From a virus (Duplodnaviria; Caudoviricetes): a stretch of DNA of 64,000 nucleotides. The translations under genes and the position numbers were made by a program. The stretch is from IMG/VR virus record IMGVR_UViG_3300027708_000013; one strand, given 5' to 3'. Shown here piece after piece: positions 1-64,000 of the stretch; the stretch's first letter is position 1, and every line of letters starts with the position of its first letter. Below the pieces are notes generated by a model, which was not told where the DNA came from, did not search any database, and saw only the letters and a program-made list of their open reading frames with translations.

Positions 1-1
1 A

Positions 2-3000
2 TTGCAAGGCGACTTCGCTAACTTTGTTGGTAACGAAATAGGATTCACACCTAGACAATACTTGACAAACTTTGGTATTGATATACCCACACAGGCTAAA
101 TTTTATCAAGGGTTCATTAGACAAAAAGGCACATTAAATTCTATATCAGCATTTACAGCGGCAGGTTTCAATGGCGTAAGCAGCACAATCAATTTGTATG
201 AAGATTGGGCCATGCGTGTGGGCGAGTACGGTGCAACAAACAACAATAGATATGTTGAATTAATACTCAGCGAAGGCGTGTTCAAAGGCGAACCTGCTGT
301 GTTTAATTTTTTAAACAACGGCACCACAGCCACAGACAACATTGTGTCAGTGTATCCCGACAATATATACCGGTCCAGCATTGGGTATTCTCCAACAATC
401 TTTAAAGATAGAGATGACGCAAGTTTTTATGAAAACGATATATTAACTGCCGGTTATGTCAGCGTGGCAGATGTGGACACACAGATATTCAACATACAAG
501 CATATGGACAACTTAATTCGCAAATGGCCAATGTAGCCCCGGGCTACAAAATTTGGGCCGCACAGGACAACGTCAGCTCCAGCTGGGCAGTGTATCGTGT
601 AAACGAAACCAATGTTCTAATAAATTCAGTTTTTTACAATGTTGATTACACCATCACTGCAACTACAAATCGGGCACATGGCTTTGGTCGTGGCGACTAT
701 GTTGTGATCAAAGGATTTGACGGAAGAGTTGATGGTTTTTATCAAGTGTCTTCTGTGGTTGATAATTATAATTTCAATCTAATAATTGATGTCAACAGTT
801 ATCCTGTGCTGAAGTCTGCAGGAACCATCACCGGACTGGGGGTAGTTTATCGATTACAAACAGTGAGAATAAAATCACCTACAGATTTAAACGCCATTAC
901 TCCTTTAAATCAATGGCTGGATGGCGATAAGTTATGGGTTGATGCAGATCAAAATACACCAGGTTGGTTGGTATACAACAAGTCCAGCCCGTGGACCACT
1001 GCCAATGCCAGCGTGGTGACCAGTCCCTTGAGTATGCAGTTGGATGCCAACAGTTACATCAGTAATTCTGGATTCGGCACAGTGTCGACTATAAATCAGG
1101 CAGGAACATTTGCAGCGGCCAGTTTACCTAATTTAGGTATGGGCAATGTAATTGCATTTGTATCCAATGTCACCAATGGTTACAACTTTACCATGGTGGC
1201 CAATCTTGGTGCACCGCCAAGTAATAGTGCAAGTTTGTTTGGCGCCAGTCTACACAGTTCGGGTAATTTATTATATGTAGGAAATCCTGGCAACGGCAGC
1301 ACAGAGTATGGTAGAACACATATCCATAAATTTAATGCTACTGACACTGGTACTCCCACTGTAAACACTACTGCTGTTGCTACCGCTATCCTGCAAGCGT
1401 CGGTTGACGTTGAACCTGGAAAGACTTTATTTAAAACAACAACAGTTGGCGGAAGACCACTGGCAGATGTTAATAATTCCGGCACAGTATCTCCATTGGA
1501 TGCATTGGCATACAATCAATGGATAGGCGGAGTCAACACAAACCCAGGTCAGATTTCTTGGATTACCGGTACTTTACACCCTTATATTCTAGCAAACCCT
1601 GCCACTTATGGCGCATATATTAATGACTTCTTTACTTTATCACAAACATTATCAAGCCCATTCACTGGTAATACTGGAGATCAATTTGGTTACAGTGTAA
1701 GTGCCAGCGATGATGGTACTTGGTTATATGTTGGGGCTCCTGGTGCAGGCAATGTTTATGTATATCATGCCAATACAACCAGTTACTACAGCCTTGCCAA
1801 CACCATTGTGGGCAACAGCTATGTCAGCACAGGCAATGCTGTATCATCACGATTTGGTTATGTAGTCAGCACCACAAGCGAAGGTGACTATACTGCCATT
1901 GGAGCTCCAGGTGAAAGCATCGCAGGAGTATCATCTGCTGGTGCAGTTTATACGTTTAACCGCAGTCAAGAATCATTTATTGCCTCAGGCAACACAGCAT
2001 ATTACCCACAGTATGCTATTTCCGCTAATACTTTATTGGTCACAGTCAATGGCAATGTTGTAACCACTGGATACACCAGCAACAGCAGTGCTGTGACATT
2101 TACAGCAACACCCACAGTGGGAACCACTATCACCATCGATACTAATAAAATACAATTAGTAAAAAAATTAACAGAAACTGTTCCTGGCAGCGGAAATCAA
2201 TTTGGAACAGTGGCACACATATCCGGCAATGACGCAGATGTGTATGCATCAAGTCCCGGTTACAGCGAAGTGGGTTACCACAGTGGTGTTGTTTATAGAT
2301 TTGCCAACTACGGTGCCAATTACGGCACTGTGGCAGGCACAGTATACGATCCAGTGGTCACAGTGGGTCATAACTTGTATATCAATGGACAGTTAGTGAC
2401 GTTTGGTGCCAATGTTGGTGGCAGTTTAGTGGGCAATTTACAATCCATTGTGGCCAACATCAATTCAGCCAACATACCGGGCATCACAGCAACAGCACAA
2501 GATTATGGATTATTGACATTGACCAGCAACGTAGCAGTACCATACAAGAAATTATTAATTACACCAGGTACAGGAACAGCATTGGCCAACATTGGGCTAG
2601 ATGTTTATACCAATGTGCAATCTATCAAACATCCAGGCTCAGCTGATGTCAACGCTTTTGGTAGTCAACTTACATCCAGTGCGGACAGCAACAATTTAAT
2701 AGTCAGTGCCAACAGAGGCCAAACCAACAACGCAATGACTTTTGATCAATTGCTGACTCGCTTTGATGCAGATGCTACGTCATTCAGCGATATGCTACAG
2801 GGTTCGGGAGTGGTATACATTTATGGTTTAGTTGAAGGTTCATTGACATCAACCACACTGGATCAATACGTGTTGGTGCAACAATTACAAAACAACGCAG
2901 TAAGCTCTAATGATCAATTGGGCAGTAGTCTGGCATTGAATGCCAACATATTATTAGTCGGGGCTCCCGGCGATAGTAACCACTTAACGACTGACTCTGT

Positions 3001-6000
3001 GAGTCAAGCATTGACCAGTATTCCCAATGCCGGTACATACTACACATACAAAAACATCAGCGGCAACGTGGGCTGGGATATTATCGGCAGTGAGCAACCA
3101 CAAGTTGACATCAGCAGCATTACTAGAATGTATCTATACAATAACGTTACTGATACCTTGTTGACAAACTTTGATCATATTGATCCGGCCAAAGGCAAGG
3201 TACTAGGTATTGCTGAACAAGATTTAGATTACATTACTTCGTATGATCCGGCCATTTACAATGCCGGTGGTGGCCCCGAAGCCGGTCCCTTGGGCGGAGC
3301 CAGTCCAGACTTCCATTGGGGATCTGCACAAGTTGGGAAAACTTGGTGGGATACCAGCCTGGTTCGTTATGTAGATTATGAGCAGGGCAACTTAACTTAT
3401 CGTGCTAACCACTGGGGCGAAATGTTCCCGGGCAGCACTGTTCAAGTGTGTGAGTGGGTGGCAAGTTCTGTTCCGCCCGACCAATACACCGGCAGTGGCC
3501 AACCGCTTTATACAGAATTTCAATCTTATGTAGAAGAAAACTATGTAGACCAAGCAACCAAAGTTGTACGCACCAGATATTACTTCTGGGTTAAAGATAA
3601 AACCACAGTGCCAACAAATTCAACAAGAAGAAACAGTGTTAAAATTTTACAAGAAATTATTGCCAACCCCACTGCTCAATCGGTTCCCTATGCTGCCGTA
3701 CTACGCAATGATGCTGTAAGTCTTTACAACATAGGCGATTATTTAACTGGTGCTGGCAACACAGTGGTATTCCATGCTGACACAGATGCATTAATTAACA
3801 ACAATATCATGCATAACGAGTGGCAATTGGTTCAAGAAGGCAACAGCAACAGTTTGATTCCCACCAGGATTGTTGAAAAAATAATTGACAGTTTGGCTGG
3901 AGTGGACCAGTATGGCAACACAATCCCAGACGCAACATTAACACCACAAACAAGAATTGGGTTAGACTTTACTCAAACTGTATTTGTTGACAGAATGACA
4001 GCGTTGAAAAACTTTGTTGAATATGTCAATAACGTAATGATACAATATCCCATTGTAGAGCAACGCAACATCAACAATTTATACAGTGCAGAAGCTCAAC
4101 CTGCAGATACTGAGTATGATCTTGCTATTGCTACTCGGGCAGAACTAGATTACATCAACACAGCAACAACATTATCAAATTATACTGTGCTGGTGATCAA
4201 TAACGAAACACAAAACGGACTTTGGACTGTGCATACATGGACAGGTACAGCGTGGAGCACGGTGCGTACTCAAAGTTACTACACTCCGTTTTACTGGAGT
4301 TTTGCTGACTGGTACGACAGTACCTACAACTCCAGCGACACTGTAAAATATTTGGCCAACACCTACGCTGATCTAGCCACATTGACAGCCTCGGCAAATG
4401 ACACTGCTCAAGTAGCCAACAGAGGTAACGGTGAATTTGCTGTGTATCGTTACAACGGTTCTGCCTGGGACTTGGTGGGACTTGAAAACGGTACCATTCA
4501 ATACAACAGTACATTGTACACCACTGATGTGGCTGCTAATGAAATCAGAATACTATTTGAAACCATACGTGACAGTATTTTTGTTGATACACTAATTGGT
4601 AATTTCAATGGTCTGTTCTTTTATTTGATTAACTATGTACTAACCGAACAAAAATCTGTAGATTGGGTATTTAAAACCAGCTTTGTCACAGTGTTGCATC
4701 AGCTGAAAAAATTAGAACAGTTCCCTGCGTATATTCAAGACAACCAAACATACTACGAGAATTATATCAACGAAGTTAAGCCGTATAGAACCAGCATACG
4801 TGAATACTTGATCAACTATCAAGGTACCGATGATTTCACTGGCGATATTACAGACTTTGATATCCCAGCAACTTATATTGCCAATATCAATGCTTATCGT
4901 AGTCCTGATGGTAGTTTGCCGTCAGATGCTTACAGTTTAGCCACATTGCCGCAGTACAGTCAATGGAACAACAATCACAGTTACAGCATCAACACTGTCA
5001 CTGTGAGCAACTCAGGTGCCAACTACTATACAACTCCTACAATCACAGTGACAGGCGGTGGCGGCACAGGCGCCAATATACAAGCAGTTCTTGACGTGGC
5101 CAGCAATACCATTGCTAGATTTGACGTAGTTGATTCAGGATCAGGCTATACTTCTACTCCTACCATACAGATCAATGGGTCAGGTGTAAATGCTGCTGGA
5201 TATCCAAAATTGGTGTCAGAGCAGTTCATTACCAGTGTACCTGTGCAGACTATAACCACTGTGGGCAACGCTGTGATTTATGTTGGCAACATTGTTACTC
5301 AACCCAACACAGGTGCATCAGGAGTTGCTTACTCAGCTTCAACAGGCAACATTATTACTTTAAAAGATGTTGTTGGTACATTTGTCAGCAACCAATGGTT
5401 GTTCAGCGACTCCAGTAATTTATCAATACGTCCAGGTGTAGCCACAGTGTCAATGAAATTGACCGGCAATCTCGTTGCCTACACAGGCAATATTATTAAT
5501 CAACCGGGCAGTGGTGCACAGGCAGAAGTATACTACAATACCACAGGAAATGTTGTATCACTGTGGAATTATTCAGGAACTTTTGTTGGTAACGCATATC
5601 TATATAGAAACGGGTCAAACCTCAATATTAAGCCTGCGTATTATACTGTTTCCACAGTGACACCTGTTGGTTCTTATACTGCATTTGAGGATCAAAGCTA
5701 CAACAAAGTTAGAACATTTACTACACATGTGAAATTTGATAGAACCACTTATACCAGCAATATATCAGCATGGCAACCCAACGTCACAGTGTCGGCCAAT
5801 TCGCGTGTGAGTTATCAAGGCAGTGCATACCAAGCCAACTCCACAGTATACAGCAGTGCTACACTTAAATTAAGCAGTAATATTTCAGCCACAGTGGGTG
5901 ACTATGTAACACAAGGTAACAATGTCAGTGCCAATGCTAGAATTGTTTCAATTGCCAGCAACAGTTTAATCACAGTGGCCAATTTAACTGGTAATTTTTT

Positions 6001-7489
6001 ACGACGCACCGGTAATATTGCAATCAACGGCATCACTTCTGTAGCCAGTCCTGTGGCAGTTACAAATATATTTGATTATGGAAAATATTCATTATTGTCA
6101 ACTGCTAATTTAAGCAATGCCAGTGATCGCATTACTGCTGCTTATCAACCTGGATCGGGTATGCCGGGTTTAGATTTGGCACAGTTGATGTCGGGCATAG
6201 AATATCCAGGTGTACAAGTGCAAGGCGTAAAATTTGGAGCCACAACTTCAAATATCGCATCTAACATACTGTATTTTTACAGTAACACTTCAACACTGTA
6301 CAGTTCTAACGTGGCCGTGCTTGATTTTACTACCTACGGGCTACAACCAACATTGCCCATATCTATTGTTAATCTTGACACCGGGTTGAGAAGCAATGTC
6401 ACAATATTAAATGTCACAACTGGATCAATGTTCCTGGTGGGTGCAATGGCCAATATCGCATTGGGTGCCAACATCAGTATTGTGTATTATGATTACAACG
6501 ATCCTGCCTACTTAGACACCAACATACAAAGTTTTTATCGTGACTCTGCACTCGGCACCCGTGCCGAAGATATCAACGTTGATGGCGGTGGATACTACGA
6601 CACTTATAGCAGTCATGCTCCTGAGGAATTGATACCAGGAGTGACATTTGACAGTTTAAACATGATGGTGTATACACAAACTGGGAATGCCAATGTGGGT
6701 TATCGTGTGGTTCACAACATGTCGGCCAATGCGGCCAGTGTCAGCACACAGTATTGGCCTCAGTACTACGCTATTTTCTCAGCCAATACCACTGCACTGT
6801 CGGCAAATTTAAACATCACTGACAGTAATGTATATGTAACCAGTACCGCTGGATTGGCTACACCGTTGCCACAGTATACACAACCGGGTGTAATTTATGT
6901 CAACGGCGAAAAAATTACTTACTATACAATTGATAGAGTTAACAATGTATTGGGACAGCTACGTCGAGGGGTAGATGGCACCGGAGCACCTGTAGTTCAT
7001 CCAGCAGGAACAGCAGTGGTTGAATCATCTGTAAATCAGCTGATACCAACCAGTACCACACGTGGTGCCAATGTGCATCTTGGCAGTTGGTTAAACTTAA
7101 AAGTATCTGCCAATGTATCAATATTAGATGATAACTTATCCAATGATATAGTGGACAACATTTCCAATAACATAACTTCGTACCCGCAGGATCTACTAGA
7201 ATATCTAACATTGAACACAAATGCCACTGTGACTGTGGGAAATACCATTGCCCAATTGGCAACAGGTGCATCGGGTGTGGTAGCAGCCAACAGCACCGGA
7301 ATCACTGTTACAATATGGGCCGCCAATGCAACTGGAGCTTTCTCGTCCAATATCTTGGCCAACACCTATGTTTACAGAAATGGTGCCAATTTAACTGCCA
7401 AAACTGTGGGTATTTCCTACGACACAGTGGATGGCACAGGATTGGCTGGCAGTAACACAACTCAAGCTGTGTTTATTAGAGGGTATTAA
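2..7489 (+). CDS. Large virion structural protein, probable baseplate wedge subunit (5'-truncated by window edge)
   Basis: 2495-aa open frame running off the left edge. FG-GAP-like repeats (GDQFGYSVS..LYVGAPG, SRFGYVVS..AIGAPG, DQLGSSLA..LLVGAPG), a TPTITVTGGGGTGA segment like T4-type baseplate proteins, N/T/S-rich beta composition, and position directly upstream of the tail fibre genes. Confidence 0.7.
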   Translation: MQGDFANFVGNEIGFTPRQYLTNFGIDIPTQAKFYQGFIRQKGTLNSISAFTAAGFNGVSSTINLYEDWAMRVGEYGATNNNRYVELILSEGVFKGEPAVFNFLNNGTTATDNIVSVYPDNIYRSSIGYSPTIFKDRDDASFYENDILTAGYVSVADVDTQIFNIQAYGQLNSQMANVAPGYKIWAAQDNVSSSWAVYRVNETNVLINSVFYNVDYTITATTNRAHGFGRGDYVVIKGFDGRVDGFYQVSSVVDNYNFNLIIDVNSYPVLKSAGTITGLGVVYRLQTVRIKSPTDLNAITPLNQWLDGDKLWVDADQNTPGWLVYNKSSPWTTANASVVTSPLSMQLDANSYISNSGFGTVSTINQAGTFAAASLPNLGMGNVIAFVSNVTNGYNFTMVANLGAPPSNSASLFGASLHSSGNLLYVGNPGNGSTEYGRTHIHKFNATDTGTPTVNTTAVATAILQASVDVEPGKTLFKTTTVGGRPLADVNNSGTVSPLDALAYNQWIGGVNTNPGQISWITGTLHPYILANPATYGAYINDFFTLSQTLSSPFTGNTGDQFGYSVSASDDGTWLYVGAPGAGNVYVYHANTTSYYSLANTIVGNSYVSTGNAVSSRFGYVVSTTSEGDYTAIGAPGESIAGVSSAGAVYTFNRSQESFIASGNTAYYPQYAISANTLLVTVNGNVVTTGYTSNSSAVTFTATPTVGTTITIDTNKIQLVKKLTETVPGSGNQFGTVAHISGNDADVYASSPGYSEVGYHSGVVYRFANYGANYGTVAGTVYDPVVTVGHNLYINGQLVTFGANVGGSLVGNLQSIVANINSANIPGITATAQDYGLLTLTSNVAVPYKKLLITPGTGTALANIGLDVYTNVQSIKHPGSADVNAFGSQLTSSADSNNLIVSANRGQTNNAMTFDQLLTRFDADATSFSDMLQGSGVVYIYGLVEGSLTSTTLDQYVLVQQLQNNAVSSNDQLGSSLALNANILLVGAPGDSNHLTTDSVSQALTSIPNAGTYYTYKNISGNVGWDIIGSEQPQVDISSITRMYLYNNVTDTLLTNFDHIDPAKGKVLGIAEQDLDYITSYDPAIYNAGGGPEAGPLGGASPDFHWGSAQVGKTWWDTSLVRYVDYEQGNLTYRANHWGEMFPGSTVQVCEWVASSVPPDQYTGSGQPLYTEFQSYVEENYVDQATKVVRTRYYFWVKDKTTVPTNSTRRNSVKILQEIIANPTAQSVPYAAVLRNDAVSLYNIGDYLTGAGNTVVFHADTDALINNNIMHNEWQLVQEGNSNSLIPTRIVEKIIDSLAGVDQYGNTIPDATLTPQTRIGLDFTQTVFVDRMTALKNFVEYVNNVMIQYPIVEQRNINNLYSAEAQPADTEYDLAIATRAELDYINTATTLSNYTVLVINNETQNGLWTVHTWTGTAWSTVRTQSYYTPFYWSFADWYDSTYNSSDTVKYLANTYADLATLTASANDTAQVANRGNGEFAVYRYNGSAWDLVGLENGTIQYNSTLYTTDVAANEIRILFETIRDSIFVDTLIGNFNGLFFYLINYVLTEQKSVDWVFKTSFVTVLHQLKKLEQFPAYIQDNQTYYENYINEVKPYRTSIREYLINYQGTDDFTGDITDFDIPATYIANINAYRSPDGSLPSDAYSLATLPQYSQWNNNHSYSINTVTVSNSGANYYTTPTITVTGGGGTGANIQAVLDVASNTIARFDVVDSGSGYTSTPTIQINGSGVNAAGYPKLVSEQFITSVPVQTITTVGNAVIYVGNIVTQPNTGASGVAYSASTGNIITLKDVVGTFVSNQWLFSDSSNLSIRPGVATVSMKLTGNLVAYTGNIINQPGSGAQAEVYYNTTGNVVSLWNYSGTFVGNAYLYRNGSNLNIKPAYYTVSTVTPVGSYTAFEDQSYNKVRTFTTHVKFDRTTYTSNISAWQPNVTVSANSRVSYQGSAYQANSTVYSSATLKLSSNISATVGDYVTQGNNVSANARIVSIASNSLITVANLTGNFLRRTGNIAINGITSVASPVAVTNIFDYGKYSLLSTANLSNASDRITAAYQPGSGMPGLDLAQLMSGIEYPGVQVQGVKFGATTSNIASNILYFYSNTSTLYSSNVAVLDFTTYGLQPTLPISIVNLDTGLRSNVTILNVTTGSMFLVGAMANIALGANISIVYYDYNDPAYLDTNIQSFYRDSALGTRAEDINVDGGGYYDTYSSHAPEELIPGVTFDSLNMMVYTQTGNANVGYRVVHNMSANAASVSTQYWPQYYAIFSANTTALSANLNITDSNVYVTSTAGLATPLPQYTQPGVIYVNGEKITYYTIDRVNNVLGQLRRGVDGTGAPVVHPAGTAVVESSVNQLIPTSTTRGANVHLGSWLNLKVSANVSILDDNLSNDIVDNISNNITSYPQDLLEYLTLNTNATVTVGNTIAQLATGASGVVAANSTGITVTIWAANATGAFSSNILANTYVYRNGANLTAKTVGISYDTVDGTGLAGSNTTQAVFIRGY

Positions 7490-7494
7490 TGCAA

Positions 7495-7500
7495 TAAATA
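7495..7500 (+). promoter_or_regulatory. Late-type promoter core TAAATA (T4 late TATAAATA-like)
   Basis: caaTAAATA in the 7490-7523 intergenic gap. The same hexamer recurs at gene boundaries: 9265, 13111, 35411, 37481, 62713 (+) and 42990, 45825, 51726, 53068, 55492, 61335, 62668 (-). Confidence 0.6.
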
Positions 7501-7523
7501 TAACAATAGAGAAATGAAATAAT

Positions 7524-8570
7524 ATGGCAACAATAACCATCACCGCACTACCACTAAGCACCACAATGACAGATGCCACATATCTGCCGGTGGACAACGC
7601 TGCTGTAACCCAAAAAATCACTGGGTTATCGCTAAAAACCTACATGACCACCTTGCCAAACTTGACGGTTGCCGGCACCATTGGTGGAACTTTGACCACT
7701 GCTACACAACCCAATATTGCTACATTGGGTGTATTGACTGGGGTCAGCACCACAGGGCAAATAGTCAGCACCCTTGCCACTGGAACAGCTCCACTGGCCG
7801 TTGCCAGTACGACCCTTGTAGCAAATTTGTACACAGCCAGAAGTGCCCTAGCAGATGCAACCACCAATGGTGTCACTGTCACAACTGCATTGAATACACG
7901 ATCCGGCAGCGACATGTCGCTCACTGGCAACATTGGTAATATTACTGCTGTATTAAACACCGTAAACAGTTACCCCGGTACTTGGGGAGGAACTGCCAGT
8001 GGAATATATCAAATTCCAAATTTAACAGTAAACGCCAAAGGACTAATAACCTATGCTGGCAATACTGCATTAAATTTAACTGCATCAGCAGTTACTAATT
8101 TAGCAGGCACCGCCAATCAAATCACAGTCACCGGCGGCAATGTTGGGGCATTGACTCTAAGTATACCCAGTCAACTGAATGTTACTAATATTTCTGCTGC
8201 TAACGTAGCGTCTACAACTGTGTACGACAACAGCAATCGTGTATTAACGTCGGTCACTGTGACAGCAGGTACAGGCATGAGTGGTGGCGGAACTGTTGCC
8301 GGACCAACTGGTTCAGTAACTTTAAATAATTCTGGAATACTTAGTGTTACCAGTGGCGGAGGGCTAAGTGTTGCCACAGTGTCGGGTGCGGTTACAATAA
8401 CCAACACAGGTGTAACCGGAGTCAACGGCGGGTCGGGAGTTGCTGTTAGTGCCGCAACAGGTGCTGTGACAATTTCTCTTGCCAGCGGCTACAACGGTTA
8501 TGGGGCACGAGTCATAAGTTCGGGAACACCGTCGGGCGGTAGTGATGGTGATATCTGGTACAGGATTTAA
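7524..8570 (+). CDS. Tail fibre-like protein
   Basis: T/G/V-rich repeats (GVTGVNGGSGVAVS) and a C-terminal SDGDIWYRI end typical of phage fibre tips. Confidence 0.7.
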   Translation: MATITITALPLSTTMTDATYLPVDNAAVTQKITGLSLKTYMTTLPNLTVAGTIGGTLTTATQPNIATLGVLTGVSTTGQIVSTLATGTAPLAVASTTLVANLYTARSALADATTNGVTVTTALNTRSGSDMSLTGNIGNITAVLNTVNSYPGTWGGTASGIYQIPNLTVNAKGLITYAGNTALNLTASAVTNLAGTANQITVTGGNVGALTLSIPSQLNVTNISAANVASTTVYDNSNRVLTSVTVTAGTGMSGGGTVAGPTGSVTLNNSGILSVTSGGGLSVATVSGAVTITNTGVTGVNGGSGVAVSAATGAVTISLASGYNGYGARVISSGTPSGGSDGDIWYRI

Positions 8571-8573
8571 TCA

Positions 8574-9254
8574 ATGCCACAAGTCTATGTGCGTAATTCT
8601 GGTGTCTGGACAGAACCTAAAGAGATTTTTGTTCGTGCCAATGGCGGATGGAATACAGTTCGCGAGGTTTACGTGAATTCCAATGGCAATTGGCTACTTA
8701 CTTATCCTGTTCACGGCAGTCAATTTCTTAACTCAGGTTCGGGTACATTTACTGTTCCGTCAGGAATATATAGCCTAACAGTGTCCTATCCCACTGCTGG
8801 TGGAATCGTATCACAAGGTTTCTCAGTGACACCGGGTGATGCCTTTGCTTACAACATAGCTGACTTTGGCAGCGCCAGTACATTTGGTGGTATAACAGCT
8901 CCGGTGTTTGACACACAGGTTTATTCTCGCAGTGGTAATGTCGATGCTGTGTTGGTAATAACCACCAGTTGTGCCGGAGCCCAGAGTTTTCAAATAAATG
9001 CCGAAAGCAATCATGGCACACTGGGCAAAAATCTATCATTAACTCCAGTTCTATTGGAGGTATGCCAAGGAGATTTACAGGTGTATAACAGCTACTACAG
9101 CGGTAGAGGCACCATCAGTGGTGGCGGGACTCCTTATCTCAGTGGAGACAGTTATTATTTTCAAGTCTCCATTGGAGATCCGCAAAACAGTGAAGGTTAT
9201 CACGTAGACCGTTGGAATTTGAGACAACGTGTGCCATTTACAGTTTCGTGGTGA
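8574..9254 (+). CDS. Putative fibre-tip adhesin/virion protein
   Basis: N-terminal Trp-spaced repeat (VRNSGVW..VRANGGW..VNSNGNW) paralogous to the N-terminus of 11158..13113. Confidence 0.55.
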   Translation: MPQVYVRNSGVWTEPKEIFVRANGGWNTVREVYVNSNGNWLLTYPVHGSQFLNSGSGTFTVPSGIYSLTVSYPTAGGIVSQGFSVTPGDAFAYNIADFGSASTFGGITAPVFDTQVYSRSGNVDAVLVITTSCAGAQSFQINAESNHGTLGKNLSLTPVLLEVCQGDLQVYNSYYSGRGTISGGGTPYLSGDSYYFQVSIGDPQNSEGYHVDRWNLRQRVPFTVSW

Positions 9255-9264
9255 TAAAACACAA

Positions 9265-9270
9265 TAAATA
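9265..9270 (+). promoter_or_regulatory. Late-type promoter core TAAATA
   Basis: caaTAAATA 22 nt upstream of the ATG at 9293. Confidence 0.55.
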
Positions 9271-9292
9271 TATAGATATAATTAGGTACCTT

Positions 9293-9985
9293 ATGACACA
9301 CACTACTCAACAACCCAAAACTACACAGCCAGAACGTCAACCCGACGATGTAGGCGGAATATATGTTCGTGGACATATCAAAATTTCTGATCCAGAAACC
9401 AAAGAAGTTTTGGTGGATAAATCAAATGCCATACACTACGAAAACATCAGTCAAGCCATTGCCTACTGTTTGTCCAATAAAAATGGAACAAACGGTAATT
9501 TCATCTATGAAATGCGATTTGGCAACGGTGGATCCAGTATAGATCCAACCGGAGTTATTACTTATTTGCCACCCAACACCACTACTCAAAACAGTAACTT
9601 GTACAATCCCACTTATAGTAAAATTGTTGATGACACAACCAGTGCCAATCTAGACCCCACAAGAAACTACATACAAATTCGTCATGTGCCCGGCACAGTT
9701 TACACTGATATATTGGTGAGTTGCTTGCTAGACTACGGTGAGCCTGCTGGCCAAAGTGCATTTGACAACAGTCAAACCCTGGCAGATACATACACATTTG
9801 ATGAATTGGGCCTTGTAGGCAGAGATCCCGCTGGAACAACAGATGTATCGGGCAGTGGAACATTTACATCTGATGCTGGACCCTTGTTGACGCATGTGAT
9901 TTTCCATCCAGTACAAAAAGCATTGAACAGATTGATTCAAGTTGATTACACAGTGAGAATCCAAACTTTAACTAATTTAAGCTAG
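9293..9985 (+). CDS. Virion structural protein (baseplate/tail associated)
   Basis: Start moved from 9212 to ATG 9293 (after TAAATA and an AGG element). Lies in the structural operon; motifs MRFGNGG and FDELGL. Function inferred from context. Confidence 0.55.
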   Translation: MTHTTQQPKTTQPERQPDDVGGIYVRGHIKISDPETKEVLVDKSNAIHYENISQAIAYCLSNKNGTNGNFIYEMRFGNGGSSIDPTGVITYLPPNTTTQNSNLYNPTYSKIVDDTTSANLDPTRNYIQIRHVPGTVYTDILVSCLLDYGEPAGQSAFDNSQTLADTYTFDELGLVGRDPAGTTDVSGSGTFTSDAGPLLTHVIFHPVQKALNRLIQVDYTVRIQTLTNLS

Positions 9986-9993
9986 GATAAAAC

Positions 9994-11154
9994 ATGAGCT
10001 ATACTATTACCCAAACAGATGGAACAATAATATTACAGTTACCCGACGGCACAGCCGACGGACCTGATGTCAACCCCGGATTAAATAAAACTGACATCAA
10101 TTTGATTGGTAAAAATTATGCCACATACGGTTTGATACAAAATGAAAATTTTATAAAATTATTACAAAATTTTGCCTATGATACTCCACCGTTAAATCCT
10201 TTGACAGGAGAAATATGGTACGATACATCCACTAGTTTCTTAAAGGTATATTCGGGCAACACATGGACAGCAGTGAGTCCACTAACTGTGTCAGACACAC
10301 AACCCACTTCAACAGTCATTGGTGCTGAATGGTGGGACACGGTAAATTATCAACTTAAAATGTTCAACGGCAGCACTTGGACTACAATTGGTCCTGGTTA
10401 CAGTCAAGTGGATGGCGTTTCTGGTGCCATTGTTGATCACATAATAGATACCGGCAATATCAGTCACACTGTGATTAAAATGTATATCAATGGTGTGATA
10501 ACCAGTATTATTAGCAACGATGCAGCTTTTACTCCACTGTCAGCCTTGACAGGATTTGCTACAATACAAACAGGTATCAACATGAGCACTGCCCTTTCAG
10601 GCATTTTCATTGGTACAGCCACTAACAGTCAAAACTTGGGCAACATTGTTGCTACCAACTATGCAAGAACTGACATCACTTCCTCCTTTGCGGCCAACAT
10701 ATCAATCGGTGGCGGAAACTTTACATTTAAATCAGCCCCGGGCGGTGCAGCTTCCATCGGCAATCCTGTACTAGGTGCCAATATCACTTTATACAACAAT
10801 GTTAGTGGAATTACTACACCAACTGTAACGATTGATGGTGCAACTGGGTTAGTAACAGTGGCAGGAGATCCCATCTCTAACACAGGTGTTGCAACAAAAA
10901 ATTATGTTGACACCAGCATAGTCACAGCAACTACTCCATTGGCACCCATAGCCAGTGCAACACTAACAGGTACTCCCAACTCGACTACACCTGTAGCTAC
11001 AGACAACACCACTAGAATTGCAACAACAGCATTTACACAAGCGGCCATTGCGGCCAGTACACAGGCACTGTGGCAAGGCAGTCATCAATTTGTCAGCACA
11101 GTGACTCCCACTGTATTAGATGGTAGTGTGGGAGATTTTTGGTTTCAAATCTAA
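9994..11154 (+). CDS. Tail fibre protein
   Basis: N-terminus paralogous to 13138 (GPD..D/S.NLIGKN.A.YG...NENFIKLL.NFA). Fibre repeats ATKNYVD and LTGTP..TT..ATDNTTRIATTAF; ends GDFWFQI. Confidence 0.75.
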   Translation: MSYTITQTDGTIILQLPDGTADGPDVNPGLNKTDINLIGKNYATYGLIQNENFIKLLQNFAYDTPPLNPLTGEIWYDTSTSFLKVYSGNTWTAVSPLTVSDTQPTSTVIGAEWWDTVNYQLKMFNGSTWTTIGPGYSQVDGVSGAIVDHIIDTGNISHTVIKMYINGVITSIISNDAAFTPLSALTGFATIQTGINMSTALSGIFIGTATNSQNLGNIVATNYARTDITSSFAANISIGGGNFTFKSAPGGAASIGNPVLGANITLYNNVSGITTPTVTIDGATGLVTVAGDPISNTGVATKNYVDTSIVTATTPLAPIASATLTGTPNSTTPVATDNTTRIATTAFTQAAIAASTQALWQGSHQFVSTVTPTVLDGSVGDFWFQI

Positions 11155-11157
11155 ACT

Positions 11158-13113
11158 ATGACCTATCTACCATACGGCCTAACTAGAATCAAACAAGGTT
11201 CCGCATGGAAACCCATAAAGAGTCTTTGGTATAAAAACTCTGCGGGTACTTGGATCGCAGTAAAAACAGCGTGGACTAAACGCTCGGATGGAGTGTGGGA
11301 AAGAGTTTATCCCACACCGGCCGGTGTCAATACTGCCACCCCCACATCATTCACAGTTGAAGTATATCAGAACTGGCGTCCGGCTTTTCAAACTATAAAT
11401 TTTACAAATATTGGCGATAGGGCTTTAACTATTGCCAATGTAATTGCCTACGATGGTGTAAAAACCATAACCACAGTGAACCTGTCAGGCATGAATAGTG
11501 GTGTACCCTACACCATAGATACAGGTGGCACTGGATCTGTTGTTGCTAATGTTTATGGCAAAGCCGTGGGCACCAGCACAGGCAACATTACCTTTGTCAA
11601 TGACACTGGATACTTTGGCTCAGACGGTAATGTTGCCTATTGGCCTGGCAATCAAACAGTGATACCCATTACCACCACAGTGCTGGCCGGCTACAGCGAC
11701 ATCACAACAGTGCCTGGACCAGCTAATAACGGATACACTTACTATCAAGGAACCACCAGTTCGGACACATTGACCATTACCAATTCTGGCACTGGTGCCA
11801 ATCTTGTGGTGTCCGGCATCACTTCTGGCACTTATACACAAGTTGCTAATTTTGTTGGCAACATTGGTGCCAATTTTACTACATTCTCTGGCAATTCCGT
11901 CAGCAGAGCTATCACACTGGCCAATTTGAAAGCCGGCACATATCAAGATCAATTTGTTGTTAATAGTAATGCACGTAGCAAAAACACATACACAGTTCCA
12001 GTGACACTCAACGTATTGGCTGCTCATGGCAGTGAAAATTTTACTACAGTTGGCACCTACACTTGGACTGTACCTGCGGGAGTACTAAGCATCAATGTTA
12101 CAGCCCTGGGCGGCGGTGGCGGTGGTGGAGGTAATGACGCTAGTCCCGGGCATGCTGGCTTTACTGGACATTTAATCTCTGGGCCACTTAATGTGGTACC
12201 CGGGGATACCTTAACATTTTACATTGGTGGTGGTGGCTCGGGTGGATACTCCAGCAATCAATCTCCTGTAGGCAGTGGGCCCGGCGGATGGGGCAATGGT
12301 ACATACGATGGCGGGCGAGGCGGTAATGCCGGCTCAGGTGGAGTATCGGGCGGTGGTGGTGGCGGAGGTGGCGCCACAGTTATATTAAAAAATGGATCAC
12401 CTATGGCAGTAGCCGGTGGTGGTGGTGGTGGTGGTGGCGGTGGCTGGCACAGTGCCGGACGAGGAAGATCGGGCTACAGTTCCAGTGGCAGTACTGCTGG
12501 TGGTGCAGGACAAGACTATCCCGGTGACGGTGGAGGCGGAGGCGGAGGTGGAGGCGGATCAAACGGTGGGTCCGGTGGCGGACTGGTAGGCGGAGACAAC
12601 GGTGCTTATTCGGGCAGTGACGGTGCTGATATAGTATTAGGTGGATGGAGTCAGTCAGGTCAAAGTGGTGACAGCGGATGGTATGCTACAGGACAAGAAG
12701 CTGGTGTTTGGAATAGTTTTATATCTACTTATGGCATTTGGATCGGCGGACCATACGATGTCGCTACAGTGAGTTACAGTACCACTTTAAACTTCCCGAC
12801 CTCGGGCAACTATACATTTAATATAAGTATTGATAATGCTGGTTTTATTAGCATTGATGGCACGGAGGTATTAGACAACCCCTCTAGTTGGGGAGGAGTA
12901 GATAGTGCTTCAGTTTATGTTTCTGCTGGATCTCACACTATAACTGTAACTGGTACAAACTACGGCGGACCAGCAGCAATATCAGCACAAATCGTAAACC
13001 CAAGCGGATCAGAATTATGGAATACTTTGGCGGCATTGAACACCGGCACTAATTACAACGGAGGCCCAACAGCTGCCTCGGGTGGTAATGGTTATGTGTC
13101 GTTCTCGTGGTAA
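11158..13113 (+). CDS. Glycine-rich putative receptor-binding adhesin
   Basis: N-terminal Trp repeats, Ig-like middle region, long polyglycine runs (GGT codon tracts ~12110-12590), and a PA14-like C-terminal beta domain (TFNISIDNAGFISIDG..SAGSHTITV). Confidence 0.65.
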   Translation: MTYLPYGLTRIKQGSAWKPIKSLWYKNSAGTWIAVKTAWTKRSDGVWERVYPTPAGVNTATPTSFTVEVYQNWRPAFQTINFTNIGDRALTIANVIAYDGVKTITTVNLSGMNSGVPYTIDTGGTGSVVANVYGKAVGTSTGNITFVNDTGYFGSDGNVAYWPGNQTVIPITTTVLAGYSDITTVPGPANNGYTYYQGTTSSDTLTITNSGTGANLVVSGITSGTYTQVANFVGNIGANFTTFSGNSVSRAITLANLKAGTYQDQFVVNSNARSKNTYTVPVTLNVLAAHGSENFTTVGTYTWTVPAGVLSINVTALGGGGGGGGNDASPGHAGFTGHLISGPLNVVPGDTLTFYIGGGGSGGYSSNQSPVGSGPGGWGNGTYDGGRGGNAGSGGVSGGGGGGGGATVILKNGSPMAVAGGGGGGGGGGWHSAGRGRSGYSSSGSTAGGAGQDYPGDGGGGGGGGGGSNGGSGGGLVGGDNGAYSGSDGADIVLGGWSQSGQSGDSGWYATGQEAGVWNSFISTYGIWIGGPYDVATVSYSTTLNFPTSGNYTFNISIDNAGFISIDGTEVLDNPSSWGGVDSASVYVSAGSHTITVTGTNYGGPAAISAQIVNPSGSELWNTLAALNTGTNYNGGPTAASGGNGYVSFSW

Positions 13114-13116
13114 ATA
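13111..13116 (+). promoter_or_regulatory. Late-type promoter core TAAATA overlapping a stop codon
   Basis: TAA stop of 11158..13113 is part of TAAATA, 21 nt upstream of ATG 13138. Confidence 0.45.
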
Positions 13117-13137
13117 ACATTAATATGGAAATTTTCT

Positions 13138-14469
13138 ATGGCGTATAGCTTAACAAAAACAAACGGATCTACTTTAATAAATTTAGCTGATGGTGTAGCC
13201 AACGGACCAGACATCGATGCCAACGCTGCTGTGGCCAGTGTCAATTTAATTGGAAAAAACAAAGCCAGTTATGGATTTTACCTAAACGAAAATTTCATAA
13301 AATTATTGGAAAATTTTGCCTACAGTACTGCACCTGTTAGCCCAACCACTGGACAAATTTGGTGGGATACTTCAAACGCTGTGTTAAAAGTTTATAATGG
13401 CACAGCTTGGAAAGAAATAGCACATTCTGCTCCGGGTAGCACCAGTCCAAGTAATGCCATAGCCGGAGATCTTTGGTGGAATACCACTGCCAGTACATTA
13501 AATGTTTACAGCGGAACTGCCTGGATTACCATCGGCCCGGCTATTCCTCCAGGTTCAGCTGTGACACAATTTGTAAACAATCAATTAACAGACCCACTTT
13601 CAGCAATACACAATGTGGGTAACCTTGTGGTCAACAACAAACTTGCTGCAGTGGTTAGTACAGAGTCAACCTCATTCACTGTGTCAACGCCAGTATTGGG
13701 TCAAACTACAATAGCACCAGGATTTACCATAGCCAATAATGTTACCATTGGAGGTAGTATTTCTGGACAAGGGTTGGCAATAACCGGCACCGCAACTTTA
13801 AATGGTTCGCCCATTGCCACTGTCAGCAACAGCGGAGTTGCTAGTTTTGCAGCCATCAACTCCACCCCAATTGGCAATGCTGTGCCCAGCACAGGAGCAT
13901 TTACAACTTTAACCAGTGGCAGTTTCAATGGTATTGTTGGCAATGCAACTCCGGCCGCGGGTGCATTTACCACAGTTACCACCGCAGGCAACATAACTCC
14001 TACAGCTAATTTAACATACAATTTAGGTTCAACCACAGCCTGGTGGAACAACATTTATGGCACAGCAATACACGCACAATACGCTGACTTAGCTGAACGT
14101 TTTGCCGCAGATCAGCCCATGACAGCGGGCACAGTGGTGGCATTGGGTGGCTCGGCAGAAATTACAGTAGTTGATCAAGAATTAAGTGAAAGTGTGTTTG
14201 GAGTCATAAGTACTAAAGCAGCTTACTTAATGAATTCTGGAGCTGGGTCAAACGAAACACATCCTCCTGTGGCAGTACAAGGTCGTGTTCCTGTTCAAGT
14301 AACCGGTGTTGTACGCAAAGGTGATAGATTAGTTTCAGCAGGAAACGGTAGGGCAAGAGCCGGTGCACGTAATGAAATTACCGCATGGAATGTAATTGGG
14401 CGAGCATTGGAAGATAAACTAGATTCGGGATCAGGCACAATCGAAGCTGTGGTAAAACTAAATTCGTAA
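13138..14469 (+). CDS. Tail fibre/spike with C-terminal intramolecular-chaperone (peptidase G2-like) domain
   Basis: N-terminus shared with 9994. C-terminus YADLAERF..GTVV..G..GVIST..AYLMN..GRVPV.V.G.V.KGD.LVS..G..IGRALE resembles auto-cleaving chaperone domains. Confidence 0.65.
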   Translation: MAYSLTKTNGSTLINLADGVANGPDIDANAAVASVNLIGKNKASYGFYLNENFIKLLENFAYSTAPVSPTTGQIWWDTSNAVLKVYNGTAWKEIAHSAPGSTSPSNAIAGDLWWNTTASTLNVYSGTAWITIGPAIPPGSAVTQFVNNQLTDPLSAIHNVGNLVVNNKLAAVVSTESTSFTVSTPVLGQTTIAPGFTIANNVTIGGSISGQGLAITGTATLNGSPIATVSNSGVASFAAINSTPIGNAVPSTGAFTTLTSGSFNGIVGNATPAAGAFTTVTTAGNITPTANLTYNLGSTTAWWNNIYGTAIHAQYADLAERFAADQPMTAGTVVALGGSAEITVVDQELSESVFGVISTKAAYLMNSGAGSNETHPPVAVQGRVPVQVTGVVRKGDRLVSAGNGRARAGARNEITAWNVIGRALEDKLDSGSGTIEAVVKLNS

Positions 14470-14478
14470 GGAATAAAA

Positions 14479-15375
14479 ATGTCGTATGCACAAGGTGGCT
14501 TGATTGAAGCCTCGGATTATAATAACTTTTTAAATGGCTCAAACCAATTAAACACTGTTTGGAGCACAGGATCAGGAGCCGTTGGCTATGGTCAAACTGC
14601 ATTATCCACTGTTAGTCAAAGCGGAACAGTGACAGCTACTCAGTGGGCTACGATGATCAACACATTAAACAACGTGAGAAATCATCAAAGTGGAGTTGGA
14701 TCGGGCATTAGTGCCACCACTGCTGGCTCTACCATCAACTATCTGAGTACCTTGGCAACTCAAATCAACACCACTTACACCAATGCTGCTTTGTATGCCA
14801 CACAGGGAACCACAGTGACTGGATCAACATTTACTCTAGGTGTTTCAAGTACCACAGGTGTTAATACTGGTTTTAGTCGAGGTGTAACTTTTTCCAGTGT
14901 TCAAGCTGCTAGATACTTTTTCAATGCCGGCGGACAGCTGACTTTGGTTCTGGGCACCAACAGCAGCAATGGATCAGGTTCCAGTTCAAGCCTGGCAAGA
15001 TTAATCACAGGACTGGGCGGAGTCACAGTGAGAAACACAACCAATACTGGACGTTCAGGTTCGGGTATTACATTAAATACCAATAACACTGCATTTGGAT
15101 ACAGAAATCAAGGAACTTCTAATACAAATATTATATCTGTAACTGACACAACAGCAGCCTACACTGCCGATGCTGCATCAATTGGCTTGTACACTCCTAC
15201 CATCGATACAACCTCTGGAGCCAATGGTAGCCAGGTTTATTTTTATATTAGTTACTTAGTAGCGGACCACACTTGGGACGACACAATAAGTCTCAATATA
15301 ACCAGTAGAGTAGACATCACACCCCCAGAATCCACATATTTATCCAATGTGTGGGGCACTCCCACCATATCCTAA
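14479..15375 (+). CDS. Virion structural protein
   Basis: T/S/G/N-rich, last gene of the tail operon, AAGGA RBS; motif RYFFNAGG. Confidence 0.55.
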   Translation: MSYAQGGLIEASDYNNFLNGSNQLNTVWSTGSGAVGYGQTALSTVSQSGTVTATQWATMINTLNNVRNHQSGVGSGISATTAGSTINYLSTLATQINTTYTNAALYATQGTTVTGSTFTLGVSSTTGVNTGFSRGVTFSSVQAARYFFNAGGQLTLVLGTNSSNGSGSSSSLARLITGLGGVTVRNTTNTGRSGSGITLNTNNTAFGYRNQGTSNTNIISVTDTTAAYTADAASIGLYTPTIDTTSGANGSQVYFYISYLVADHTWDDTISLNITSRVDITPPESTYLSNVWGTPTIS

Positions 15376-15377
15376 TT

Positions 15378-15400
15378 CAATCAACCAATAGTGTTGATTG
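15378..15400 (+). terminator. Hairpin at the end of the tail operon (possible terminator)
   Basis: CAATCAAC-caatagt-GTTGATTG 8-bp stem directly after the 15375 stop; the U-tract follows about 7 nt later, so the geometry is imperfect. Confidence 0.4.
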
Positions 15401-15422
15401 GATTGGCTTTTAATGTTACAAT
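15394..15422 (+). promoter_or_regulatory. sigma70-type promoter, probably producing a leaderless mRNA
   Basis: TTGATT-17 nt-TACAAT with a TG extension; ATG 15429 lies 6 nt after the -10. Confidence 0.6.
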
Positions 15423-15428
15423 AGCAAT

Positions 15429-15743
15429 ATGACTGAACTAGAAAAACTCACTGCCGAAATACGCAGAGCCACCGATTATCACGTTAACAAAACAATACTG
15501 AGAGAAAAAATCCAAACAGATTTGCACGTGGCATACAACGGTGGATTATTTAAAGTTACACAAGAACTGTTGGCATTTGTTGCCACTTATCGTGCTGATA
15601 CCTTGTACATAGAAGATACATATCATAATCCAATCGAAGTTGACCGCGATGAGTTTCGTACTATTTGCGAACAGCACTATCAACAAGCAATGAATACCTG
15701 GCACCAACAACATGCAGAAATTAAACAACTTAGAAAAATCTAA
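15429..15743 (+). CDS. Hypothetical protein
   Basis: 104-aa ORF with promoter; first gene of the GT operon. Confidence 0.7.
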   Translation: MTELEKLTAEIRRATDYHVNKTILREKIQTDLHVAYNGGLFKVTQELLAFVATYRADTLYIEDTYHNPIEVDRDEFRTICEQHYQQAMNTWHQQHAEIKQLRKI

Positions 15744-16536
15744 GGGTGTTGTAGTATTTGCATTTAACACAGCTACAGTTGATTATGTTGCCATAGCAGA
15801 TCAAACTAGTAGATTAACTGCACATCATTTACAATTACCCATCACATTGATCACTGACCACGCCGCTGAACCCAAATTTGCATACGATGAAATCATAAGA
15901 GTCGACACCATCGGTGGCAATGTTCGCAACGACTTAAACAATCAACCAGTGGAATGGCGTAACTTTGGTAGATACCTGGCATACCAACTATCGCCCTATG
16001 ATGAAACAGTATTGCTGGATACAGATTATCTAGTACTGGACCACAGCATATTGAAACTGTGGGCCACGGAGTTTGATTACAAATTGATGCATGATAATCG
16101 AACAGCAAAGGGTATAGACACTAGCACCATGGGAGTGAATTCCTTGCCATTTGTTTGGGCCACTGTGGCGTTATTTAGACGCAGTGAACGTGCTCGATTG
16201 TTTTTCGATTTAATTGGTCGTGTGCAAAGAAACTATTCCTACTATAAAAGTTTGTACAGTATACACGAAACAAGTTACAGAAATGATTATGCTTTTGCCA
16301 TAGCCAATATAATATTGAACGGGTACACAGTGAATGCATCGCAAGGCATACCCTGGAGCATGTTTACTGTTGATCAAAAGATAGAACGGATGGCAATGAT
16401 AAATTCGCAAATTAGAATTTATCATCAGGCCACGGCAATAGTTGTACCCCGGCAATGCATACACGTGATGGATAAAGAATATTTACAAAGCGATAATTTT
16501 CAACAACTGGTAGAGGCAATAATTGAGTCAGCATAA
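15712..16536 (+). CDS. Putative GT-A fold (GT8-like) nucleotide-diphospho-sugar transferase
   Basis: LSPYDETVLLDTDYL (DxD), WATVALF and RND motifs. Confidence 0.6.
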   Translation: MQKLNNLEKSKGVVVFAFNTATVDYVAIADQTSRLTAHHLQLPITLITDHAAEPKFAYDEIIRVDTIGGNVRNDLNNQPVEWRNFGRYLAYQLSPYDETVLLDTDYLVLDHSILKLWATEFDYKLMHDNRTAKGIDTSTMGVNSLPFVWATVALFRRSERARLFFDLIGRVQRNYSYYKSLYSIHETSYRNDYAFAIANIILNGYTVNASQGIPWSMFTVDQKIERMAMINSQIRIYHQATAIVVPRQCIHVMDKEYLQSDNFQQLVEAIIESA

Positions 16537-17368
16537 AGAACCGCAAGGGTTCGTTACCTTTGCACAAAATACTGAAGAAGTGAATTACCTAGAACTGGCT
16601 TACTTGCAGTGCTTGAATGTCAAAGCCACGCAAAAGAACAACAGTTATGCTGTCATAGTGGACGCTGAAACTCGTGCTCTGGTAGAAGATCGCCATACCA
16701 AAACGTTTGATTACATCATTGATTTACCTGTGGATCACAACACCACCACTGCTAGATTTGCCAACGAGTATCAAGTGTTTGCTCTTACTCCGTTTAAAGA
16801 AACTGTCAAGTTGGAAAGCGATCTGTTGTTTACGCGAAGCATAGATCACTGGTGGACAGCATTTAGATTACGCGATGTTTGTCTCAGCACTGGTGCTAAA
16901 AATTATCGCGGCATACTATCCGGTGTAAGAAAATACCGACAGTTGTTTGATGAAAATAATTTACCCGATGTGTACAACGGTTTGATGTATTTTAGATATT
17001 CAAGACAGGCAGCGGATTTTTTCAACACAGCTGGTTTGATTTCACAGTGTTGGGATCTGTATCAAGAGCAATTGAAGAACTGTGCAGAAGAAACTCCCAG
17101 CACAGATGTGATATATGCCATTGCCGCATTGACAGTGGGCACAGATGCAGTTACTATGCCCAGTATGGACTTTATAAATTTTGTACACATGAAGTCAGGC
17201 TTCAACGGCTGGAGCGACACACAGAGTTGGTTGGACACAGTGGTGCATGAACGTGATGGCAATGTTGTACGTATCAACAACTTGAATCAATATCATCCAG
17301 TACACTACCATGACAAAACCTATGCCACCCAAGAGTTAACGGAATATTATGAATCAAGACGAACGTGA
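16523..17368 (+). CDS. GT8-like glycosyltransferase paralogue
   Basis: LTPFKETVKLESDLL aligns with the DxD region of 15712..16536; YNGLMYF; TTG start with AGAGG RBS. Confidence 0.55.
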   Translation: MSQHKEPQGFVTFAQNTEEVNYLELAYLQCLNVKATQKNNSYAVIVDAETRALVEDRHTKTFDYIIDLPVDHNTTTARFANEYQVFALTPFKETVKLESDLLFTRSIDHWWTAFRLRDVCLSTGAKNYRGILSGVRKYRQLFDENNLPDVYNGLMYFRYSRQAADFFNTAGLISQCWDLYQEQLKNCAEETPSTDVIYAIAALTVGTDAVTMPSMDFINFVHMKSGFNGWSDTQSWLDTVVHERDGNVVRINNLNQYHPVHYHDKTYATQELTEYYESRRT

Positions 17369-17708
17369 TTTTTGGGCACAAGTTGAAAGCCTGATCATCC
17401 CCATTCCTAAAGTTGAAATAGAATATAGATTGCACTACAATGAATTGGGCGAGATTGTTATGTGTAGTATGGCAGACCACCCTGAATCAAACCACTATGT
17501 TGTGGTATCAAAAGACAAATATGAACGATACTTTGATTATCGCATAGTTAAAGGACAATTAATAAAGATTGACCAAGCCAGCATTTATAGTGTAAAATTA
17601 ACTAAATCCAATACAGGCTACCGAACAGTAAAAAATCACGCTGGATTAATTATAGAGACTGGCGAATCATACTCGGAAACAGAATATTATGACCACAGAA
17701 ATCATTGA
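17349..17708 (+). CDS. Hypothetical protein
   Basis: 119-aa ORF overlapping both neighbours in the operon. Confidence 0.65.
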   Translation: MNQDERDFWAQVESLIIPIPKVEIEYRLHYNELGEIVMCSMADHPESNHYVVVSKDKYERYFDYRIVKGQLIKIDQASIYSVKLTKSNTGYRTVKNHAGLIIETGESYSETEYYDHRNH

Positions 17709-18585
17709 CGTTGCAGATTTAGATTGCATCTTTTTAACCTACAATGAACCCAATCGAGAAATCAATTGGATTAGAGTACAAAACATGGTGCCTTGGGCCA
17801 AGCGAGTAGATGGAGTCAAAGGATCGGATGCTGCACACAAGGCAGCGGCAGCGGCCAGTGACACTGATCGCTTTGTATTAATTGATGGTGACAACATTCC
17901 TGACCCTGAATTTTTTAATCTACAACTAGAGCTAGACGATACCAATCGTGACTGTGTATTTAGATGGCGGGCTAAAAATCACATAAATGGATTGATGTAT
18001 GGCAACGGTGGTGTCAGCTGTTGGACTCGAGAATTTATATACAACATGCGTACCCACGAAGCCACGGATGGTTCTGCAGAGAATGATGTAGAGTTTTGTT
18101 TTTATCCTAATTACTGGGCCATGCACGATTGTTATTCGACTACCTATCCCAATGCCACACCTGAACAGGCATGGCGAGCTGGATTCCGCGAAGGTGTCAA
18201 GATGTGTTTGGATCGTGGCGCAAGGCCCAACATGCCCGAATTTGAAAGACGTGTACACAATCGCAACTATGATCATTTATGCATTTGGCAAACTGTGGGC
18301 GCCGATGTCGAAAACGGATCATGGGCAATATACGGAGCAAGACTTGGCACATACATGACCATGATAGAAAAGTGGAACTATCGAGATGTACAAGACTTTG
18401 ATGTATTGGCAAGATTATGGCAAAGTTTTAAACAAGACGGCCCAGATCAATGTGCCAGTGTGGGAGAAACCTTACGCACACGCTTGGGATTGCCTATTGT
18501 AGACATGTCGGCTGATGCCAGTAGATTCTTCAAACATCATTACAAATCGCAGTTTAGAAATACTGGTCCCATGGCAAGAGAATGA
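17689..18585 (+). CDS. Putative GT-A (GT2-like) glycosyltransferase
   Basis: IFLTYNEP..VDGVKG..AH..FVLIDGDN (DxD); paralogous to the C-terminal domain of 35454..37487. Confidence 0.55.
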   Translation: MTTEIIDVADLDCIFLTYNEPNREINWIRVQNMVPWAKRVDGVKGSDAAHKAAAAASDTDRFVLIDGDNIPDPEFFNLQLELDDTNRDCVFRWRAKNHINGLMYGNGGVSCWTREFIYNMRTHEATDGSAENDVEFCFYPNYWAMHDCYSTTYPNATPEQAWRAGFREGVKMCLDRGARPNMPEFERRVHNRNYDHLCIWQTVGADVENGSWAIYGARLGTYMTMIEKWNYRDVQDFDVLARLWQSFKQDGPDQCASVGETLRTRLGLPIVDMSADASRFFKHHYKSQFRNTGPMARE

Positions 18586-18635
18586 TAAATTTAACAAATA
18601 GAGCCGGTGGTGGTTTAATTAAAGGATTTACATAA

Positions 18636-19355
18636 ATGAATTTACTTATTAATGGAGGTTCGATTAGTCGTGGACCCACTAGCTGGCCGTACGCCATACA
18701 AAAAAAATTTAATAGTAATATTGTAAACCTATCACAAGCTGGTGCCGGTAATACTTATCTACACGAAACAACAATATCAGAGTTAGCACAAAGAACATAC
18801 GATTTAGTTATTGTACAGTGGGTACCTTTTATACGTATTGATTATAAAGTGCAAAATATTGAATTATTTAATAATACAATATTTACATCAAATTATCAAT
18901 ACAAACAGAATGACTGGCCTGGTAAAATAATTTATCCGATTAATGATCAAGATTATGTAGAAAAAGATTGGATCTTTGGTTGCGGATATGCTGTTAATCA
19001 AGACAGAGATCCAAATATAGTCAAGGTATTTGAAAATTATTATCAATATATTGGGTCATCAGAGCAAACATATCATTTATTAATAAAAATGATCTCCCTA
19101 CAAAGTTATTTAAAAGCAAACTCAATTCCTTATTTGTTTTGTTTTGGTAGAAAATTTAAAACATTTGACAGACATAGGCATTTGTTTAATCAACTTGACA
19201 TGAACCATATGTATGTCGATCAATTTTTACTTGATATTGCAGAAAACAACAACATGTGGGATGTCACCGATCAGTCCCACCCTAGCCCAGAAGCATATGA
19301 AATATACGCAAACTTATTGATAGAAAAAATCCAAGGACTGATGATACGCGAATGA
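18636..19355 (+). CDS. SGNH/GDSL-like hydrolase or acyltransferase
   Basis: LLINGGSIS (block I), QAGAGN (block II) and a C-terminal HPS His. Confidence 0.55.
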   Translation: MNLLINGGSISRGPTSWPYAIQKKFNSNIVNLSQAGAGNTYLHETTISELAQRTYDLVIVQWVPFIRIDYKVQNIELFNNTIFTSNYQYKQNDWPGKIIYPINDQDYVEKDWIFGCGYAVNQDRDPNIVKVFENYYQYIGSSEQTYHLLIKMISLQSYLKANSIPYLFCFGRKFKTFDRHRHLFNQLDMNHMYVDQFLLDIAENNNMWDVTDQSHPSPEAYEIYANLLIEKIQGLMIRE

Positions 19356-20299
19356 AATTTGTTATAATACCAGCTGATAATTTTATATGGAATCAATCGG
19401 AGTTAATGTCGTTCTTGGTGAACAATCAAGAGAAAGATATACTGTTGTCAGTTAATAGCGAAGGATGTTGCCTCAATGCTATTGGTGTATACAAAATTTT
19501 AGATTTATTTAAATTTAAATCAGTGACTATATTATCTAATAACATTTTTGAATCTCATAACACCTATAACATAGTTAATGCTCAATCTTACTTTAAATTT
19601 TTTCAGATTGAAAAAGAATACAAAGAGTATCATGTATGGAATAACTCTAAGCTGTTTGGAGCTCTGTACAATCGACCAATATGGCATCGAATTGGTATTG
19701 CAAGTCACTTGTATGCAAATCACAGGACAGTCAGCATGGTAAATTTTCGAGCCAACCCACATGATGAGGACAGTCGAACACTTTTTGAACTACAGTCCTT
19801 GTTTGAAACAGATCCTGCATCGGTTGAGAACTTTATACAAACATATAAAAAATTTCCCGCACTGCTGAAAGAATTTGACGACTATACTGTTGGAGCCACA
19901 ACAACGCAACACACCGACCAATTGTGCAAATTATACACTGAGTTTTTAATTGATATTGTAGCAGAAACATTCACCAGTGGTAAAACTTTTTTTGCTACTG
20001 AAAAAACAGTAAGACCAATATTGCTTAAAAAACCATTTATTATAATGGGCCCAAAGTGCTTTCTAATACATCTACGGCAAATGGGATTTAAAACATTTAA
20101 TGACTATTGGAGCGAAGATTACGATGGATATGAACCAAAACAAAAATACAAAATGATATTAGAATCGATAGATAATATAGCATCTAAATCACAGCAAGAA
20201 ATAAGTTCCATGTACGCAGACATGCAAGAAATATTGGAACACAATTATAATTTGCTAATCAATAAAAAATTTCTAACTAAATTGACCTATGTTGGATAA
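19352..20299 (+). CDS. GT10/fucosyltransferase-motif-like protein
   Basis: IVAETF..FATEKTVRPI..KPFII.G..LRQMGFKTF motif shared with three paralogues. Confidence 0.45.
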   Translation: MKFVIIPADNFIWNQSELMSFLVNNQEKDILLSVNSEGCCLNAIGVYKILDLFKFKSVTILSNNIFESHNTYNIVNAQSYFKFFQIEKEYKEYHVWNNSKLFGALYNRPIWHRIGIASHLYANHRTVSMVNFRANPHDEDSRTLFELQSLFETDPASVENFIQTYKKFPALLKEFDDYTVGATTTQHTDQLCKLYTEFLIDIVAETFTSGKTFFATEKTVRPILLKKPFIIMGPKCFLIHLRQMGFKTFNDYWSEDYDGYEPKQKYKMILESIDNIASKSQQEISSMYADMQEILEHNYNLLINKKFLTKLTYVG

Positions 20300-21674
20300 A
20301 AGCGTATTCATGTCAGCAGCCGAAGAGATGCAAGCAAAACTTGGCAACTCACTCTGCTTGGCCAAATGGCAACAAGTGAGCCTACATCTTCCCACCGGTC
20401 TCAATAATTCGTGTTACCATCCACCATTGCATGCCATAGATGCTGATGCTGTAAAACTCAATCCCAGTGCATTACACAACACCGAACACAAGAAACAGCA
20501 ACGCATCATCATGTTGAAAAATGAACAACCTGCAGAGTGTAGTTACTGTTGGAACATAGAACGACATGATCAATTAAGCGACAGACATTATAGGTCAGGA
20601 GAACCGTGGGCCGCAGAACACTACGAAGCAATCAAAAACTCTCGAGGAGATGAAGATGTTGTACCCAGTTATGTGGAAGTTAATTTTAATCATGCTTGTA
20701 ACCTTGCTTGCAGTTATTGTAGTCCGCAGTTTAGTTCAACATGGCAAGCGGAAGTGGATCGATGGGGAGGGTACCCAACTACAACAATTCATAACGACCC
20801 TAGTCATTTTACTGGTCGTAATAGGCCAATCCCGGCCAGTCATGAAAATCCTTACGTAGAGGCATTTTGGTCATGGTGGCCAGAACTGTACCCCAAACTG
20901 CGACACTTTAGAATGACCGGTGGTGAACCATTGATGGACCGCAACACTTATCGGGTATTTGATTATGTGTTGGCCATGCCAAAACCAGATCTACATTTAA
21001 ATGTCACCAGCAACTTCAGCGTGGACCAGGCGTTGTTTGAACGATATTTGGACTATGTAAAACAGTTATGTGCAATACAGATAGAACATTTCATGCAGTA
21101 TGTCAGCTTGGATTCTGGCAACATCAAACATGCAGAATATATCAGGCATGGTCTCAACATGAATAGATTACATGAATATGTCAACAGATATTTGACAGAA
21201 GTGCCCCACCGTAACAGTCTGACATTCATTATCACCATGAATAATTTAAGTGTGCTGGGCCTACAACGTCAATTGCAATGGATACTGGATTTAAGAAAAC
21301 GTCACAGCACCACATATCAACGTGTTTGGTTTGATACTCCCTTGCTACGCACACCCACCTGGCAAAGCCTACAGATACTGCCACCTGTATACACAGGTGT
21401 GTTGGAACGTGTGTCCGACTGGATGGAACTGAACTTGGAAACAGAGGAAGATCCATTCCAAGGTTTTAAAGACTACGAAGTACAACGCCTACGCAGAGAC
21501 ATAGCATGGATGCAGGAAGGTTGCAAGTTAGACCCCGACTATGTTAAACTACAACGTGCAGACTTTTATCGGTTCTTCAATGAACACGACAAAAGGCGTC
21601 AAACAGATTTTTTAACTACTTTTCCCGAAATGCGTGAATTTTGGAAAGAATGTGAATACCATGCCAAGAATTGA
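20289..21674 (+). CDS. Radical SAM enzyme with N-terminal twitch/SPASM-like domain
   Basis: CNLACSYC, MTGGEP; N-terminal CLAKW..SCYH..CSYCW. Confidence 0.85.
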   Translation: MLDKSVFMSAAEEMQAKLGNSLCLAKWQQVSLHLPTGLNNSCYHPPLHAIDADAVKLNPSALHNTEHKKQQRIIMLKNEQPAECSYCWNIERHDQLSDRHYRSGEPWAAEHYEAIKNSRGDEDVVPSYVEVNFNHACNLACSYCSPQFSSTWQAEVDRWGGYPTTTIHNDPSHFTGRNRPIPASHENPYVEAFWSWWPELYPKLRHFRMTGGEPLMDRNTYRVFDYVLAMPKPDLHLNVTSNFSVDQALFERYLDYVKQLCAIQIEHFMQYVSLDSGNIKHAEYIRHGLNMNRLHEYVNRYLTEVPHRNSLTFIITMNNLSVLGLQRQLQWILDLRKRHSTTYQRVWFDTPLLRTPTWQSLQILPPVYTGVLERVSDWMELNLETEEDPFQGFKDYEVQRLRRDIAWMQEGCKLDPDYVKLQRADFYRFFNEHDKRRQTDFLTTFPEMREFWKECEYHAKN

Positions 21675-23022
21675 CAATGAGACCGACTTAGAATACAAAA
21701 AAAGAGTAATTGACATCAAGAGCGAAAGCTTTTGTGCGGCCAAATGGTACAACGCCACCATATGGTTGGGATCAGGTCAAACCACCAGTTGTCATCATCC
21801 ATTACCACATGCCATAGATATCGACGAGATTCGAACCAATCCCAAGGCCATACACAACACACAACGGAAAAAAATGGAACGCGAACAGATGCAACGCGGA
21901 GAACGTCCCGCAGGTTGTGAGTACTGTTGGAAGATTGAAGACATCGGGCGAGACAACATAAGTGATAGAGTTTACAAAACAGTTATATATTCAGATGAGG
22001 ATTTGAGAAATGCATTCGCTAGGCCAGCCAGCACAGATGTGGATTTACAAACGCTTGAAATTGCTTTTGATCGCACATGCAATTTTGGGTGTAGTTACTG
22101 TAACCCTGCTTTCAGCAGCACTTGGGTTAAAGATATTGACACCATGGGTGCTTATACCGGCCTCACTTCAGACGGTAGGAATCATTACACTCATAATCAT
22201 GCAAGTAGTCAGCTTTATCGCTTTGGTGAAAGTAATCCTTACGTTGAAGCGTTCTTTGCATGGTGGGAGTCAGATCTCCATCGCACACTTCAGGAGCTTC
22301 GATTAACTGGTGGAGAGCCACTGATGTCGGGCGACACCTGGAGATTATTGGAATGGTTCAAGAACAACAACAGTCGAGTCAACCCTGACATGCGGTTTGC
22401 CATCAACAGCAATCTTGGCGCCAAACCAGAATTGATTGATCGACTTGTTGCGGCCGCCCACAGCATCAAGCATTTTCACCTGTACACCAGTAACGAAGCA
22501 ACAGGTGTACAAAGCGAATACATTCGTGATGGGCTGGTATGGGATACATGGACTGCCAATGTGGAACAGGTGTTGCGTGATGCTGACCTAGAAGGATTTC
22601 ACATTATGTGTACCATCAACGCATTATGCTTGGATAGTTTAACTGATTTTTTGGATCAATGCCTGGAGTGGAAAGACCTATGTGGCCGAGACTTCCCTAC
22701 ATTCTCACTAAATATATTACGCTTTCCAAGTTTTCAAAGTCCTTTAGTGTTGCCAGATGACATACGCAACGGCTATAAACTTAAATTACAAGCATGGTTC
22801 AACACAAATAAAAACAATCAGTTATTACATCAATTTGAAACCAATCAAGTACAACGCTTGATAGACTATTTAGATGTAGTCAAAACTCCGCATGTGGGTG
22901 CAGCAGAACAAAGCGTATTACAACAGGACTTTAAGAAATTTTATACACAATACGACCAACGCAGAGGCAAAAACTTTACAACAACATTTCCCAACCTAGC
23001 AGAATGGTATGACTCGTTCTAA
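21661..23022 (+). CDS. Radical SAM enzyme with N-terminal twitch/SPASM-like domain
   Basis: CNFGCSYC, LTGGEP; N-terminal CAAKW..SCHH..CEYCW. Start moved to ATG 21661. Confidence 0.85.
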   Translation: MPRIDNETDLEYKKRVIDIKSESFCAAKWYNATIWLGSGQTTSCHHPLPHAIDIDEIRTNPKAIHNTQRKKMEREQMQRGERPAGCEYCWKIEDIGRDNISDRVYKTVIYSDEDLRNAFARPASTDVDLQTLEIAFDRTCNFGCSYCNPAFSSTWVKDIDTMGAYTGLTSDGRNHYTHNHASSQLYRFGESNPYVEAFFAWWESDLHRTLQELRLTGGEPLMSGDTWRLLEWFKNNNSRVNPDMRFAINSNLGAKPELIDRLVAAAHSIKHFHLYTSNEATGVQSEYIRDGLVWDTWTANVEQVLRDADLEGFHIMCTINALCLDSLTDFLDQCLEWKDLCGRDFPTFSLNILRFPSFQSPLVLPDDIRNGYKLKLQAWFNTNKNNQLLHQFETNQVQRLIDYLDVVKTPHVGAAEQSVLQQDFKKFYTQYDQRRGKNFTTTFPNLAEWYDSF

Positions 23023-23749
23023 ATATAAAACACTACTAGTTTCGGGGTGCAGTTTTACACATAATGACTGTGAAGAGCATTTTGCTTGGGCAAATGATTT
23101 AGCAGTGTGGACTGGAATGAATATTATTAACCTAGCCATACCGGGTGCTGGCAACACTCACATTGCCAATAGCATCATGCTATATATTGAACAACACAAT
23201 TTAGATCCTGCTGACACATTAGTTATGGCCATGTGGTCGGGAGTGGCACGTATAGATTGGATAACAGACAAGTCGTTATCAAATTTTAAAAATGCATACC
23301 CATTTACTTACAATTATGATGGTTACAATGAGTTGGTTCTTGGCGGTAGTTGGTGGCACCCCAAACGCAGAACGCATATTGAGCAAACACTAGTTGAATA
23401 CAGCAAATATCAAAGCTCGCACAGTTTTGCATTACACAGTTGGTTATCAATGTCAAATTTGTCTAACTACCTAACAGTAAAAGGATTTGAATTCTATTAC
23501 TCATCGATAACAGATATCAAGAATACCAAAGAGTTATGGGTCGATTACAATAAAGAATTAACAGACTTGAATTTATCGATTGATAAAACAAAATGGATAG
23601 TACCATGCTTAGGTGACTACTGTAGAGATCTAGATTTATTGCAAGATGATAAGTTCCATCCCAGTATGCAAGGACACGAAACTTGGACTAAAGCAATAGC
23701 AATGCCATTTTTGGCTGAAAGAAATATATTGACATGGCAGACAACATAG
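23009..23749 (+). CDS. SGNH/GDSL-like protein
   Basis: LVSGCSFT, IPGAGN, DKFHPS. Confidence 0.6.
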   Translation: MTRSKYKTLLVSGCSFTHNDCEEHFAWANDLAVWTGMNIINLAIPGAGNTHIANSIMLYIEQHNLDPADTLVMAMWSGVARIDWITDKSLSNFKNAYPFTYNYDGYNELVLGGSWWHPKRRTHIEQTLVEYSKYQSSHSFALHSWLSMSNLSNYLTVKGFEFYYSSITDIKNTKELWVDYNKELTDLNLSIDKTKWIVPCLGDYCRDLDLLQDDKFHPSMQGHETWTKAIAMPFLAERNILTWQTT

Positions 23750-25050
23750 AAGATTATTACAAAAATTACAACTACGGTGCCCGCAAGCCCATTTATATCA
23801 AAGAATCAGAATTAACACCAGATCAACTTGATAGACTAGTAAAAAGCGATGAGTTCTGCATGATCCCTTGGATACACATGCATGCCTTCCCGGATGGTCG
23901 TGCTTATCCCTGTTGTTTAAGTGAGCCCGATCATCCTGTTGGCAATCTCAAAACACACACCATGCGTGAAATATGGAATGATGCACCGCTGAAACAAATG
24001 CGAGTCAACATGCTGAACAACGTTCCATCAAAAGAATGTACTAAATGTTACGAACAAGAGAAAAGTCGCTTGTTTAGTATGAGAGAAAGTGCTAACAAAA
24101 ACTTTGGACATCATATTGGCCTAGTGGACAACACACGGCCCGATGGTCAGTACGATGATTTTAAATTACGCTACTACGACATTCGCTTCAGTAACCTTTG
24201 CAATTTTGCCTGCAGAACTTGTGGTGGTATCTTCTCTAGCAATTGGCACAAAGACGAAAAGGCCGCAGGATGGGATCCGAAGCATCCACAGATAATGTAT
24301 GCCGGACGAGACAAAGGTGACATGTGGCAACAGATGCAAGAGCACATTCCTCACTTGGAACAAATCTACTGGGCCGGCGGCGAACCCCTGATCATGGAAG
24401 AACATTGGAAAGTGTTAGACGAGCTGGTTCGACGTGAAATGTTTCATGTACGACTAATTTATAACACAAACTTCAGTGAACTCAAATTCAAAGGTCGTGA
24501 TGTACTTGAGATGTGGAAACTGTTTGACTGTGTCAGCATAGGTGCCAGCCTTGATGGTAGTTATCAGCGTGGAGAGTACATACGCAAAGGGCAAAACTGG
24601 AAAGAAACTGTAGAGAACCGTGAGCGTATGTTGAAGATTTGTCCCAACGTGGATTTCTATGTATCGAGTACAGTCAGCATGATGAACGTGTTGCACATCA
24701 CAGACTTTCATAGAGAATGGGTGGATCTGGGACTGTTACGCCCAATGGATTGGAACATAAACATACTACAACATCCACATCGCTATCGTGTAGATGTACT
24801 GCCTGAACCGTTAAAATTGCAAGCACAAGATAAAATTCAAACACATTTAGAATGGTTACGTCCCTTGGATACATTATCCCGTGCCACTTCGGGGTACGAA
24901 GGTGTAGTCAACTTTATGATGGCACAAGACAGCACACATGAATTACCTAGTTTCTTTAAAACTAATAATCTAATAGATCAAGTACGCAGTGAAGATTTCT
25001 TTGCAGTGTTTCCAGAATTAAAGGCGATACAACAATATGACCCTTCCTGA
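23734..25050 (+). CDS. Radical SAM enzyme with N-terminal twitch/SPASM-like domain
   Basis: CNFACRTC, AGGEP; N-terminal CMIPW..PCC..CTKC. Confidence 0.85.
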   Translation: MADNIEDYYKNYNYGARKPIYIKESELTPDQLDRLVKSDEFCMIPWIHMHAFPDGRAYPCCLSEPDHPVGNLKTHTMREIWNDAPLKQMRVNMLNNVPSKECTKCYEQEKSRLFSMRESANKNFGHHIGLVDNTRPDGQYDDFKLRYYDIRFSNLCNFACRTCGGIFSSNWHKDEKAAGWDPKHPQIMYAGRDKGDMWQQMQEHIPHLEQIYWAGGEPLIMEEHWKVLDELVRREMFHVRLIYNTNFSELKFKGRDVLEMWKLFDCVSIGASLDGSYQRGEYIRKGQNWKETVENRERMLKICPNVDFYVSSTVSMMNVLHITDFHREWVDLGLLRPMDWNINILQHPHRYRVDVLPEPLKLQAQDKIQTHLEWLRPLDTLSRATSGYEGVVNFMMAQDSTHELPSFFKTNNLIDQVRSEDFFAVFPELKAIQQYDPS

Positions 25051-26254
25051 CACAATTTGTATGCTACCATGGATCAGTGTGGAGGCCAGTCCCATGGGCA
25101 CTGTACGGCCTTGCTGTTTGGCTCATGATGAGATCCCAGATGAGCAAGGAGTCAAGTACGATTTAAACAACACCGATCTTGAAACTGCGTATCACAGTGA
25201 GTATATGCAGGAGTTACGTAGGCAATTTCGTGCAGGTGCAAAGCCTGCCACCTGTACACGTTGTTGGGACGAAGAAGCCGCTGGCCGAGCCAGCAAAAGA
25301 ATACACACACAGATAAGACTAAAGGAATTATACCCAAAAGTGGACTGGGCAAACGATGACCCGGATCAACTGTGGTTTGTGGATTTGAAACTGGGAAACA
25401 TTTGCAATCTCAAATGTCGTATATGTGGCTCGTGGAGTAGCAGCAAGTGGGCTGAAGAGGAAATGGCCTACTTGCCCGCAGGCGTAGACAAAAAATCACA
25501 CATAGCCTATACCTGGTTACGACAGGGTGCATGGCCACGCAAGACTGCTACATTCTGGGACAACATGAGGTCATTGTTGCCCAATATACGGTATATAGAA
25601 TTCACCGGCGGTGAACCCTGGCTGATTGAAGAACATTTTGATCTTTTAAAGTATGCAGTGTTGCGTGGACACAGCAAGCATATTGACATTCATTACAACA
25701 CCAATGCCACACAAGAACCCTCACAAGAACATTTTAATTTATGGGACGAGTTCGGCCGTGTGGATATTGCGTTTAGCGTTGACAATGTTGGGGATAGATT
25801 TGAATATGAACGCTACGGTGCAAAATGGGATCAAGCAAATACAATAGTTGACAAAATACATGGTTTTAGAACATTTCGCCACGGTTCTATTACTACACAG
25901 TTATGTTTCACTATTAATATACAGAATGTCTACTACTTAGATGAGCTACTTGCCTGGGCCGACACAAAAAAGTTTGGTAGTGTGTACTTTAACATGTTGC
26001 ACAGTCCTGACCATATGAGCATACAGAACATGACACCAGCTGCACAAGAATTAGTGTTGAACAAACTCAAAACCGTATTTTGGACCAGCAGTAAATACCA
26101 ACAAGAAATTGACAGTGTAATTCGATTTATAGAACTTGGCTCGGGCAGTGATGGTCAAGAGTTTTTAAGACAGATGCAACAGACCGATGCTTATCGCAAG
26201 CAGTGTTTCGCGGATACACACCTAGAAATAGCCAAGGCAATGGGATATAAATAA
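25037..26254 (+). CDS. Radical SAM enzyme with N-terminal twitch/SPASM-like domain
   Basis: CNLKCRIC, TGGEP; N-terminal CMLPW..PCC..CTRCW. Confidence 0.85.
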   Translation: MTLPDTICMLPWISVEASPMGTVRPCCLAHDEIPDEQGVKYDLNNTDLETAYHSEYMQELRRQFRAGAKPATCTRCWDEEAAGRASKRIHTQIRLKELYPKVDWANDDPDQLWFVDLKLGNICNLKCRICGSWSSSKWAEEEMAYLPAGVDKKSHIAYTWLRQGAWPRKTATFWDNMRSLLPNIRYIEFTGGEPWLIEEHFDLLKYAVLRGHSKHIDIHYNTNATQEPSQEHFNLWDEFGRVDIAFSVDNVGDRFEYERYGAKWDQANTIVDKIHGFRTFRHGSITTQLCFTINIQNVYYLDELLAWADTKKFGSVYFNMLHSPDHMSIQNMTPAAQELVLNKLKTVFWTSSKYQQEIDSVIRFIELGSGSDGQEFLRQMQQTDAYRKQCFADTHLEIAKAMGYK

Positions 26255-27318
26255 TGCATCTTCAGCTTTGGGACATGTCATATTATTCCGGGGATTTAGC
26301 CTATTATAATTACCCGTGCGACAAAGAATTTGGTGATTTGTTATTTTTTTTAAAAAGAATAAAGACAAGGAAAAAAATTCACCTGACAGACATAATCCAT
26401 TGGAAAATGAAATATCCCTCAAAGGGATATGATGTATATATAATCTGTGCTTTTGGGGAATTTGTCAATGAAGAGTTTTTAAATCTAATAGATCAAGACA
26501 AGTACTTCAATAACAAGATGGTAATTTTATTAACTTCGCAGTATTGGGAGCCGAATAAATTCAACACAATAAAAGTATTTTATTTAGAACATTTACAAAC
26601 AATAATTAGATTTTTTAAACCAACAGAATCAAAAAATATTAAACAAAGAATCTACACACACGGAATATTATCTAGACGTACAACATTTCATAAAAGTTAT
26701 ATCTTGATAAATCTATTAGAACGTTTTTCAAAGGATCTACAGTATACATTTTGTAACGAGCCCGAGCACGAATATAGTTTAGAAAAATTGAGTCAAACTC
26801 TAGATATGTACTATCCTGGATTAACGCCAACCGATGCTCAATTAAATTTATTGACATATTTACACAACAATCCAACTGTAGTTGAGGGGCATCAGTGGTC
26901 GGTTGACAACAGGATTTATACAGAATCTCAACTGATTTGGACCACAGAGTCTATATTTTTATCTAGGCATAATGCCCCTACTGCATACCTAACTGAAAAA
27001 ACAATTAAATCACTGGTCAGTAGAACTCCGTTTATTATAGTAGGACAAAAACACAGTTACGCTAGAATAAAATCGTTGGGGTTCCTGGACTATACAGATG
27101 AATTCAACATACAGTTTGATGATTTATCCGATCTTGATCGTTTCGCAGGTGTAATTAATTTAATGGATACGTTTGATTTCGCTAGTTTTTTAACATCATC
27201 AACAGCACAAGAAATGGCAGATTATAATTATCATTATTTTTTCGATGGATTTGTTGATCATGCTAATCGACAAAATGAAGAAAAAATAGAACACATACTG
27301 GAATTTGTCAATGCATAA
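26254..27318 (+). CDS. GT10-motif-like protein
   Basis: TTES..YLTEKTIKS..TPFIIVG..LGF; AT-rich gene. Confidence 0.45.
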   Translation: MHLQLWDMSYYSGDLAYYNYPCDKEFGDLLFFLKRIKTRKKIHLTDIIHWKMKYPSKGYDVYIICAFGEFVNEEFLNLIDQDKYFNNKMVILLTSQYWEPNKFNTIKVFYLEHLQTIIRFFKPTESKNIKQRIYTHGILSRRTTFHKSYILINLLERFSKDLQYTFCNEPEHEYSLEKLSQTLDMYYPGLTPTDAQLNLLTYLHNNPTVVEGHQWSVDNRIYTESQLIWTTESIFLSRHNAPTAYLTEKTIKSLVSRTPFIIVGQKHSYARIKSLGFLDYTDEFNIQFDDLSDLDRFAGVINLMDTFDFASFLTSSTAQEMADYNYHYFFDGFVDHANRQNEEKIEHILEFVNA

Positions 27319-28600
27319 ACCCACCACTTTATGTATGGCTCCTTGGACACACACTTATCTAAGCCCACAAACAGAAAGAAGAATGTGCTGTGCATCAAGA
27401 GAACCAGCACAAAATTTTGAGCAATACATAGACACAGCTGCTGGCACAGGCGAATATCGACCCATTACTTTAGACCAACACTGGAACAGTGAACACATGC
27501 GTAGTGTGAGACGTAGAATGATGGCAGGCGAAACCCTACCCGAGTGTACTGTGTGCAATGATCAACTGCTCAACACAGATGTTTACCGCAGTTATTTCAA
27601 CAACATGTTTGGCAATAAGTATGAGTATGCAATGGCAAACACAGATGCTGGGGGATACACCACTGTAAAACCAGTATCGTGGGATTATAGATTTAGCAAT
27701 CTTTGTAACTTCAAATGCCGTATGTGCGGTGACATGTTGAGCAGTAGTTGGGAAACAGAACAACGCCAACACAACATGATTGACTACACAAATCCAAAAA
27801 ACAATTGGATGCGGCCCGAAGTTAAACAACAGATCTCTCAGTTTCAAGACACACAAATTGAAGCAGAATTCAGTGAGGCAGTGGAACAGCATAGAATAGA
27901 AGAAGTATATTGGGTAGGTGGCGAACCCCTGATGTATGAACAGCATTGGCGGTACATGAAAAGAATAATAGAATTGGGAGACGGAAAAAATGTTTACGCT
28001 AGATACAATACAAATCTCAGTAGGGTTGATCATCGTGGTGTTAATCTCTATCGGGACATACTGGCTGGGCTACGTGACTGGCAAATCTGTGCAAGCATCG
28101 ATGGCACGGGACGAATTGGAGAGTATATTAGATCAGGTCTTGATTTTACTCAATGGCTTGCAAACATCCGCCAAGGAATTGAGATCCAACGTCATAGCCG
28201 CCAAATCCGTTTGGACTTCACTCTTACTACACCAGGACTCTTTGAAGTACAAAAGATACAATCGCTCGCAAAAGAACTCGGAGTAGATGTATTAGCCAAA
28301 GTGGTTTTTAGTTTCACACCAGACATTGTCATGAGCCCGTTGGCCTTACCTCGAGAGTTATTACATCCTTGGGTGGACGAAATCATTGCCGAGTTAAAGC
28401 CCGGTGCCCTACAGGATATACTTGTCCAGCTGAAAACTAGACCCACCTTCGAGGAACAGTGGCCAGATACCTATTCAGCAGGACTCAAAAAGGGCAAACG
28501 CCGCATAGAAACACTTGAATCTATCCGACGAGACGTGTATACTATGAAGGATATACTGGCAGAACGACCTGCGGTATTGACATGGTGGAATTCAATATGA
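27311..28600 (+). CDS. Radical SAM enzyme with N-terminal twitch/SPASM-like domain
   Basis: CNFKCRMC, VGGEP; N-terminal CMAPW..MCC..CTVC. ATG at 27311. Confidence 0.85.
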   Translation: MHKPTTLCMAPWTHTYLSPQTERRMCCASREPAQNFEQYIDTAAGTGEYRPITLDQHWNSEHMRSVRRRMMAGETLPECTVCNDQLLNTDVYRSYFNNMFGNKYEYAMANTDAGGYTTVKPVSWDYRFSNLCNFKCRMCGDMLSSSWETEQRQHNMIDYTNPKNNWMRPEVKQQISQFQDTQIEAEFSEAVEQHRIEEVYWVGGEPLMYEQHWRYMKRIIELGDGKNVYARYNTNLSRVDHRGVNLYRDILAGLRDWQICASIDGTGRIGEYIRSGLDFTQWLANIRQGIEIQRHSRQIRLDFTLTTPGLFEVQKIQSLAKELGVDVLAKVVFSFTPDIVMSPLALPRELLHPWVDEIIAELKPGALQDILVQLKTRPTFEEQWPDTYSAGLKKGKRRIETLESIRRDVYTMKDILAERPAVLTWWNSI

Positions 28601-29682
28601 CAATGAATAAAGTTCGAATAGTACTACGCAATCCCCTGAATCATCAAGAACAGATGGACTACACTATTGTTGCCAACGACTCTGAACTGGCACAGGATTG
28701 GATTTCAGCTTTAAAATTATTACTACAGAGTGGAAAACTGCTGGAGAAGAACTTTTGCTTCATGGGCTTCCCCCGAACCGCCAGAAACTTGGATTATTTG
28801 TGTGGGGAATTAAATCAACATGTAACGACAATTAATGATTTTTTCTTTGATTATCAAATTGCGGAAACATTCTCTCCCGACTCAGTGCGTGGACGTGACT
28901 ATGCTGAAAATGGTATCAACCATGCAGTAATGAATCGTCTACACAATCACTTTGAACAATTGCAAGGCACAGTGGATGACCTAAGCACCTATTACCGAAA
29001 CGCAAATTATGACGTCAAGTATGCCATACGTCAGTTAAATAATCTTTGTCACGAAATGGAAGGTTTGATACTGAGTCAGCGTAAGTTAACAACTGACCCT
29101 TACTGGGTACGTCCCAGTCAGATCACTACATTCTTAAATGCTGACAGGTACGATTTAAAAGATGCACATAGATCGGGGTTTGTTGCCAACGGATATGATC
29201 GAGTACAGGGTGGTGTTTACATGCACTGGACACAGATAGGCAAGACCCTGTTTGAAGTGTTCCGTGATGAATCGGCTCCACGATTGACAGCCGCAACATG
29301 CGAAGCAGTTACAGAATTGAAATATTACTCGGGCGAGTTTGACGTAGAGTGGGGAAATGATGTTGTGCGTAACAGTGGGCACCCGTGGCATGACAAAGAG
29401 CAAAGTCATTTTGAGGCTTGGTTAATTGAAAATGGAAGAGATTCCAGAGATGCTAAACTTAGTCTAGGATACCTGCCCTTGGGACAGGTTGACTTACTGG
29501 GTAGTTTTGGTACTATGGATTATCGAACAATTTGGAATATATTGTCCTCACACTTGGACATTTACAAGATAGAAGTAGACGGTGTAGCACAGACATTTGA
29601 CTATTGCTGGAGTGATGCCACTTACCAACAACAGCAAATCAACATGATGAGGCCTGGGTATGATTATAGTAGCCGGGGGTGA
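28597..29682 (+). CDS. Hypothetical protein in the radical SAM cluster
   Basis: ATGA overlap with the upstream stop at 28598-28600; about 361 aa; no motif recognised. Confidence 0.75.
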   Translation: MTMNKVRIVLRNPLNHQEQMDYTIVANDSELAQDWISALKLLLQSGKLLEKNFCFMGFPRTARNLDYLCGELNQHVTTINDFFFDYQIAETFSPDSVRGRDYAENGINHAVMNRLHNHFEQLQGTVDDLSTYYRNANYDVKYAIRQLNNLCHEMEGLILSQRKLTTDPYWVRPSQITTFLNADRYDLKDAHRSGFVANGYDRVQGGVYMHWTQIGKTLFEVFRDESAPRLTAATCEAVTELKYYSGEFDVEWGNDVVRNSGHPWHDKEQSHFEAWLIENGRDSRDAKLSLGYLPLGQVDLLGSFGTMDYRTIWNILSSHLDIYKIEVDGVAQTFDYCWSDATYQQQQINMMRPGYDYSSRG

Positions 29683-30478
29683 CAGTTTTGTATATGGTGC
29701 AGAATTAAAAGACTGTGCAGGAAAACCCAGTGAATCAACTTGGCCTGCACTGCTATCAAAAAATATCAACGCTGAATATACATGTGTTGCTGAAAGCGGA
29801 AATGCCAACAACGCCATTGCACGCCAATTAATGACTGCTTGCGAAGCACGTAAACATCAAGACTTGTTTGTAATAGTTCAATGGACATTCACACACAGGT
29901 ATGAATTCAGATTCAACTACAACACTCAACGCAGATCCTCGCCTTGGCACAGTATCAATTTATGGGATATAGTGGACGATCCAGCCAGTTTAAAAAAAGA
30001 GTTTGTTACTTTTGATTCCGCAGTATTTGATGCTCATGTAAACAATAAATTAATGCTGGATAATTCTGGGCTGACAGATTTTGCCAAAACATTTTACAAG
30101 CATGTGGGCAACAACGAGTATTATGAAACCTATACCAGTTTAAAAGAAATACTGTTCTTACAACAATATTTAGAAATAAATAAAATACCGTACTTGTTTG
30201 CACCAGCTGACATTTATTTAGAAAATAGTGATGCTTATCTTAGACACAGTGCAGATGTCACAATGCAGTCAATTTATAATCAAATTGATTGGAGTCGTTG
30301 GTACTCGTTTCCTTGCGGAACAGGAGCAGATCAAACAACAACTCCAAGAGGTTTTTACCAGTGGGCAGTAGAGAATAAATACCCTATAGGCACCACACAT
30401 CCATTAGAACCGGCCCATCAAGCAGCCGCCAACTTAATACAGGAGAAATTCAATGAACTGGTTACGAAATCTATATAA
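29660..30478 (+). CDS. SGNH/GDSL-like protein
   Basis: VAGGDSFV, ESGNAN, THPL. Confidence 0.6.
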   Translation: MIIVAGGDSFVYGAELKDCAGKPSESTWPALLSKNINAEYTCVAESGNANNAIARQLMTACEARKHQDLFVIVQWTFTHRYEFRFNYNTQRRSSPWHSINLWDIVDDPASLKKEFVTFDSAVFDAHVNNKLMLDNSGLTDFAKTFYKHVGNNEYYETYTSLKEILFLQQYLEINKIPYLFAPADIYLENSDAYLRHSADVTMQSIYNQIDWSRWYSFPCGTGADQTTTPRGFYQWAVENKYPIGTTHPLEPAHQAAANLIQEKFNELVTKSI

Positions 30479-30554
30479 CAGAATTGTACTAGAACGACGT
30501 TATCGTAAGAAGTTAAAAGAGTTGCGTCGAAGAGATCCGTTTATTTACAAATGA
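30453..30554 (+). CDS. Small basic peptide MNWLRNLYNRIVLERRYRKKLKELRRRDPFIYK (33 aa; absent from the ORF track)
   Basis: AGGAG RBS at 30441-30445, ATG at 30453, TGA overlapping the next ATG (ATGA at 30551-30554); fills the gap between two genes exactly. Confidence 0.8.
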   Translation: MNWLRNLYNRIVLERRYRKKLKELRRRDPFIYK

Positions 30555-31219
30555 TTAACCGTATATTAGCAGTGGGTGACAGTTTTACCTACGGTGACGA
30601 ACTAACCGATCTTGCCACAGCTTACCCTGCTTTACTGGCACAACAATTTGGTGCACAAGTTGATAATCAAGCTAGGCCAGGATCAGGCAACACACGAATG
30701 GTTAGAACTGTTGTTGATCATGTGGGTCGTAACAGTCCTGTGGCAATTGATCGAGCTGATTTGATCATCATTGGTTGGAGTAGCCCCGGAAGAATAGAAT
30801 TTGCAGATGCCACTGGCGTTTACGACATATGGCCTGGATATTCAGGCAACATGTTTACCCGCGAAGGTCAGTCCTGGCGACTGGAACTAATAGACTACAT
30901 AAGCAAATATCATGATCCACAATATTTGTACCAACAATATTTGCTAAATGTCATCATGTTGCAGAATTTTTTAAAAAGTCACAATCAACGTTATGTTATG
31001 TTGAACACAGTCAGCAACGAATATTATCACAACACTTACTATTCGCAATTTGCACATCTAACACAATTAGTAGATGCAGAACATTATTTAGGATGGCCTC
31101 GAGAGGGCATGGCAGAATGGACTCAAAGTTGTCCGCGTGGTGCCGGTGGGCATTTTTTAGAAGAAGGTCACCAACAAGTGGCAGAAAAAATATATCATCA
31201 TGTCAATTCTAGGAGTTAG
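30551..31219 (+). CDS. SGNH/GDSL-like protein
   Basis: LAVGDSFTYG, RPGSGN, GHFL. Confidence 0.65.
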   Translation: MINRILAVGDSFTYGDELTDLATAYPALLAQQFGAQVDNQARPGSGNTRMVRTVVDHVGRNSPVAIDRADLIIIGWSSPGRIEFADATGVYDIWPGYSGNMFTREGQSWRLELIDYISKYHDPQYLYQQYLLNVIMLQNFLKSHNQRYVMLNTVSNEYYHNTYYSQFAHLTQLVDAEHYLGWPREGMAEWTQSCPRGAGGHFLEEGHQQVAEKIYHHVNSRS

Positions 31220-32675
31220 TGCCGGCTTCCACGATGCCTCGGTGGCAGTGGTAGATCCTGCAGGTGAAATCTTATTTGCTGCTCACAGTGAACGTTATAG
31301 TAAAATAAAGAACGATGCTGACATACATCGTGACTTGATAGCTGAGTTGGGGCAATGGAACATCGATCATATTGCATACTATGAACGTCCGTGGCTAAAA
31401 CAACTACGACAGTTGTACTCAGGGCAGGGCATTGAGTGGAACAAACTAACTGCTGGCCAAATTGTAAAACAACAACTATGCGGACTTTTTAAAGATGTTC
31501 CCATCAGTACACACAGTCATCATTTAAGTCATGCAGCCGGTGGATTTCAAACCAGTATATTTAATCGAGCCACGGTGGTGGTGATTGATGCAGTAGGTGA
31601 GTGGGACACCATCACCATATGGGCGGCGGAATATGTCAATGGTCAAGCACGATATAAAAAACTTTGGAGTCAACAATATCCGCACAGTATAGGATTGTTT
31701 TACACAGCGGCCACAGCCGAAGTGGGCTTACGGCCCATGGAAGATGAGTACGTGCTGATGGGCATGAGTGCATATGGTAAGCCTGTGGTAGTATCAAAAA
31801 TGAAAACGGATTTGGTAAGCAATCAGTCTTTGATAACATTCCAACAAAACCTACACACCGGATTACCTTCAAGTTATGCAGACTATTACAATGGTGTGGA
31901 TATAGCCGCATCAGCACAGGCGTTGTGCGAGGAATTGATTTACTCCGTGATGCAACGTGCCAAACAGTTTGACTGGAGCGGAAATCTAGTGTATACTGGT
32001 GGCGTAGCACTCAATTGTTTGGCAAATAGACGTTTAGGAGATTATTTTGATAACATTTGGATTATGCCTTGTCCTGGTGATGCTGGTAGCAGCCTGGGTG
32101 CGGCTGCTTTACGATTTGGGAAAAGACTACACTGGCGTGATGCTTACTTGGGCAGTGATATTCCTGGTGCTTATCCCGTTGATGCCGTTGTTGATCATTT
32201 ATACAACAACAGCATCGTTGGTGTGGCTAGTGGTCGAGCGGAATTCGGGCCCAGGGCACTAGGCAATAGAAGTTTGTTGGCAGACCCAAGAGGGCATAAT
32301 GTAAAGGATCGAGTAAATGAAATCAAACGAAGACAGCAATTTAGACCGTTCGCTCCAGCAATTTTGGAGGAACATGTACATGATTATTTTGATATCCCCC
32401 GTGGCTGGAGTGACAGTAGGTATATGCAAATTGTCGGTGGTTGCCGGCATCCTGACTTATATCCTGCTGTTGTTCACGTTGACGGCACTAGCCGTATACA
32501 GACTGTGCCCCGAGATGGATCGGGAATAAGACAGGTATTGGAAGCATGGCATCAACGCACTGGCTGTCCCATGTTGTTAAACACCAGTTTAAACATACGT
32601 GGCGAACCCATGGTAAACAATAGAGCAGATGCAGATCGATTTGAACGATTATATAACATAAAGGTATGTTCGTGA
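31200..32675 (+). CDS. Carbamoyltransferase (NodU/CmcH family)
   Basis: FHDAS, HHLSHA, IDAVGE, GRAEFGPRALGNRSLL, FRPFAP, LLNTSLN. Confidence 0.9.
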   Translation: MSILGVSAGFHDASVAVVDPAGEILFAAHSERYSKIKNDADIHRDLIAELGQWNIDHIAYYERPWLKQLRQLYSGQGIEWNKLTAGQIVKQQLCGLFKDVPISTHSHHLSHAAGGFQTSIFNRATVVVIDAVGEWDTITIWAAEYVNGQARYKKLWSQQYPHSIGLFYTAATAEVGLRPMEDEYVLMGMSAYGKPVVVSKMKTDLVSNQSLITFQQNLHTGLPSSYADYYNGVDIAASAQALCEELIYSVMQRAKQFDWSGNLVYTGGVALNCLANRRLGDYFDNIWIMPCPGDAGSSLGAAALRFGKRLHWRDAYLGSDIPGAYPVDAVVDHLYNNSIVGVASGRAEFGPRALGNRSLLADPRGHNVKDRVNEIKRRQQFRPFAPAILEEHVHDYFDIPRGWSDSRYMQIVGGCRHPDLYPAVVHVDGTSRIQTVPRDGSGIRQVLEAWHQRTGCPMLLNTSLNIRGEPMVNNRADADRFERLYNIKVCS

Positions 32676-33358
32676 AAATTTTTACAGGAGCCAGCTGGTC
32701 CATTGGTGAGTTTGGTGAACATAATCGGCTGGTTGGGCCCAGTATAACTCAGTACGTTGCATTGCATGATTGTGTTGTAAATTTGTGCAAGGGAGCCTTG
32801 TCAAATTTTGATCAAATACATCGATTGGATAATTTTTTAACTAGGTATAAAATACAAAACAACAGTGATGCTGTTTATTGGTTAGTACATAATCCTTTAG
32901 CCTGTATGCCGATAGAACAAATATACCAAGGGCAAGCAAGTCTCGTTGCTTCCGTTGAAAAAATAGTAATCGATCAGTTATCGTATGCAAATACCGTGGC
33001 TGGAAAATATAACATTGTTATAAATTTAATTGGAGCGTCGTGTGACTTGGATTCAGTTGATATCGGGCACTTTAAAAATTTAAACATGTTGGTTCCCAGT
33101 TGGGGGAAATTAATAGACGAATCATATCCTGCATCTATATTTGCACATCAAGCCGACGAGTTTACGCGATTAAAAAAAGAATTAGAAATACACAGATCAG
33201 ATTTAATAACCGAATACGAACGTATTTCGGGGATGGCATTTAGGAAAAGAAAATTTATGTTGACTCAGCCGGATAAATTTGCAAGTTTTCATCCCACTAG
33301 CCAATCACATAGACTGCTGAGAGATCATCTATTCCCCGAATACAGTCATTTACTTTAA
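32666..33358 (+). CDS. Divergent SGNH-like protein
   Basis: FTGASWS, KGALSN, FHPT. Confidence 0.4.
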   Translation: MFVKIFTGASWSIGEFGEHNRLVGPSITQYVALHDCVVNLCKGALSNFDQIHRLDNFLTRYKIQNNSDAVYWLVHNPLACMPIEQIYQGQASLVASVEKIVIDQLSYANTVAGKYNIVINLIGASCDLDSVDIGHFKNLNMLVPSWGKLIDESYPASIFAHQADEFTRLKKELEIHRSDLITEYERISGMAFRKRKFMLTQPDKFASFHPTSQSHRLLRDHLFPEYSHLL

Positions 33359-33367
33359 AGGAAACAC

Positions 33368-34159
33368 ATGACACAAAGAATATTAATAATGGGCCTTCCG
33401 GGCTCAGGAAAAACTACACTGGCAGAAACACTGAGAGAACAATTATGGCAAGCCGGGCGTACAGTGGCATGGTTCAATGCCGACGATGTGCGACGTGACA
33501 CAAATGACTGGGACTTTAGTGAAGCCGGTAGAATTAGACAAAGTATTCGCATGAGAGAACGTGCCGATGCCGCCGCCACTGACTATGTCATCTGCGACTT
33601 TGTTGCTCCATTGGTAGAACAACGCAACAACTACAAAGCCGATTGGATCATATGGATGGACACTATCAGTGCGGGACGTTACGCCGACACCAATGCTGCT
33701 TTTATTGAGCCCGAAGTATACGATTTCCGCATTACAGAACAAGCGGCAGAGAAATGGGCAGACTTTGTTGCTGACCATATCCTAGACAATCGTCGTCGCC
33801 CACAGTGGGATTCTAAAAAAGAAACTGTACAGATGATGGGCAGATGGCAACCTTGGCATGCGGGACACAGAGCATTGTTTGAAAGATTACTGGCACGCAC
33901 AGGGCAAGTTGATATTCAAGTGCGTGATGTACAAGGATGGCAAGACAGCAATCCGTTCGGTTTCTTTGATGTTGTGCGTTTCATTCGACGAGATCTAGAG
34001 CCCGTGTATCAAGGACAGTTTAACATTAGACTGGTACCTAACATTGTACACATTGGCTGGGGTCGTGGCGTAGGTTATACAGCAGGCGAAGAAACATTTG
34101 ATGCTAGTATTACAGATATCAGTGCTACCAAAATAAGAAAAGAGTTGGGATTGAAATGA
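33368..34159 (+). CDS. Adenylylsulfate-kinase-like P-loop domain fused to a HIGH-family nucleotidyltransferase domain
   Basis: GLPGSGKTT, NADDVR and CDFVAP in the N-terminal part; GRWQPWHAGH and ISATKIRKE in the C-terminal part. Confidence 0.75.
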   Translation: MTQRILIMGLPGSGKTTLAETLREQLWQAGRTVAWFNADDVRRDTNDWDFSEAGRIRQSIRMRERADAAATDYVICDFVAPLVEQRNNYKADWIIWMDTISAGRYADTNAAFIEPEVYDFRITEQAAEKWADFVADHILDNRRRPQWDSKKETVQMMGRWQPWHAGHRALFERLLARTGQVDIQVRDVQGWQDSNPFGFFDVVRFIRRDLEPVYQGQFNIRLVPNIVHIGWGRGVGYTAGEETFDASITDISATKIRKELGLK

Positions 34160-34368
34160 ATGACACCGCTGTTAGAAGTCTAGCCAAAGCTGTCAGTTGG
34201 CGAGTGACTGGAACTGTAGATACATTCCTAATAAGTTGGCTGATCACCGGTGAAGTGCTGTTGGCATCAGGTATAGCACTCACTGAAATAATCACTAAGA
34301 TATTTTTATTTTGGATGCACGAGCGAGTGTGGAACAGGATCTCTTGGGGACAGCAACGGCAAGATTAG
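34156..34368 (+). CDS. DUF2061-like small membrane protein
   Basis: RSLAKAVSWRVTGTVDT..HERVW pattern; ATGA overlap with the upstream gene. Confidence 0.75.
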   Translation: MNDTAVRSLAKAVSWRVTGTVDTFLISWLITGEVLLASGIALTEIITKIFLFWMHERVWNRISWGQQRQD

Positions 34369-35455
34369 TTTGCAACTCCTGCCAGCAATGATCTAAAAAA
34401 TCATTACTGTAAAACAGATTGTAGTTGTGATTTAATATGGGTGTCATTTCTCTCAACATGAATTCAAGATCCTGCATACCGTAACTGCAAATTTCCTCAA
34501 TCACCTCTGCCACAGCAGTCATGCGTAAGATGGGATCTTCTATGGCATCGTAACTTTCGTTGAACCAACGTCCGAATGTTCTAAAGCCATAACTGCGTAG
34601 GTATTCCAAGTTGTGTGCTGGTCCCACTAATACAAATGGCATACGACTCACAATGGGTTTGAATATTTTTTCAGTTAAATGACATTTGTGTTCCCAGTAA
34701 CAAGTTTCTGTAACCACGTAAACAAAACTTTCCTGTGTCTGTTCTACAGCACTCAGCACAAAACTATGATTGGGAATCGATTCATGGTCCTGATAATCTA
34801 TGCGTAACGGTAGTTGAATTTGGTTGATACTAGCAACAGCTTGCTCAGCAACAACTCTTGGCACCAAAGCCGAGGATAATAAATTTTCTTGATAAGTACC
34901 ACCTTCAGGACAGACATCATTGTAACTAACGTATCCATCATCGAGTATGTCACGTTGAAGCAATTCACTGATTAAGAGACTACGGTAAACTCGTGGTCCA
35001 CTGGTTAGTCGATTAAAGGTGATATATTTTTTAGTTAGTTGCCTTTCACCTGGTGCAATTAATAAAGGATTGTAACGGTATCCGCGAAACCAATCGTTTG
35101 CAGAAAAAGCGTGATGGAAATAATAAACAACCGGGCAACTGTATCGTTCTTGTATTAGATCTACCGAGTTGGAATTTTTTTCGGTTGTAACTAATATAAA
35201 CTGATCACCATCTAAGAAGTTTTTGCACACTTGATCAAATACGGGATAATTAAATTCTCCCAGTACGGGCTCTTGATCATAAAATACAAATAGAGGTCCG
35301 CGTTTTCCTGGCCAATGGCCCATATCAGTCATTAAGAATTCAAAATTTTCTGGTTGAGTTGAACCGTAGGGCATTAGGTAAATGAGCCTGGGATCTGTTA
35401 CAATAGTGTTTAAATACGAAAAGATATTTTCGTAATGACTGTGGATATTATACAT
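34295..35455 (-). CDS. GT10-motif-like protein
   Basis: VVTET..HLTEKIFKPI..MPFVLVG..LRSYGFRTF. Confidence 0.5.
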   Translation of the reverse strand: MYNIHSHYENIFSYLNTIVTDPRLIYLMPYGSTQPENFEFLMTDMGHWPGKRGPLFVFYDQEPVLGEFNYPVFDQVCKNFLDGDQFILVTTEKNSNSVDLIQERYSCPVVYYFHHAFSANDWFRGYRYNPLLIAPGERQLTKKYITFNRLTSGPRVYRSLLISELLQRDILDDGYVSYNDVCPEGGTYQENLLSSALVPRVVAEQAVASINQIQLPLRIDYQDHESIPNHSFVLSAVEQTQESFVYVVTETCYWEHKCHLTEKIFKPIVSRMPFVLVGPAHNLEYLRSYGFRTFGRWFNESYDAIEDPILRMTAVAEVIEEICSYGMQDLEFMLREMTPILNHNYNLFYSNDFLDHCWQELQTNLAVAVPKRSCSTLARASKIKIS

Positions 35456-37487
35456 GTTTGATGTTTTTTATTGGGGACCTAAACCCAATTTATTTGCTTT
35501 TGAACGGCCCGCTGACAATTTGGATCATGCGGCCGCTTTGTCACGAACAGGCCGCTACTGGTATATTTATGGTGGCAATGACTACACAGGATTTGATTTT
35601 GATTATCAACCAGTTCCTTGGGAAAGTCAGCACGTACATGTTTGGCCCAGTCAATGGCAAAGAAACGGTGGCGTGTATCTGGCCGATCGAAATACTGTAC
35701 ACAACAGAGAGTGGCATTTTAGAACTGAACAACAGGTTGTTAGACAGCCCGACCGGGATCAATGGAAGATACCCAACAATATAGACACCGCAGAGTTTGA
35801 TTTCTCCTGGCATCCTGATCCACTGGAACCGGATTACAGTTACTATTTTCCCACACAACACCAATCAGCCGGCGGCCCTGTATACCCGGGCACTGCTGGG
35901 ATAAAATTAGTTGCAGATCAAACTGCTCGAGCAGTGCCTGTGCAGGAATCGTGGAGCATACCTCCAGGAATTGATACCGCAGAGTTTGATTTCTCGTGGC
36001 ATCCAGACCCTAGAGAACCCAACTACAGTTACCAATTTCCTACCCAGCATCAGCGAGATGGCGGTCCTGTGTATCGAGGATCGGCCGGAATAAAATATGT
36101 CACTGATCAACGTATTCGCGCCAATGCTGTACAGATATTTTACATGGATTTTTTAAATGGAACTATGGCACAGCATCAATTTGAATACCTACGCACCAAA
36201 CATCCTGACATTAAACGAACAAGATACGTAGACAATCATCTCACAGTGTTCCGTAGAATCATGTTCATGGCCACTACAGAATTTGTTTGGATCATCAGCA
36301 GTGTTTGTGATTACACTGATTTTGATTTCACATGGCACCCTCCGGAAGAACAAAGAGAAATGATTCATTGTTTCCCCACAGGTGTTCAGAAACGTGGTGA
36401 TACATTTCGCATACATGTAGAATCATTTAAACGACAAATGATTGAACTAGAACTGTTGGATTGGTTCAACGTAATTAACTATGTTGAAGATCACCCAGTG
36501 AATCGTTTTTCGATTCCTGTTCATTATTATGAATCAGACGATTTAGTTACAGAAATAAAGAAATACCAGTTCGAAACACCGTATGTGTTATTTACAAATC
36601 GAAGAGATGTGCGATATTTACAAACTCAAATTGAAAGTACTGAGTGCTTGTGGAGTCCTAAAGACCGTGTGGTTTCGCGGTGTAGCGAAGCCGGTAGTAC
36701 TGTGTTCGTACCCCGCGACGTCAAGGTGGATTTGAAGTCGCAAATCTACGATTATCCCTACATCAAGGACTCGGTTTATAGGTTTTGCGACCCTAGATTA
36801 GATATTGTATACATTAGTAACGGAGAACCCGACGAACAACGCTGGCACGATCATTTGGTAAACGGCACAGGCCAATTGGACAGTTATACATATGAAAATC
36901 GGGTACAATGGGTGCGTGGCGTCAATGGTAGAACAGCCGCTTATCAAGAAGCCGCACGTCGATGTTCGACCCCTTGGTTCTTTGCTGTGTTTGCTAAATT
37001 GGAAGTAGTTGCCGATTTTGATTGGACCTGGATGCCGGACTATTTCCAAGAACCCAAACACTATATCTTCAACAGCCGTAATCCTGTAAATGGCTTGGAG
37101 TATGGTCATATGGGTATAATCGCTTATAACAAGAGATTGGTGCTGGAAAATAACACACCCGGCATTGATTTTACCTTGAGTCAACCTCATGAAAGTGTTC
37201 CTGTACTTTCTGGTGTAGCACACTTCAATCAAGATGCTTGGATGACATGGAGGACTGCATTCCGTGAAGTGGTCAAACTCAAACACTTCATGGCAGTAGA
37301 ACCCACCGTGGAAACAGAACATAGACTAAATACTTGGCTGACAGTGGCTGAAGGCAATTTTGCCGAATACTGTTTGGCCGGTGCCCGGGACGCTGTAGAG
37401 TACTACGATCAAGTTGCGGGAGATTATGAACTGCTGAAGTTGAGTTTTGATTGGGCCTGGCTGAAACAACGTTTTGACAATAAATAA
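35454..37487 (+). CDS. Repeat-containing protein with a degenerate GT2-like C-terminal domain
   Basis: 63-aa tandem duplication plus recurring FDF(S/T)WxP motifs; C-terminal domain paralogous to 17689..18585 but lacking DxD. Confidence 0.6.
   Translation: MFDVFYWGPKPNLFAFERPADNLDHAAALSRTGRYWYIYGGNDYTGFDFDYQPVPWESQHVHVWPSQWQRNGGVYLADRNTVHNREWHFRTEQQVVRQPDRDQWKIPNNIDTAEFDFSWHPDPLEPDYSYYFPTQHQSAGGPVYPGTAGIKLVADQTARAVPVQESWSIPPGIDTAEFDFSWHPDPREPNYSYQFPTQHQRDGGPVYRGSAGIKYVTDQRIRANAVQIFYMDFLNGTMAQHQFEYLRTKHPDIKRTRYVDNHLTVFRRIMFMATTEFVWIISSVCDYTDFDFTWHPPEEQREMIHCFPTGVQKRGDTFRIHVESFKRQMIELELLDWFNVINYVEDHPVNRFSIPVHYYESDDLVTEIKKYQFETPYVLFTNRRDVRYLQTQIESTECLWSPKDRVVSRCSEAGSTVFVPRDVKVDLKSQIYDYPYIKDSVYRFCDPRLDIVYISNGEPDEQRWHDHLVNGTGQLDSYTYENRVQWVRGVNGRTAAYQEAARRCSTPWFFAVFAKLEVVADFDWTWMPDYFQEPKHYIFNSRNPVNGLEYGHMGIIAYNKRLVLENNTPGIDFTLSQPHESVPVLSGVAHFNQDAWMTWRTAFREVVKLKHFMAVEPTVETEHRLNTWLTVAEGNFAEYCLAGARDAVEYYDQVAGDYELLKLSFDWAWLKQRFDNK
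35763..36110 (+). repeat. Intragenic tandem duplication, 189-nt period
   Basis: WKIPNNIDTAEFDFSWHPDPLEPDYSY.. at 35763 and WSIPPGIDTAEFDFSWHPDPREPNYSY.. at 35952. Confidence 0.9.
37481..37486 (+). promoter_or_regulatory. Late-type promoter core TAAATA
   Basis: caaTAAATA just before ATG 37492, overlapping the end of the upstream gene. Confidence 0.45.
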
Positions 37488-37491
37488 TAAT

Positions 37492-38190
37492 ATGAGATCC
37501 AGTGAATTTATAACATCTAACAGAGTAGCAGATTTAACTCCCGCTCAAATTGGGCGTATTTTTGAAAATATACTCAACCCTAACGTATTGTTAGAAGGCA
37601 TTAATCCGCAAGCTGCCGCAGAGGTTAAGCAAGCTACCAATTCCACTATACAAAAAATACTCGCTGTTCCAGCCGGTGCTGTACAAACATTTGATCAAGA
37701 TGTCGCACAACTAGAACAAAAAATAATGGGATCAATCAAAGATCCTGAAGAGAAAAAAACTGTTTTACATTATCTAGGAAGGTATCAATTGTGGGCAAAA
37801 AAGCATCCTGTGACACAGGCCGCAATTTTAGCTACTCTGGCGGTGCTTGCAGGTGCAGCCGTAGGAACACTCACTGGTGCTATTGTAATCGGTCTTCTTA
37901 AAACAGTAGATGAATTGGTATTGGGTAAAAAAGCACATGAAGCTGTTGGTGCAGGTGTTGTAGCTGGTGGATTAGCCTGGGGTATAGGCAAGGCACTGGA
38001 ATTTGCCGCTGGTACTGAACTAGTTAAAAGTGCTGCTCACTGGGCCGCGGATACGGTGGGCGATATTGGCAAGGCTGGTGCCCGCGGAATAGCGGCTGGT
38101 GCTCGCAGTGTGGCTGGTGTAGCATCCGGTGTATATGGAGATACTGTAAAAGGATTAAAAAATATAGCCGGTGGTGGCGGCTATTATTAA
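37492..38190 (+). CDS. Hypothetical protein with a hydrophobic Ala/Gly-rich region; possible internal head protein
   Basis: Start moved to MRSSEFI (37492); hydrophobic AAILATLAVLAGAAVGTLTGAIVIGLL segment. Confidence 0.6.
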   Translation: MRSSEFITSNRVADLTPAQIGRIFENILNPNVLLEGINPQAAAEVKQATNSTIQKILAVPAGAVQTFDQDVAQLEQKIMGSIKDPEEKKTVLHYLGRYQLWAKKHPVTQAAILATLAVLAGAAVGTLTGAIVIGLLKTVDELVLGKKAHEAVGAGVVAGGLAWGIGKALEFAAGTELVKSAAHWAADTVGDIGKAGARGIAAGARSVAGVASGVYGDTVKGLKNIAGGGGYY

Positions 38191-38202
38191 CGCAAATACC
38201 AG

Positions 38203-38547
38203 ATGCGTATACACGAAATCTCCGTACCTCAATATAAAGAAATAGAATTTGTCTGTGCCAATGCAGAGCATCCTGACGCTACAGATCCCGCTGTGCAACG
38301 AAAACTGTATAGAGAATTACAAAAAATCCCCGGAGTAATACCTTTATATCAAGACTGGACCGATTACAGTGAAGGTCAATATAGTTTAAGTGCTATATAT
38401 AAAGACCGTGCTGTTCGTGGTAAAATTTTATCACTGGCTCGGCAGTTGGGTGTGGAGGTTGATGTGGAACAAACAGTGGATGGGGACTATGTTGATCGTG
38501 CCTTAACAGGTAGTCACGAAGGACAAATTAACGCAGATAATTCTTAA
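38203..38547 (+). CDS. Hypothetical protein (MRIHEI N-terminus); possible internal head protein
   Basis: 114 aa, follows 37492 on the same strand. Confidence 0.6.
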   Translation: MRIHEISVPQYKEIEFVCANAEHPDATDPAVQRKLYRELQKIPGVIPLYQDWTDYSEGQYSLSAIYKDRAVRGKILSLARQLGVEVDVEQTVDGDYVDRALTGSHEGQINADNS

Positions 38548-39634
38548 CCGCATTGACCACACTTTCAACTTCCGTGTCACGCAGTTCAGGATAAATCGGT
38601 AAGCTGATTGCTTCTCTCGAAAACGCTGTAGATTCTCTAAACAATTCTCTAGCATAGTCAATATAGTTGTAACCCACAGGCAATTCAAACAAGGGTGTGT
38701 CATAGTGGAAACGTGAGTCGATTCCACAACTCTGTAAGTAATCACGCAGGCCATGACGTTCGCTCAAGCGTATTACAAATTTACTCCAGGCCGAAGTTAC
38801 GTGTTCACCGGGTAATACCACATCCACCCATTCCGCAAGTTCTTGTGTATAGTATTCGGCGATAGCCTGTCTACGTGTTTGCCAAGCATCAAAGTATTTG
38901 AGTTTGACCAACATTTGAGCTGAATCGCTTTCGCTCATTTTGCTGTTGGTGCCAATGAAGCAATGATCCAGGTATTTGCCATTGTCACGTAAATTTAGTA
39001 ACTGATGATAAACATCAACATCGTCCGTGAGCACCATGCCACCTGAACCATAGTTATTTAGATTCTTGGTAGGGTCAAAACTCAACACACCGATGTCACC
39101 AAGACTGCCCGAGGGTTGGTCCTTGTATCTAGCACCAAAACTCTGTGCAGCATCTTCTATCACACGTATGTTGCTGTTGAAAAACTCTGTTTGCAGTCTA
39201 AATCTATCATAGTCTACAACATGTCCAAACAGGTTGGCATACATGATACAGTTAACCCCAGCTCCGGTTAGGGCCATGTCCATGCTTTCTAAATCTATCA
39301 GTGCTGCATCATCGGTGTCGCAAAACACCGGAGTATTGCCGGCATACAGTACCGAGTTGATGGTGGCTGCAAAACTCAAGGTGGGAATTAACACACGAGA
39401 TTCCTGTGCCAATATCACTTGTTGTGCAAAAATCAATCCCTGTGTGGCACTGTTCACTGCCACTGCATATTCTCGATCACATCGACGGGCTATGGCTGTT
39501 TCGAACCGTCGAGTCGAGTCACCATCTAACACCTGCCCGGATCTGTACACTTGATCCACAGCATCAAGTATCTCTTCACGCAGAGTCAAGAATTGACGAT
39601 CAACGCCGAAGAAGGGTATCCGTGATCCACTCAT
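38528..39634 (-). CDS. DegT/DnrJ/EryC1/StrS PLP-dependent sugar aminotransferase
   Basis: MSGSRIPFFG start (39634), VNSATQGL, IEDAAQSFG, SFDPTKNL (PLP lysine), SLPIYP. Confidence 0.9.
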   Translation of the reverse strand: MSGSRIPFFGVDRQFLTLREEILDAVDQVYRSGQVLDGDSTRRFETAIARRCDREYAVAVNSATQGLIFAQQVILAQESRVLIPTLSFAATINSVLYAGNTPVFCDTDDAALIDLESMDMALTGAGVNCIMYANLFGHVVDYDRFRLQTEFFNSNIRVIEDAAQSFGARYKDQPSGSLGDIGVLSFDPTKNLNNYGSGGMVLTDDVDVYHQLLNLRDNGKYLDHCFIGTNSKMSESDSAQMLVKLKYFDAWQTRRQAIAEYYTQELAEWVDVVLPGEHVTSAWSKFVIRLSERHGLRDYLQSCGIDSRFHYDTPLFELPVGYNYIDYARELFRESTAFSREAISLPIYPELRDTEVESVVNAVKNYLR

Positions 39635-40556
39635 GATATTTTCTAAATCCTGACTCAATGTCTGTGGTGCCACGATAACCAAAGTCTTCGCCGGCACGTA
39701 TGTTACTTAATGTTCCTCTTGATGGAAATCTAGGATTGGCATCGACAATTTTTATTCTGCCACCACCGGCTATCTTCACTGCCAATTCGGCAGCTTCCAC
39801 CAAACTTCTTGCCTCACCTCGGGTAATATTATATGTTCTACCACTGCTGTTGAAATTGACAGCGGCACGAACAATACCATCCACTACATCATCCACATAG
39901 GTAAAATCCAACAGTTCTCTGGCGCCACACACAGTCAATTCTTCATTGCGTATGGCCGAGAGTAAAAATCTACTCACAACTCTATCAACAACATCATGTG
40001 GGCCATACACAGCACTGGGCCGAACCACAACATGGTCAATGCCGGCTGTTCTACAAAGATCTCTAGTAAGAGTTTCACCAGTGAGTTTTAATATTCCGTA
40101 GATGCCACGTGGCCTGCACTGCATGTCTTCATAGGCCAAGGGAGCAAAGTCACCGTACACCATGCTGCTACTGATGTAAACAAATCTGCGTAACTGTACC
40201 TGCTCGCTGGCACGAAGTAGATTTATCAATCCTTGTGTCAACACTTGACTGCCTTCTGCAGGATTTAAATCCACTGCTTTGGCTCGGGGATATGCTGCAC
40301 AGTGTATAACCACATCCGGACGACATTCTTCAAACGCATTTACGACGTAATTGTAGTTTCTAATGTCTACATTGTGTATGCTCTGTGTTGAGATACGGTC
40401 AAGACGTTGTTGATGTAGGGGAGTTAATTCTGCGTCAGGTATAATACCATAGTTGGTAAAGTTGTCCAGCACACAAACTTCATGACCTTGATGTTCTAAT
40501 AGTCGTACTACGTTGTGTCCAATAAATCCAGCACCGCCGGTTACTAGAAATTTCAT
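39600..40556 (-). CDS. NAD-dependent NDP-sugar epimerase/dehydratase
   Basis: VTGGAGFIG, SSSMVYG, YGILK (YxxxK), RPSAVYGP, DFTYVDD. Confidence 0.9.
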   Translation of the reverse strand: MKFLVTGGAGFIGHNVVRLLEHQGHEVCVLDNFTNYGIIPDAELTPLHQQRLDRISTQSIHNVDIRNYNYVVNAFEECRPDVVIHCAAYPRAKAVDLNPAEGSQVLTQGLINLLRASEQVQLRRFVYISSSMVYGDFAPLAYEDMQCRPRGIYGILKLTGETLTRDLCRTAGIDHVVVRPSAVYGPHDVVDRVVSRFLLSAIRNEELTVCGARELLDFTYVDDVVDGIVRAAVNFNSSGRTYNITRGEARSLVEAAELAVKIAGGGRIKIVDANPRFPSRGTLSNIRAGEDFGYRGTTDIESGFRKYHEWITDTLLRR

Positions 40557-41230
40557 TGTACAAATTCACCGGCCATGGGAAATATTTCTGCAATCACACC
40601 AGCACAGGTTTGAGCAATCTCTTGATGCTCCAGTTGTGTGCCGTTGGCACTGCGAAGTTCTATGTAGTGTATCCAACTTCTCAGTGTGCCATTCATGTAG
40701 AGTCTGCTCACAGTGTTGCCTTCGGGCAACACAGCACGGGCCTGTTCCTTGGCAATGCCGTTGCGTACAGCCCATGCATAAGTGTCTCGAGCCAGGTCAA
40801 TCACTGCCTGTTGTCGTTCCTGCCAAGTTTCTCGAAGAATTTGATTAGAAACAGTGTCGTCCAACTCAATGCTGTTCTGACGATTTTTAGTATCTTGTAA
40901 ACGTGCTGGTCTTGTAACAAAACTTAAATCCTGTGTGGGATCTGCATAGCGTTGACTGAACTCTTGGAAACTAAAACTTCTGTGACGCAACATCTGCCTA
41001 GCAATGTCTCTGGTTGTGGTAATTTCCAAACAGGCCGACACCATTTCCAACGGGCTCCAGTGTTGATGTTTGACTAAGTATCTAATCAATCGTTCACTGG
41101 TTTCTGTATTGATTTGATTGTTGGGATTACTAACTCTGGCACAGAACGCTACCAGTTCCTGCACGTTGTCCACTTGTGATGCCAGCATGTCTTGACTGGG
41201 TGCGGAATAACTTATTAGTTTAACTTGCAT
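40553..41230 (-). CDS. thyX: Flavin-dependent thymidylate synthase
   Basis: CARVS, HWSPLE, RHRSFSFQEFSQRY, ARAVLP, MNGTLRSWIHY. Confidence 0.95.
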   Translation of the reverse strand: MQVKLISYSAPSQDMLASQVDNVQELVAFCARVSNPNNQINTETSERLIRYLVKHQHWSPLEMVSACLEITTTRDIARQMLRHRSFSFQEFSQRYADPTQDLSFVTRPARLQDTKNRQNSIELDDTVSNQILRETWQERQQAVIDLARDTYAWAVRNGIAKEQARAVLPEGNTVSRLYMNGTLRSWIHYIELRSANGTQLEHQEIAQTCAGVIAEIFPMAGEFVQ

Positions 41231-41732
41231 GTTTATGTTGTCGTTTAAAAATTGGTGTGTATTTTACCAAGGTTGATCGAAAGTCGGCTGCTACTTCTGC
41301 TTTGACAGGAACAAATCCTGTCAGGAACGTTTTAAGTTCCATCCTAGTATCTATTTTAAACGAACCCTTGACATGTGTCAAGTAAACTGCATCCAGAATG
41401 TTAATGCATGATTCGATTAATCCTGGTCCACCTATGACCCATATTATACGATTGGGGTTTTCCTGTTCCAGTGCAAGTACAGATTCCACAATGTCCCCTG
41501 ACACTGTTCCTGCTGTAGCCACATGACTGTGAGTGGCCACATAGACAATACGTCCCAATAGGGGTTTGGGCATGGCTGGATCATCCCAGGTGCGTCGTCC
41601 CATGACCACTACATGGTTTTGGGTCAGTCGGGCGAACGAGTCAAGATTGTGTGTGGTGCTGGGCCATGGTCTGGTGCCATTGACACCCATACCGCCGTAG
41701 TGGTCCACGGCAAATAGTGCGTTGATAGTCAT
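41220..41732 (-). CDS. folA: Dihydrofolate reductase-like protein (catalytic acidic residue apparently Asn)
   Basis: A.D..GGMG..G..PW, VVMGRRTW, LLGR, WVIGGPG, YLTHV.G.F..DT. Confidence 0.75.
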   Translation of the reverse strand: MTINALFAVDHYGGMGVNGTRPWPSTTHNLDSFARLTQNHVVVMGRRTWDDPAMPKPLLGRIVYVATHSHVATAGTVSGDIVESVLALEQENPNRIIWVIGGPGLIESCINILDAVYLTHVKGSFKIDTRMELKTFLTGFVPVKAEVAADFRSTLVKYTPIFKRQHKHAS

Positions 41733-41735
41733 TGA

Positions 41736-42086
41736 TTATAAATTTTTAAGTAAGTTGTCTGTGATGGGTTGTACTGCTCGAGCAACATGGTCAACACTGA
41801 TAAAAAAGTCGACATTTTTTATAATGTCGTCTAGGGATTCTAATCGATCATTGATACGTTGTTCTAAATCTTCTGGTGCTACACCCTCGGCCAGTAGTTC
41901 TTGGATATCAATATCTACTTGGGTGCCATCTATTAGATTAACAGTGATTGCACGGAGTACAGATACTGGAGCTTGAGCCTTTTCGACTTCTGCCAGTATC
42001 TGTCGCCATTTGTCACGTTCGGTAATAGTTAACTTAAGCCGTTTGTTTTTTCGCGGGGGCTTTTTTGGCTTTGGTTGGTTTGACAT
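41736..42086 (-). CDS. Hypothetical protein
   Basis: 116-aa ORF in the operon; start uncertain. Confidence 0.65.
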   Translation of the reverse strand: MSNQPKPKKPPRKNKRLKLTITERDKWRQILAEVEKAQAPVSVLRAITVNLIDGTQVDIDIQELLAEGVAPEDLEQRINDRLESLDDIIKNVDFFISVDHVARAVQPITDNLLKNL

Positions 42087-42714
42087 TTTTTGCAGGAGTA
42101 GTGAATTCGGCAGCTTCGAGTTCTAATCTCTCTGCTTCTTTTAATAAAGTCTGTGCATCTAATCGCATTTTGGCAGACTGTGCAATACGCTGACTGGCCA
42201 ACTGCTCGTCGGTCAACACATCACTGACAGTGGCAGTGCTGACTACAGCGGGCTGACTGCGACTTGCTGGACTTACACCCACTTCTCTTGGTTCACGACG
42301 TCCGGTCATTCCGGCATTGGCATCTAAATCAGCTAATTTTTTGATGGCCTCTTCGCCCTGGCTCATTTCGTTTAGGATTTTGTTTAATTCGTCCAAACGA
42401 ACTGTGCTTTTGGCATTGGGGGTAATGATGACTTGATTGGTATTCACCTTCTTTAACAGACCTTGAACATGCAGTGCTTCTAGACAGTTGCGTCCATCGG
42501 CCAACACATGACGAAACAGTGCATCGGCCAGTTCTGGACTGTTTTGTCCCACTGGGCTTTCCAACACCTTCATTACATCATCGTGAATCATCTGTGGTAA
42601 TGTGTCGCTGTAAATTACCAGGCACATGTGATCATCGCCGGGAATCTGACGATATGCTAATACAATTCTTTTGCCATTGTGCTTGCCAATGTGCTTGAGT
42701 ACGCCTTGTGCCAT
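42034..42714 (-). CDS. Hypothetical protein
   Basis: 226 aa, AGGAG RBS, Lys/Ala-rich C-terminal tail. Confidence 0.75.
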   Translation of the reverse strand: MAQGVLKHIGKHNGKRIVLAYRQIPGDDHMCLVIYSDTLPQMIHDDVMKVLESPVGQNSPELADALFRHVLADGRNCLEALHVQGLLKKVNTNQVIITPNAKSTVRLDELNKILNEMSQGEEAIKKLADLDANAGMTGRREPREVGVSPASRSQPAVVSTATVSDVLTDEQLASQRIAQSAKMRLDAQTLLKEAERLELEAAEFTTPAKNVKPTKAKKAPAKKQTA

Positions 42715-42716
42715 GT

Positions 42717-42959
42717 TTATTCTCCTTGTGGTGGTGTTGTATCTGCTTCTGTATTAGGAGCAGTTGCAACACCTTGGGCTTGTAAAAATGCAGCTAAACG
42801 ATCATGTAAACCGCCAACTAAAGCCATTTCGTCTGCACGAATAGCACCACGTTGTGCTGTTACTTGAATAGTTTGTAAAGCCAGTGTAAGATCGCTCAAG
42901 GTCAACTGCGGTGCAGGTGCGTCTACTGGGGCTTGTGGTTGTTGTAATTCTTCTGACAT
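42717..42959 (-). CDS. Hypothetical protein
   Basis: 80 aa, GGAG RBS, TAAATA upstream at 42990-42995. Confidence 0.7.
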   Translation of the reverse strand: MSEELQQPQAPVDAPAPQLTLSDLTLALQTIQVTAQRGAIRADEMALVGGLHDRLAAFLQAQGVATAPNTEADTTPPQGE

Positions 42960-43026
42960 GTTATCTCCGTTTAAATAATTAACTACAGTTATTTAACCAG
43001 TGATGCCGGCCACGAAAAAATTTTTA

Positions 43027-43332
43027 TTAGAAAGGGTGATTGTCTGTATTAAACGTAGATAATACCAGTGCAAAGTAACTGGCTTCGCCGGCTGTTTCAA
43101 AGGCTGCTCGTTTTAAAAAACCTGTACTCAATGATATATCGATGGATTGCTGATTCGCCCATGATGCATCGCCGAAGTAAAATCTACCGTCAAGATTTGC
43201 CCAAATCCAGTCTGTGATGTCTTTGTCATCCACCAAGCACTCAAAATCCACTGGTGTGAAGTGTGGCGGACAGTGAGCCAACTGTCGTAGCCCAAACACT
43301 GCCAAGGGATTGGCATCGCCCAGTTTAAGCAT
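43027..43332 (-). CDS. Hypothetical protein
   Basis: 101 aa, overlaps the upstream gene in the operon. Confidence 0.65.
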   Translation of the reverse strand: MLKLGDANPLAVFGLRQLAHCPPHFTPVDFECLVDDKDITDWIWANLDGRFYFGDASWANQQSIDISLSTGFLKRAAFETAGEASYFALVLSTFNTDNHPF

Positions 43333-43678
43333 TTCCCGCGGCCTTTTTTGCCTGTTCAGTGATGGATTGGTTCAGTCGTTCCTGTGTGGCATCACTGACT
43401 TTACCAGTGATCACAGTGATATTTGGTTCATCTGATTGCGGATACTCCACAGTGATTTTATTCACCAACGCTGAATCTGCATCCAGTCTAAATCCACCAA
43501 TGATGTGCCACTGTGACGATGCTTCGGCGATTTCTGTGGCTCTAACCAAATCCTCCAGTCGCATTTCCAATTCCATGATGCGGGCAATGGCCTGATCCAT
43601 GTCCTCGGGTGCATTGTGATGAATGGGTTTTCTATCTACAGGCAAATCTTGTTTATCAACTGCTGTGTTATCGCTCAT
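43325..43678 (-). CDS. Hypothetical protein
   Basis: 117 aa, ATGA overlap, AAGGA RBS. Confidence 0.65.
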   Translation of the reverse strand: MSDNTAVDKQDLPVDRKPIHHNAPEDMDQAIARIMELEMRLEDLVRATEIAEASSQWHIIGGFRLDADSALVNKITVEYPQSDEPNITVITGKVSDATQERLNQSITEQAKKAAGNA

Positions 43679-44088
43679 GCTGTTCCTTGTGTTGTGTTTG
43701 ATTCATGTGGGGGTAATGCCAGTGCTTCAACTCCGCTTTTGTACCAAGCAGTCAAGGGTTCAACTCCCCGGGTCTGAGTCAATTTAATCATACAGCCATT
43801 CATGAACAAGGCTTGGTATTCAATCCAAGCATCTGCCTTGTAGCCACCACGAGGTTCATCTTCACGATAAAATCTTATCAAGCCATCGAATTCGTCGCAC
43901 AGTACCCAGCGTTCATTGGACTTTGTCAATCCGCCACCAAATATACCTTCACCATCTTCCCACTCTGCATCATATTCCTCGTACCACAGCTGATGGTTTT
44001 CAATTTTATAATTGTCCAATGCCTGAGCCGGAGTGTCTTTGGTTTGATACTCGCGTCCTTCAAAATTTAAAAGATCAAACATTCCCAT
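43675..44088 (-). CDS. Hypothetical protein
   Basis: 137 aa, MGMFD..YQTKD N-terminus. Confidence 0.7.
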   Translation of the reverse strand: MGMFDLLNFEGREYQTKDTPAQALDNYKIENHQLWYEEYDAEWEDGEGIFGGGLTKSNERWVLCDEFDGLIRFYREDEPRGGYKADAWIEYQALFMNGCMIKLTQTRGVEPLTAWYKSGVEALALPPHESNTTQGTA

Positions 44089-44108
44089 TTAAGATTTTCT
44101 TTCTGCAA

Positions 44109-44300
44109 TCATAGTCTACCTACGTCTTGGGCCAGTCTATCTATTGCCGCTTGCGAAATCTGTACAATGGTGCTGGGAGGGCAGTTGGCAAGTGCTTCTA
44201 TGGCCAAAGCTATTTGCAACAGCTCCATTCGTTTAATTGTGCTGGATCCAGTATCAATTTCGTTAATTGGTGACATCACGTTTGATGATTCGATTTTCAT
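44109..44300 (-). CDS. Small hypothetical protein
   Basis: ATG at 44300 overlaps the upstream TGA (ATGA); 63 aa. Confidence 0.45.
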   Translation of the reverse strand: MKIESSNVMSPINEIDTGSSTIKRMELLQIALAIEALANCPPSTIVQISQAAIDRLAQDVGRL

Positions 44301-44530
44301 TGTTTTAAAGTCTCCCATATCAGTGTTGGATCGGTTCGCGGAACAGAGGCCACTGGCCGTATCCACCGTTGTTCAACGGCCAAGGCTATGACATCTGCAT
44401 AATACGGGGGGCAGTTTTTAGCGATTTCAATTGCGGCACGGCCGGTCACTGCAACATCACCCTGCAGTTGGAAACTGACATCACCGGGACGCAGTTCGAC
44501 CCATGGAGTTTGTTGTACAGTGATGGTCAT
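44297..44530 (-). CDS. Small hypothetical protein
   Basis: 77 aa; start overlaps the stop of the vWA gene. Confidence 0.6.
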   Translation of the reverse strand: MTITVQQTPWVELRPGDVSFQLQGDVAVTGRAAIEIAKNCPPYYADVIALAVEQRWIRPVASVPRTDPTLIWETLKQ

Positions 44531-45774
44531 TATTCAACGTCCTCATAGTGTACTCCCACTCCAAACTCAGGTTCTGCTGAAGGATTACCTTTGATAATCC
44601 ATACCGTATCACAGTAGTTTTCTACTTCGCTGGGATTCCAGCCAAAGAAGCAGTAGTCAGTAAACATGATCAACTTCTTGGGTTCAATGCCCTGCTCAAT
44701 CAAGTAGTTCCAAACACAGTGTGGATCTGTACCACCACCACCTTTGGGGTCAAAACTGGTAATATCTTCCAAGTTATCACTGGTGAATTCACCTACACCA
44801 CCAATCTCAGTGTCCCAACCCAGCACAGTGATTTTGTATTCACTGTAGGCTTCCATGATGCCTTTGATCTCGCTAAAGAATATTTTCAACTCTGCGGCGC
44901 CAATACTGCCCGAAGTGTCAATGCCAATCACAACATCAATCTGTTCGCCTGGCTTCATACCTGGCAGTATAGCATCCATGCCCCAGCCCTTGCGATTCAT
45001 TCTACCAAAGGTATAGTCTTGTTTGATGGTGCTTTGGATCTGTTGTTGAATCAATTCCTGCCAAGAAATTCTCGGTTCAGTTAAATCTTTAATAAGTCTT
45101 TTGACACCGCCGGGTATGTTGCCAGCACCTGCGGCCTGTGCCGCTTGCAACACAGCATCTTTGATTTCGTCACGTATGGCTTGACGTTCACTGGCAGACA
45201 GTTTGGGACGACCTTTGCCTTCGCCCTCGCCGTCCTCGCCCTCACCATCATCACCATCCAAGTGCTCGTCCAACATCTGTTTCAACAAAGATTCAATGTC
45301 AAGTTTGGTGGCGTTTTTGTACAAGTCATCGTACACTTCTTCGGCACTCATGCCACGATATTTGGTATTGTATAAACCAATTGGAATACGCTCGCCAATA
45401 CGCTGTTCTTCTAAATCAGCATTGACACAGTAGTCATCGGCAATGTTCCACAGTTTAGGATCTCTGCTGTCTCTACGTCCCATGTGATCGTATACCACGT
45501 GCAACACTTCATGCCCAACTAAAAATTCCACCTGCTTTAGTGGCATTTTATTGACAAATTCGCTGTTGTAGTACAATCTTCTACCGTCGGTTGCGGCAGT
45601 GGCACACCAAGCATCGGCATTGACCAACTGCATACGTGTGGCTAGATTACCAAAGAACGGAGCCTTGAGTAGTAAACCAATACGTGCAGTGATGAATTTT
45701 TCACGTGCGGCCTCGTCAATTCTTGGATCAGTCACTGTCACGGGTTTTACGGCTTGTAGTGTTGTCATATGCAA
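44530..45774 (-). CDS. HExxH metallopeptidase-like + vWA domain protein (DUF2201-like)
   Basis: ATDG, HEVLH, DYCVN, acidic linker, IDTSGSI (MIDAS), GGGGT, MFTD. Confidence 0.85.
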   Translation of the reverse strand: MHMTTLQAVKPVTVTDPRIDEAAREKFITARIGLLLKAPFFGNLATRMQLVNADAWCATAATDGRRLYYNSEFVNKMPLKQVEFLVGHEVLHVVYDHMGRRDSRDPKLWNIADDYCVNADLEEQRIGERIPIGLYNTKYRGMSAEEVYDDLYKNATKLDIESLLKQMLDEHLDGDDGEGEDGEGEGKGRPKLSASERQAIRDEIKDAVLQAAQAAGAGNIPGGVKRLIKDLTEPRISWQELIQQQIQSTIKQDYTFGRMNRKGWGMDAILPGMKPGEQIDVVIGIDTSGSIGAAELKIFFSEIKGIMEAYSEYKITVLGWDTEIGGVGEFTSDNLEDITSFDPKGGGGTDPHCVWNYLIEQGIEPKKLIMFTDYCFFGWNPSEVENYCDTVWIIKGNPSAEPEFGVGVHYEDVE

Positions 45775-45896
45775 TTCCTTATTCTATACTAGTATTATAC
45801 TACTTTTCAATTCTCAATGTGTTGTATTTACACTGCAAATAAATTGGAGGACTTACGGCCAATTCTACCTGCCTCCGGCTCAGAGACCGGCTGATC

Positions 45897-46997
45897 TTAC
45901 TTACCGCTTGCGGCAATGATGTACTTACCAAATCTCTTGTGGAATTCGTTGAAGTTAGGCATCTTGCCCGGTACCATTGGTAAGTTGTATGTGGTTAACG
46001 CAACTCTAGCACCCATAACAACAACTTCAGTGGTAAAATTATCCATCATAAACTTCAAGAAACGATCCGCTTGGGCATGCCATTCTGCCAAGTTGGTAGC
46101 GCCAGACTTCTTAAATCTTTCCTGCAATTCATAGCATAAACTAATGGTCAATGAATACATGGCCGAAATTTCTTTGGTCTTTAATTCAGTGGTCTTGCCA
46201 CTTAAAATATCGTCTGGCTTGGGCATGGAACTTGACACCTTGCGATGTGCCATGAACTTGAGAGCAAGTCCTTCGCCCACAGTACCAGCAATCAAGTCAG
46301 TGAGTTCAGCATCAGTGGCATCTTCATCATCCAAGAACTGACTTACAAATGTCCACGATCTTGGTGTAGCAAATGCACGGCTTGAGCTTTTTGGATCAAA
46401 GTCAAACAGGTCCTGTTTGGCAAAGGTCAAGTAACCCACTACATCTTGGTGTACATAATTCTTCACACTCCAAGCGAACCATGAATCAAAGTCCTTACGC
46501 ATTTCCAAGTGTACGAAACGATTGGCAAGCGGAGTAGGCATACGATAGGTGACACCTTTGTCGCTTTCTCTGTTACCCGCCGCCACCATGACTACGTTTT
46601 TAGGCAGGACATACTTGCCACTGCGACGATTCAAAATAAGTTGATAACCTGCGGCCTGTACACTGGGCGCCGCTGAGTTCATTTCGTCCAAGAACAACAC
46701 CACGATGGGGTACTGGCTGGCCAATTCTTCGCTAGGCAAGTCAATTGGAGGAGCCCAATCCATAACTTCTTTGTTCTTGTTGAAGAATGGGATACCACGA
46801 ATATCTGTGGGTTCCATCTGACTCAGTCGCAAGTCAATCATGTGTCCGCCCAATTCTTCTGTTATTTCGGCGATGATTTCGCTTTTACCAATACCTGGAG
46901 GGCCCCATAAAAATACTGGACGTTGTTTTTTGAAACAGCGTAAAATTCTACTGCGAGCATCGTTGGGGCTAACGGTTCTATTTTCAGTCACTGACAT
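45897..46997 (-). CDS. MoxR-like AAA+ ATPase
   Basis: GPPGIGKS, DIRGIP, LFLDEMN, AAGNR, LANRF, TPRSW. Confidence 0.9.
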   Translation of the reverse strand: MSVTENRTVSPNDARSRILRCFKKQRPVFLWGPPGIGKSEIIAEITEELGGHMIDLRLSQMEPTDIRGIPFFNKNKEVMDWAPPIDLPSEELASQYPIVVLFLDEMNSAAPSVQAAGYQLILNRRSGKYVLPKNVVMVAAGNRESDKGVTYRMPTPLANRFVHLEMRKDFDSWFAWSVKNYVHQDVVGYLTFAKQDLFDFDPKSSSRAFATPRSWTFVSQFLDDEDATDAELTDLIAGTVGEGLALKFMAHRKVSSSMPKPDDILSGKTTELKTKEISAMYSLTISLCYELQERFKKSGATNLAEWHAQADRFLKFMMDNFTTEVVVMGARVALTTYNLPMVPGKMPNFNEFHKRFGKYIIAASGK

Positions 46998-47028
46998 AAT
47001 TACTTTCCTTTTGTTAATTGTTACTACT

Positions 47029-47057
47029 ATTATATACGAATACTAATTCCTGGTCTG
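47029..47057 (-). promoter_or_regulatory. Degenerate copy of the early promoter repeat
   Basis: CAGACC-aggaattagtattcgta-TATAAT (17-nt spacer), upstream of the AAA ATPase gene. Confidence 0.5.
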
Positions 47058-47063
47058 TGGCTT

Positions 47064-47396
47064 TTATGCTACTGAGTAAAATTCGGCATCCAATCTGGCC
47101 GACAGTTCTGCCTGTTCGCGACTGCGTTCATCGGCCAACCATTTGGCATGCATGGCTGACTCTTCATCTGACTCTTCAATCACCCAACCCGCGGCACGAA
47201 GTTCTTCGCGACCAGCAAAGGTTGCCTTCATGCGATCCATACAATCATGGATACTATTAATGCTGGACTCCAACCACTCACGACTACGCCATTGTTCCGG
47301 GGTAGCCGAACGTGGACGAGAACCGTAAAAATCCTTGTGGAAATCGCTGAAATAACCTTGTAATTCTTCTACTGAGTATTGGGCTAATGTATTCAT
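47064..47396 (-). CDS. Hypothetical early protein
   Basis: AAGGAG RBS, own promoter, SDFHKDFYGSRPR motif. Confidence 0.75.
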   Translation of the reverse strand: MNTLAQYSVEELQGYFSDFHKDFYGSRPRSATPEQWRSREWLESSINSIHDCMDRMKATFAGREELRAAGWVIEESDEESAMHAKWLADERSREQAELSARLDAEFYSVA

Positions 47397-47427
47397 CGAC
47401 TGCTCCTTAAAATTTAACTATACATAT

Positions 47428-47456
47428 ATTATAACAAATCTGGAATTCTGGGTCAA
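47428..47456 (-). promoter_or_regulatory. Strong sigma70-type early promoter
   Basis: TTGACC-cagaattccagatttgt-TATAAT (17-nt spacer, extended -10). Confidence 0.85.
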
Positions 47457-47731
47457 CCAAACGGCTGATTTTTAAAATAAACTGTAAACGCACGGGCATC
47501 TGCTTTGTGGGTGTCTTGTTGCTGAGCATGCGGTCCACGATAACGAATTCTAACCCGATAGCCCAACTGAGTCAATCCCGATTTCACTGCGTTGTAATGT
47601 TTGATCGGTATCATACGCAGGTCAGGATTGGTGCTGGCCACCTCATACAATTCCACAAACCCAGCAACAAAACTTTGAGTTACAAGATTTGTTGTTGGCA
47701 CTTGTGTATTTTCTGGGCGATAAGTGTACAT
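47453..47731 (-). CDS. Hypothetical early protein
   Basis: 92 aa; its TGA stop lies inside the -35 box of the next promoter. Confidence 0.6.
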   Translation of the reverse strand: MYTYRPENTQVPTTNLVTQSFVAGFVELYEVASTNPDLRMIPIKHYNAVKSGLTQLGYRVRIRYRGPHAQQQDTHKADARAFTVYFKNQPFG

Positions 47732-47732
47732 G

Positions 47733-48200
47733 TTAGTTAGCCTCGTACACTGCCTTCAACTGCTTCATAAATTCAGCACGTAATTTGCCTGCTTCTTTTG
47801 GGCTGATTGTGTCTTTTTCATACTTGACCCGGCGGTCAGTGCCTGGGATTGTTTTATAAACAAAATCGCCGGCCTGTGCAACTTTAACAGTGTTTTTACC
47901 TACGGCAACTGCCCGGGGCTTTTTAACTGTTTTAGTCTTAGCAACAGTGCTTTCATCTTTGATCAAACCTTCCAACAAAGCCGCCGCTTCCACTGTATTA
48001 AAATTTGAATAACGATCTACTAAGTTAGCAAGTACATACCGAGCGGCATCATTTTTAGTCATTGCAGTAGGCAAAATTGTCATACAAATGTCAGTATCGC
48101 CTAATTTGGCCAACTGCTGAGCACGACCAATGTCGTTGGCAGTACGGAATTTTAAACTACCGTTTAAACGGCTAAATCCTGCAAAAGTTACTGTACTCAT
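47733..48200 (-). CDS. Hypothetical early protein (basic)
   Basis: AAGGAG RBS, own promoter, KFRTAND..LP.AMTK motif. Confidence 0.75.
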   Translation of the reverse strand: MSTVTFAGFSRLNGSLKFRTANDIGRAQQLAKLGDTDICMTILPTAMTKNDAARYVLANLVDRYSNFNTVEAAALLEGLIKDESTVAKTKTVKKPRAVAVGKNTVKVAQAGDFVYKTIPGTDRRVKYEKDTISPKEAGKLRAEFMKQLKAVYEAN

Positions 48201-48230
48201 TTAACACTCCTTTTTGTTTACTATACTAAT

Positions 48231-48259
48231 ATTATAACAAACCCTGAATTATGGGTCAA
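48231..48259 (-). promoter_or_regulatory. Strong sigma70-type early promoter
   Basis: TTGACC-cataattcagggtttgt-TATAAT. Confidence 0.85.
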
Positions 48260-48399
48260 CCAAAAAGCTCACGATTTTGATGCTTTTCTTGACGTTTGAA
48301 ACGTGTTTTCAACTCCACTGTACGGCTACGAAAAGGGCTGTTGTTCATAAACAACACTCTATGAGCACGGGTTTTTTGGGGTTTTTGTTTAATTTTCAT
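48256..48399 (-). CDS. Small basic protein (47 aa)
   Basis: MKIKQKPQKTRAHRVLF..; ATG 9 nt after a -10 box; TGA stop inside the next -35. Confidence 0.6.
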   Translation of the reverse strand: MKIKQKPQKTRAHRVLFMNNSPFRSRTVELKTRFKRQEKHQNRELFG

Positions 48400-48408
48400 A
48401 ATACAGTT

Positions 48409-48437
48409 ATTATACGGTATTGCGAATTCTGGGTCAA
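48409..48437 (-). promoter_or_regulatory. Strong sigma70-type early promoter
   Basis: TTGACC-cagaattcgcaataccg-TATAAT. Confidence 0.85.
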
Positions 48438-48439
48438 CC

Positions 48440-48467
48440 AAAAGAAAAGCCCCACGAAGGAGCTTTT
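48440..48467 (-). terminator. Rho-independent terminator
   Basis: Minus strand AAAAGCTCC-TTCGT-GGGGCTTTT-CTTTT, downstream of 48495..49547. Confidence 0.7.
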
Positions 48468-48494
48468 ATTATTAATTTTAGTACTAATTTTTAG

Positions 48495-49547
48495 TTATTT
48501 TTTGCCGATATATTCGTGACTGTAACAAATACGATAAGCATCTCTAACAGTGGTGGTACCACCATATCCCGGCATCTTACGTGCAGAGCCATCGGAATTG
48601 AGATAACTACCTGTCCTGCTTTTCTTGTTCATTGAAGTGGCTCGCCATAATGGTGACTTTTCTCTGTGTTCACCAAATGATGGGTGTGCAGTTTTAGAAA
48701 AGTATCGTAATCCACGACTGACATAGATTTCAGCAATGGCGTCCGAGAAGGCTGTGCCTATGCCCATGCCTTGGAACTCGGGCAAGATCACTGTCCTGTG
48801 ACCACGCCAGTAACTATGTATATCTCTATTGGTTGAATGTATCGCGGCATGAAACCCAATGGGCTTGTTGCCCAACAACAGTACATAGTAGTGAGCACTC
48901 TTTGAGATAGCAGTGTCTAGATAGTGATACTTACCAAAATATTGCCAATAGTCTCGACTTGTGCTTTGGATGGTAAGCGTAATCTTGGGTCTTGTTCCCA
49001 TTGGAAGAAGTGACCTCCGATTTTCTAAGACACAGAGATCTGTGTCATAAACGTAGTCGGGATCAAGCCATTCTACTATGTCTCTGTGGCATGACGCAAT
49101 GTAAAGTGCAGACTTTTCTGTTTGCCGGTCATAAAACTTACGCATACTCAATGCAAGACTTTTAGCAGTATCCCTGTCCACTACTGACGTAAACTCATCT
49201 ATTTTGTTGATGCCTTGGTCCAAGCACTGGGCCATTTCAAATCTGTGGCGCTCGCCATTGCTCAGTGTTGACACAGGGCGGAACCATGCTGGTATTGATC
49301 TTAATCCGCAGGCCAATAATAATTCTTCTCCACGCTCGGCTGTAGAGAAATTACTTATAACCCACGCTTCGTCGTCAATGTAAGGTTGTTTGAGTTCTCC
49401 AATGTTGCGTAGGATTGTGCTCTTACCCGAACCCGATGTGCCTACAATCAGCACAATACCTTCTTGTGGCAGATCAGGGATAGCGACCGCAGATTCTTGA
49501 TAATCTTTGATATCGTATTTTGTTTTAATGGTTTCTAAGTAGCTCAT
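48495..49547 (-). CDS. ABC-type ATPase fused to a GNAT acetyltransferase
   Basis: GTSGSGKS (Walker A), LSNGE (signature), IDEF (Walker B); C-terminal HRTVILPEFQGMGIG acetyl-CoA motif. Confidence 0.85.
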   Translation of the reverse strand: MSYLETIKTKYDIKDYQESAVAIPDLPQEGIVLIVGTSGSGKSTILRNIGELKQPYIDDEAWVISNFSTAERGEELLLACGLRSIPAWFRPVSTLSNGERHRFEMAQCLDQGINKIDEFTSVVDRDTAKSLALSMRKFYDRQTEKSALYIASCHRDIVEWLDPDYVYDTDLCVLENRRSLLPMGTRPKITLTIQSTSRDYWQYFGKYHYLDTAISKSAHYYVLLLGNKPIGFHAAIHSTNRDIHSYWRGHRTVILPEFQGMGIGTAFSDAIAEIYVSRGLRYFSKTAHPSFGEHREKSPLWRATSMNKKSRTGSYLNSDGSARKMPGYGGTTTVRDAYRICYSHEYIGKK

Positions 49548-49548
49548 A

Positions 49549-50106
49549 TTATATAATCAAATGTTTAAAATAATTGTAATGGTCTTCCAGGGTCCAAGCC
49601 AATGGATCAATAGCCGTTCCGTCGTGCGTCTGGTAGGTGGCCGAAAAAACATTTGAATACCGTACAAATGGCAACCAAATATTTGGAGTACGACTGGCCC
49701 ACCCGGTTTCCTTTAGTTCCTTGTGTTTAGCACGACTCAATTTAACCGTGGGCGAATTAAGTGCTTGCTTGATTGTGATGGTCTTGGATAATAATAAATC
49801 ACGAATGATTTTCTCCGGAATCAAATGCTCAAAATCGCATTTTTTGTCGGCTCCAATTTCATGATAGTGTGCTTGCATACCATCTCGTTGTTCGATGCAA
49901 TATCCATGATATCTGCGTAAATTGTCATCAATTTCATTGCGAATTTCTCGTAATTCTTGTTGATCGTTTTTCACAGCATGGTATTCATCAAGCAAGCGGC
50001 CAAGATTTCTAGTACAACGACGGGCCACTGTTTGATAAGTTTCAGGGGTACGTTTGGTTTTGCCATAATTGGGTACTATGAACTTTTCTAATGACTCCTT
50101 AAGCAT
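49549..50106 (-). CDS. Hypothetical protein, possible His-Me/HNH-like nuclease fold
   Basis: DFEHLIP motif; weak evidence. Confidence 0.4.
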   Translation of the reverse strand: MLKESLEKFIVPNYGKTKRTPETYQTVARRCTRNLGRLLDEYHAVKNDQQELREIRNEIDDNLRRYHGYCIEQRDGMQAHYHEIGADKKCDFEHLIPEKIIRDLLLSKTITIKQALNSPTVKLSRAKHKELKETGWASRTPNIWLPFVRYSNVFSATYQTHDGTAIDPLAWTLEDHYNYFKHLII

Positions 50107-50599
50107 TGGCCAATCCCCATAAATCTTCTCCGAACAGGCGTCTGATCAGAATTTGTTCTGGCTCGTCACCCCAATTATTTTTTACAATTTTATTGCACCA
50201 TGCTCGAGCATGGTCTTCGCTAGGCACCTTAAACGGGCATGATCCAAAAGAAGTTGCTATGTACGGTTTTTCAAGAACTATTTCTTTGATATGTAATTCA
50301 TCTTGTTTAATCTGATTTCTTATGTAGTCAAAAAGCATTTTTTCCTTAACTTGAAATAATTCTGTACGACAGTCGCCAACTAGACTTGTTCCTGAACAAT
50401 AATCAAAATTCTTTTTAACTCTTGATTCTAATTTTTCAATGTGGCTGGCTCGGCCAAAAAACAAATAATCAAGTCCAACAGTGTTCCAACAATTTCTTTG
50501 TCTCAATCGAACAGCCGACCAAGGAGTCAACGCCTTTCCTACTTTCCATACATCTGCTTGGCCGGTTAAATCTTTGTGTGCATATAAAAAATGGCTCAT
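50099..50599 (-). CDS. Possible GIY-YIG-like nuclease
   Basis: FLY..K....WKVGKA....R.RQ..and TELF pattern. Confidence 0.45.
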   Translation of the reverse strand: MSHFLYAHKDLTGQADVWKVGKALTPWSAVRLRQRNCWNTVGLDYLFFGRASHIEKLESRVKKNFDYCSGTSLVGDCRTELFQVKEKMLFDYIRNQIKQDELHIKEIVLEKPYIATSFGSCPFKVPSEDHARAWCNKIVKNNWGDEPEQILIRRLFGEDLWGLANA

Positions 50600-51654
50600 T
50601 GTGCTACCTCCTGTGGAAATAGACCTGGAGCAATATTGCCATCCTCTATACCAGTTTTACTTGCATTACCGTGAAATGGTAAATTTAGCGTTCCGCCGTT
50701 GCGTAAATGCAGTTCACGTAAAAAATTACTCATCGCCAACGGAGCATTCCAACCGGCACCTGGATGACTGTGTTCCCATTGTGTTTTGGCCTTTTTGTGC
50801 ACCAATGATGAACTTTTAAATGATCGTTTGGCTGTGGACAATACCTGAAGCATCCAATTGTCCGGAAGATCAAATTGAGTAGGGTTGGTACCAATCAATC
50901 TTTGCAGTTCTACTAGCCCGATATAACAACCCTGGTCAATTTCTTCCTGCATTAGAAATACTGTTTTGATAGCGTCCAGTACACGATTCAAAATTGTTCC
51001 GGATTCATCTAATTCAATACCTTTTTGTGCATATTTAAAATGACTAAAGAAGTGATCGTTGTCTCCACGCAAGGTATCGCTGTTGCGTGAATTCTTGTCT
51101 TGAAGGTCTATTCCCAGTTGATCAAATTGATCCTGCATGGTACGAGCACGAACATTTTTGATATCACGACTACCGTTTTTGTAGCGTACCAATGCGTTAC
51201 GATGTAAGTCGCCTGGGTTGAGACGTTTTACACCTGTGTCGTTTAGCATTTCGAAAGCATACGAGGCAAAGTTTGGATCGTCTGTTTCCACTACAGCACA
51301 GGGAATTTTTGTGTAGTCAAGGATTGCCGCGGCCAGTGCCCGGTGCTGAGCATCATACAAATAGATAGTACCGCCTTTAATACAACAAGCCGACCCAGGA
51401 CTGCATATTCTAGGATCCCATTTTTTCATGATATTGATCACGTGTTTGTGTAGTACGTCACGTTGGACCTCATAGTCGATCCAAAGATCTTCAATGTCAA
51501 TCATGGTGCTGTGTGGAAATGTATGTACTAATGCTTTTGCACGAGCTCGCCAAGCCTCAAGGTCTTTTTCGGAAACTTCGTAATGTGCTTTGAGCTGTGA
51601 TTCTACTTCTGCTACTACCTCCGTAAATTTACGGACTAGGCGTTTTGCGGCCAT
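50596..51654 (-). CDS. ParB/Srx-like (DGQHR-type) N-terminal domain protein
   Basis: IDIEDLWID.EVQR, YDAQHRALAA, IPC.VV..FEMLN. Confidence 0.7.
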   Translation of the reverse strand: MAAKRLVRKFTEVVAEVESQLKAHYEVSEKDLEAWRARAKALVHTFPHSTMIDIEDLWIDYEVQRDVLHKHVINIMKKWDPRICSPGSACCIKGGTIYLYDAQHRALAAAILDYTKIPCAVVETDDPNFASYAFEMLNDTGVKRLNPGDLHRNALVRYKNGSRDIKNVRARTMQDQFDQLGIDLQDKNSRNSDTLRGDNDHFFSHFKYAQKGIELDESGTILNRVLDAIKTVFLMQEEIDQGCYIGLVELQRLIGTNPTQFDLPDNWMLQVLSTAKRSFKSSSLVHKKAKTQWEHSHPGAGWNAPLAMSNFLRELHLRNGGTLNLPFHGNASKTGIEDGNIAPGLFPQEVAQ

Positions 51655-51733
51655 TTATTTCTCCTTTATTAAGCTTCGTTACCCGACACAATGCGGGATT
51701 AGTTTAGTAAACGATTTACTTTAACTATTTACA

Positions 51734-51762
51734 ACTATACACAACTTCAAATCTACTGTCAA
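51734..51762 (-). promoter_or_regulatory. sigma70-type promoter for the ParB cassette
   Basis: TTGACA-17 nt-TATAGT, followed by TAAATA (51726-51731) and two small hairpins in the leader. Confidence 0.75.
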
Positions 51763-51765
51763 CCT

Positions 51766-52317
51766 CTAAATTTCTAGTGTACTGCCTTTTGCCCGATTGT
51801 AGAAAATATGTACACCAATTTTCTTTGCACGTTGAGTAACATCGGCCCAGGCAGGATTTCGAATATAATCGGCATGATAAAATAAACTGCGTTCCAAGCC
51901 AGCGACACCTTCGCCCGCCAACACTGCTTGGGCAATCTCTTCACAACGATGGTATATACCTGGGTCGGGCTGTGGCAATCGTTTTAATAGTGTCCATGAA
52001 AATTGGCTGGGTGCATGCACCACACCACACACAGTTGTACCCCAGTATCCCGAACGTACACGATTCACAGTGACATGACCCACAGCATATCTACCTACAT
52101 CTTCTTGGTTACCGGCTTCGTAATAGATGTTTCGAGCCAAGCAATCCACGTCTCGAGCAGTGTAGTCGACACGATGACCCGTGTCAACAATACCTTCCAA
52201 TCTATTCAGGCGTTGTTCAATTTGTTGGGTTTGGGTTGATATATCACCAATGGTAAATGACAGTTTGATCAACAACAACACAGCAATGCCAGATAAAAAC
52301 AGTATGGAACGATTCAC
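51766..52317 (-). CDS. Cell wall hydrolase (SleB/Hydrolase_2 family)
   Basis: N-terminal TM segment; CLARNIYYEA, AVGHVTVNRV, QFSW, LFYHADY..P.W, IGVHIFY. Confidence 0.9.
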   Translation of the reverse strand: MNRSILFLSGIAVLLLIKLSFTIGDISTQTQQIEQRLNRLEGIVDTGHRVDYTARDVDCLARNIYYEAGNQEDVGRYAVGHVTVNRVRSGYWGTTVCGVVHAPSQFSWTLLKRLPQPDPGIYHRCEEIAQAVLAGEGVAGLERSLFYHADYIRNPAWADVTQRAKKIGVHIFYNRAKGSTLEI

Positions 52318-52394
52318 AAAGACCTCTACAAGTGGTTAGACAAGTAGTCATTGTACGATGTATTGGATTATCGTGTGTTGTTTTTACACAACGG

Positions 52395-52769
52395 CTACAG
52401 ATTTGATTGGAGATTGTTTAGATATGTAGCAAGATCGCCACCGTGTAACTGTAGCATCACAGCATCTGTTTCACTGTGGACATACAGTTGTTTGGTTGTG
52501 GTAAGGTAATAGGGTGCCTGAAAGATTCTTTCCAACTGCAACAGTTGCCGATAATGAATATCGGATGCCACAGCAACAGGGTGAAACGCAATATCAGTGT
52601 GCCGTTTAATCCAACGATAGCCCACAGTGGTTAATCTAAGACTGTGTGGGTTTAGTGGGTTCTTCCACCATTGATGTTCAACACCGGGCCAGGCAGAACC
52701 GGGCTCCACGTGATCAATTAAAAATTGAGTCCATGTGGCTTGTGAATTAAGGTCGGTAGACTGTGTCAC
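52395..52769 (-). CDS. Hypothetical protein
   Basis: 124 aa in the operon; SLRLT..G motif. Confidence 0.65.
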   Translation of the reverse strand: MTQSTDLNSQATWTQFLIDHVEPGSAWPGVEHQWWKNPLNPHSLRLTTVGYRWIKRHTDIAFHPVAVASDIHYRQLLQLERIFQAPYYLTTTKQLYVHSETDAVMLQLHGGDLATYLNNLQSNL

Positions 52770-53037
52770 CTTGCTTTAATAGCACAACAGTAAAGGCAGT
52801 GGTTTTAAAAAGAATGTTGAGTTTTTTGGCCAAGTTGATGGCATGACCTGAATTAGAGAATGAAACCTTCTTGTATTTTGGTCCAGGGTAATTTATCAGC
52901 ACGTTGAATGTTTTTAAATTGATAGGCTGGTTGTTGTAAAATATCGCCCAGATTCCTTCGCTGGCCAAAATTTGGTCACTTTTGTAGTTTGACTTGTTTA
53001 CATGTTCCAGCAGAACTGTTGGTTTTGGCCTACTCAT
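52747..53037 (-). CDS. Hypothetical protein
   Basis: MSRPKPTVLL..; GGAG RBS and TAAATA at 53068-53073. Confidence 0.75.
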   Translation of the reverse strand: MSRPKPTVLLEHVNKSNYKSDQILASEGIWAIFYNNQPINLKTFNVLINYPGPKYKKVSFSNSGHAINLAKKLNILFKTTAFTVVLLKQGDTVYRP

Positions 53038-53097
53038 TATCGATATCTCCCATACTTTTGATACAGTTATTTATCTCCTATAAGTGCGTATATTATA

Positions 53098-53313
53098 TTA
53101 AAATCCGCCGCCGTCCATGGTAATTTCCACAGCACCGGTGGTTACATCGGGTTGCTCACTGAGTTCAGCGATGTGTGACAGCAGTGCAAATATGTCCGCA
53201 TGCAGGTTACGTGCATCCTGAGCAGTCATGACCACGGTGGCACTTTGCGTTTGATTCATTACACGAATTCTGTCATTGAAGTTTCGTACATGTATGCTTA
53301 GTTTATGATCCAT
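53098..53313 (-). CDS. Hypothetical protein
   Basis: 71 aa, overlaps the upstream gene. Confidence 0.65.
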   Translation of the reverse strand: MDHKLSIHVRNFNDRIRVMNQTQSATVVMTAQDARNLHADIFALLSHIAELSEQPDVTTGAVEITMDGGGF

Positions 53314-53779
53314 TTGCTGTCCTTAGGTGTTGGTTGGCTGTTTCCTGTGTGTGAAATGGCCCTTGATATTCATAGCGATTTAAGGTAATGGCCTTGGGAC
53401 AATAGCCACGTGCCCAATGTGAATCAAACTTTACAATGTAGTAGCCAGCACAGAAAAAACTTTTGCTTTTGGCAGTTTTGGTGAAAATTGGCAACTGCCG
53501 TTGTACATCAAACAACACATTGTAAGGACGGTGTGGAGTGGGATAACCATAAATTTCGTAGGCTTTACCTTCTACAGCACGTGGTTTTTCCGGTTTAACA
53601 AATTCAATGTTGTATTTCTTGCTCAACAGTTTGATCGACGGGAATACTTCACGCTGGTCATTGCGAACATAGGCAACTCCTCCTTCGTCAATGGCCTGTA
53701 TGGTGGCAATCTTTTCTCCCGATGCTTCTACGATCCAAAATTTATTTTTTACTATTTGTTTTGCTATGGTTTCTGTCAT
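53303..53779 (-). CDS. Hypothetical protein
   Basis: Start moved to MTETIAK (53779), overlapping the upstream stop. Confidence 0.7.
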   Translation of the reverse strand: MTETIAKQIVKNKFWIVEASGEKIATIQAIDEGGVAYVRNDQREVFPSIKLLSKKYNIEFVKPEKPRAVEGKAYEIYGYPTPHRPYNVLFDVQRQLPIFTKTAKSKSFFCAGYYIVKFDSHWARGYCPKAITLNRYEYQGPFHTQETANQHLRTANGS

Positions 53780-54144
53780 GTTAGTGATCCTATTATTAGT
53801 ATGTAAGTCGCTGTGTGTAACAATTGGTCTAGACCCAACAACCACCAAAATTCTTCATGGGTAGTAGCAGTCCAACCGTAGTGCCGATTGATGTTGACCT
53901 TGGCCCAGTCAATGTGATAGTGTGCCACTGCATCTAATAAACCCATAAGAGAAGCAGTCATTTCATCATATCCAAACAATGCTAGGCATAGCATTGTAGC
54001 TGTGCCATGTAGGCCAGCATGTAGTACACCACCCGGGTGCCCATAGACACCTTTGTTTAGATATTGATAAGGCCTCTGTAGTAAAAAGTCCACAACAAAA
54101 TGCTTGACGAACAATACTAGAACCAGTGCAAGGGTAGTATTCAC
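53776..54144 (-). CDS. DUF3307-like membrane protein
   Basis: KHFVVDFLLQ, HAGLHG, HYHIDW, DQLLH. Confidence 0.75.
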   Translation of the reverse strand: MNTTLALVLVLFVKHFVVDFLLQRPYQYLNKGVYGHPGGVLHAGLHGTATMLCLALFGYDEMTASLMGLLDAVAHYHIDWAKVNINRHYGWTATTHEEFWWLLGLDQLLHTATYILIIGSLT

Positions 54145-54187
54145 GTTATTCTTTCAAACAGCTCATGGTGATTATTTTTTTGCCCAG

Positions 54188-54481
54188 TCATGACTTCAAC
54201 AACTCCATGCTGACAATGTGTCCAATGGCAGTGGTGATGTCTTCGCCCTCGGGAATAACATGTGTGACCAAGTTATCTTGATCTGTTTTACGATTGTAAG
54301 TGTGAATCTGCACAACAGTTCCGCCCTGTGCTGGCATAACCTTAAATGACAAACCTTCAACTTCAACGTGAGCATGATTTCTGCCCGCTTTTGTATTGTA
54401 TATATCTTCGCTCTCGTAGCCGCGGCCGCGGTTGTAATCCCAGCCCCACTTCATCATTGCCGACCAAACTTTTCTAATCAT
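54188..54481 (-). CDS. Hypothetical protein
   Basis: 97 aa, ATGA overlap with rnh. Confidence 0.65.
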   Translation of the reverse strand: MIRKVWSAMMKWGWDYNRGRGYESEDIYNTKAGRNHAHVEVEGLSFKVMPAQGGTVVQIHTYNRKTDQDNLVTHVIPEGEDITTAIGHIVSMELLKS

Positions 54482-55470
54482 TTGGGATAACTTCTTGACA
54501 AAAATTCCACGTAACTGGCGGCTTGATCGCTGATACGCTTTAAATCATATTTTCCACAAAACTTTAAAAACAGTGTGCCAATCTGACTCACTGCCTTGGG
54601 CACTGATCCGGCAACAACGGTTTCTGTTATTTTTGCTTTGACATCGTCGGGCTGTGCAGATAAATCCACCAGTGTAACATTGCGTTGATAATCGTCCAGC
54701 ACTCTGTGTTCTACACCGTTGTGGTCAGTCCAGCGACTCAGCATTAAATTATTCCACGCAAAGCCTTTTTTATCCCGGTCTTCGTAGGCTTCTTTAAGTC
54801 CAACTTTATTCTTACTGCCAGTCGTCCTGACTCCAGGGTACGCACTGAATACGTTGTCTGTGGGGTCGCCTCGCATAGCTTTTTCAAATAAGATCCAACT
54901 TGGATCAGGGATGGATCGGTTTTCCTTAGTCTTTTTATCTTTGACTGGGGCACCTTTTTTGTCAAAAATGCCCGTAATAGTGTGGAGCTCATCTGCTATC
55001 CCGTTGTATTGTTTTACGTTTTCACTTAGTAGTTGATAAAAGTCTGTGTCACTGCTGACTATGACATGCTCGTCTTCAGGATGTGTCTGTATCCATCCGG
55101 CAATTAAATCATCTGCTTCTAACTCAGCGTGTTGTAGCACTGTGCAATTGGTCTTTTCTGTTAAAAAAGTTTTAAGTTCATCAAAACTTTCCCAAAATAA
55201 TCGATCTTCTTCTGCCTCAGCCTCGGTCAAGGCCGCACGGGCCACCGCACGATTCTTTTTGTATGGCTCGTAAAAGTCCTTACGCCAACTTCTACCTTCC
55301 AAGCAGAACACCACATGATCGGCCCGTTGATCTCGAAAAGCCTTGTTTACACTGCCCAAGGTAACATGTATGGCAAAGCCCAATTTATCCCATGTATCTG
55401 TTTGTCTATGGGCCGAGTGTCTTGCACGAAAGAATGTGTTTGCAGTGTCAACTATTAGATATTTTGTCAT
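54478..55470 (-). CDS. rnh: T4-type RNase H / 5'-3' exonuclease
   Basis: IVDTAN, EGRSWRK, EADDLI, SSDTDFYQL, GDPTDNV. Confidence 0.9.
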   Translation of the reverse strand: MTKYLIVDTANTFFRARHSAHRQTDTWDKLGFAIHVTLGSVNKAFRDQRADHVVFCLEGRSWRKDFYEPYKKNRAVARAALTEAEAEEDRLFWESFDELKTFLTEKTNCTVLQHAELEADDLIAGWIQTHPEDEHVIVSSDTDFYQLLSENVKQYNGIADELHTITGIFDKKGAPVKDKKTKENRSIPDPSWILFEKAMRGDPTDNVFSAYPGVRTTGSKNKVGLKEAYEDRDKKGFAWNNLMLSRWTDHNGVEHRVLDDYQRNVTLVDLSAQPDDVKAKITETVVAGSVPKAVSQIGTLFLKFCGKYDLKRISDQAASYVEFLSRSYPK

Positions 55471-55476
55471 ACAGTA

Positions 55477-55505
55477 ATAATAGCATATAACTATTTAGCA
55501 GTCAA
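55477..55505 (-). promoter_or_regulatory. sigma70-type promoter (leaderless rnh) with nested TAAATA
   Basis: TTGACT(55505-55500)-17 nt-TATTAT(55482-55477), ATG 6 nt later; TAAATA at 55492-55497. Confidence 0.65.
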
Positions 55506-56189
55506 CAAGATTTCTGCTATTTCCTCGTTGGATTTGAATCCATAGTGCAATCCGTCTCGAGCAACATCGCACAACAGGTTCTGTTGGCTATATCTGCGGT
55601 TGAATTCGGCAATACTGAATTCCTTTACTTTGAATTTATAAATTTTGCTCAACAATGCAACTCTTGATTGATTTTGGTAAAATCTTTGAACAGCAACAGA
55701 GTCTTCCATATTCCATACATATTCTATTTTTGGATTCATTGGCATAATGTTCTGTATTTCGTTACCGTACAGTTCAAATCTGGCCATGTCTGGCCAAAGT
55801 ATGTAAATAGTTTGTATCTGATATAGTCCACATACATTGGTTAATATTCTTGCCACTGTGTCGGTACTGCCGCCGCTGTAACCCAAGTTTAACATAGGGT
55901 ACGGACGGTTCTTTTCGATCAGTGAGGGCCATGTACTGTCCTCTGGCATGCCCACTCCTTGAGTGAAACTGCACCCCAGGGCGATGTCTACTTTTTTGTT
56001 GTACATCTCCTCTAAATCATATGTTCTAAATCCCTGTGCATTGAATTGATACGCTATCTCAACTCCGCTCCACTTTTCCCGATCAGCGTTTTGTGACAAC
56101 GCTGTTTCAGTGTCACTACCATACCAATTCTGTGTGACATTTTTTACATTTGAATTCCACGGTATCTGTTGTGTTAGCCAATGATTCAT
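55491..56189 (-). CDS. SGNH/GDSL-like protein
   Basis: ALGCSFT, NLGYSGGS, DGLHYG. Confidence 0.55.
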   Translation of the reverse strand: MNHWLTQQIPWNSNVKNVTQNWYGSDTETALSQNADREKWSGVEIAYQFNAQGFRTYDLEEMYNKKVDIALGCSFTQGVGMPEDSTWPSLIEKNRPYPMLNLGYSGGSTDTVARILTNVCGLYQIQTIYILWPDMARFELYGNEIQNIMPMNPKIEYVWNMEDSVAVQRFYQNQSRVALLSKIYKFKVKEFSIAEFNRRYSQQNLLCDVARDGLHYGFKSNEEIAEILLTAK

Positions 56190-56190
56190 A

Positions 56191-56889
56191 TTATCTCGTT
56201 AAAAATTTCAACACCATTTGCTTGTATAAGAATTCCGCCCAGGCTTGGTGTGCTGCTGCACCAAAATGGTAACTGTCAGGAGCCACTGTAGCAAACCCAT
56301 GGTTTTTACACCAGTTGTAATACGTGAAGTCGGGATTGTAAGGTTCCAGGTAGCGACCATTCCAATCAAACTGCTCAACACCGGTCCAGGGTTCATAACT
56401 AGTGAAGAAAAAATGATTTATGCCCAATCTTTCCAACTCTTGATGAAAATTGTAAATGTACTGATGCGAACGATTCATGGTGGGTTGCCATTGGAATTCT
56501 GTCACCCATTTCCGATACTGTTCTTTTATCTGCTGGGGCCAATCTTCACCCGCCCCGCCAGCATTTATTTGCCACCATACATCATCATAAAACCACTCTT
56601 CACGTTCCCATGTGCTCCAGCCAATGATGACTAAATCGGGTCTGGGATTATTTTTTAGATATTGCCCAGTGGTTCTTATTATTCTACTGTTGCTGGCAGC
56701 ACTTTCGGCATCACAGTGCAACACGGCACCCAACTGATTGGCTATGTGACAACCGTAACTTGCCCGTTCATTGTCAGGATGAGGCCTACGAGCCAAGGCC
56801 CAGTATAGTGGGTCGTCATTGGCAAAACAATAACCGTTCACTGCTTCCGCTCCAGCACTATGACTGTCGCCGTTGACGTAAAGAATCAA
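56191..56889 (-). CDS. SGNH/GDSL-like protein
   Basis: VNGDSHS, ESAASN, SYHFG..AH. Confidence 0.55.
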   Translation of the reverse strand: MILYVNGDSHSAGAEAVNGYCFANDDPLYWALARRPHPDNERASYGCHIANQLGAVLHCDAESAASNSRIIRTTGQYLKNNPRPDLVIIGWSTWEREEWFYDDVWWQINAGGAGEDWPQQIKEQYRKWVTEFQWQPTMNRSHQYIYNFHQELERLGINHFFFTSYEPWTGVEQFDWNGRYLEPYNPDFTYYNWCKNHGFATVAPDSYHFGAAAHQAWAEFLYKQMVLKFLTR

Positions 56890-57363
56890 TTAACTGATCT
56901 CGGTTTTGCCGTCGCCTAGATCTCGACGATCCAGCACTCTTGGTCTAGCTTCATAAGGTTGATTGGCTTCCCACTGTTCGTAGTTTTCCTGCACCACATT
57001 GCGACACACATCCTGAAACCAACGATCCACAATAGCACTTTCATCTTCGCCCGGCTTGCTTTGATAACCTTGACGCACCAAGTTGACAATGAATTTTTCA
57101 TTCCAATCCAGTTCAAATGCACCGTTGCCAATGTTGTCTGGATCCAAGTCCACTTTGACCACACTGACCCAAGGCTCACCTTTGAGTGTAGCTGTGTCTT
57201 TGGGCGACATGTCACCCAATCGTGCCCACGTGTCCAATGCATCATCAGCATCTGCAGTTTTTTTTGTTGCGGCTTTTTGTCGCTTGGGCTTGGGTGCTGG
57301 TGGAGATGCCGGCTCGGGTGCGGTCTCTGGATTTGCTTTTTTAAATCGATCAAATATTCCCAT
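56890..57363 (-). CDS. Hypothetical protein
   Basis: 157 aa, AAGGA RBS; GEPWV..GAFELDWN motif. Confidence 0.75.
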   Translation of the reverse strand: MGIFDRFKKANPETAPEPASPPAPKPKRQKAATKKTADADDALDTWARLGDMSPKDTATLKGEPWVSVVKVDLDPDNIGNGAFELDWNEKFIVNLVRQGYQSKPGEDESAIVDRWFQDVCRNVVQENYEQWEANQPYEARPRVLDRRDLGDGKTEIS

Positions 57364-57366
57364 TTA

Positions 57367-57657
57367 TTATCCTTTCAATAACCATATTAAGTGTTCTACT
57401 GTGCTGTGATATCTAACAACGTGTACTGGTGGTCTCGGAATCGCAACAGCAGAAGTTGAATCACTGTGATTATTATAAGCACCGCGGTATGCTGTTTCCA
57501 ACCACATCAGCCGTCCACTTATGTCACAACGCTGAGGCCACCATAAAAACAGCAACCGCCATTCAATGTGTTCGCGGTACCATTCAGCTACCCAGTCTTC
57601 AGTCATTGATCTCCTGCCGGGTCCTAGTATTCCTGGCATGGGCATTACGTACCCCAC
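57367..57657 (-). CDS. Hypothetical protein (start uncertain, possibly 57606)
   Basis: Fills the gap between queE and 57363. Confidence 0.5.
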   Translation of the reverse strand: MGYVMPMPGILGPGRRSMTEDWVAEWYREHIEWRLLFLWWPQRCDISGRLMWLETAYRGAYNNHSDSTSAVAIPRPPVHVVRYHSTVEHLIWLLKG

Positions 57658-58496
57658 TCGTTCTTGAAAAGCGGCACTTGAAGTCTGTCACTGTATCTCC
57701 AACCACGCTTCATAGCCGCCCCTGCTACATTACGTGCATTCAGTGAGTACACACTTTCCACACCACCCACTGGCATCAAGTACACAGGACCTGTAAAGCC
57801 TGCACTACGATATGCACCCACGGCACATTCTGCATCAGCAACATCTTGTTGTGTGGCCACAACAAATTTCAAATACGCTGTTCCATAATTTTCATATTCG
57901 CATACAACATCTGGAAGAATAGCTTCTTCCCACTTTTCACCTGACGCTGGAAGTTTAGCACTAACACTAAACGTAACTTCTTTTGAGTTTTCATAAACCC
58001 AATCTTCTAAATAACTTTTAAATTCTTCTGTTAGTTTTTGAGTGCCATTTGTTTCAAAGGTTATTTCTTTCAAAGCCTTCAAACTGGGATGATCTAGTAA
58101 ATCTGGGTAGGCACGTTGCCATCCCAACAAAGGTTCCCCTCCAGTGATCACAAGATGTTCGTCTCTCCACTCACCATGTGGTAAGATCTCCATGATACGA
58201 GCCACAATGGCATCCGTAGTCAACATGGGACTGAGCTGTTTAAAGTCCGGATGCCACGACGCATAACTGTCACAACCAGTTGACACCAATGGTAATGCCT
58301 CATATCGTGGGTAAGGATACAACTCATGTATTGCGGCCAAGTCATCGGCTTCGGTACTTGACTCGCCACGTGGCATGCCAAATCCGCTACAAGTGAAGTT
58401 ACACCCAAATGTTCGAAGGAACACACTGGGTACTCCCATGTATCTTCCTTCTCCCTGGATTGAATAAAACAGTTCTGCTATTTTAATCTTGCTCAT
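57645..58496 (-). CDS. queE: 7-carboxy-7-deazaguanine synthase (radical SAM)
   Basis: ELFYSIQGEG, VFLRTFGCNFTC, GCDS, VITGGEP, FETNGT, KFVV, YLMP, RLQVPLF. Confidence 0.9.
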   Translation of the reverse strand: MSKIKIAELFYSIQGEGRYMGVPSVFLRTFGCNFTCSGFGMPRGESSTEADDLAAIHELYPYPRYEALPLVSTGCDSYASWHPDFKQLSPMLTTDAIVARIMEILPHGEWRDEHLVITGGEPLLGWQRAYPDLLDHPSLKALKEITFETNGTQKLTEEFKSYLEDWVYENSKEVTFSVSAKLPASGEKWEEAILPDVVCEYENYGTAYLKFVVATQQDVADAECAVGAYRSAGFTGPVYLMPVGGVESVYSLNARNVAGAAMKRGWRYSDRLQVPLFKNEWGT

Positions 58497-58764
58497 CGAA
58501 TATTGTACTCCACTTTCGTAATTTGTTAAATTTGTTTTGTTTTGCTACGGTTATTTCTGATTCTGTTACCACACCGTGTTGTTTTAACAGCTCAATCATG
58601 GCCACTACATCGCCAATTTCTTTCACTAAGTTTTCACGTTGTGTGCCTGATTCTTTGAGGTACACATTGTCCATACCAAAACGTCTACACTTGCTGATGC
58701 TTTGTATCACCTCGGCACACTCTTCTTGTAGTATATCTAATATTTCTGTTATCTTGCTAGTCAT
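58483..58764 (-). CDS. MazG-like nucleotide pyrophosphohydrolase
   Basis: LQEECAEVIQ..KC.RFG..KEIGDV (EExxE..ExxD). Confidence 0.75.
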   Translation of the reverse strand: MTSKITEILDILQEECAEVIQSISKCRRFGMDNVYLKESGTQRENLVKEIGDVVAMIELLKQHGVVTESEITVAKQNKFNKLRKWSTIFDEQD

Positions 58765-59483
58765 TTTCTTGCAATTCCATTTAAAACTAAATTAGTTTGT
58801 TCCTGCATCACTTGATCCAGTGTGGTGTTTATAGACAATCCCAACTTGGGTGCTATTATTTTATTACAATATTCCCAATGAGTCAATGGTGTTGGGTGAT
58901 TATCTGTGCCATCTGGGTGATATTGATGTCGAGTCAACATGTATTGATTGTTTTGTTCTTGATAATCCAGCAAGGAAATTCCCTCGACATGATTGTTGGC
59001 AATATTATATTTTTTATATATGTCCAACAATTTGGCATCTACCTCTTTTTCTGTTTCGCCTGTAAAAAACGGAAAAGCTGAAAAATGATACACAGTATAT
59101 TTTTTTCTATAACTGTCACAGTCAACCAAATACATGTAATCCATTGTGGTTTGAAAACGTTCCACACAGTGATAAAAATTGACTAAAAATGTTTTGTCTC
59201 CTCGTATACTGCCCAGGTGATGCCAGTGTGGATCATGTTTATTGGACGGACTTGATTTTGGTGTATCTCGATACCTGGACCAACGATCAAATCCAGACCA
59301 CATGATCACCACTGTATCACCGGATCGGGCTTGATCAACCACCGATCGTGCAATGGTGGCATTGTCTCCACCAGCGATGCCTACGTTGCGAAACTCATTA
59401 AATTCTGCACCGAGATAGTCGGCCCAAGTACTCCAACAGTAATCAGTAAAACTACACCCCGACACTACTAATCTTGTGTTCAT
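58761..59483 (-). CDS. SGNH/GDSL-like protein
   Basis: VSGCSFT, IAGGDN, DNHPT..H. Confidence 0.55.
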   Translation of the reverse strand: MNTRLVVSGCSFTDYCWSTWADYLGAEFNEFRNVGIAGGDNATIARSVVDQARSGDTVVIMWSGFDRWSRYRDTPKSSPSNKHDPHWHHLGSIRGDKTFLVNFYHCVERFQTTMDYMYLVDCDSYRKKYTVYHFSAFPFFTGETEKEVDAKLLDIYKKYNIANNHVEGISLLDYQEQNNQYMLTRHQYHPDGTDNHPTPLTHWEYCNKIIAPKLGLSINTTLDQVMQEQTNLVLNGIARK

Positions 59484-59484
59484 A

Positions 59485-60435
59485 TCAAATTCCCAAATTC
59501 TGTATTTTATTGTGATTTTCTATCATGTATTCTTCAAATCTCGTTCTATTATTGATCAATCTCGGCAATAGTTTTTGATATAACATATTTAGATCTGACG
59601 GGCGTTTATCAAAGTTTTTTAATATCTCCGCAATGGCATGTGCCCGGTCACGCCAATGCGGGAGACTCCACCAAGTACCAAATACATCATCAAAGGTATC
59701 AAATCCCGATTGATGCAATTGATTGTATAAATTATCGTCACCTAATATTAAAAATGGACGTAGGCCAATAATGGGTTTCCATGATTTCTCACTGAGAAAA
59801 ACATTGGAATGTTTGCAGGATTCTGTGACCACATTGATAAAAATTTGATTCCATATTGTGGGATCGCCTAGGCTAAAAATGTCGTTGGCTATTTTTCCAA
59901 TGTTTTCTGGTTCGTGAGGATCAAACTGCTTTACATCATAGTGCGGATCAATGAATCCTTGAGTACTTTGACTCACAATTCCATGATCTTTCACACTGGC
60001 AAGTTGTTCTAAAAATTCAATTCTAAACGGATGCAGTTTTCTATTTAAACATAGATATAATTTTTTTATATTGGGTGCTTGAGTATAACGTTGATCAAAG
60101 AAATACTCAGGATTTTGTCGTATAAACTCCACCCAATAACTAAAATAATACTGCCCATAACTGTTACCAATGTGTATTTGTGCTCTAGATCGATTGCAAA
60201 TTATTTCATGTGCTGCAGTTCTAAGAGGAATACATCCTGTGCTCTCCCAATCAATACTGGAATAACACACTGCAATTTTTTTACAATCTAGTTTATCAAG
60301 TTCTGTATCTGTTGCAGTGATACCACTGGTATCAATGAAAACATGATCCTGTGACAGTTGCGGTAGTATTTGTTCAATGATATAGCAATTGACTTTCCCA
60401 CGCCGAGATAAATTAAACGGTTTATTATATGCCAT
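59485..60435 (-). CDS. GT10-motif-like protein
   Basis: INVVTES..FLSEKSWKPI..RPFLILG..GFDTF. Confidence 0.5.
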   Translation of the reverse strand: MAYNKPFNLSRRGKVNCYIIEQILPQLSQDHVFIDTSGITATDTELDKLDCKKIAVCYSSIDWESTGCIPLRTAAHEIICNRSRAQIHIGNSYGQYYFSYWVEFIRQNPEYFFDQRYTQAPNIKKLYLCLNRKLHPFRIEFLEQLASVKDHGIVSQSTQGFIDPHYDVKQFDPHEPENIGKIANDIFSLGDPTIWNQIFINVVTESCKHSNVFLSEKSWKPIIGLRPFLILGDDNLYNQLHQSGFDTFDDVFGTWWSLPHWRDRAHAIAEILKNFDKRPSDLNMLYQKLLPRLINNRTRFEEYMIENHNKIQNLGI

Positions 60436-60461
60436 TGATTTTTATTGCTTGTGCTGTGGAT

Positions 60462-60665
60462 TCAACATTGGTTCCAATGTCTTACTACACCTGCGATTAT
60501 AACAAAATTTGTTATTATGTATATCAACACAATTACTGTGCGAACACCGGCGACGCCGTCGGCTTCTTGATCAGTAGCACCAGTTTTTTCACCCAGTGCC
60601 TTGGCCCAAATTCTCCAAAGATGCCTAACCTTCGTAGATGGCACTGTTGGCTCCATGTTCAGCAC
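60462..60665 (-). CDS. Small membrane protein (start uncertain)
   Basis: WRIWAKALGEK..EAD..RTVIVLIYIITNFVIIAGVVRHW, one TM segment. Confidence 0.55.
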   Translation of the reverse strand: MLNMEPTVPSTKVRHLWRIWAKALGEKTGATDQEADGVAGVRTVIVLIYIITNFVIIAGVVRHWNQC

Positions 60666-61251
60666 ATTCCGCTCTTACACAGTAACAACGACCATTGGTT
60701 TTTTCTCTAATCAATTGATCGGCAAAATAAAATGCATGTTCGGCAAATTTCTCTGCACCCACACCATTGAATATTCTAATTTCGGCTAATCCCAACTCTT
60801 CCAGTTCTTGGAATTTGGCAAGATATGGATCAGCGAGATCCAACGCCAATTTATGATCAAAGTTATCTTCTAACCATGCCTTGAGCGGTTTGAGTCCGCC
60901 AAAGTCCACTGCCCAGTTTTTATCATCTAATTCATCGCAACCAAATGTAAATGTAAATGCTAGACTGTAACCATGTAGCAAATGACAATGACTGTGATCT
61001 GCGTTGGGTTGACGAAACACAGCACTGAGTCCTATGTTGTGTCCGTAGTGCTTGGTTGAGTAATATTTTGCCCCAGACCTTTGCCCTGTTTCGGCAATGT
61101 CATTGAGTGCTTGCTCGGTTGATTGAACTGTATTGCGTAACTGTTCAATGTATTCAGATGTCTCGTCACTATTTGCCTTGGTGCTATGGTAATGGTTGAT
61201 TCGAGCATCAAAATAGTCGCTCAGTGCTGATGTGAAAGTTTTATTTGCCAT
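60625..61251 (-). CDS. queD: 6-carboxy-5,6,7,8-tetrahydropterin synthase with N-terminal extension
   Basis: HCHLLHGYS, DFGGLK, FDHK, GAEKFAE, ECAEHGANSAIY; AGGAG RBS. Confidence 0.85.
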   Translation of the reverse strand: MANKTFTSALSDYFDARINHYHSTKANSDETSEYIEQLRNTVQSTEQALNDIAETGQRSGAKYYSTKHYGHNIGLSAVFRQPNADHSHCHLLHGYSLAFTFTFGCDELDDKNWAVDFGGLKPLKAWLEDNFDHKLALDLADPYLAKFQELEELGLAEIRIFNGVGAEKFAEHAFYFADQLIREKTNGRCYCVRAECAEHGANSAIYEG

Positions 61252-61330
61252 TGTATTCTCCTATGTTAGATTATAGCATAGACTTGCAGAATTTGTATAG
61301 CGGGAATGAAAGCCAGAAAGGCCGCTTGAA
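61252..61330 (-). ncRNA. Candidate cis-regulatory RNA (preQ1-I-like pseudoknot plus RBS hairpin) upstream of queD
   Basis: P1 AGCGG/CCGCU, 18-nt loop ending in C, A-rich tail AUACAAA, P2 GGCUU/AAGUC, and a CUAUG/CAUAG hairpin overlapping the AUAGGAG RBS. Pairings assigned by eye only. Confidence 0.4.
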
Positions 61331-61337
61331 ACAGTAT

Positions 61338-61889
61338 TTATTGTTGCCACCAAGTTTCCCAAGGAAAACAAATCCACACCGGGTCTTCCAGTTTGTTGAT
61401 GTCCGTCCCCGAATAGTCCACCAAAAACTCACTCGCAGTGTTGTTCACCAGCACAGCAGTGCGTACATTGTGATGCCAGACGTTCAGCCAACGATCGTGA
61501 TTGGGCAAACAACTGCTTTGCCAATCCTCCCGAATCCAAGCCAGTGTGGCACCGGAATCATTGATGTCGTCTACTATTAATATACGTTTAGCATGTATGG
61601 TGTAGTCAAATGCACTGTTGGTGCCCAGGCCTTGATATCCGCCATCCACCCAACCGAATGCATCTTCGGCCATGCTGAGATTACTTGTACGCTCATCTCC
61701 GTCACGCAAACTCACATCCAGACTCCGCATTGGTACGCCCAAATAATGACTCAACATCAATGCCGGAGTCAATCCACCACGTGTGAGTCCCACAATGTAA
61801 TCGGGGCGCCATGAGCCCTCGTGCAGGTCACGTATAATTTCATGCACCCAACCACGAACATCTGCATCGGTGTAATAGATTTTTTTCAT
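61338..61889 (-). CDS. Type I phosphoribosyltransferase (xanthine/guanine PRT-like)
   Basis: IVGLTRGGL, ILIVDDINDSGATL (PRPP-binding loop), WICFPWE. Confidence 0.85.
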   Translation of the reverse strand: MKKIYYTDADVRGWVHEIIRDLHEGSWRPDYIVGLTRGGLTPALMLSHYLGVPMRSLDVSLRDGDERTSNLSMAEDAFGWVDGGYQGLGTNSAFDYTIHAKRILIVDDINDSGATLAWIREDWQSSCLPNHDRWLNVWHHNVRTAVLVNNTASEFLVDYSGTDINKLEDPVWICFPWETWWQQ

Positions 61890-62635
61890 CTTGGAGCAAA
61901 GTCCTGTTGTAGTTTGATATTGTCCATGAACTCTTTTTTAGTTCCTGGGTCTGTGTTGAACGCACCTTTGAGTACTGTGGTCTGTGTCAAACTACTATGT
62001 GCCATGATGCCTCTATTGGTGCAACATCCATGTTCCGCCTGTATGTAAACTCCAATATGTTCCGAATCTGTTGCTCTCATTATTTCTTTTGCGATGTCGT
62101 TGCAGAGCTCTTCTTGTAAAGTACCACGCCTAGCACACCACTGAGCAATCCTAGTGTACTTGCTAAGACCAATAAGTTTGTTAGCGGCGATAATACCAAT
62201 GTAAGCCACACCACTAACAGGCTGATGATGATGACTACACATACTACGCAACTCACTTCTAATAACCAACATACCTTCATATCTATCCTCGCTATCATTT
62301 GGAAAAGCTGTTGCATCTGGTGCTGCATCATATCTACCCGCCATCGTTTCGTTAAAATACATTTTAGCCAATCGCTTGGCAGTGCCCTTGCTGTTTGGAT
62401 CCGTTTCTCTATCAATCAGCAAGCGATCTAAAACAGTTTCGAATGCCTCAGCGGCTTCGTTGATCAATTGTCGTTTGACGGCATCATTATTGACATATTC
62501 GCTAATATTGTCTCCAGCCCAAAATCTTTTACCATTTCGTTTCATTGTGGCACGAATCACGTCTGATACTGGGCATAGTTGATAACCACCGTCACCTGCC
62601 ATTGCGGCTAGGCCTGTTTCTTTTTTATTTGTCAA
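61886..62635 (-). CDS. folE: GTP cyclohydrolase I
   Basis: TAKRLAKMY, SMCSHH, GLSKYTR, QEEL, HGCCTNRG; TTG start with GGGAG RBS. Confidence 0.95.
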   Translation of the reverse strand: MTNKKETGLAAMAGDGGYQLCPVSDVIRATMKRNGKRFWAGDNISEYVNNDAVKRQLINEAAEAFETVLDRLLIDRETDPNSKGTAKRLAKMYFNETMAGRYDAAPDATAFPNDSEDRYEGMLVIRSELRSMCSHHHQPVSGVAYIGIIAANKLIGLSKYTRIAQWCARRGTLQEELCNDIAKEIMRATDSEHIGVYIQAEHGCCTNRGIMAHSSLTQTTVLKGAFNTDPGTKKEFMDNIKLQQDFAPR

Positions 62636-62658
62636 TTAGTTCTCCCGTGTATTGTGTT

Positions 62659-62687
62659 ATTGTATAGTATTTAGATTCAAGTGTCAA
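62659..62687 (-). promoter_or_regulatory. sigma70-type promoter of the folE operon with nested TAAATA
   Basis: TTGACA(62687-62682)-17 nt-TACAAT(62664-62659); TAAATA at 62668-62673. Confidence 0.75.
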
Positions 62688-62743
62688 ATAATTATGAACA
62701 TATATTATATAATAAATACCAAAACAATGTGATTATATTCAAA

Positions 62744-63826
62744 ATGAAACGTGCCGTTCTTTGTGTTGCCAATCCGCAGGACTATATCAATCAACTTGAT
62801 GATTACAGTATTATGATTGTCAATCCTGATGCTCCCGTGTCACGACAGCAGTATCTACTAGATAATTCAGATTGGAGCCTGCTGATCACAGCCGATGGTG
62901 AGCAACATCGTGACGGTGCCGACTACCCCAATGAACGAGTGTTATGGTATACTTCGGGCACCACCGGCGACAGTAAGTTTTGCAGTTTTAGTCAACGACA
63001 ATTAAACCATATGGCCGAAACCATTGTACAAGCATATGATCTAACCGAACAGGATAGGTATGTCAGTGTCATGAGTCTTTGGCATGCACACGGGCAAGGA
63101 TTTTATTGGGCCACACAGTTGGCTGGATGTGAAACACACTATCTTTCAGTTAAAAACCTACGTGCCTGGCCCAGCTACAGTCCTACCTTTGTCACTGCCA
63201 TACCTGATGTATTACAAACCGCCACTCAGTTAAAATTTGATAACAATCTAAGGTTTATACGCACAGCCAGTGCTCCATTGCCTGATCGGTTGTACACTGC
63301 ACTACGAGAATGTTTCGACGTCCCGGTATTGGAAGCATTTGGTATGACCGAGGCAATGAGTCATTGTTTTACCAATCCCTTACACGGTGAGCAAAGAATG
63401 GGCACCGTGGGTTTACCGTCAGGAGTTGAAGCTCAAATTGATGATGGGCACCTGTTGTTGCGTGGTCCCACTTTGGATAGAGAGGTATGGTTTGACACCG
63501 GTGACTTGGCCGAGCAAGATGAAAAAGGATACTATCGAATACTTGGTCGCAGCCGTGATCAAATCAATGTCAAAGGTGTTAAATTAAATCCGTTGAGTCT
63601 GGAACAAAAAATACTTGAGAATATCGCCGGAGTGTCGGCGGTGGCAGTGTTTGGCTCAGATTCGGTTAAATGTGTTTATGTTGGATCTGTTGACAGTAAA
63701 GAAATTCAACAATTCTTAATTGATCTAGCACCATACTGTCGAGCCACAGTATTGGAATCTGTTTCTGCTATACCCTTGACTCCTGCAGGTAAAGTATCCC
63801 GCAGTTTGTTAAATACTCTTTACTAA
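62744..63826 (+). CDS. AMP-binding (ANL superfamily) acyl-CoA synthetase-like ligase
   Basis: YTSGTTG, RTASAPL, EAFGMTE, FDTGDL, GRSRDQINVKG, GKV. Start moved to ATG 62744; TAAATA at 62713. Confidence 0.85.
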   Translation: MKRAVLCVANPQDYINQLDDYSIMIVNPDAPVSRQQYLLDNSDWSLLITADGEQHRDGADYPNERVLWYTSGTTGDSKFCSFSQRQLNHMAETIVQAYDLTEQDRYVSVMSLWHAHGQGFYWATQLAGCETHYLSVKNLRAWPSYSPTFVTAIPDVLQTATQLKFDNNLRFIRTASAPLPDRLYTALRECFDVPVLEAFGMTEAMSHCFTNPLHGEQRMGTVGLPSGVEAQIDDGHLLLRGPTLDREVWFDTGDLAEQDEKGYYRILGRSRDQINVKGVKLNPLSLEQKILENIAGVSAVAVFGSDSVKCVYVGSVDSKEIQQFLIDLAPYCRATVLESVSAIPLTPAGKVSRSLLNTLY

Positions 63827-64000
63827 AGTATTTTAAGTTATAAACTGGTGTTTTGGTTAACTTGTATATTTTGTGTTGCTAACAAAACATAAAGATTGTC
63901 TGTTGTCGTGTAGTAGTGTATATTCGTAATGGTCAAGAATCATTTGATATTAATTAATCTACAATCGGGATAGTCAAAATGCTTGTCAAGTTGAGGAGTG

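Follow-up and report, generated by a model that had tools for sequence, protein, structure and literature searches.

Cellulophaga phage phiST possesses a dDG system composed of FolE, QueD, QueE, DpdL, DpdA3 and a MazG/dUTPase-like gene, in which DpdL carries the signature LxxxHRHxF (Cui et al. 2023, PMC10516641). The decarboxylase activity of DpdL is a prediction, and attempts to reconstitute it with DpdA in E. coli were unsuccessful (PMC10516641). The DNA of the Pseudomonas jumbo phage PA5oct (Wroclawvirus) carries modified G according to restriction assays (PMC12191111). The tubercidin pathway comprises TubC/A/B, TubE (the CDG-PRPP transferase) and TubF (a decarboxylase), and that of toyocamycin includes ToyH (PMC6112128). 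TubE, a PRTase of the purine type, takes CDG and not 7-deazaguanine as the base for its reaction with PRPP; the decarboxylase acts next, and the cluster also encodes GCH-I, a CPH4 synthase as well as a radical-SAM enzyme (PMC6112128).

Here we analyze an operon of a freshwater jumbo phage, located near the end of a stretch of 64,000 nucleotides (henceforth, the window). Our leading interpretation, held with about even confidence, is that this locus represents the base-synthesis half of a CDG-terminated, phiST-like (dDG-type) phage 7-deazaguanine DNA-modification system, with the PRTase acting in salvage.

The base-synthesis operon

All genes of the operon lie on the minus strand, in the order FolE, PRTase, QueD, small ORF, 316-aa ORF, 240-aa ORF, MazG-like, QueE. 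This order and strand, proposed in the sequence-only reading, are borne out by the ORF coordinates and the Pfam and PHROG searches, and the overlaps it reported between folE and the PRTase gene (4 nt) and between MazG and queE (14 nt) are likewise confirmed. HMM scans against Pfam, PHROGs and NCBIfam took in about half of the window's ORFs.

57645..58496, minus strand: queE, predicted 7-carboxy-7-deazaguanine synthase, 283 aa (phrog_2076, E 1.5e-51)
58483..58764, minus strand: MazG-like putative all-alpha NTP pyrophosphohydrolase, 93 aa, overlapping queE (PF03819, 22.7 bits, marginal against a cut-off of 22; phrog_4856, E 1.1e-23)
58761..59483, minus strand: 240-aa ORF, earlier labelled "SGNH" (no family hits)
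59485..60435, minus strand: 316-aa ORF, earlier labelled "GT", of a phage protein family without a name (no family hits)
60462..60665, minus strand: small ORF, 67 aa, with a hydrophobic C-terminus, overlapping the 3' end of queD (phrog_1679, E 4.8e-25, a PHROG of no assigned function)
60625..61251, minus strand: queD, predicted CPH4 synthase, 208 aa (PF01242 (PTPS), E 3.6e-12; phrog_2389, E 1e-36)
61338..61889, minus strand: purine-type (XGPRT-like) PRTase, 183 aa, overlapping folE (PF00156, E 8e-12)
61886..62635, minus strand: folE, predicted GTP cyclohydrolase I, 249 aa, TTG start (PF01227, E 1.5e-39; phrog_2197, E 6.9e-44; NCBIfam FolE models)
62659..62687, minus strand: predicted sigma70-like promoter upstream of folE, TTGACA-17-TACAAT
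62744..63826, plus strand: compact ANL (adenylate-forming) ligase, divergent from folE (PF00501, E 4.8e-28)

Metagenome contig L004 is 100% identical to positions 52744-64000 of the window (11,257 bases, 0 mismatches), and the boundaries of folE are those of the public gene call on this contig. QueD has an N-terminal extension of about 60 aa and the motif CxxxHGY, and is 44% identical to QueD of phiST (CGPG_00071, E 5e-42). QueE matches the NCBIfam QueE models from E 3e-15, under their cut-offs, and is 48% identical to QueE of Synechococcus phage BUCT-ZZ01. By these similarities, the operon encodes the FolE, QueD and QueE of CDG synthesis that a Dpd-type system requires. The consensus sigma70 promoter postulated upstream of folE holds at the level of its letters, read directly: no other candidate in 57000-63000 scores higher than this one, which matches at 11 of 12 positions.

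A survey of the folE-PRTase-queD synteny found the arrangement kept in 21 related contigs; the order FolE-PRT-QueD-(MazG)-QueE and the 4-nt overlap, by which the PRTase appears to be translationally coupled to folE both here and in these contigs, persist down to 48% PRTase identity. The MazG-like gene lies between QueD and QueE in 13 of the 21 related loci and was not detected in the other 8. Its translation displays EECAE and EIGD, in agreement with the ExxE ... ExxD metal-binding motifs, and the protein can be assigned to the MazG all-alpha NTP pyrophosphohydrolases, with a marginal Pfam score. A homologue of the small ORF occurs upstream of MazG in one relative (L025).

The labels "GT" and "SGNH" find no family support, as neither ORF has a match in Pfam, PHROGs or NCBIfam. 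The GT10 likeness of the 316-aa ORF is a language-model lead alone (0.80). This ORF has paralogues in the glycan cluster of the window (34295-35455, 19352-20299 and 26254-27318), and the 240-aa ORF has a weak paralogue at 23009-23749; neither was found in the operon of any of the 21 related contigs. Both are variable cargo, outside the core of the operon. The ANL ligase, on the other side of the promoter, has the oxalate- and malonyl-CoA ligases as its nearest solved relatives (E 2e-24) and keeps its folE-adjacent position in 8 related loci; it is possibly an accessory of the pathway.

Putative transglycosylase and proposed decarboxylase genes past the window end

The sequence-only reading had stated that the window contains no queC or dpdA, and a six-frame motif scan of the 64 kb indeed revealed neither an SGGxDS PP-loop nor DSGG[F/Y]Q. 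Its caveat that dpdA may lie outside was justified: L004 extends 9.8 kb beyond the window end, and on this same DNA, approximately 7-10 kb past the end, there are genes for a TGT/DpdA-fold protein and for DpdL (coordinates are window-equivalent, counted on along L004).

71117-71560 (7.1-7.6 kb past the window end): P0006, predicted DpdL homologue (phrog_17812, E 5.5e-32)
72080-73675 (8.1-9.7 kb past the window end): P0004, predicted DpdA-like transglycosylase, 531 aa (TGT/DpdA fold and catalytic motifs)

P0006 is 32% identical to DpdL of phiST (CGPG_00067, E 5e-17) and carries LANSHRHIF, i.e. the LxxxHRHxF signature, in place of CxxxHGH. By sequence it is probably a DpdL, a QueD-like T-fold protein and proposed CDG decarboxylase.

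Sequence searches of Pfam, PHROGs, NCBIfam and PDB gave P0004 no significant link to TGT or DpdA, and its assignment comes from a structural model folded with 57 homologues (pLDDT 88.5, pTM 0.89). The top 50 Foldseek matches in PDB are all tRNA-guanine transglycosylases (E 4e-8), and in a search independent of Foldseek the best scores were those of ArcTGT (Z 18.5), QTRT2 (16.9), TGT (16.3), DpdA 7ui4 (15.5) and Cap10 (14.7), with generic TIM barrels reaching Z 11.7 at most. The viral models matched include phage TGT/DpdA proteins, a protein of Vibrio phage nt-1 and DpdA3 of phiST, with E-values from 1e-10 to 1e-11 for the nt-1- and Motura-type proteins and 5.8e-3 for DpdA3. Across the family (57 sequences), D103-S104-G106 (in GDSGGFQ), D149, H268, G271 and D301 (in FDC) are invariant and align in order with D102, D156, Q203 and the GG motif of Z. 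mobilis TGT, with D301 equated to TGT D280 by the FDC motif alone; D103, D149 and D301 would thus correspond to the Asp of DSGG[F/Y]Q, the base-binding Asp and the nucleophile Asp of the TGT-type TIM barrel. As for the TGT zinc site (CxCxxC...H), residues 300-420 of the translation show no obvious Cys cluster. The model thus points to P0004 being a member of the TGT/DpdA transglycosylase superfamily. In relatives, the trio DpdA-x-DpdL is again seen upstream of the operon, and three relatives that are near-complete or complete carry the DpdA-like gene.

The search for dpdA and queC therefore had a divided outcome: a dpdA-like gene was found beyond the window end, and no PP-loop motif of QueC was seen in the 74 kb formed by the window and its continuation on L004. 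PF06508 gave no match in PA5oct, G001 or G002, the complete relatives yielding sub-threshold N-terminal PP-loop matches alone. Since no QueC was found in the 74 kb, we place the locus in the QueC-less branch of Dpd-type systems, and since DpdL and a TGT/DpdA-fold protein are present as well, in the CDG-terminated, phiST-like class with a base-exchange enzyme. QueC would be dispensable if the pathway stops at CDG and continues with DpdL, as in phiST (PMC10516641).

The PRTase and alternative routes

We infer the chemistry of the product, its target in DNA and the parts played by the PRTase and the MazG-like protein as follows. FolE, QueD and QueE would turn GTP into 7-carboxy-7-deazaguanine (CDG), DpdL is proposed to decarboxylate it, and the DpdA-like enzyme would swap guanine in the replicated phage DNA for 7-deazaguanine or a derivative. 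As the dpdA operon runs on into sugar-modification genes on L004, the product could be dDG, dCDG or a further tailored base. The MazG-like enzyme would act on some (d)NTP.

Among solved structures the PRTase comes closest to 1vdm, a purine PRTase from P. horikoshii (E 2.4e-9), and it matches the NCBIfam xanthine PRTase at E 1.6e-7, far below the equivalog cut-off. In the alignment with E. coli Gpt, R37-G38-G39, D88/D89/D92 and W134 are retained (as TRGG, VDDINDSG and W172, respectively), and there is no variation at the Asp through which canonical enzymes contact purine N7; with its PRPP acidic motif, PPi loop and base-stacking aromatic residue, the protein bears the marks of a type I 6-oxopurine PRTase. 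The position of Gpt K115, which we take from the XGPRT literature to be the Lys contacting the 6-oxo group, is occupied by Asn in this PRTase and its close family, and by Lys in the homologues from phiST and StAshley. The jumbo-phage family has in addition insertions of about 30 and 17 aa; one of the two lies at the flexible loop of the catalytic site. In the phage collection the PRTase was found only in five lineages (8 records and the PA5oct-type phages), each of which also encodes FolE, QueD and QueE; it usually adjoins folE or queE, and in three separate lineages it stands beside FolE. StAshley carries the PRTase together with a full QueC, and the PRTase also occurs without QueC. A PF00156 protein is missing from 9 of the 13 DpdL phage lineages.

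The most likely role of the PRTase, and the one we prefer with confidence at or slightly short of even, is guanine salvage feeding FolE. Guanine, either released stoichiometrically by base exchange or originating from degraded host DNA, would be converted to GMP and then GTP, which would refill the GTP pool of FolE and remove the competing product of a reversible exchange. We favor this role because the PRTase is nearest to the XGPRT/6-oxopurine PRTases, retains the PRPP loop, the counterpart of the Gpt Asp D92 and the Trp for base stacking, adjoins the GTP-consuming FolE, occurs both with and without QueC, and is dispensable in 9 DpdL lineages. The replacement of K115 by Asn speaks against salvage, which also leaves unexplained the restriction of the PRTase to deazaguanine phages and the place of the MazG-like enzyme inside the operon. 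In the literature searched we found no explanation for a PRTase joined to folE.

It is improbable that the PRTase and the MazG-like protein are general nucleotide-metabolism auxiliaries that boost purine pools in a slow-growing freshwater host and reside in the operon by chance. Large phages often carry MazG-like and salvage genes, the PRTase is absent from most DpdL phages, and in phiST it is located 18 kb from the que genes, adjoining ribonucleotide reductase; however, the conservation of the folE overlap and gene order described above argues against chance, and all five PRTase-bearing phage lineages carry deazaguanine genes, as compared to QueE matches in just 140 of 50,697 phage records. 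The membership of the PRTase in the module, asserted in the sequence-only reading, is upheld by this restricted recurrence and by the coupling to folE in 21 contigs. The main reason for the pre-replicative, DpdA-free route proposed there falls away, since the TGT/DpdA-fold and DpdL genes are located on the same DNA. A nucleotide-level route can be considered a tentative, rather unlikely alternative, in which the PRTase joins CDG or 7-deazaguanine to PRPP, decarboxylation by DpdL takes place on either base or nucleotide, and host or phage kinases and ribonucleotide reductase yield 7-deaza-dGTP for incorporation by the polymerase, while the MazG-like enzyme destroys dGTP and the DpdA-like enzyme patches residual G or has another target. 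TubE, the CDG-specific PRTase of tubercidin biosynthesis, is its biochemical precedent (PMC6112128), and by analogy the phage set of FolE, QueD, QueE, PRTase and DpdL may follow the logic of the tubercidin cluster. The confinement of the PRTase to FolE, QueD and QueE lineages, the substitution of K115 and the two insertions are consistent with such a route, and a MazG-like gene lies inside the operon here as well as within the phiST cluster. Moreover, DpdL and DpdA3 alone produced no dDG in E. coli, and according to the authors other enzymes may be needed (PMC10516641); for Campylobacter phages, a route through modified dGTP had already been put forward (PMC6884629). The PRTase carrier phiST replaces 100% of dG by dDG, and complete replacement in phages of this type is more typical of dNTP-pool routes. 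On the other hand, a DpdA-family enzyme is conserved together with these genes and has its catalytic motifs intact, the PRTase keeps XGPRT-like active-site residues, and its invariant N7-contacting Asp would presumably sit beside the 7-carboxylate of CDG. The full QueC of StAshley indicates that the link is not CDG-specific, most DpdL lineages manage without a PF00156 protein of their own (though a host PRTase could substitute), and the MazG-like gene is missed in 8 of 21 related loci and belongs to a PHROG different from that of its phiST counterpart.

Very improbable, finally, is the modification of RNA rather than DNA, with a 7-deazaguanine placed by the TGT-fold protein in tRNAs of the phage itself. 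Enzymes with this fold classically act on tRNA, and P0004 has its best structural match in ArcTGT; however, this match covers residues 21-352 only, leaving the C-terminal tRNA-binding domains outside, and the lack of QueC in the 74 kb implies that neither preQ0 nor preQ1 is made. Furthermore, DpdL has so far been tied to dDG in DNA (PMC10516641), and the homologous PA5oct has restriction-resistant, G-modified DNA (PMC12191111).

Relationship to known systems

With phiST the locus shares FolE, QueD, QueE, the lack of QueC, a DpdL homologue with LxxxHRHxF, the order of TGT-fold gene, gene of no assigned function and DpdL, a MazG-like gene within the cluster, and a PRTase, the homologue of which in phiST is 31% identical and encoded elsewhere in the genome. 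The transglycosylase, however, is 531 aa long here and 259 in phiST, and its likeness to DpdA3 is at the fold level only (in BFVD), with no BLAST signal; the genes that separate DpdA from DpdL are not related in the two phages, and the PRTase is inside the folE operon here. PA5oct has the same gene set around QueE in its gp168-gp162 region: the identity to the DpdA-like protein is 34% for gp168, that to DpdL 50% for gp166, while a PRTase (gp163; PF00156, E 6e-10) and QueE (gp162) complete the set, and downstream a virion protein precedes an exonuclease, as here. It is, however, a distant relative in which these genes are annotated as hypothetical, no MazG-like gene is seen in the gp168-gp162 block, and FolE and QueD lie outside of it, gp230 being named as PTPS (preprint PMC12191111).

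The tubercidin and toyocamycin clusters resemble the locus in the logic of their enzymes, by combining GCH-I, CPH4 synthase, CDG synthase, a purine-type PRTase and decarboxylation. They differ in representing actinomycete secondary-metabolite pathways that end in a free nucleoside, and that of tubercidin employs a UbiD/prFMN decarboxylase, not a T-fold DpdL, and has no TGT-fold enzyme. E. coli Gpt and the archaeal 6-oxopurine PRTases have in common with the phage PRTase the type I core, including W134-I135 of Gpt, although the identity is approximately 25% and the family-specific Asn and insertions set the phage protein apart. The dZ (2-aminoadenine) phage system PurZ/MazZ/DatZ likewise combines genes for base synthesis with an NTP pyrophosphohydrolase of the MazG type; yet, instead of a PurZ-like nucleotide-level synthase, the present locus is accompanied by a putative DNA base-exchange enzyme.

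The operon in the window and its relatives

Eight tightly packed genes occupy the minus strand at 57645-62687, and family searches gave an identity to five of them:

57645-58496, minus strand: QueE (phrog_2076, E 1.5e-51)
58483-58764, minus strand: MazG-like protein (PF03819 slightly above the cut-off; phrog_4856, E 1e-23)
60625-61251, minus strand: QueD (phrog_2389, E 1e-36)
61338-61889, minus strand: type I phosphoribosyltransferase, PRTase (PF00156, E 8e-12)
61886-62635, minus strand: FolE (PF01227, E 1.5e-39)

The gene coordinates, the family matches and a search for promoter sites agree with the order, overlaps and promoter described in the sequence-only reading: folE and the PRTase gene share 4 nt, the MazG-like gene and queE share 14 nt, and TTGACA-17-TACAAT (62687-62659), directly 5' of folE, is the top promoter-like site of the region. 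A second promoter-like site (61299-61270; 10 of 12 positions plus a TG extension) falls within the 86-nt gap between the PRTase gene and queD (61252-61337, minus strand). In an Rfam search with a threshold of E 1, this gap matched no family, and neither a preQ1 nor any other riboswitch was found in 57000-63000. The MazG-like protein gave only spurious matches in the PDB, and megablast of the operon region against the phage collection gave no match at the DNA level. That queC and dpdA are missing from the window also holds, a six-frame scan of the 64 kb having found neither the SGGxDS PP-loop motif nor the TGT motif DSGG[F/Y]Q.

In 21 IMG/VR contigs whose PRTase is 48-96% identical, the genes run FolE-PRTase-QueD-(MazG)-QueE, and the small gene and the virion-protein gene found here come next. 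The 316-aa ORF (59485-60435) and the 240-aa ORF (58761-59483) lie inside the operon in none of these 21 contigs, and in the closest relative QueD directly adjoins MazG; hence we regard the two genes as a lineage-specific insertion that stands outside the pathway. Their initial labels, "GT" and "SGNH", were not confirmed: searches of three libraries gave no family match for either gene. Paralogues of the 316-aa protein lie within the large glycan-type cluster of the window, and the only GT10 signal of this protein is a 0.80 lead. Both ORFs were also considered as a cryptic DpdA and rejected as variable cargo, with no BLAST match to DpdA3 of the Cellulophaga phage phiST. The FolE-PRTase and PRTase-QueD spacing differs by 0.3-5 kb among relatives (L018 and L009-L016 compared with the window), which makes the operon an evident insertion hotspot for such cargo.

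Two neighbouring regions deserve mention:

62744-63826, plus strand: compact 360-aa ANL adenylating enzyme, lacking about the first 100-160 residues of the usual N-domain
54478-57363, minus strand, 3' of queE: small ORF, virion-protein-like gene (phrog_13349), two 232-aa unknowns and a 5'-3' exonuclease

Oxalate- and malonyl-CoA ligases are the nearest relatives of the ANL enzyme, which could act by activating a small carboxylate; a tie to 7-carboxy-7-deazaguanine (CDG) would be a guess. The ANL gene is divergent from folE, a position kept in 8 related loci, and is present in two copies in the closest relative. The order of genes 3' of queE mirrors gp161-gp159 of the Pseudomonas phage PA5oct and shows that this freshwater phage is distantly akin to Wroclawvirus-type jumbo phages.

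DNA beyond the window end and the DpdA-like family

The ANL-ligase gene is also borne by a 154-kb JGI metagenome contig, from which we took a locus (L004) that matches window positions 52744-64000 over 11,257 bases with 0 mismatches and continues for 9.8 kb beyond the window end. Its genes, in coordinates extrapolated past 64000, include:

63940-71105, minus strand (L004:11197-18362), 3' of the DpdL gene: NDP-sugar epimerase, radical-SAM enzyme, hexapeptide acyltransferase, a short DegT-like (aminotransferase-like) protein and several unknowns
71117-71560: P0006, a DpdL homologue of 147 aa (32% identity to phiST DpdL, E 5e-17)
72080-73675, minus strand (L004:19337-20932): P0004, a protein of 531 aa with a TGT/DpdA fold

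P0006 contains LANSHRHIF, which fits the LxxxHRHxF signature that separates DpdL from QueD (PMC10516641). The P0004 gene sits two genes upstream, and the 173-aa gene between them has no family match, is dissimilar to phiST CGPG_00066 and gave only noise in Atlas.

By sequence, P0004 has no match in Pfam, PHROGs, NCBIfam or the PDB; neither phmmer nor a 57-sequence profile found anything significant in the PDB, where TGT appeared only at E 2.6, and a Pfam scan of the 57 family members recovered TGT in two of them, at E 0.043 or weaker. Predicted as a single sequence the protein reached a pLDDT of 33, and with the 57 homologues 88.5. The best 50 Foldseek matches of this model in the PDB are all tRNA-guanine transglycosylases (E about 4e-8), and in a separate all-against-representatives structure search ArcTGT, QTRT2, TGT, the DNA preQ0 insertase DpdA (7ui4, Z 15.5) and Cap10 outrank every generic TIM barrel. 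Among the viral models that match are annotated phage TGT/DpdA proteins and phiST DpdA3. Invariant in the family are the residues that the TGT chemistry requires, GDSGGFQ, a second Asp in LDxPT, and FDC; they align, in order, with D102, D156, Q203 and GG of TGT. The fold matches and the catalytic motifs together thus indicate that the phage encodes a DpdA-family enzyme just past the window end, and for dpdA the suspicion that the gene might lie outside the window proved right. The family is very large and well conserved, with at least 7,416 homologues in a word-indexed search (many of them 70-90% identical) and 879 representatives after 50% clustering. What is new here is a transglycosylase subfamily of about 530 aa that goes undetected by Pfam, PHROGs and NCBIfam, and whose member in a cultivable phage, gp168 of PA5oct, is annotated as hypothetical.

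The trio of DpdA-like, 173-aa and DpdL genes lies upstream of the operon wherever the fetched flank extends far enough, and the DpdA-like gene was found in three near-complete or complete relatives. QueC was detected neither across the 74 kb of window and L004 nor in the relatives, two complete ones having only sub-threshold N-terminal PP-loop matches. In one complete relative (L024, about 11900-12650; G003:190252-190443) a 252-aa ORF directly after queE has a weak QueC-like PP-loop match of 19-24 bits, confined to the N-terminal 60 residues. CDG may be processed differently in some relatives. The genes 3' of DpdL suggest that the deazaguanine, or something else, is tailored further; with epimerase, radical-SAM, acyltransferase and aminotransferase-like genes following in the dpdA operon, the final base may carry additional decoration.

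Distribution and possible roles of the PRTase

Homologues of the PRTase were found by tblastn of the phage collection in phiST-type Cellulophaga phages, in Synechococcus phage BUCT-ZZ01 and in two Brevundimonas phages, and by HMM in PA5oct-type phages, which together with the freshwater family makes five lineages. All five encode FolE, QueD and QueE, and in four of them the PRTase gene adjoins folE or queE; as QueE matches turn up in just 140 of the 50,697 phage records, this co-occurrence is not due to chance. A genuine QueC is present in a Brevundimonas carrier, so the PRTase is not bound to the CDG/DpdL branch. The whole records of nine other DpdL-bearing lineages contain no PF00156 protein, all positive controls having been found by the same search. 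In Brevundimonas phage StAshley (L030, 5308-25757), the run QueC-QueD-QueE-x-x-DNA polymerase-RNR beta/alpha-dNMP kinase-FolE-PRTase sets the deazaguanine and PRTase genes among genes of dNTP supply. An alignment with E. coli Gpt (XGPRT) shows that the PRTase has retained the PPi loop, the stacking Trp and the PRPP motif, with the Asp that corresponds to D92; Asn stands in place of K115, and there are two insertions. The literature searched on deazaguanines, on PRTases with DpdA and on pre-replicative 7-deazaguanine does not mention this PRTase.

The PRTase may either close a guanine recycling loop or supply the step that is missing from a nucleotide-level route. We prefer guanine/xanthine salvage, to which we give a chance just short of even, because it fits the XGPRT-like residues, the adjacency to folE, the presence of the PRTase in phages that have QueC as well as in phages that lack it, and dispensability, the last since a host Gpt can substitute. 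Base exchange would release one guanine per modification while FolE uses up GTP; a folE-coupled guanine/xanthine PRTase would close the loop from guanine to GTP to deazaguanine, and salvage would also take away a competing substrate of the reversible exchange. A somewhat unlikely alternative is an enzyme like TubE of tubercidin biosynthesis, a purine-type PRTase specific for CDG and PRPP, after which a decarboxylase acts (PMC6112128). It would explain the restriction of the PRTase to deazaguanine phages, the MazG-like gene embedded in the operon, and both why phiST replaces 100% of its dG and why reconstitution with DpdL and DpdA3 failed (PMC10516641). Such an enzyme would join CDG or 7-deazaguanine to PRPP, and the phage would then make 7-deaza-dGTP. 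We consider it rather unlikely that this phage counterpart of TubE supports a complete scheme, in which 7-deaza-dGTP is built for the polymerase, the MazG-like enzyme trims dGTP, and the DpdA-like enzyme finishes or proofreads.

If true, 7-deazaguanine would for the first time be seen to enter DNA by a pre-replicative pathway; the literature searched holds no account of a PRTase-based modified-dGTP route. A modified-dGTP route was floated earlier for Campylobacter phages (PMC6884629) and set aside once DpdA3 was found. The sequence-only reading, which had proposed that the PRTase and the MazG-like enzyme could allow pre-replicative incorporation, is partly supported. The link of the PRTase to deazaguanine genes stands, being conserved in five lineages; the DpdA-family gene past the window weakens the case for pre-replicative incorporation. 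Sequence alone cannot decide between salvage and a TubE-like role, and both are open to bench work through PA5oct.

Comparison with known systems

DNA containing 7-deazaguanines is a widespread anti-restriction strategy. The published model has a DpdA make all such modifications once the DNA is replicated (PMC10516641), and the locus fits this model when the neighbouring DNA is taken into account. FolE, QueD and QueE with DpdL and a DpdA-family enzyme, and without QueC, match the gene set of phiST, whose DNA has 2'-deoxy-7-deazaguanine in place of 100% of dG (PMC10516641). However, the transglycosylase here is far larger than that of phiST and belongs to a different subfamily. The DpdA-x-DpdL trio has an unrelated gene in the middle, and the MazG-like protein falls in another PHROG. 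PA5oct, whose DNA is reported to withstand enzymes that have G in the recognition site (PMC12191111, preprint), has the same module around QueE, with a DpdA-like gp168 (34% identical), a DpdL (gp166, 50%) and a PRTase (gp163). The system is thus a variant of the phiST type, in which the new points are the large unannotated DpdA subfamily and the unexplained PRTase.

Follow-up and report, generated by a model that had tools for sequence, protein, structure and literature searches.

Riboswitches are rare in phages (PMC9004378). The described class closest in architecture to the element reported here is preQ1-I (RF00522; B. subtilis queC, T. tengcongensis, C. antarcticum, and E. coli), a small H-type pseudoknot of ∼34 nt in which a 5-bp P1 is combined with a P2 that joins the hairpin loop to the 3′ tail. 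In this class, a short A-rich L3 runs into P2, the SD lies within P2 or is occluded by it, and the polarity is OFF. Among phages, a preQ1-II riboswitch is located in the que genes of Streptococcus phage Dp-1; it resembles the present case in being phage-borne and beside que genes but belongs to a known bacterial class (RF01054), and to our knowledge, the phage riboswitches reported to date are all of bacterial classes. Two further systems are relevant with respect to mechanism, namely, the Vibrio vulnificus add adenine riboswitch, which is a translational ON switch, and the pseudoknot in the mRNA leader of phage T4 gene 32, which is a protein-binding translational operator.

The window, a 64,000-nt stretch of DNA from a Caudoviricetes virus (IMG/VR record IMGVR_UViG_3300027708_000013), was found to carry a related arrangement on its minus strand, immediately 5′ of a gene for a QueD-like protein. 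The features of the locus are as follows.

62635-61886, minus strand: folE (protein family assignment).
61889-61338, minus strand: phosphoribosyltransferase (PRTase) gene, 183 aa (family assignment).
61335-61342, minus strand: TAARTA promoter-like element, AATAAATA, 8 nt 5′ of P1.
86 nt between the PRTase stop (61338) and the queD start, minus strand: spacer.
61322-61326, minus strand: P1 5′ strand AGCGG, partner 61299-61303; compensatory changes in 4/5 pairs (alignment A1, see below).
61315-61321, minus strand: L1, CCUUUCU, opening with the conserved N-C-U motif.
61310-61314, minus strand: P2 5′ strand GGCUU (pseudoknot), partner 61281-61285.
61304-61309, minus strand: L2, UCAUUC; its UCA shows little or no variation, and the conserved C at 61304, the candidate ligand-pairing base, abuts the P1 3′ strand.
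61299-61303, minus strand: P1 3′ strand CCGCU (from sequence and covariation).
61286-61298, minus strand: L3, AUACAAAUUCUGC; the first half is A-rich and is followed by the invariant UCUGC.
61281-61285, minus strand: P2 3′ strand AAGUC, the UC of which is common to the 5′ arm of the SD-sequestering hairpin.
61260-61282, minus strand: P3 hairpin UCUAUG/CAUAGG (MFE structure), with TATAAT in its loop; masks the AGG of the SD.
61270-61299, minus strand: sigma-70-like promoter TATACA-18 nt-TATAAT, with TG; −35 in L3, −10 in the P3 loop.
61249-61262, minus strand: queD SD AGGAG (61262-61258) and ATG (61251-61249), from sequence.
60625-61251, minus strand: queD, QueD-like PTPS, 208 aa (Pfam PF01242, 3.6e-12; phrog_2389, 1e-36), the candidate regulated gene.

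The core of the window copy spans 61326-61281 on the minus strand. In addition to P1, which encloses a loop of 18 nt, and P2, the strand contains CUAUG at 61281-61277, which pairs with CAUAG at 61265-61261 adjoining the SD, and TGcTATAAT at 61278-61270; the MFE fold also pairs AUUCU (61292-61288) with AGAAU (61259-61255). The first-pass annotation, which had proposed a feedback switch resembling preQ1-I with a longer loop, had described the sequences and coordinates of P1, P2, the hairpin, and the promoter motif correctly, and the long loop is present as described. Two covariance-model scans detected one copy of the element in the window, with scores of 53 and 50 bits. A second, weak match at 11209-11252 (18 bits) fell within a coding ORF, lacked the loop core, and was attributed to chance. 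On the 3′ side of queD, the minus strand of the window encodes two ORFs without a family match, a MazG-like gene, and a QueE-like radical-SAM gene.

To determine the distribution of the element, IMG/VR was scanned by QueD homology, giving at least 592 relatives, of which 80 loci were fetched. The covariance model found the element 5′ of queD in 79 of these, and the sole miss was truncated by the contig end. From a separate pattern scan of IMG/VR, 118 of 119 matches were genuine. The ORFs following the pattern-found copies were QueD homologues in 112/115 cases, with 30 to 90% identity to the window protein, and the three exceptions were genes inserted between the leader and queD. At one locus (L021), two copies were present, with an inserted 236-aa gene following one copy and queD following the other. 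Altogether, 141 distinct core sequences were obtained. When one genome per species was scanned with the pattern across 185,579 prokaryote species, there were 25 matches, of which 5 were genuine, all on MAG contigs with queD downstream; bacterial MAG matches L084, L091, and L105 lacked both P1 and queD and were regarded as chance. The element is abundant, being present on at least 600 IMG/VR contigs, and every copy seen lay either on a phage contig or on a MAG contig that had queD downstream. The contigs bearing it ranged from 4 to 357 kb, came from freshwater and marine sources, and had varied gene neighbors. The genes after queD included those for glycosyltransferases, a DAHP/KDO8P-synthase family enzyme, QueE, MazG, a sugar epimerase, and methyltransferases; given this heterogeneity, queD is the only constant target. 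Blastn of the operon and leader against 50,697 GenBank phage records gave no copy and nothing useful, and the four nearest cultured-phage QueD genes (≤53% identity), which were fetched, had no leader or no motif, so that no cultured model phage was found.

The fold of the window leader alone was no different from chance (MFE, −14.6 kcal/mol; shuffle mean, −14.59; z = 0.00), and it was the comparison across relatives, not the window fold, that distinguished the pseudoknot from chance. In a MAFFT alignment of 61 distinct copies (A1), scored with the P1 of the first-pass annotation and a 7-column P2, 88.6% of cells paired, compared to 35 to 55% when the 3′ partners were slid by 1 to 3 columns. 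The covariation score was 0.446, compared to ≤0.114 in the slid controls, and was reached by 0/500 shuffles. A second alignment comprised 85 sequences gathered independently by the IMG/VR pattern scan and was aligned to a P1-only model, so that P2 was not fitted; here, pairing was 86.0% versus 38 to 50% in the slid controls, and covariation was 0.413 versus ≤0.102. Across the two alignments, 97 to 99.5% of P1 cells and 76 to 81% of P2 cells were paired, cell counts that overstate the number of independent events as the aligned sequences are related. P2 in register gave 86.6% pairing compared to 28 to 47% when shifted. The covariation in queD leaders of related phages that the first-pass annotation had called for was found, with changes on both sides in 10/12 pairs in both alignments and in 6 or 7 of the 7 P2 columns. 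Variants of P1 were GCGG/CCGC, CCGG/CCGG, GUGG/CCAC, GAGG/CCUC, GUCG/CGAC, UCGG/CCGA, and AAGG/CCUU, while those of P2 included GGCG/CGCC, GGUG/CACC, GAUG/CAUC, GGCA/UGCC, GGGC/GUCC, GACGC/GUGUC, and AUGACAU/AUGUCAU. P2 showed a strand asymmetry, with 58 G.U cells versus 12 A.C cells, an excess that points to an RNA of the queD sense and not to a DNA signal. Judged from these sequence comparisons, the queD leader holds a real, conserved H-type pseudoknot with both the 5-bp P1 and the P2 originally described.

The loops were examined in the same way. In A1, ∼15 unpaired positions were at least 90% conserved, consisting of N-C-U after P1, UCA..C in L2, and U-A-.-A-.-A-Y-U-C-U-G-C in L3. The C and U after the top of P1 were invariant in the 61 sequences, and the remaining length of L1 was 4 to 11 nt. 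L3 had the consensus W-U-A-Y-A-A-A-Y-UCUGC and a length of 13 to 14 nt (10 nt in one short variant); within its A-Y-UCUGC portion, A, U, C, and G were invariant, and U, A, A, U, and C were at least 90% conserved in A1. The C before the P1 3′ strand was kept in 61/61 A1 sequences, three misaligned short variants having been read by eye, and the base 5′ of it was mostly U and sometimes A or C. Overall, the aptamer measures 46 to 53 nt, with a P1 of 5 bp and a P2 of 4 to 7 bp. Such a combination, in which the stems vary and covary while the loops stay fixed, is what ligand-binding aptamers usually show. UCUGC was unpaired in the predicted ligand-free folds; hence, the expression platform does not account for its conservation. 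Additional pairings between L1 and L3, between UCUGC and GCGGA, and of UCUGC as an anti-SD either showed no covariation or were topologically awkward, and none is claimed.

Three leader types (a, b, and c) were found to share this one aptamer. In type a, which comprises 54 distinct leaders and is the type of the window, the P2 3′ strand is followed by (C/U)CUAUG, a loop, and CAUAGG-AG, forming a hairpin that masks the AGG of the SD and whose first two bases belong to the P2 3′ strand. The CUAUG/CAUAG hairpin previously noted over the start of the RBS was kept as P3 in 54/54 type a leaders, with L181 and L207 retaining the pairing with other letters. P3 showed almost no covariation in type a, and the conservation of its loop is better explained by the promoter that it contains. 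In types b and c, the P2 3′ strand plus the next few bases is complementary to the start-codon region, so that the P2 5′ strand resembles that region in sequence. The complementary segments include GUCAUC and GAUGGC, UGCCAUUG and CAAUGGCA, GUCAUUGUU and AACAAUGGC, and AAGUCAUC and GAUGACUU. The corresponding duplexes averaged −8.7 to −9.0 kcal/mol, compared to ∼−3 for shuffled sequences. The pairing tracked the coding start, AAGUCAUC being matched to AUGACUU and UGCCAUUG or GUCAUC to AUGGCA, and when MTY-type leaders were paired with their own starts, the duplex mean was −10.8 compared to −7.2 across groups with MAK starts.

The P2 3′ strand would thus have two possible partners. It would either pair with the loop, closing the knot, or together with its neighbors form a helix burying the RBS, which in type a would be the CCUAUG/CAUAGG hairpin over the SD and in types b and c a helix covering the start-codon region. 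In modeling, blocking the aptamer residues of type a raised the predicted SD accessibility from 0.41 to 0.78 and lowered that of the AUG from 0.44 to 0.16, while withholding them in types b and c raised the AUG unpaired probability from 0.08-0.13 to 0.36-0.55, although partial blocking of the RNA biases such modeling towards a more open state. The overlap of P2 and P3 in type a is only 2 nt. Because P2 and the sequestering helix are mutually exclusive, a stabilized knot should open the RBS, and a ligand locking the knot would turn queD translation ON. From this modeling, we infer an ON polarity, the opposite of product feedback; the feedback (OFF) logic initially proposed is not supported, since each of the three leader types has its P2 3′ strand in competition with a helix predicted to sequester the RBS or the start. 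The predicted mechanism is similar to that of add-type ON riboswitches, where a strand of an aptamer helix doubles in the sequestering helix and ligand would free the RBS, but those are built on a three-way junction instead of a pseudoknot and serve salvage or efflux genes with known ligands.

The alternative offered by the first-pass annotation, that TGcTATAAT is simply part of an internal promoter, was also examined. The sigma-70-like promoter of the window scored 10 of 12 with TG in a promoter scan, and it was kept in 51/54 type a leaders (−10 at ≥5/6, −35 at ≥4/6, spacer of 17 to 18 nt) with the consensus TTTACA or TATACA in L3, followed by TGnTAWAAT in the P3 loop. The promoter is supported as a signal, yet it overlies the RNA element and does not replace it, since the knot is also present in types b and c, which lack an internal promoter; it cannot explain the element over which it is written. 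In its extreme form, this explanation would allow no functional RNA at all, only DNA signals (the sigma-70-like promoter and TAARTA) with pairings arising by chance. The TATACA-18-TATAAT sequence with TG in the window, its retention in type a, and the z score of 0 for the window fold are what such a reading would predict, but the P2 3′ strand, located in the promoter spacer, covaries with loop bases 25 to 30 nt upstream, G.U cells outnumber A.C cells, and pairing collapses in the slid controls, making it hardly credible.

Transcripts from the internal promoter would start at ∼61262, lack the switch, and be unregulated. Switch-bearing transcripts could have other sources. TAARTA ends 3 to 14 nt 5′ of P1 in 43/55 type a leaders and is sharply positioned; if active, it would give transcripts beginning just before the aptamer and including the knot. 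TATAAATA and ATAAATA showed no enrichment across the window, so the reading of TAARTA as a late promoter derives solely from its fixed position in the relatives. The folE operon promoter may be an alternative source of such transcripts. In many type b and c leaders, sigma-70-like promoters end 5 to 9 nt before P1, which would place the aptamer at the 5′ end of a transcript. As a weak hint of transcription, a contig from an RNA (metatranscriptome) library was identical to the window over 61072-61331, covering the aptamer and the 5′ end of queD. The same contig ends 5 nt before P1, although contigs prove neither transcription nor a 5′ end, and the aptamer of a relative was present in a contig of a second RNA library, again a weak hint. 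Stretches of the PRTase gene without RNA coverage, likewise judged from contigs only, are not evidence.

With respect to known RNA families, the search with Rfam preQ1 models suggested by the first-pass annotation gave no match to the element, and this was true of preQ1-I, -II, and -III in Rfam 15. At E ≤10, Rfam 15 had no match on 3 kb around the element, and on 116 nt there were only chance alignments (E of 2 to 8), with RF00522 absent even at E ≤10. Rfam, including RF00522, likewise gave no match in 15 diverse element loci. A match to preQ1-II (RF01054) of 13.5 bits consisted of unstructured flanks only, with the 69-nt core deleted, and was rejected. The RF00522 gathering threshold is 39 bits, and the B. 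subtilis control exceeded the cutoff; in five whole related phage records, the best RF00522 scores were 14 to 16 bits, at positions other than the element, and were considered to be at chance level. No description of the element was found in the searched literature.

These results bear on the possibility that the element is a divergent preQ1-I riboswitch, with preQ1 or preQ0 as the ligand and product feedback that shuts off queD. The likeness is considerable: both are small H-type pseudoknots with a 5-bp P1 and a P2 linking loop and 3′ tail, both lie in the leader of a 7-deazaguanine (que) pathway gene with translation initiation as the (here predicted) target, and the A-rich first half of L3, starting with UUUACAAA, resembles the A-rich tails of preQ1-I. 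In preQ1-I, a UC or AC specificity dinucleotide precedes the P1 3′ strand, with the C preceded by U in type I and by A in types II and III (PMC11625349), and the element has a conserved C, also preceded by U or A, at the same place. However, the element is longer than preQ1-I (46 to 53 nt versus ∼34 nt), has an L1 of 4 to 11 nt and a P2 of 4 to 7 bp, and has an L3 approximately twice as long that ends in the invariant UCUGC. Its SD lies 6 to 25 nt 3′ of P2 rather than within it, its predicted polarity is ON rather than OFF, and its observed occurrence is limited to phage or phage-like contigs. Furthermore, RF00522 was silent on the element, the 15 loci, and the 5 phage records while the control passed, and neither QueC nor TGT was detected in four near-complete genomes of related phages. 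Membership in preQ1-I with feedback control is accordingly improbable. What remains of the proposed likeness is the architecture and the tie to a 7-deazaguanine gene, whereas the assignment to the class fails on the missing Rfam match, the 13- to 14-nt L3 with UCUGC, and the SD outside P2. By the tests run on the sequences, the element is preQ1-I-like in architecture and not a member of RF00522.

On balance, the data favor a new, phage-specific, preQ1-I-like class of riboswitch exerting translational ON control of queD, with a bypass promoter overlaid in type a, where the sigma-70-like promoter over L3 and the P3 loop would yield unregulated transcripts. Several observations count against a riboswitch. 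The conserved loops might just as well be contact sites for a protein or the ribosome, the window fold is no more stable than its shuffles, and the internal promoter, if it is the main one, would leave most queD mRNA of the window phage without the knot. It is also unusual for a biosynthetic gene to be under the control of an ON switch. A cis-regulatory pseudoknot that senses no small molecule was therefore considered, serving as an operator for a phage or host protein, S1, or 30S, or as a cotranscriptional anti-sequestor or thermosensor for queD translation. The structure, its covariation, and the competing RBS helix fit such a pseudoknot equally well, and for a metabolite sensor it would be odd to switch a biosynthetic gene ON. 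The T4 gene 32 leader provides a precedent as a pseudoknot in a phage mRNA leader governing translation, but it is an autoregulatory protein site without conserved, small, pocket-like loops, and no similarity in sequence or size is to be expected. A single dedicated phage protein is unlikely as the partner since the element spans diverse phages, three expression platforms, and QueD proteins of 30 to 90% identity. In addition, metabolite aptamers typically show such a strict tie to one enzyme gene and so many invariant unpaired bases, here within a 46-nt RNA of preQ1-I-like layout. We therefore regard regulation without a small molecule as rather unlikely, though it is the most serious competitor of the metabolite riboswitch.

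If the element is a metabolite riboswitch, the surrounding pathway narrows the choice of ligand. Five related jumbo-phage records of 222 to 357 kb, four of them at least 96% complete, encode FolE and QueE. QueC (PF06508) and TGT (PF01702) were not detected in these five records, although a divergent DpdA could escape such a search. It appeared, then, that preQ0 and preQ1 may not be products of the phage pathway, and together with the ON logic, this shifts the candidate ligands to a guanine-faced precursor or intermediate or to guanine/GTP. Taken with the gene context, the conserved C that adjoins the P1 3′ strand likewise suggests a guanine-faced candidate, which might be a 7-deazapurine or pterin intermediate (CDG, preQ0, CPH4, or H2NTP) or guanine. 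A more specific proposal can be made only tentatively: a riboswitch class absent from Rfam 15 and the searched papers and known to date only from viral or virus-like DNA may turn queD ON in response to guanine-faced H2NTP, CPH4, CDG, or guanine/GTP, providing feed-forward control of a DNA-modification pathway seemingly without QueC and DpdA, with one leader type dual-coded with a bypass promoter.

Should the element bind a metabolite, it would represent a new variant of the aptamer fold related to the smallest known riboswitch as well as a compact ON-switch part. A promoter overlaid on an RNA switch would be an unusual case of dual coding. The ligand could help to identify the end product of the FolE-QueD-QueE pathway in phages without QueC or DpdA, and metabolite binding would reveal how the timing or level of a DNA-hypermodification pathway is set by phages.

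The que cluster of the window lies on the minus strand, and a sigma-70-like site just 5' of folE scored highest among the sigma-70-like sites of the region.

57645-62687, minus strand: gene cluster comprising folE, PRTase, queD, two unknown ORFs, a MazG-like gene and queE
62659-62687, minus strand: sigma-70-like site TTGACA-17-TACAAT, 11/12

This site is the likely operon promoter, and transcripts initiated from it would also carry the pseudoknot of the queD leader. Elsewhere in the window, a very long ORF was found, which may begin before the window because its TTG start is listed at position 2.

2-7489, plus strand: ORF of 2495 aa, listed from TTG at position 2

A GGCUAUCAACAGCC-like hairpin was conserved in many leaders of the window's type (type a), immediately 5' of the CATAAGTA/TATAAATA element, and may mark where the preceding transcription unit ends.

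About 15-40 nt 5' of P1: GGCUAUCAACAGCC-like hairpin in the relatives' loci L005, L009, L029, L031, L045, L051, L056, L066 and others

The leader was not confined to the position directly before queD. In the relative L021 it was duplicated, with one copy before an inserted 236-aa gene (weak methyltransferase-like Pfam match, E 0.09) and the other before queD. In L150 the same gene was located directly 3' of the leader.

L021, 2147-2194 and 2944-2991: duplicated leader copies
L150, 4352-4403: leader copy

As the L021 duplication and the L150 arrangement show, the leader behaves as a portable regulatory cassette. Foreign ORFs of 113 aa (L142) and 282 aa (L181) separated the leader from queD in two further loci. 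L090 and L097 each carried the element together with queD; these two marine copies were nearly identical and came from contigs binned into the MAG "Rickettsiales bacterium MED657", with the SD just 6 nt 3' of P2; these contigs are probably phage DNA within a bacterial bin.

Comparison of the QueD proteins revealed an N-terminal stretch in the window protein that was absent from most relatives, which begin with MAKYYSTK at the position corresponding to residue 60 of the window protein.

61078-61245, minus strand: QueD N-terminal stretch MANKTF...RSG, residues about 3-60 (~58 aa)

The extension was apparently shared by the QueD proteins of L003 and L007. A form of QueD lacking the stretch may exist, since one DNA contig of run X1 skipped 61072-61255.

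In related jumbo phages (the records behind L030, L031, L048, L062 and L076; four of the records compared were at least 96% complete), FolE and QueE were present, with no detectable QueC or TGT/DpdA. This gene content and the window's cluster point tentatively to a route at the CDG or nucleotide level, not to base exchange with preQ0. Genes common 3' of queD in relatives encoded glycosyltransferases, a DAHP/KDO8P-synthase family enzyme and a nucleotide-sugar epimerase/dehydratase, and also a B12-binding radical-SAM protein, methyltransferases and UvdE.

Example genes downstream of queD:
L009, 3088-3921
L017, 4274-5074
L074, 3647-4489
L023, 3891-4841
L056, 4278-6203

The gene order of these relatives places sugar chemistry beside a deazapurine pathway.
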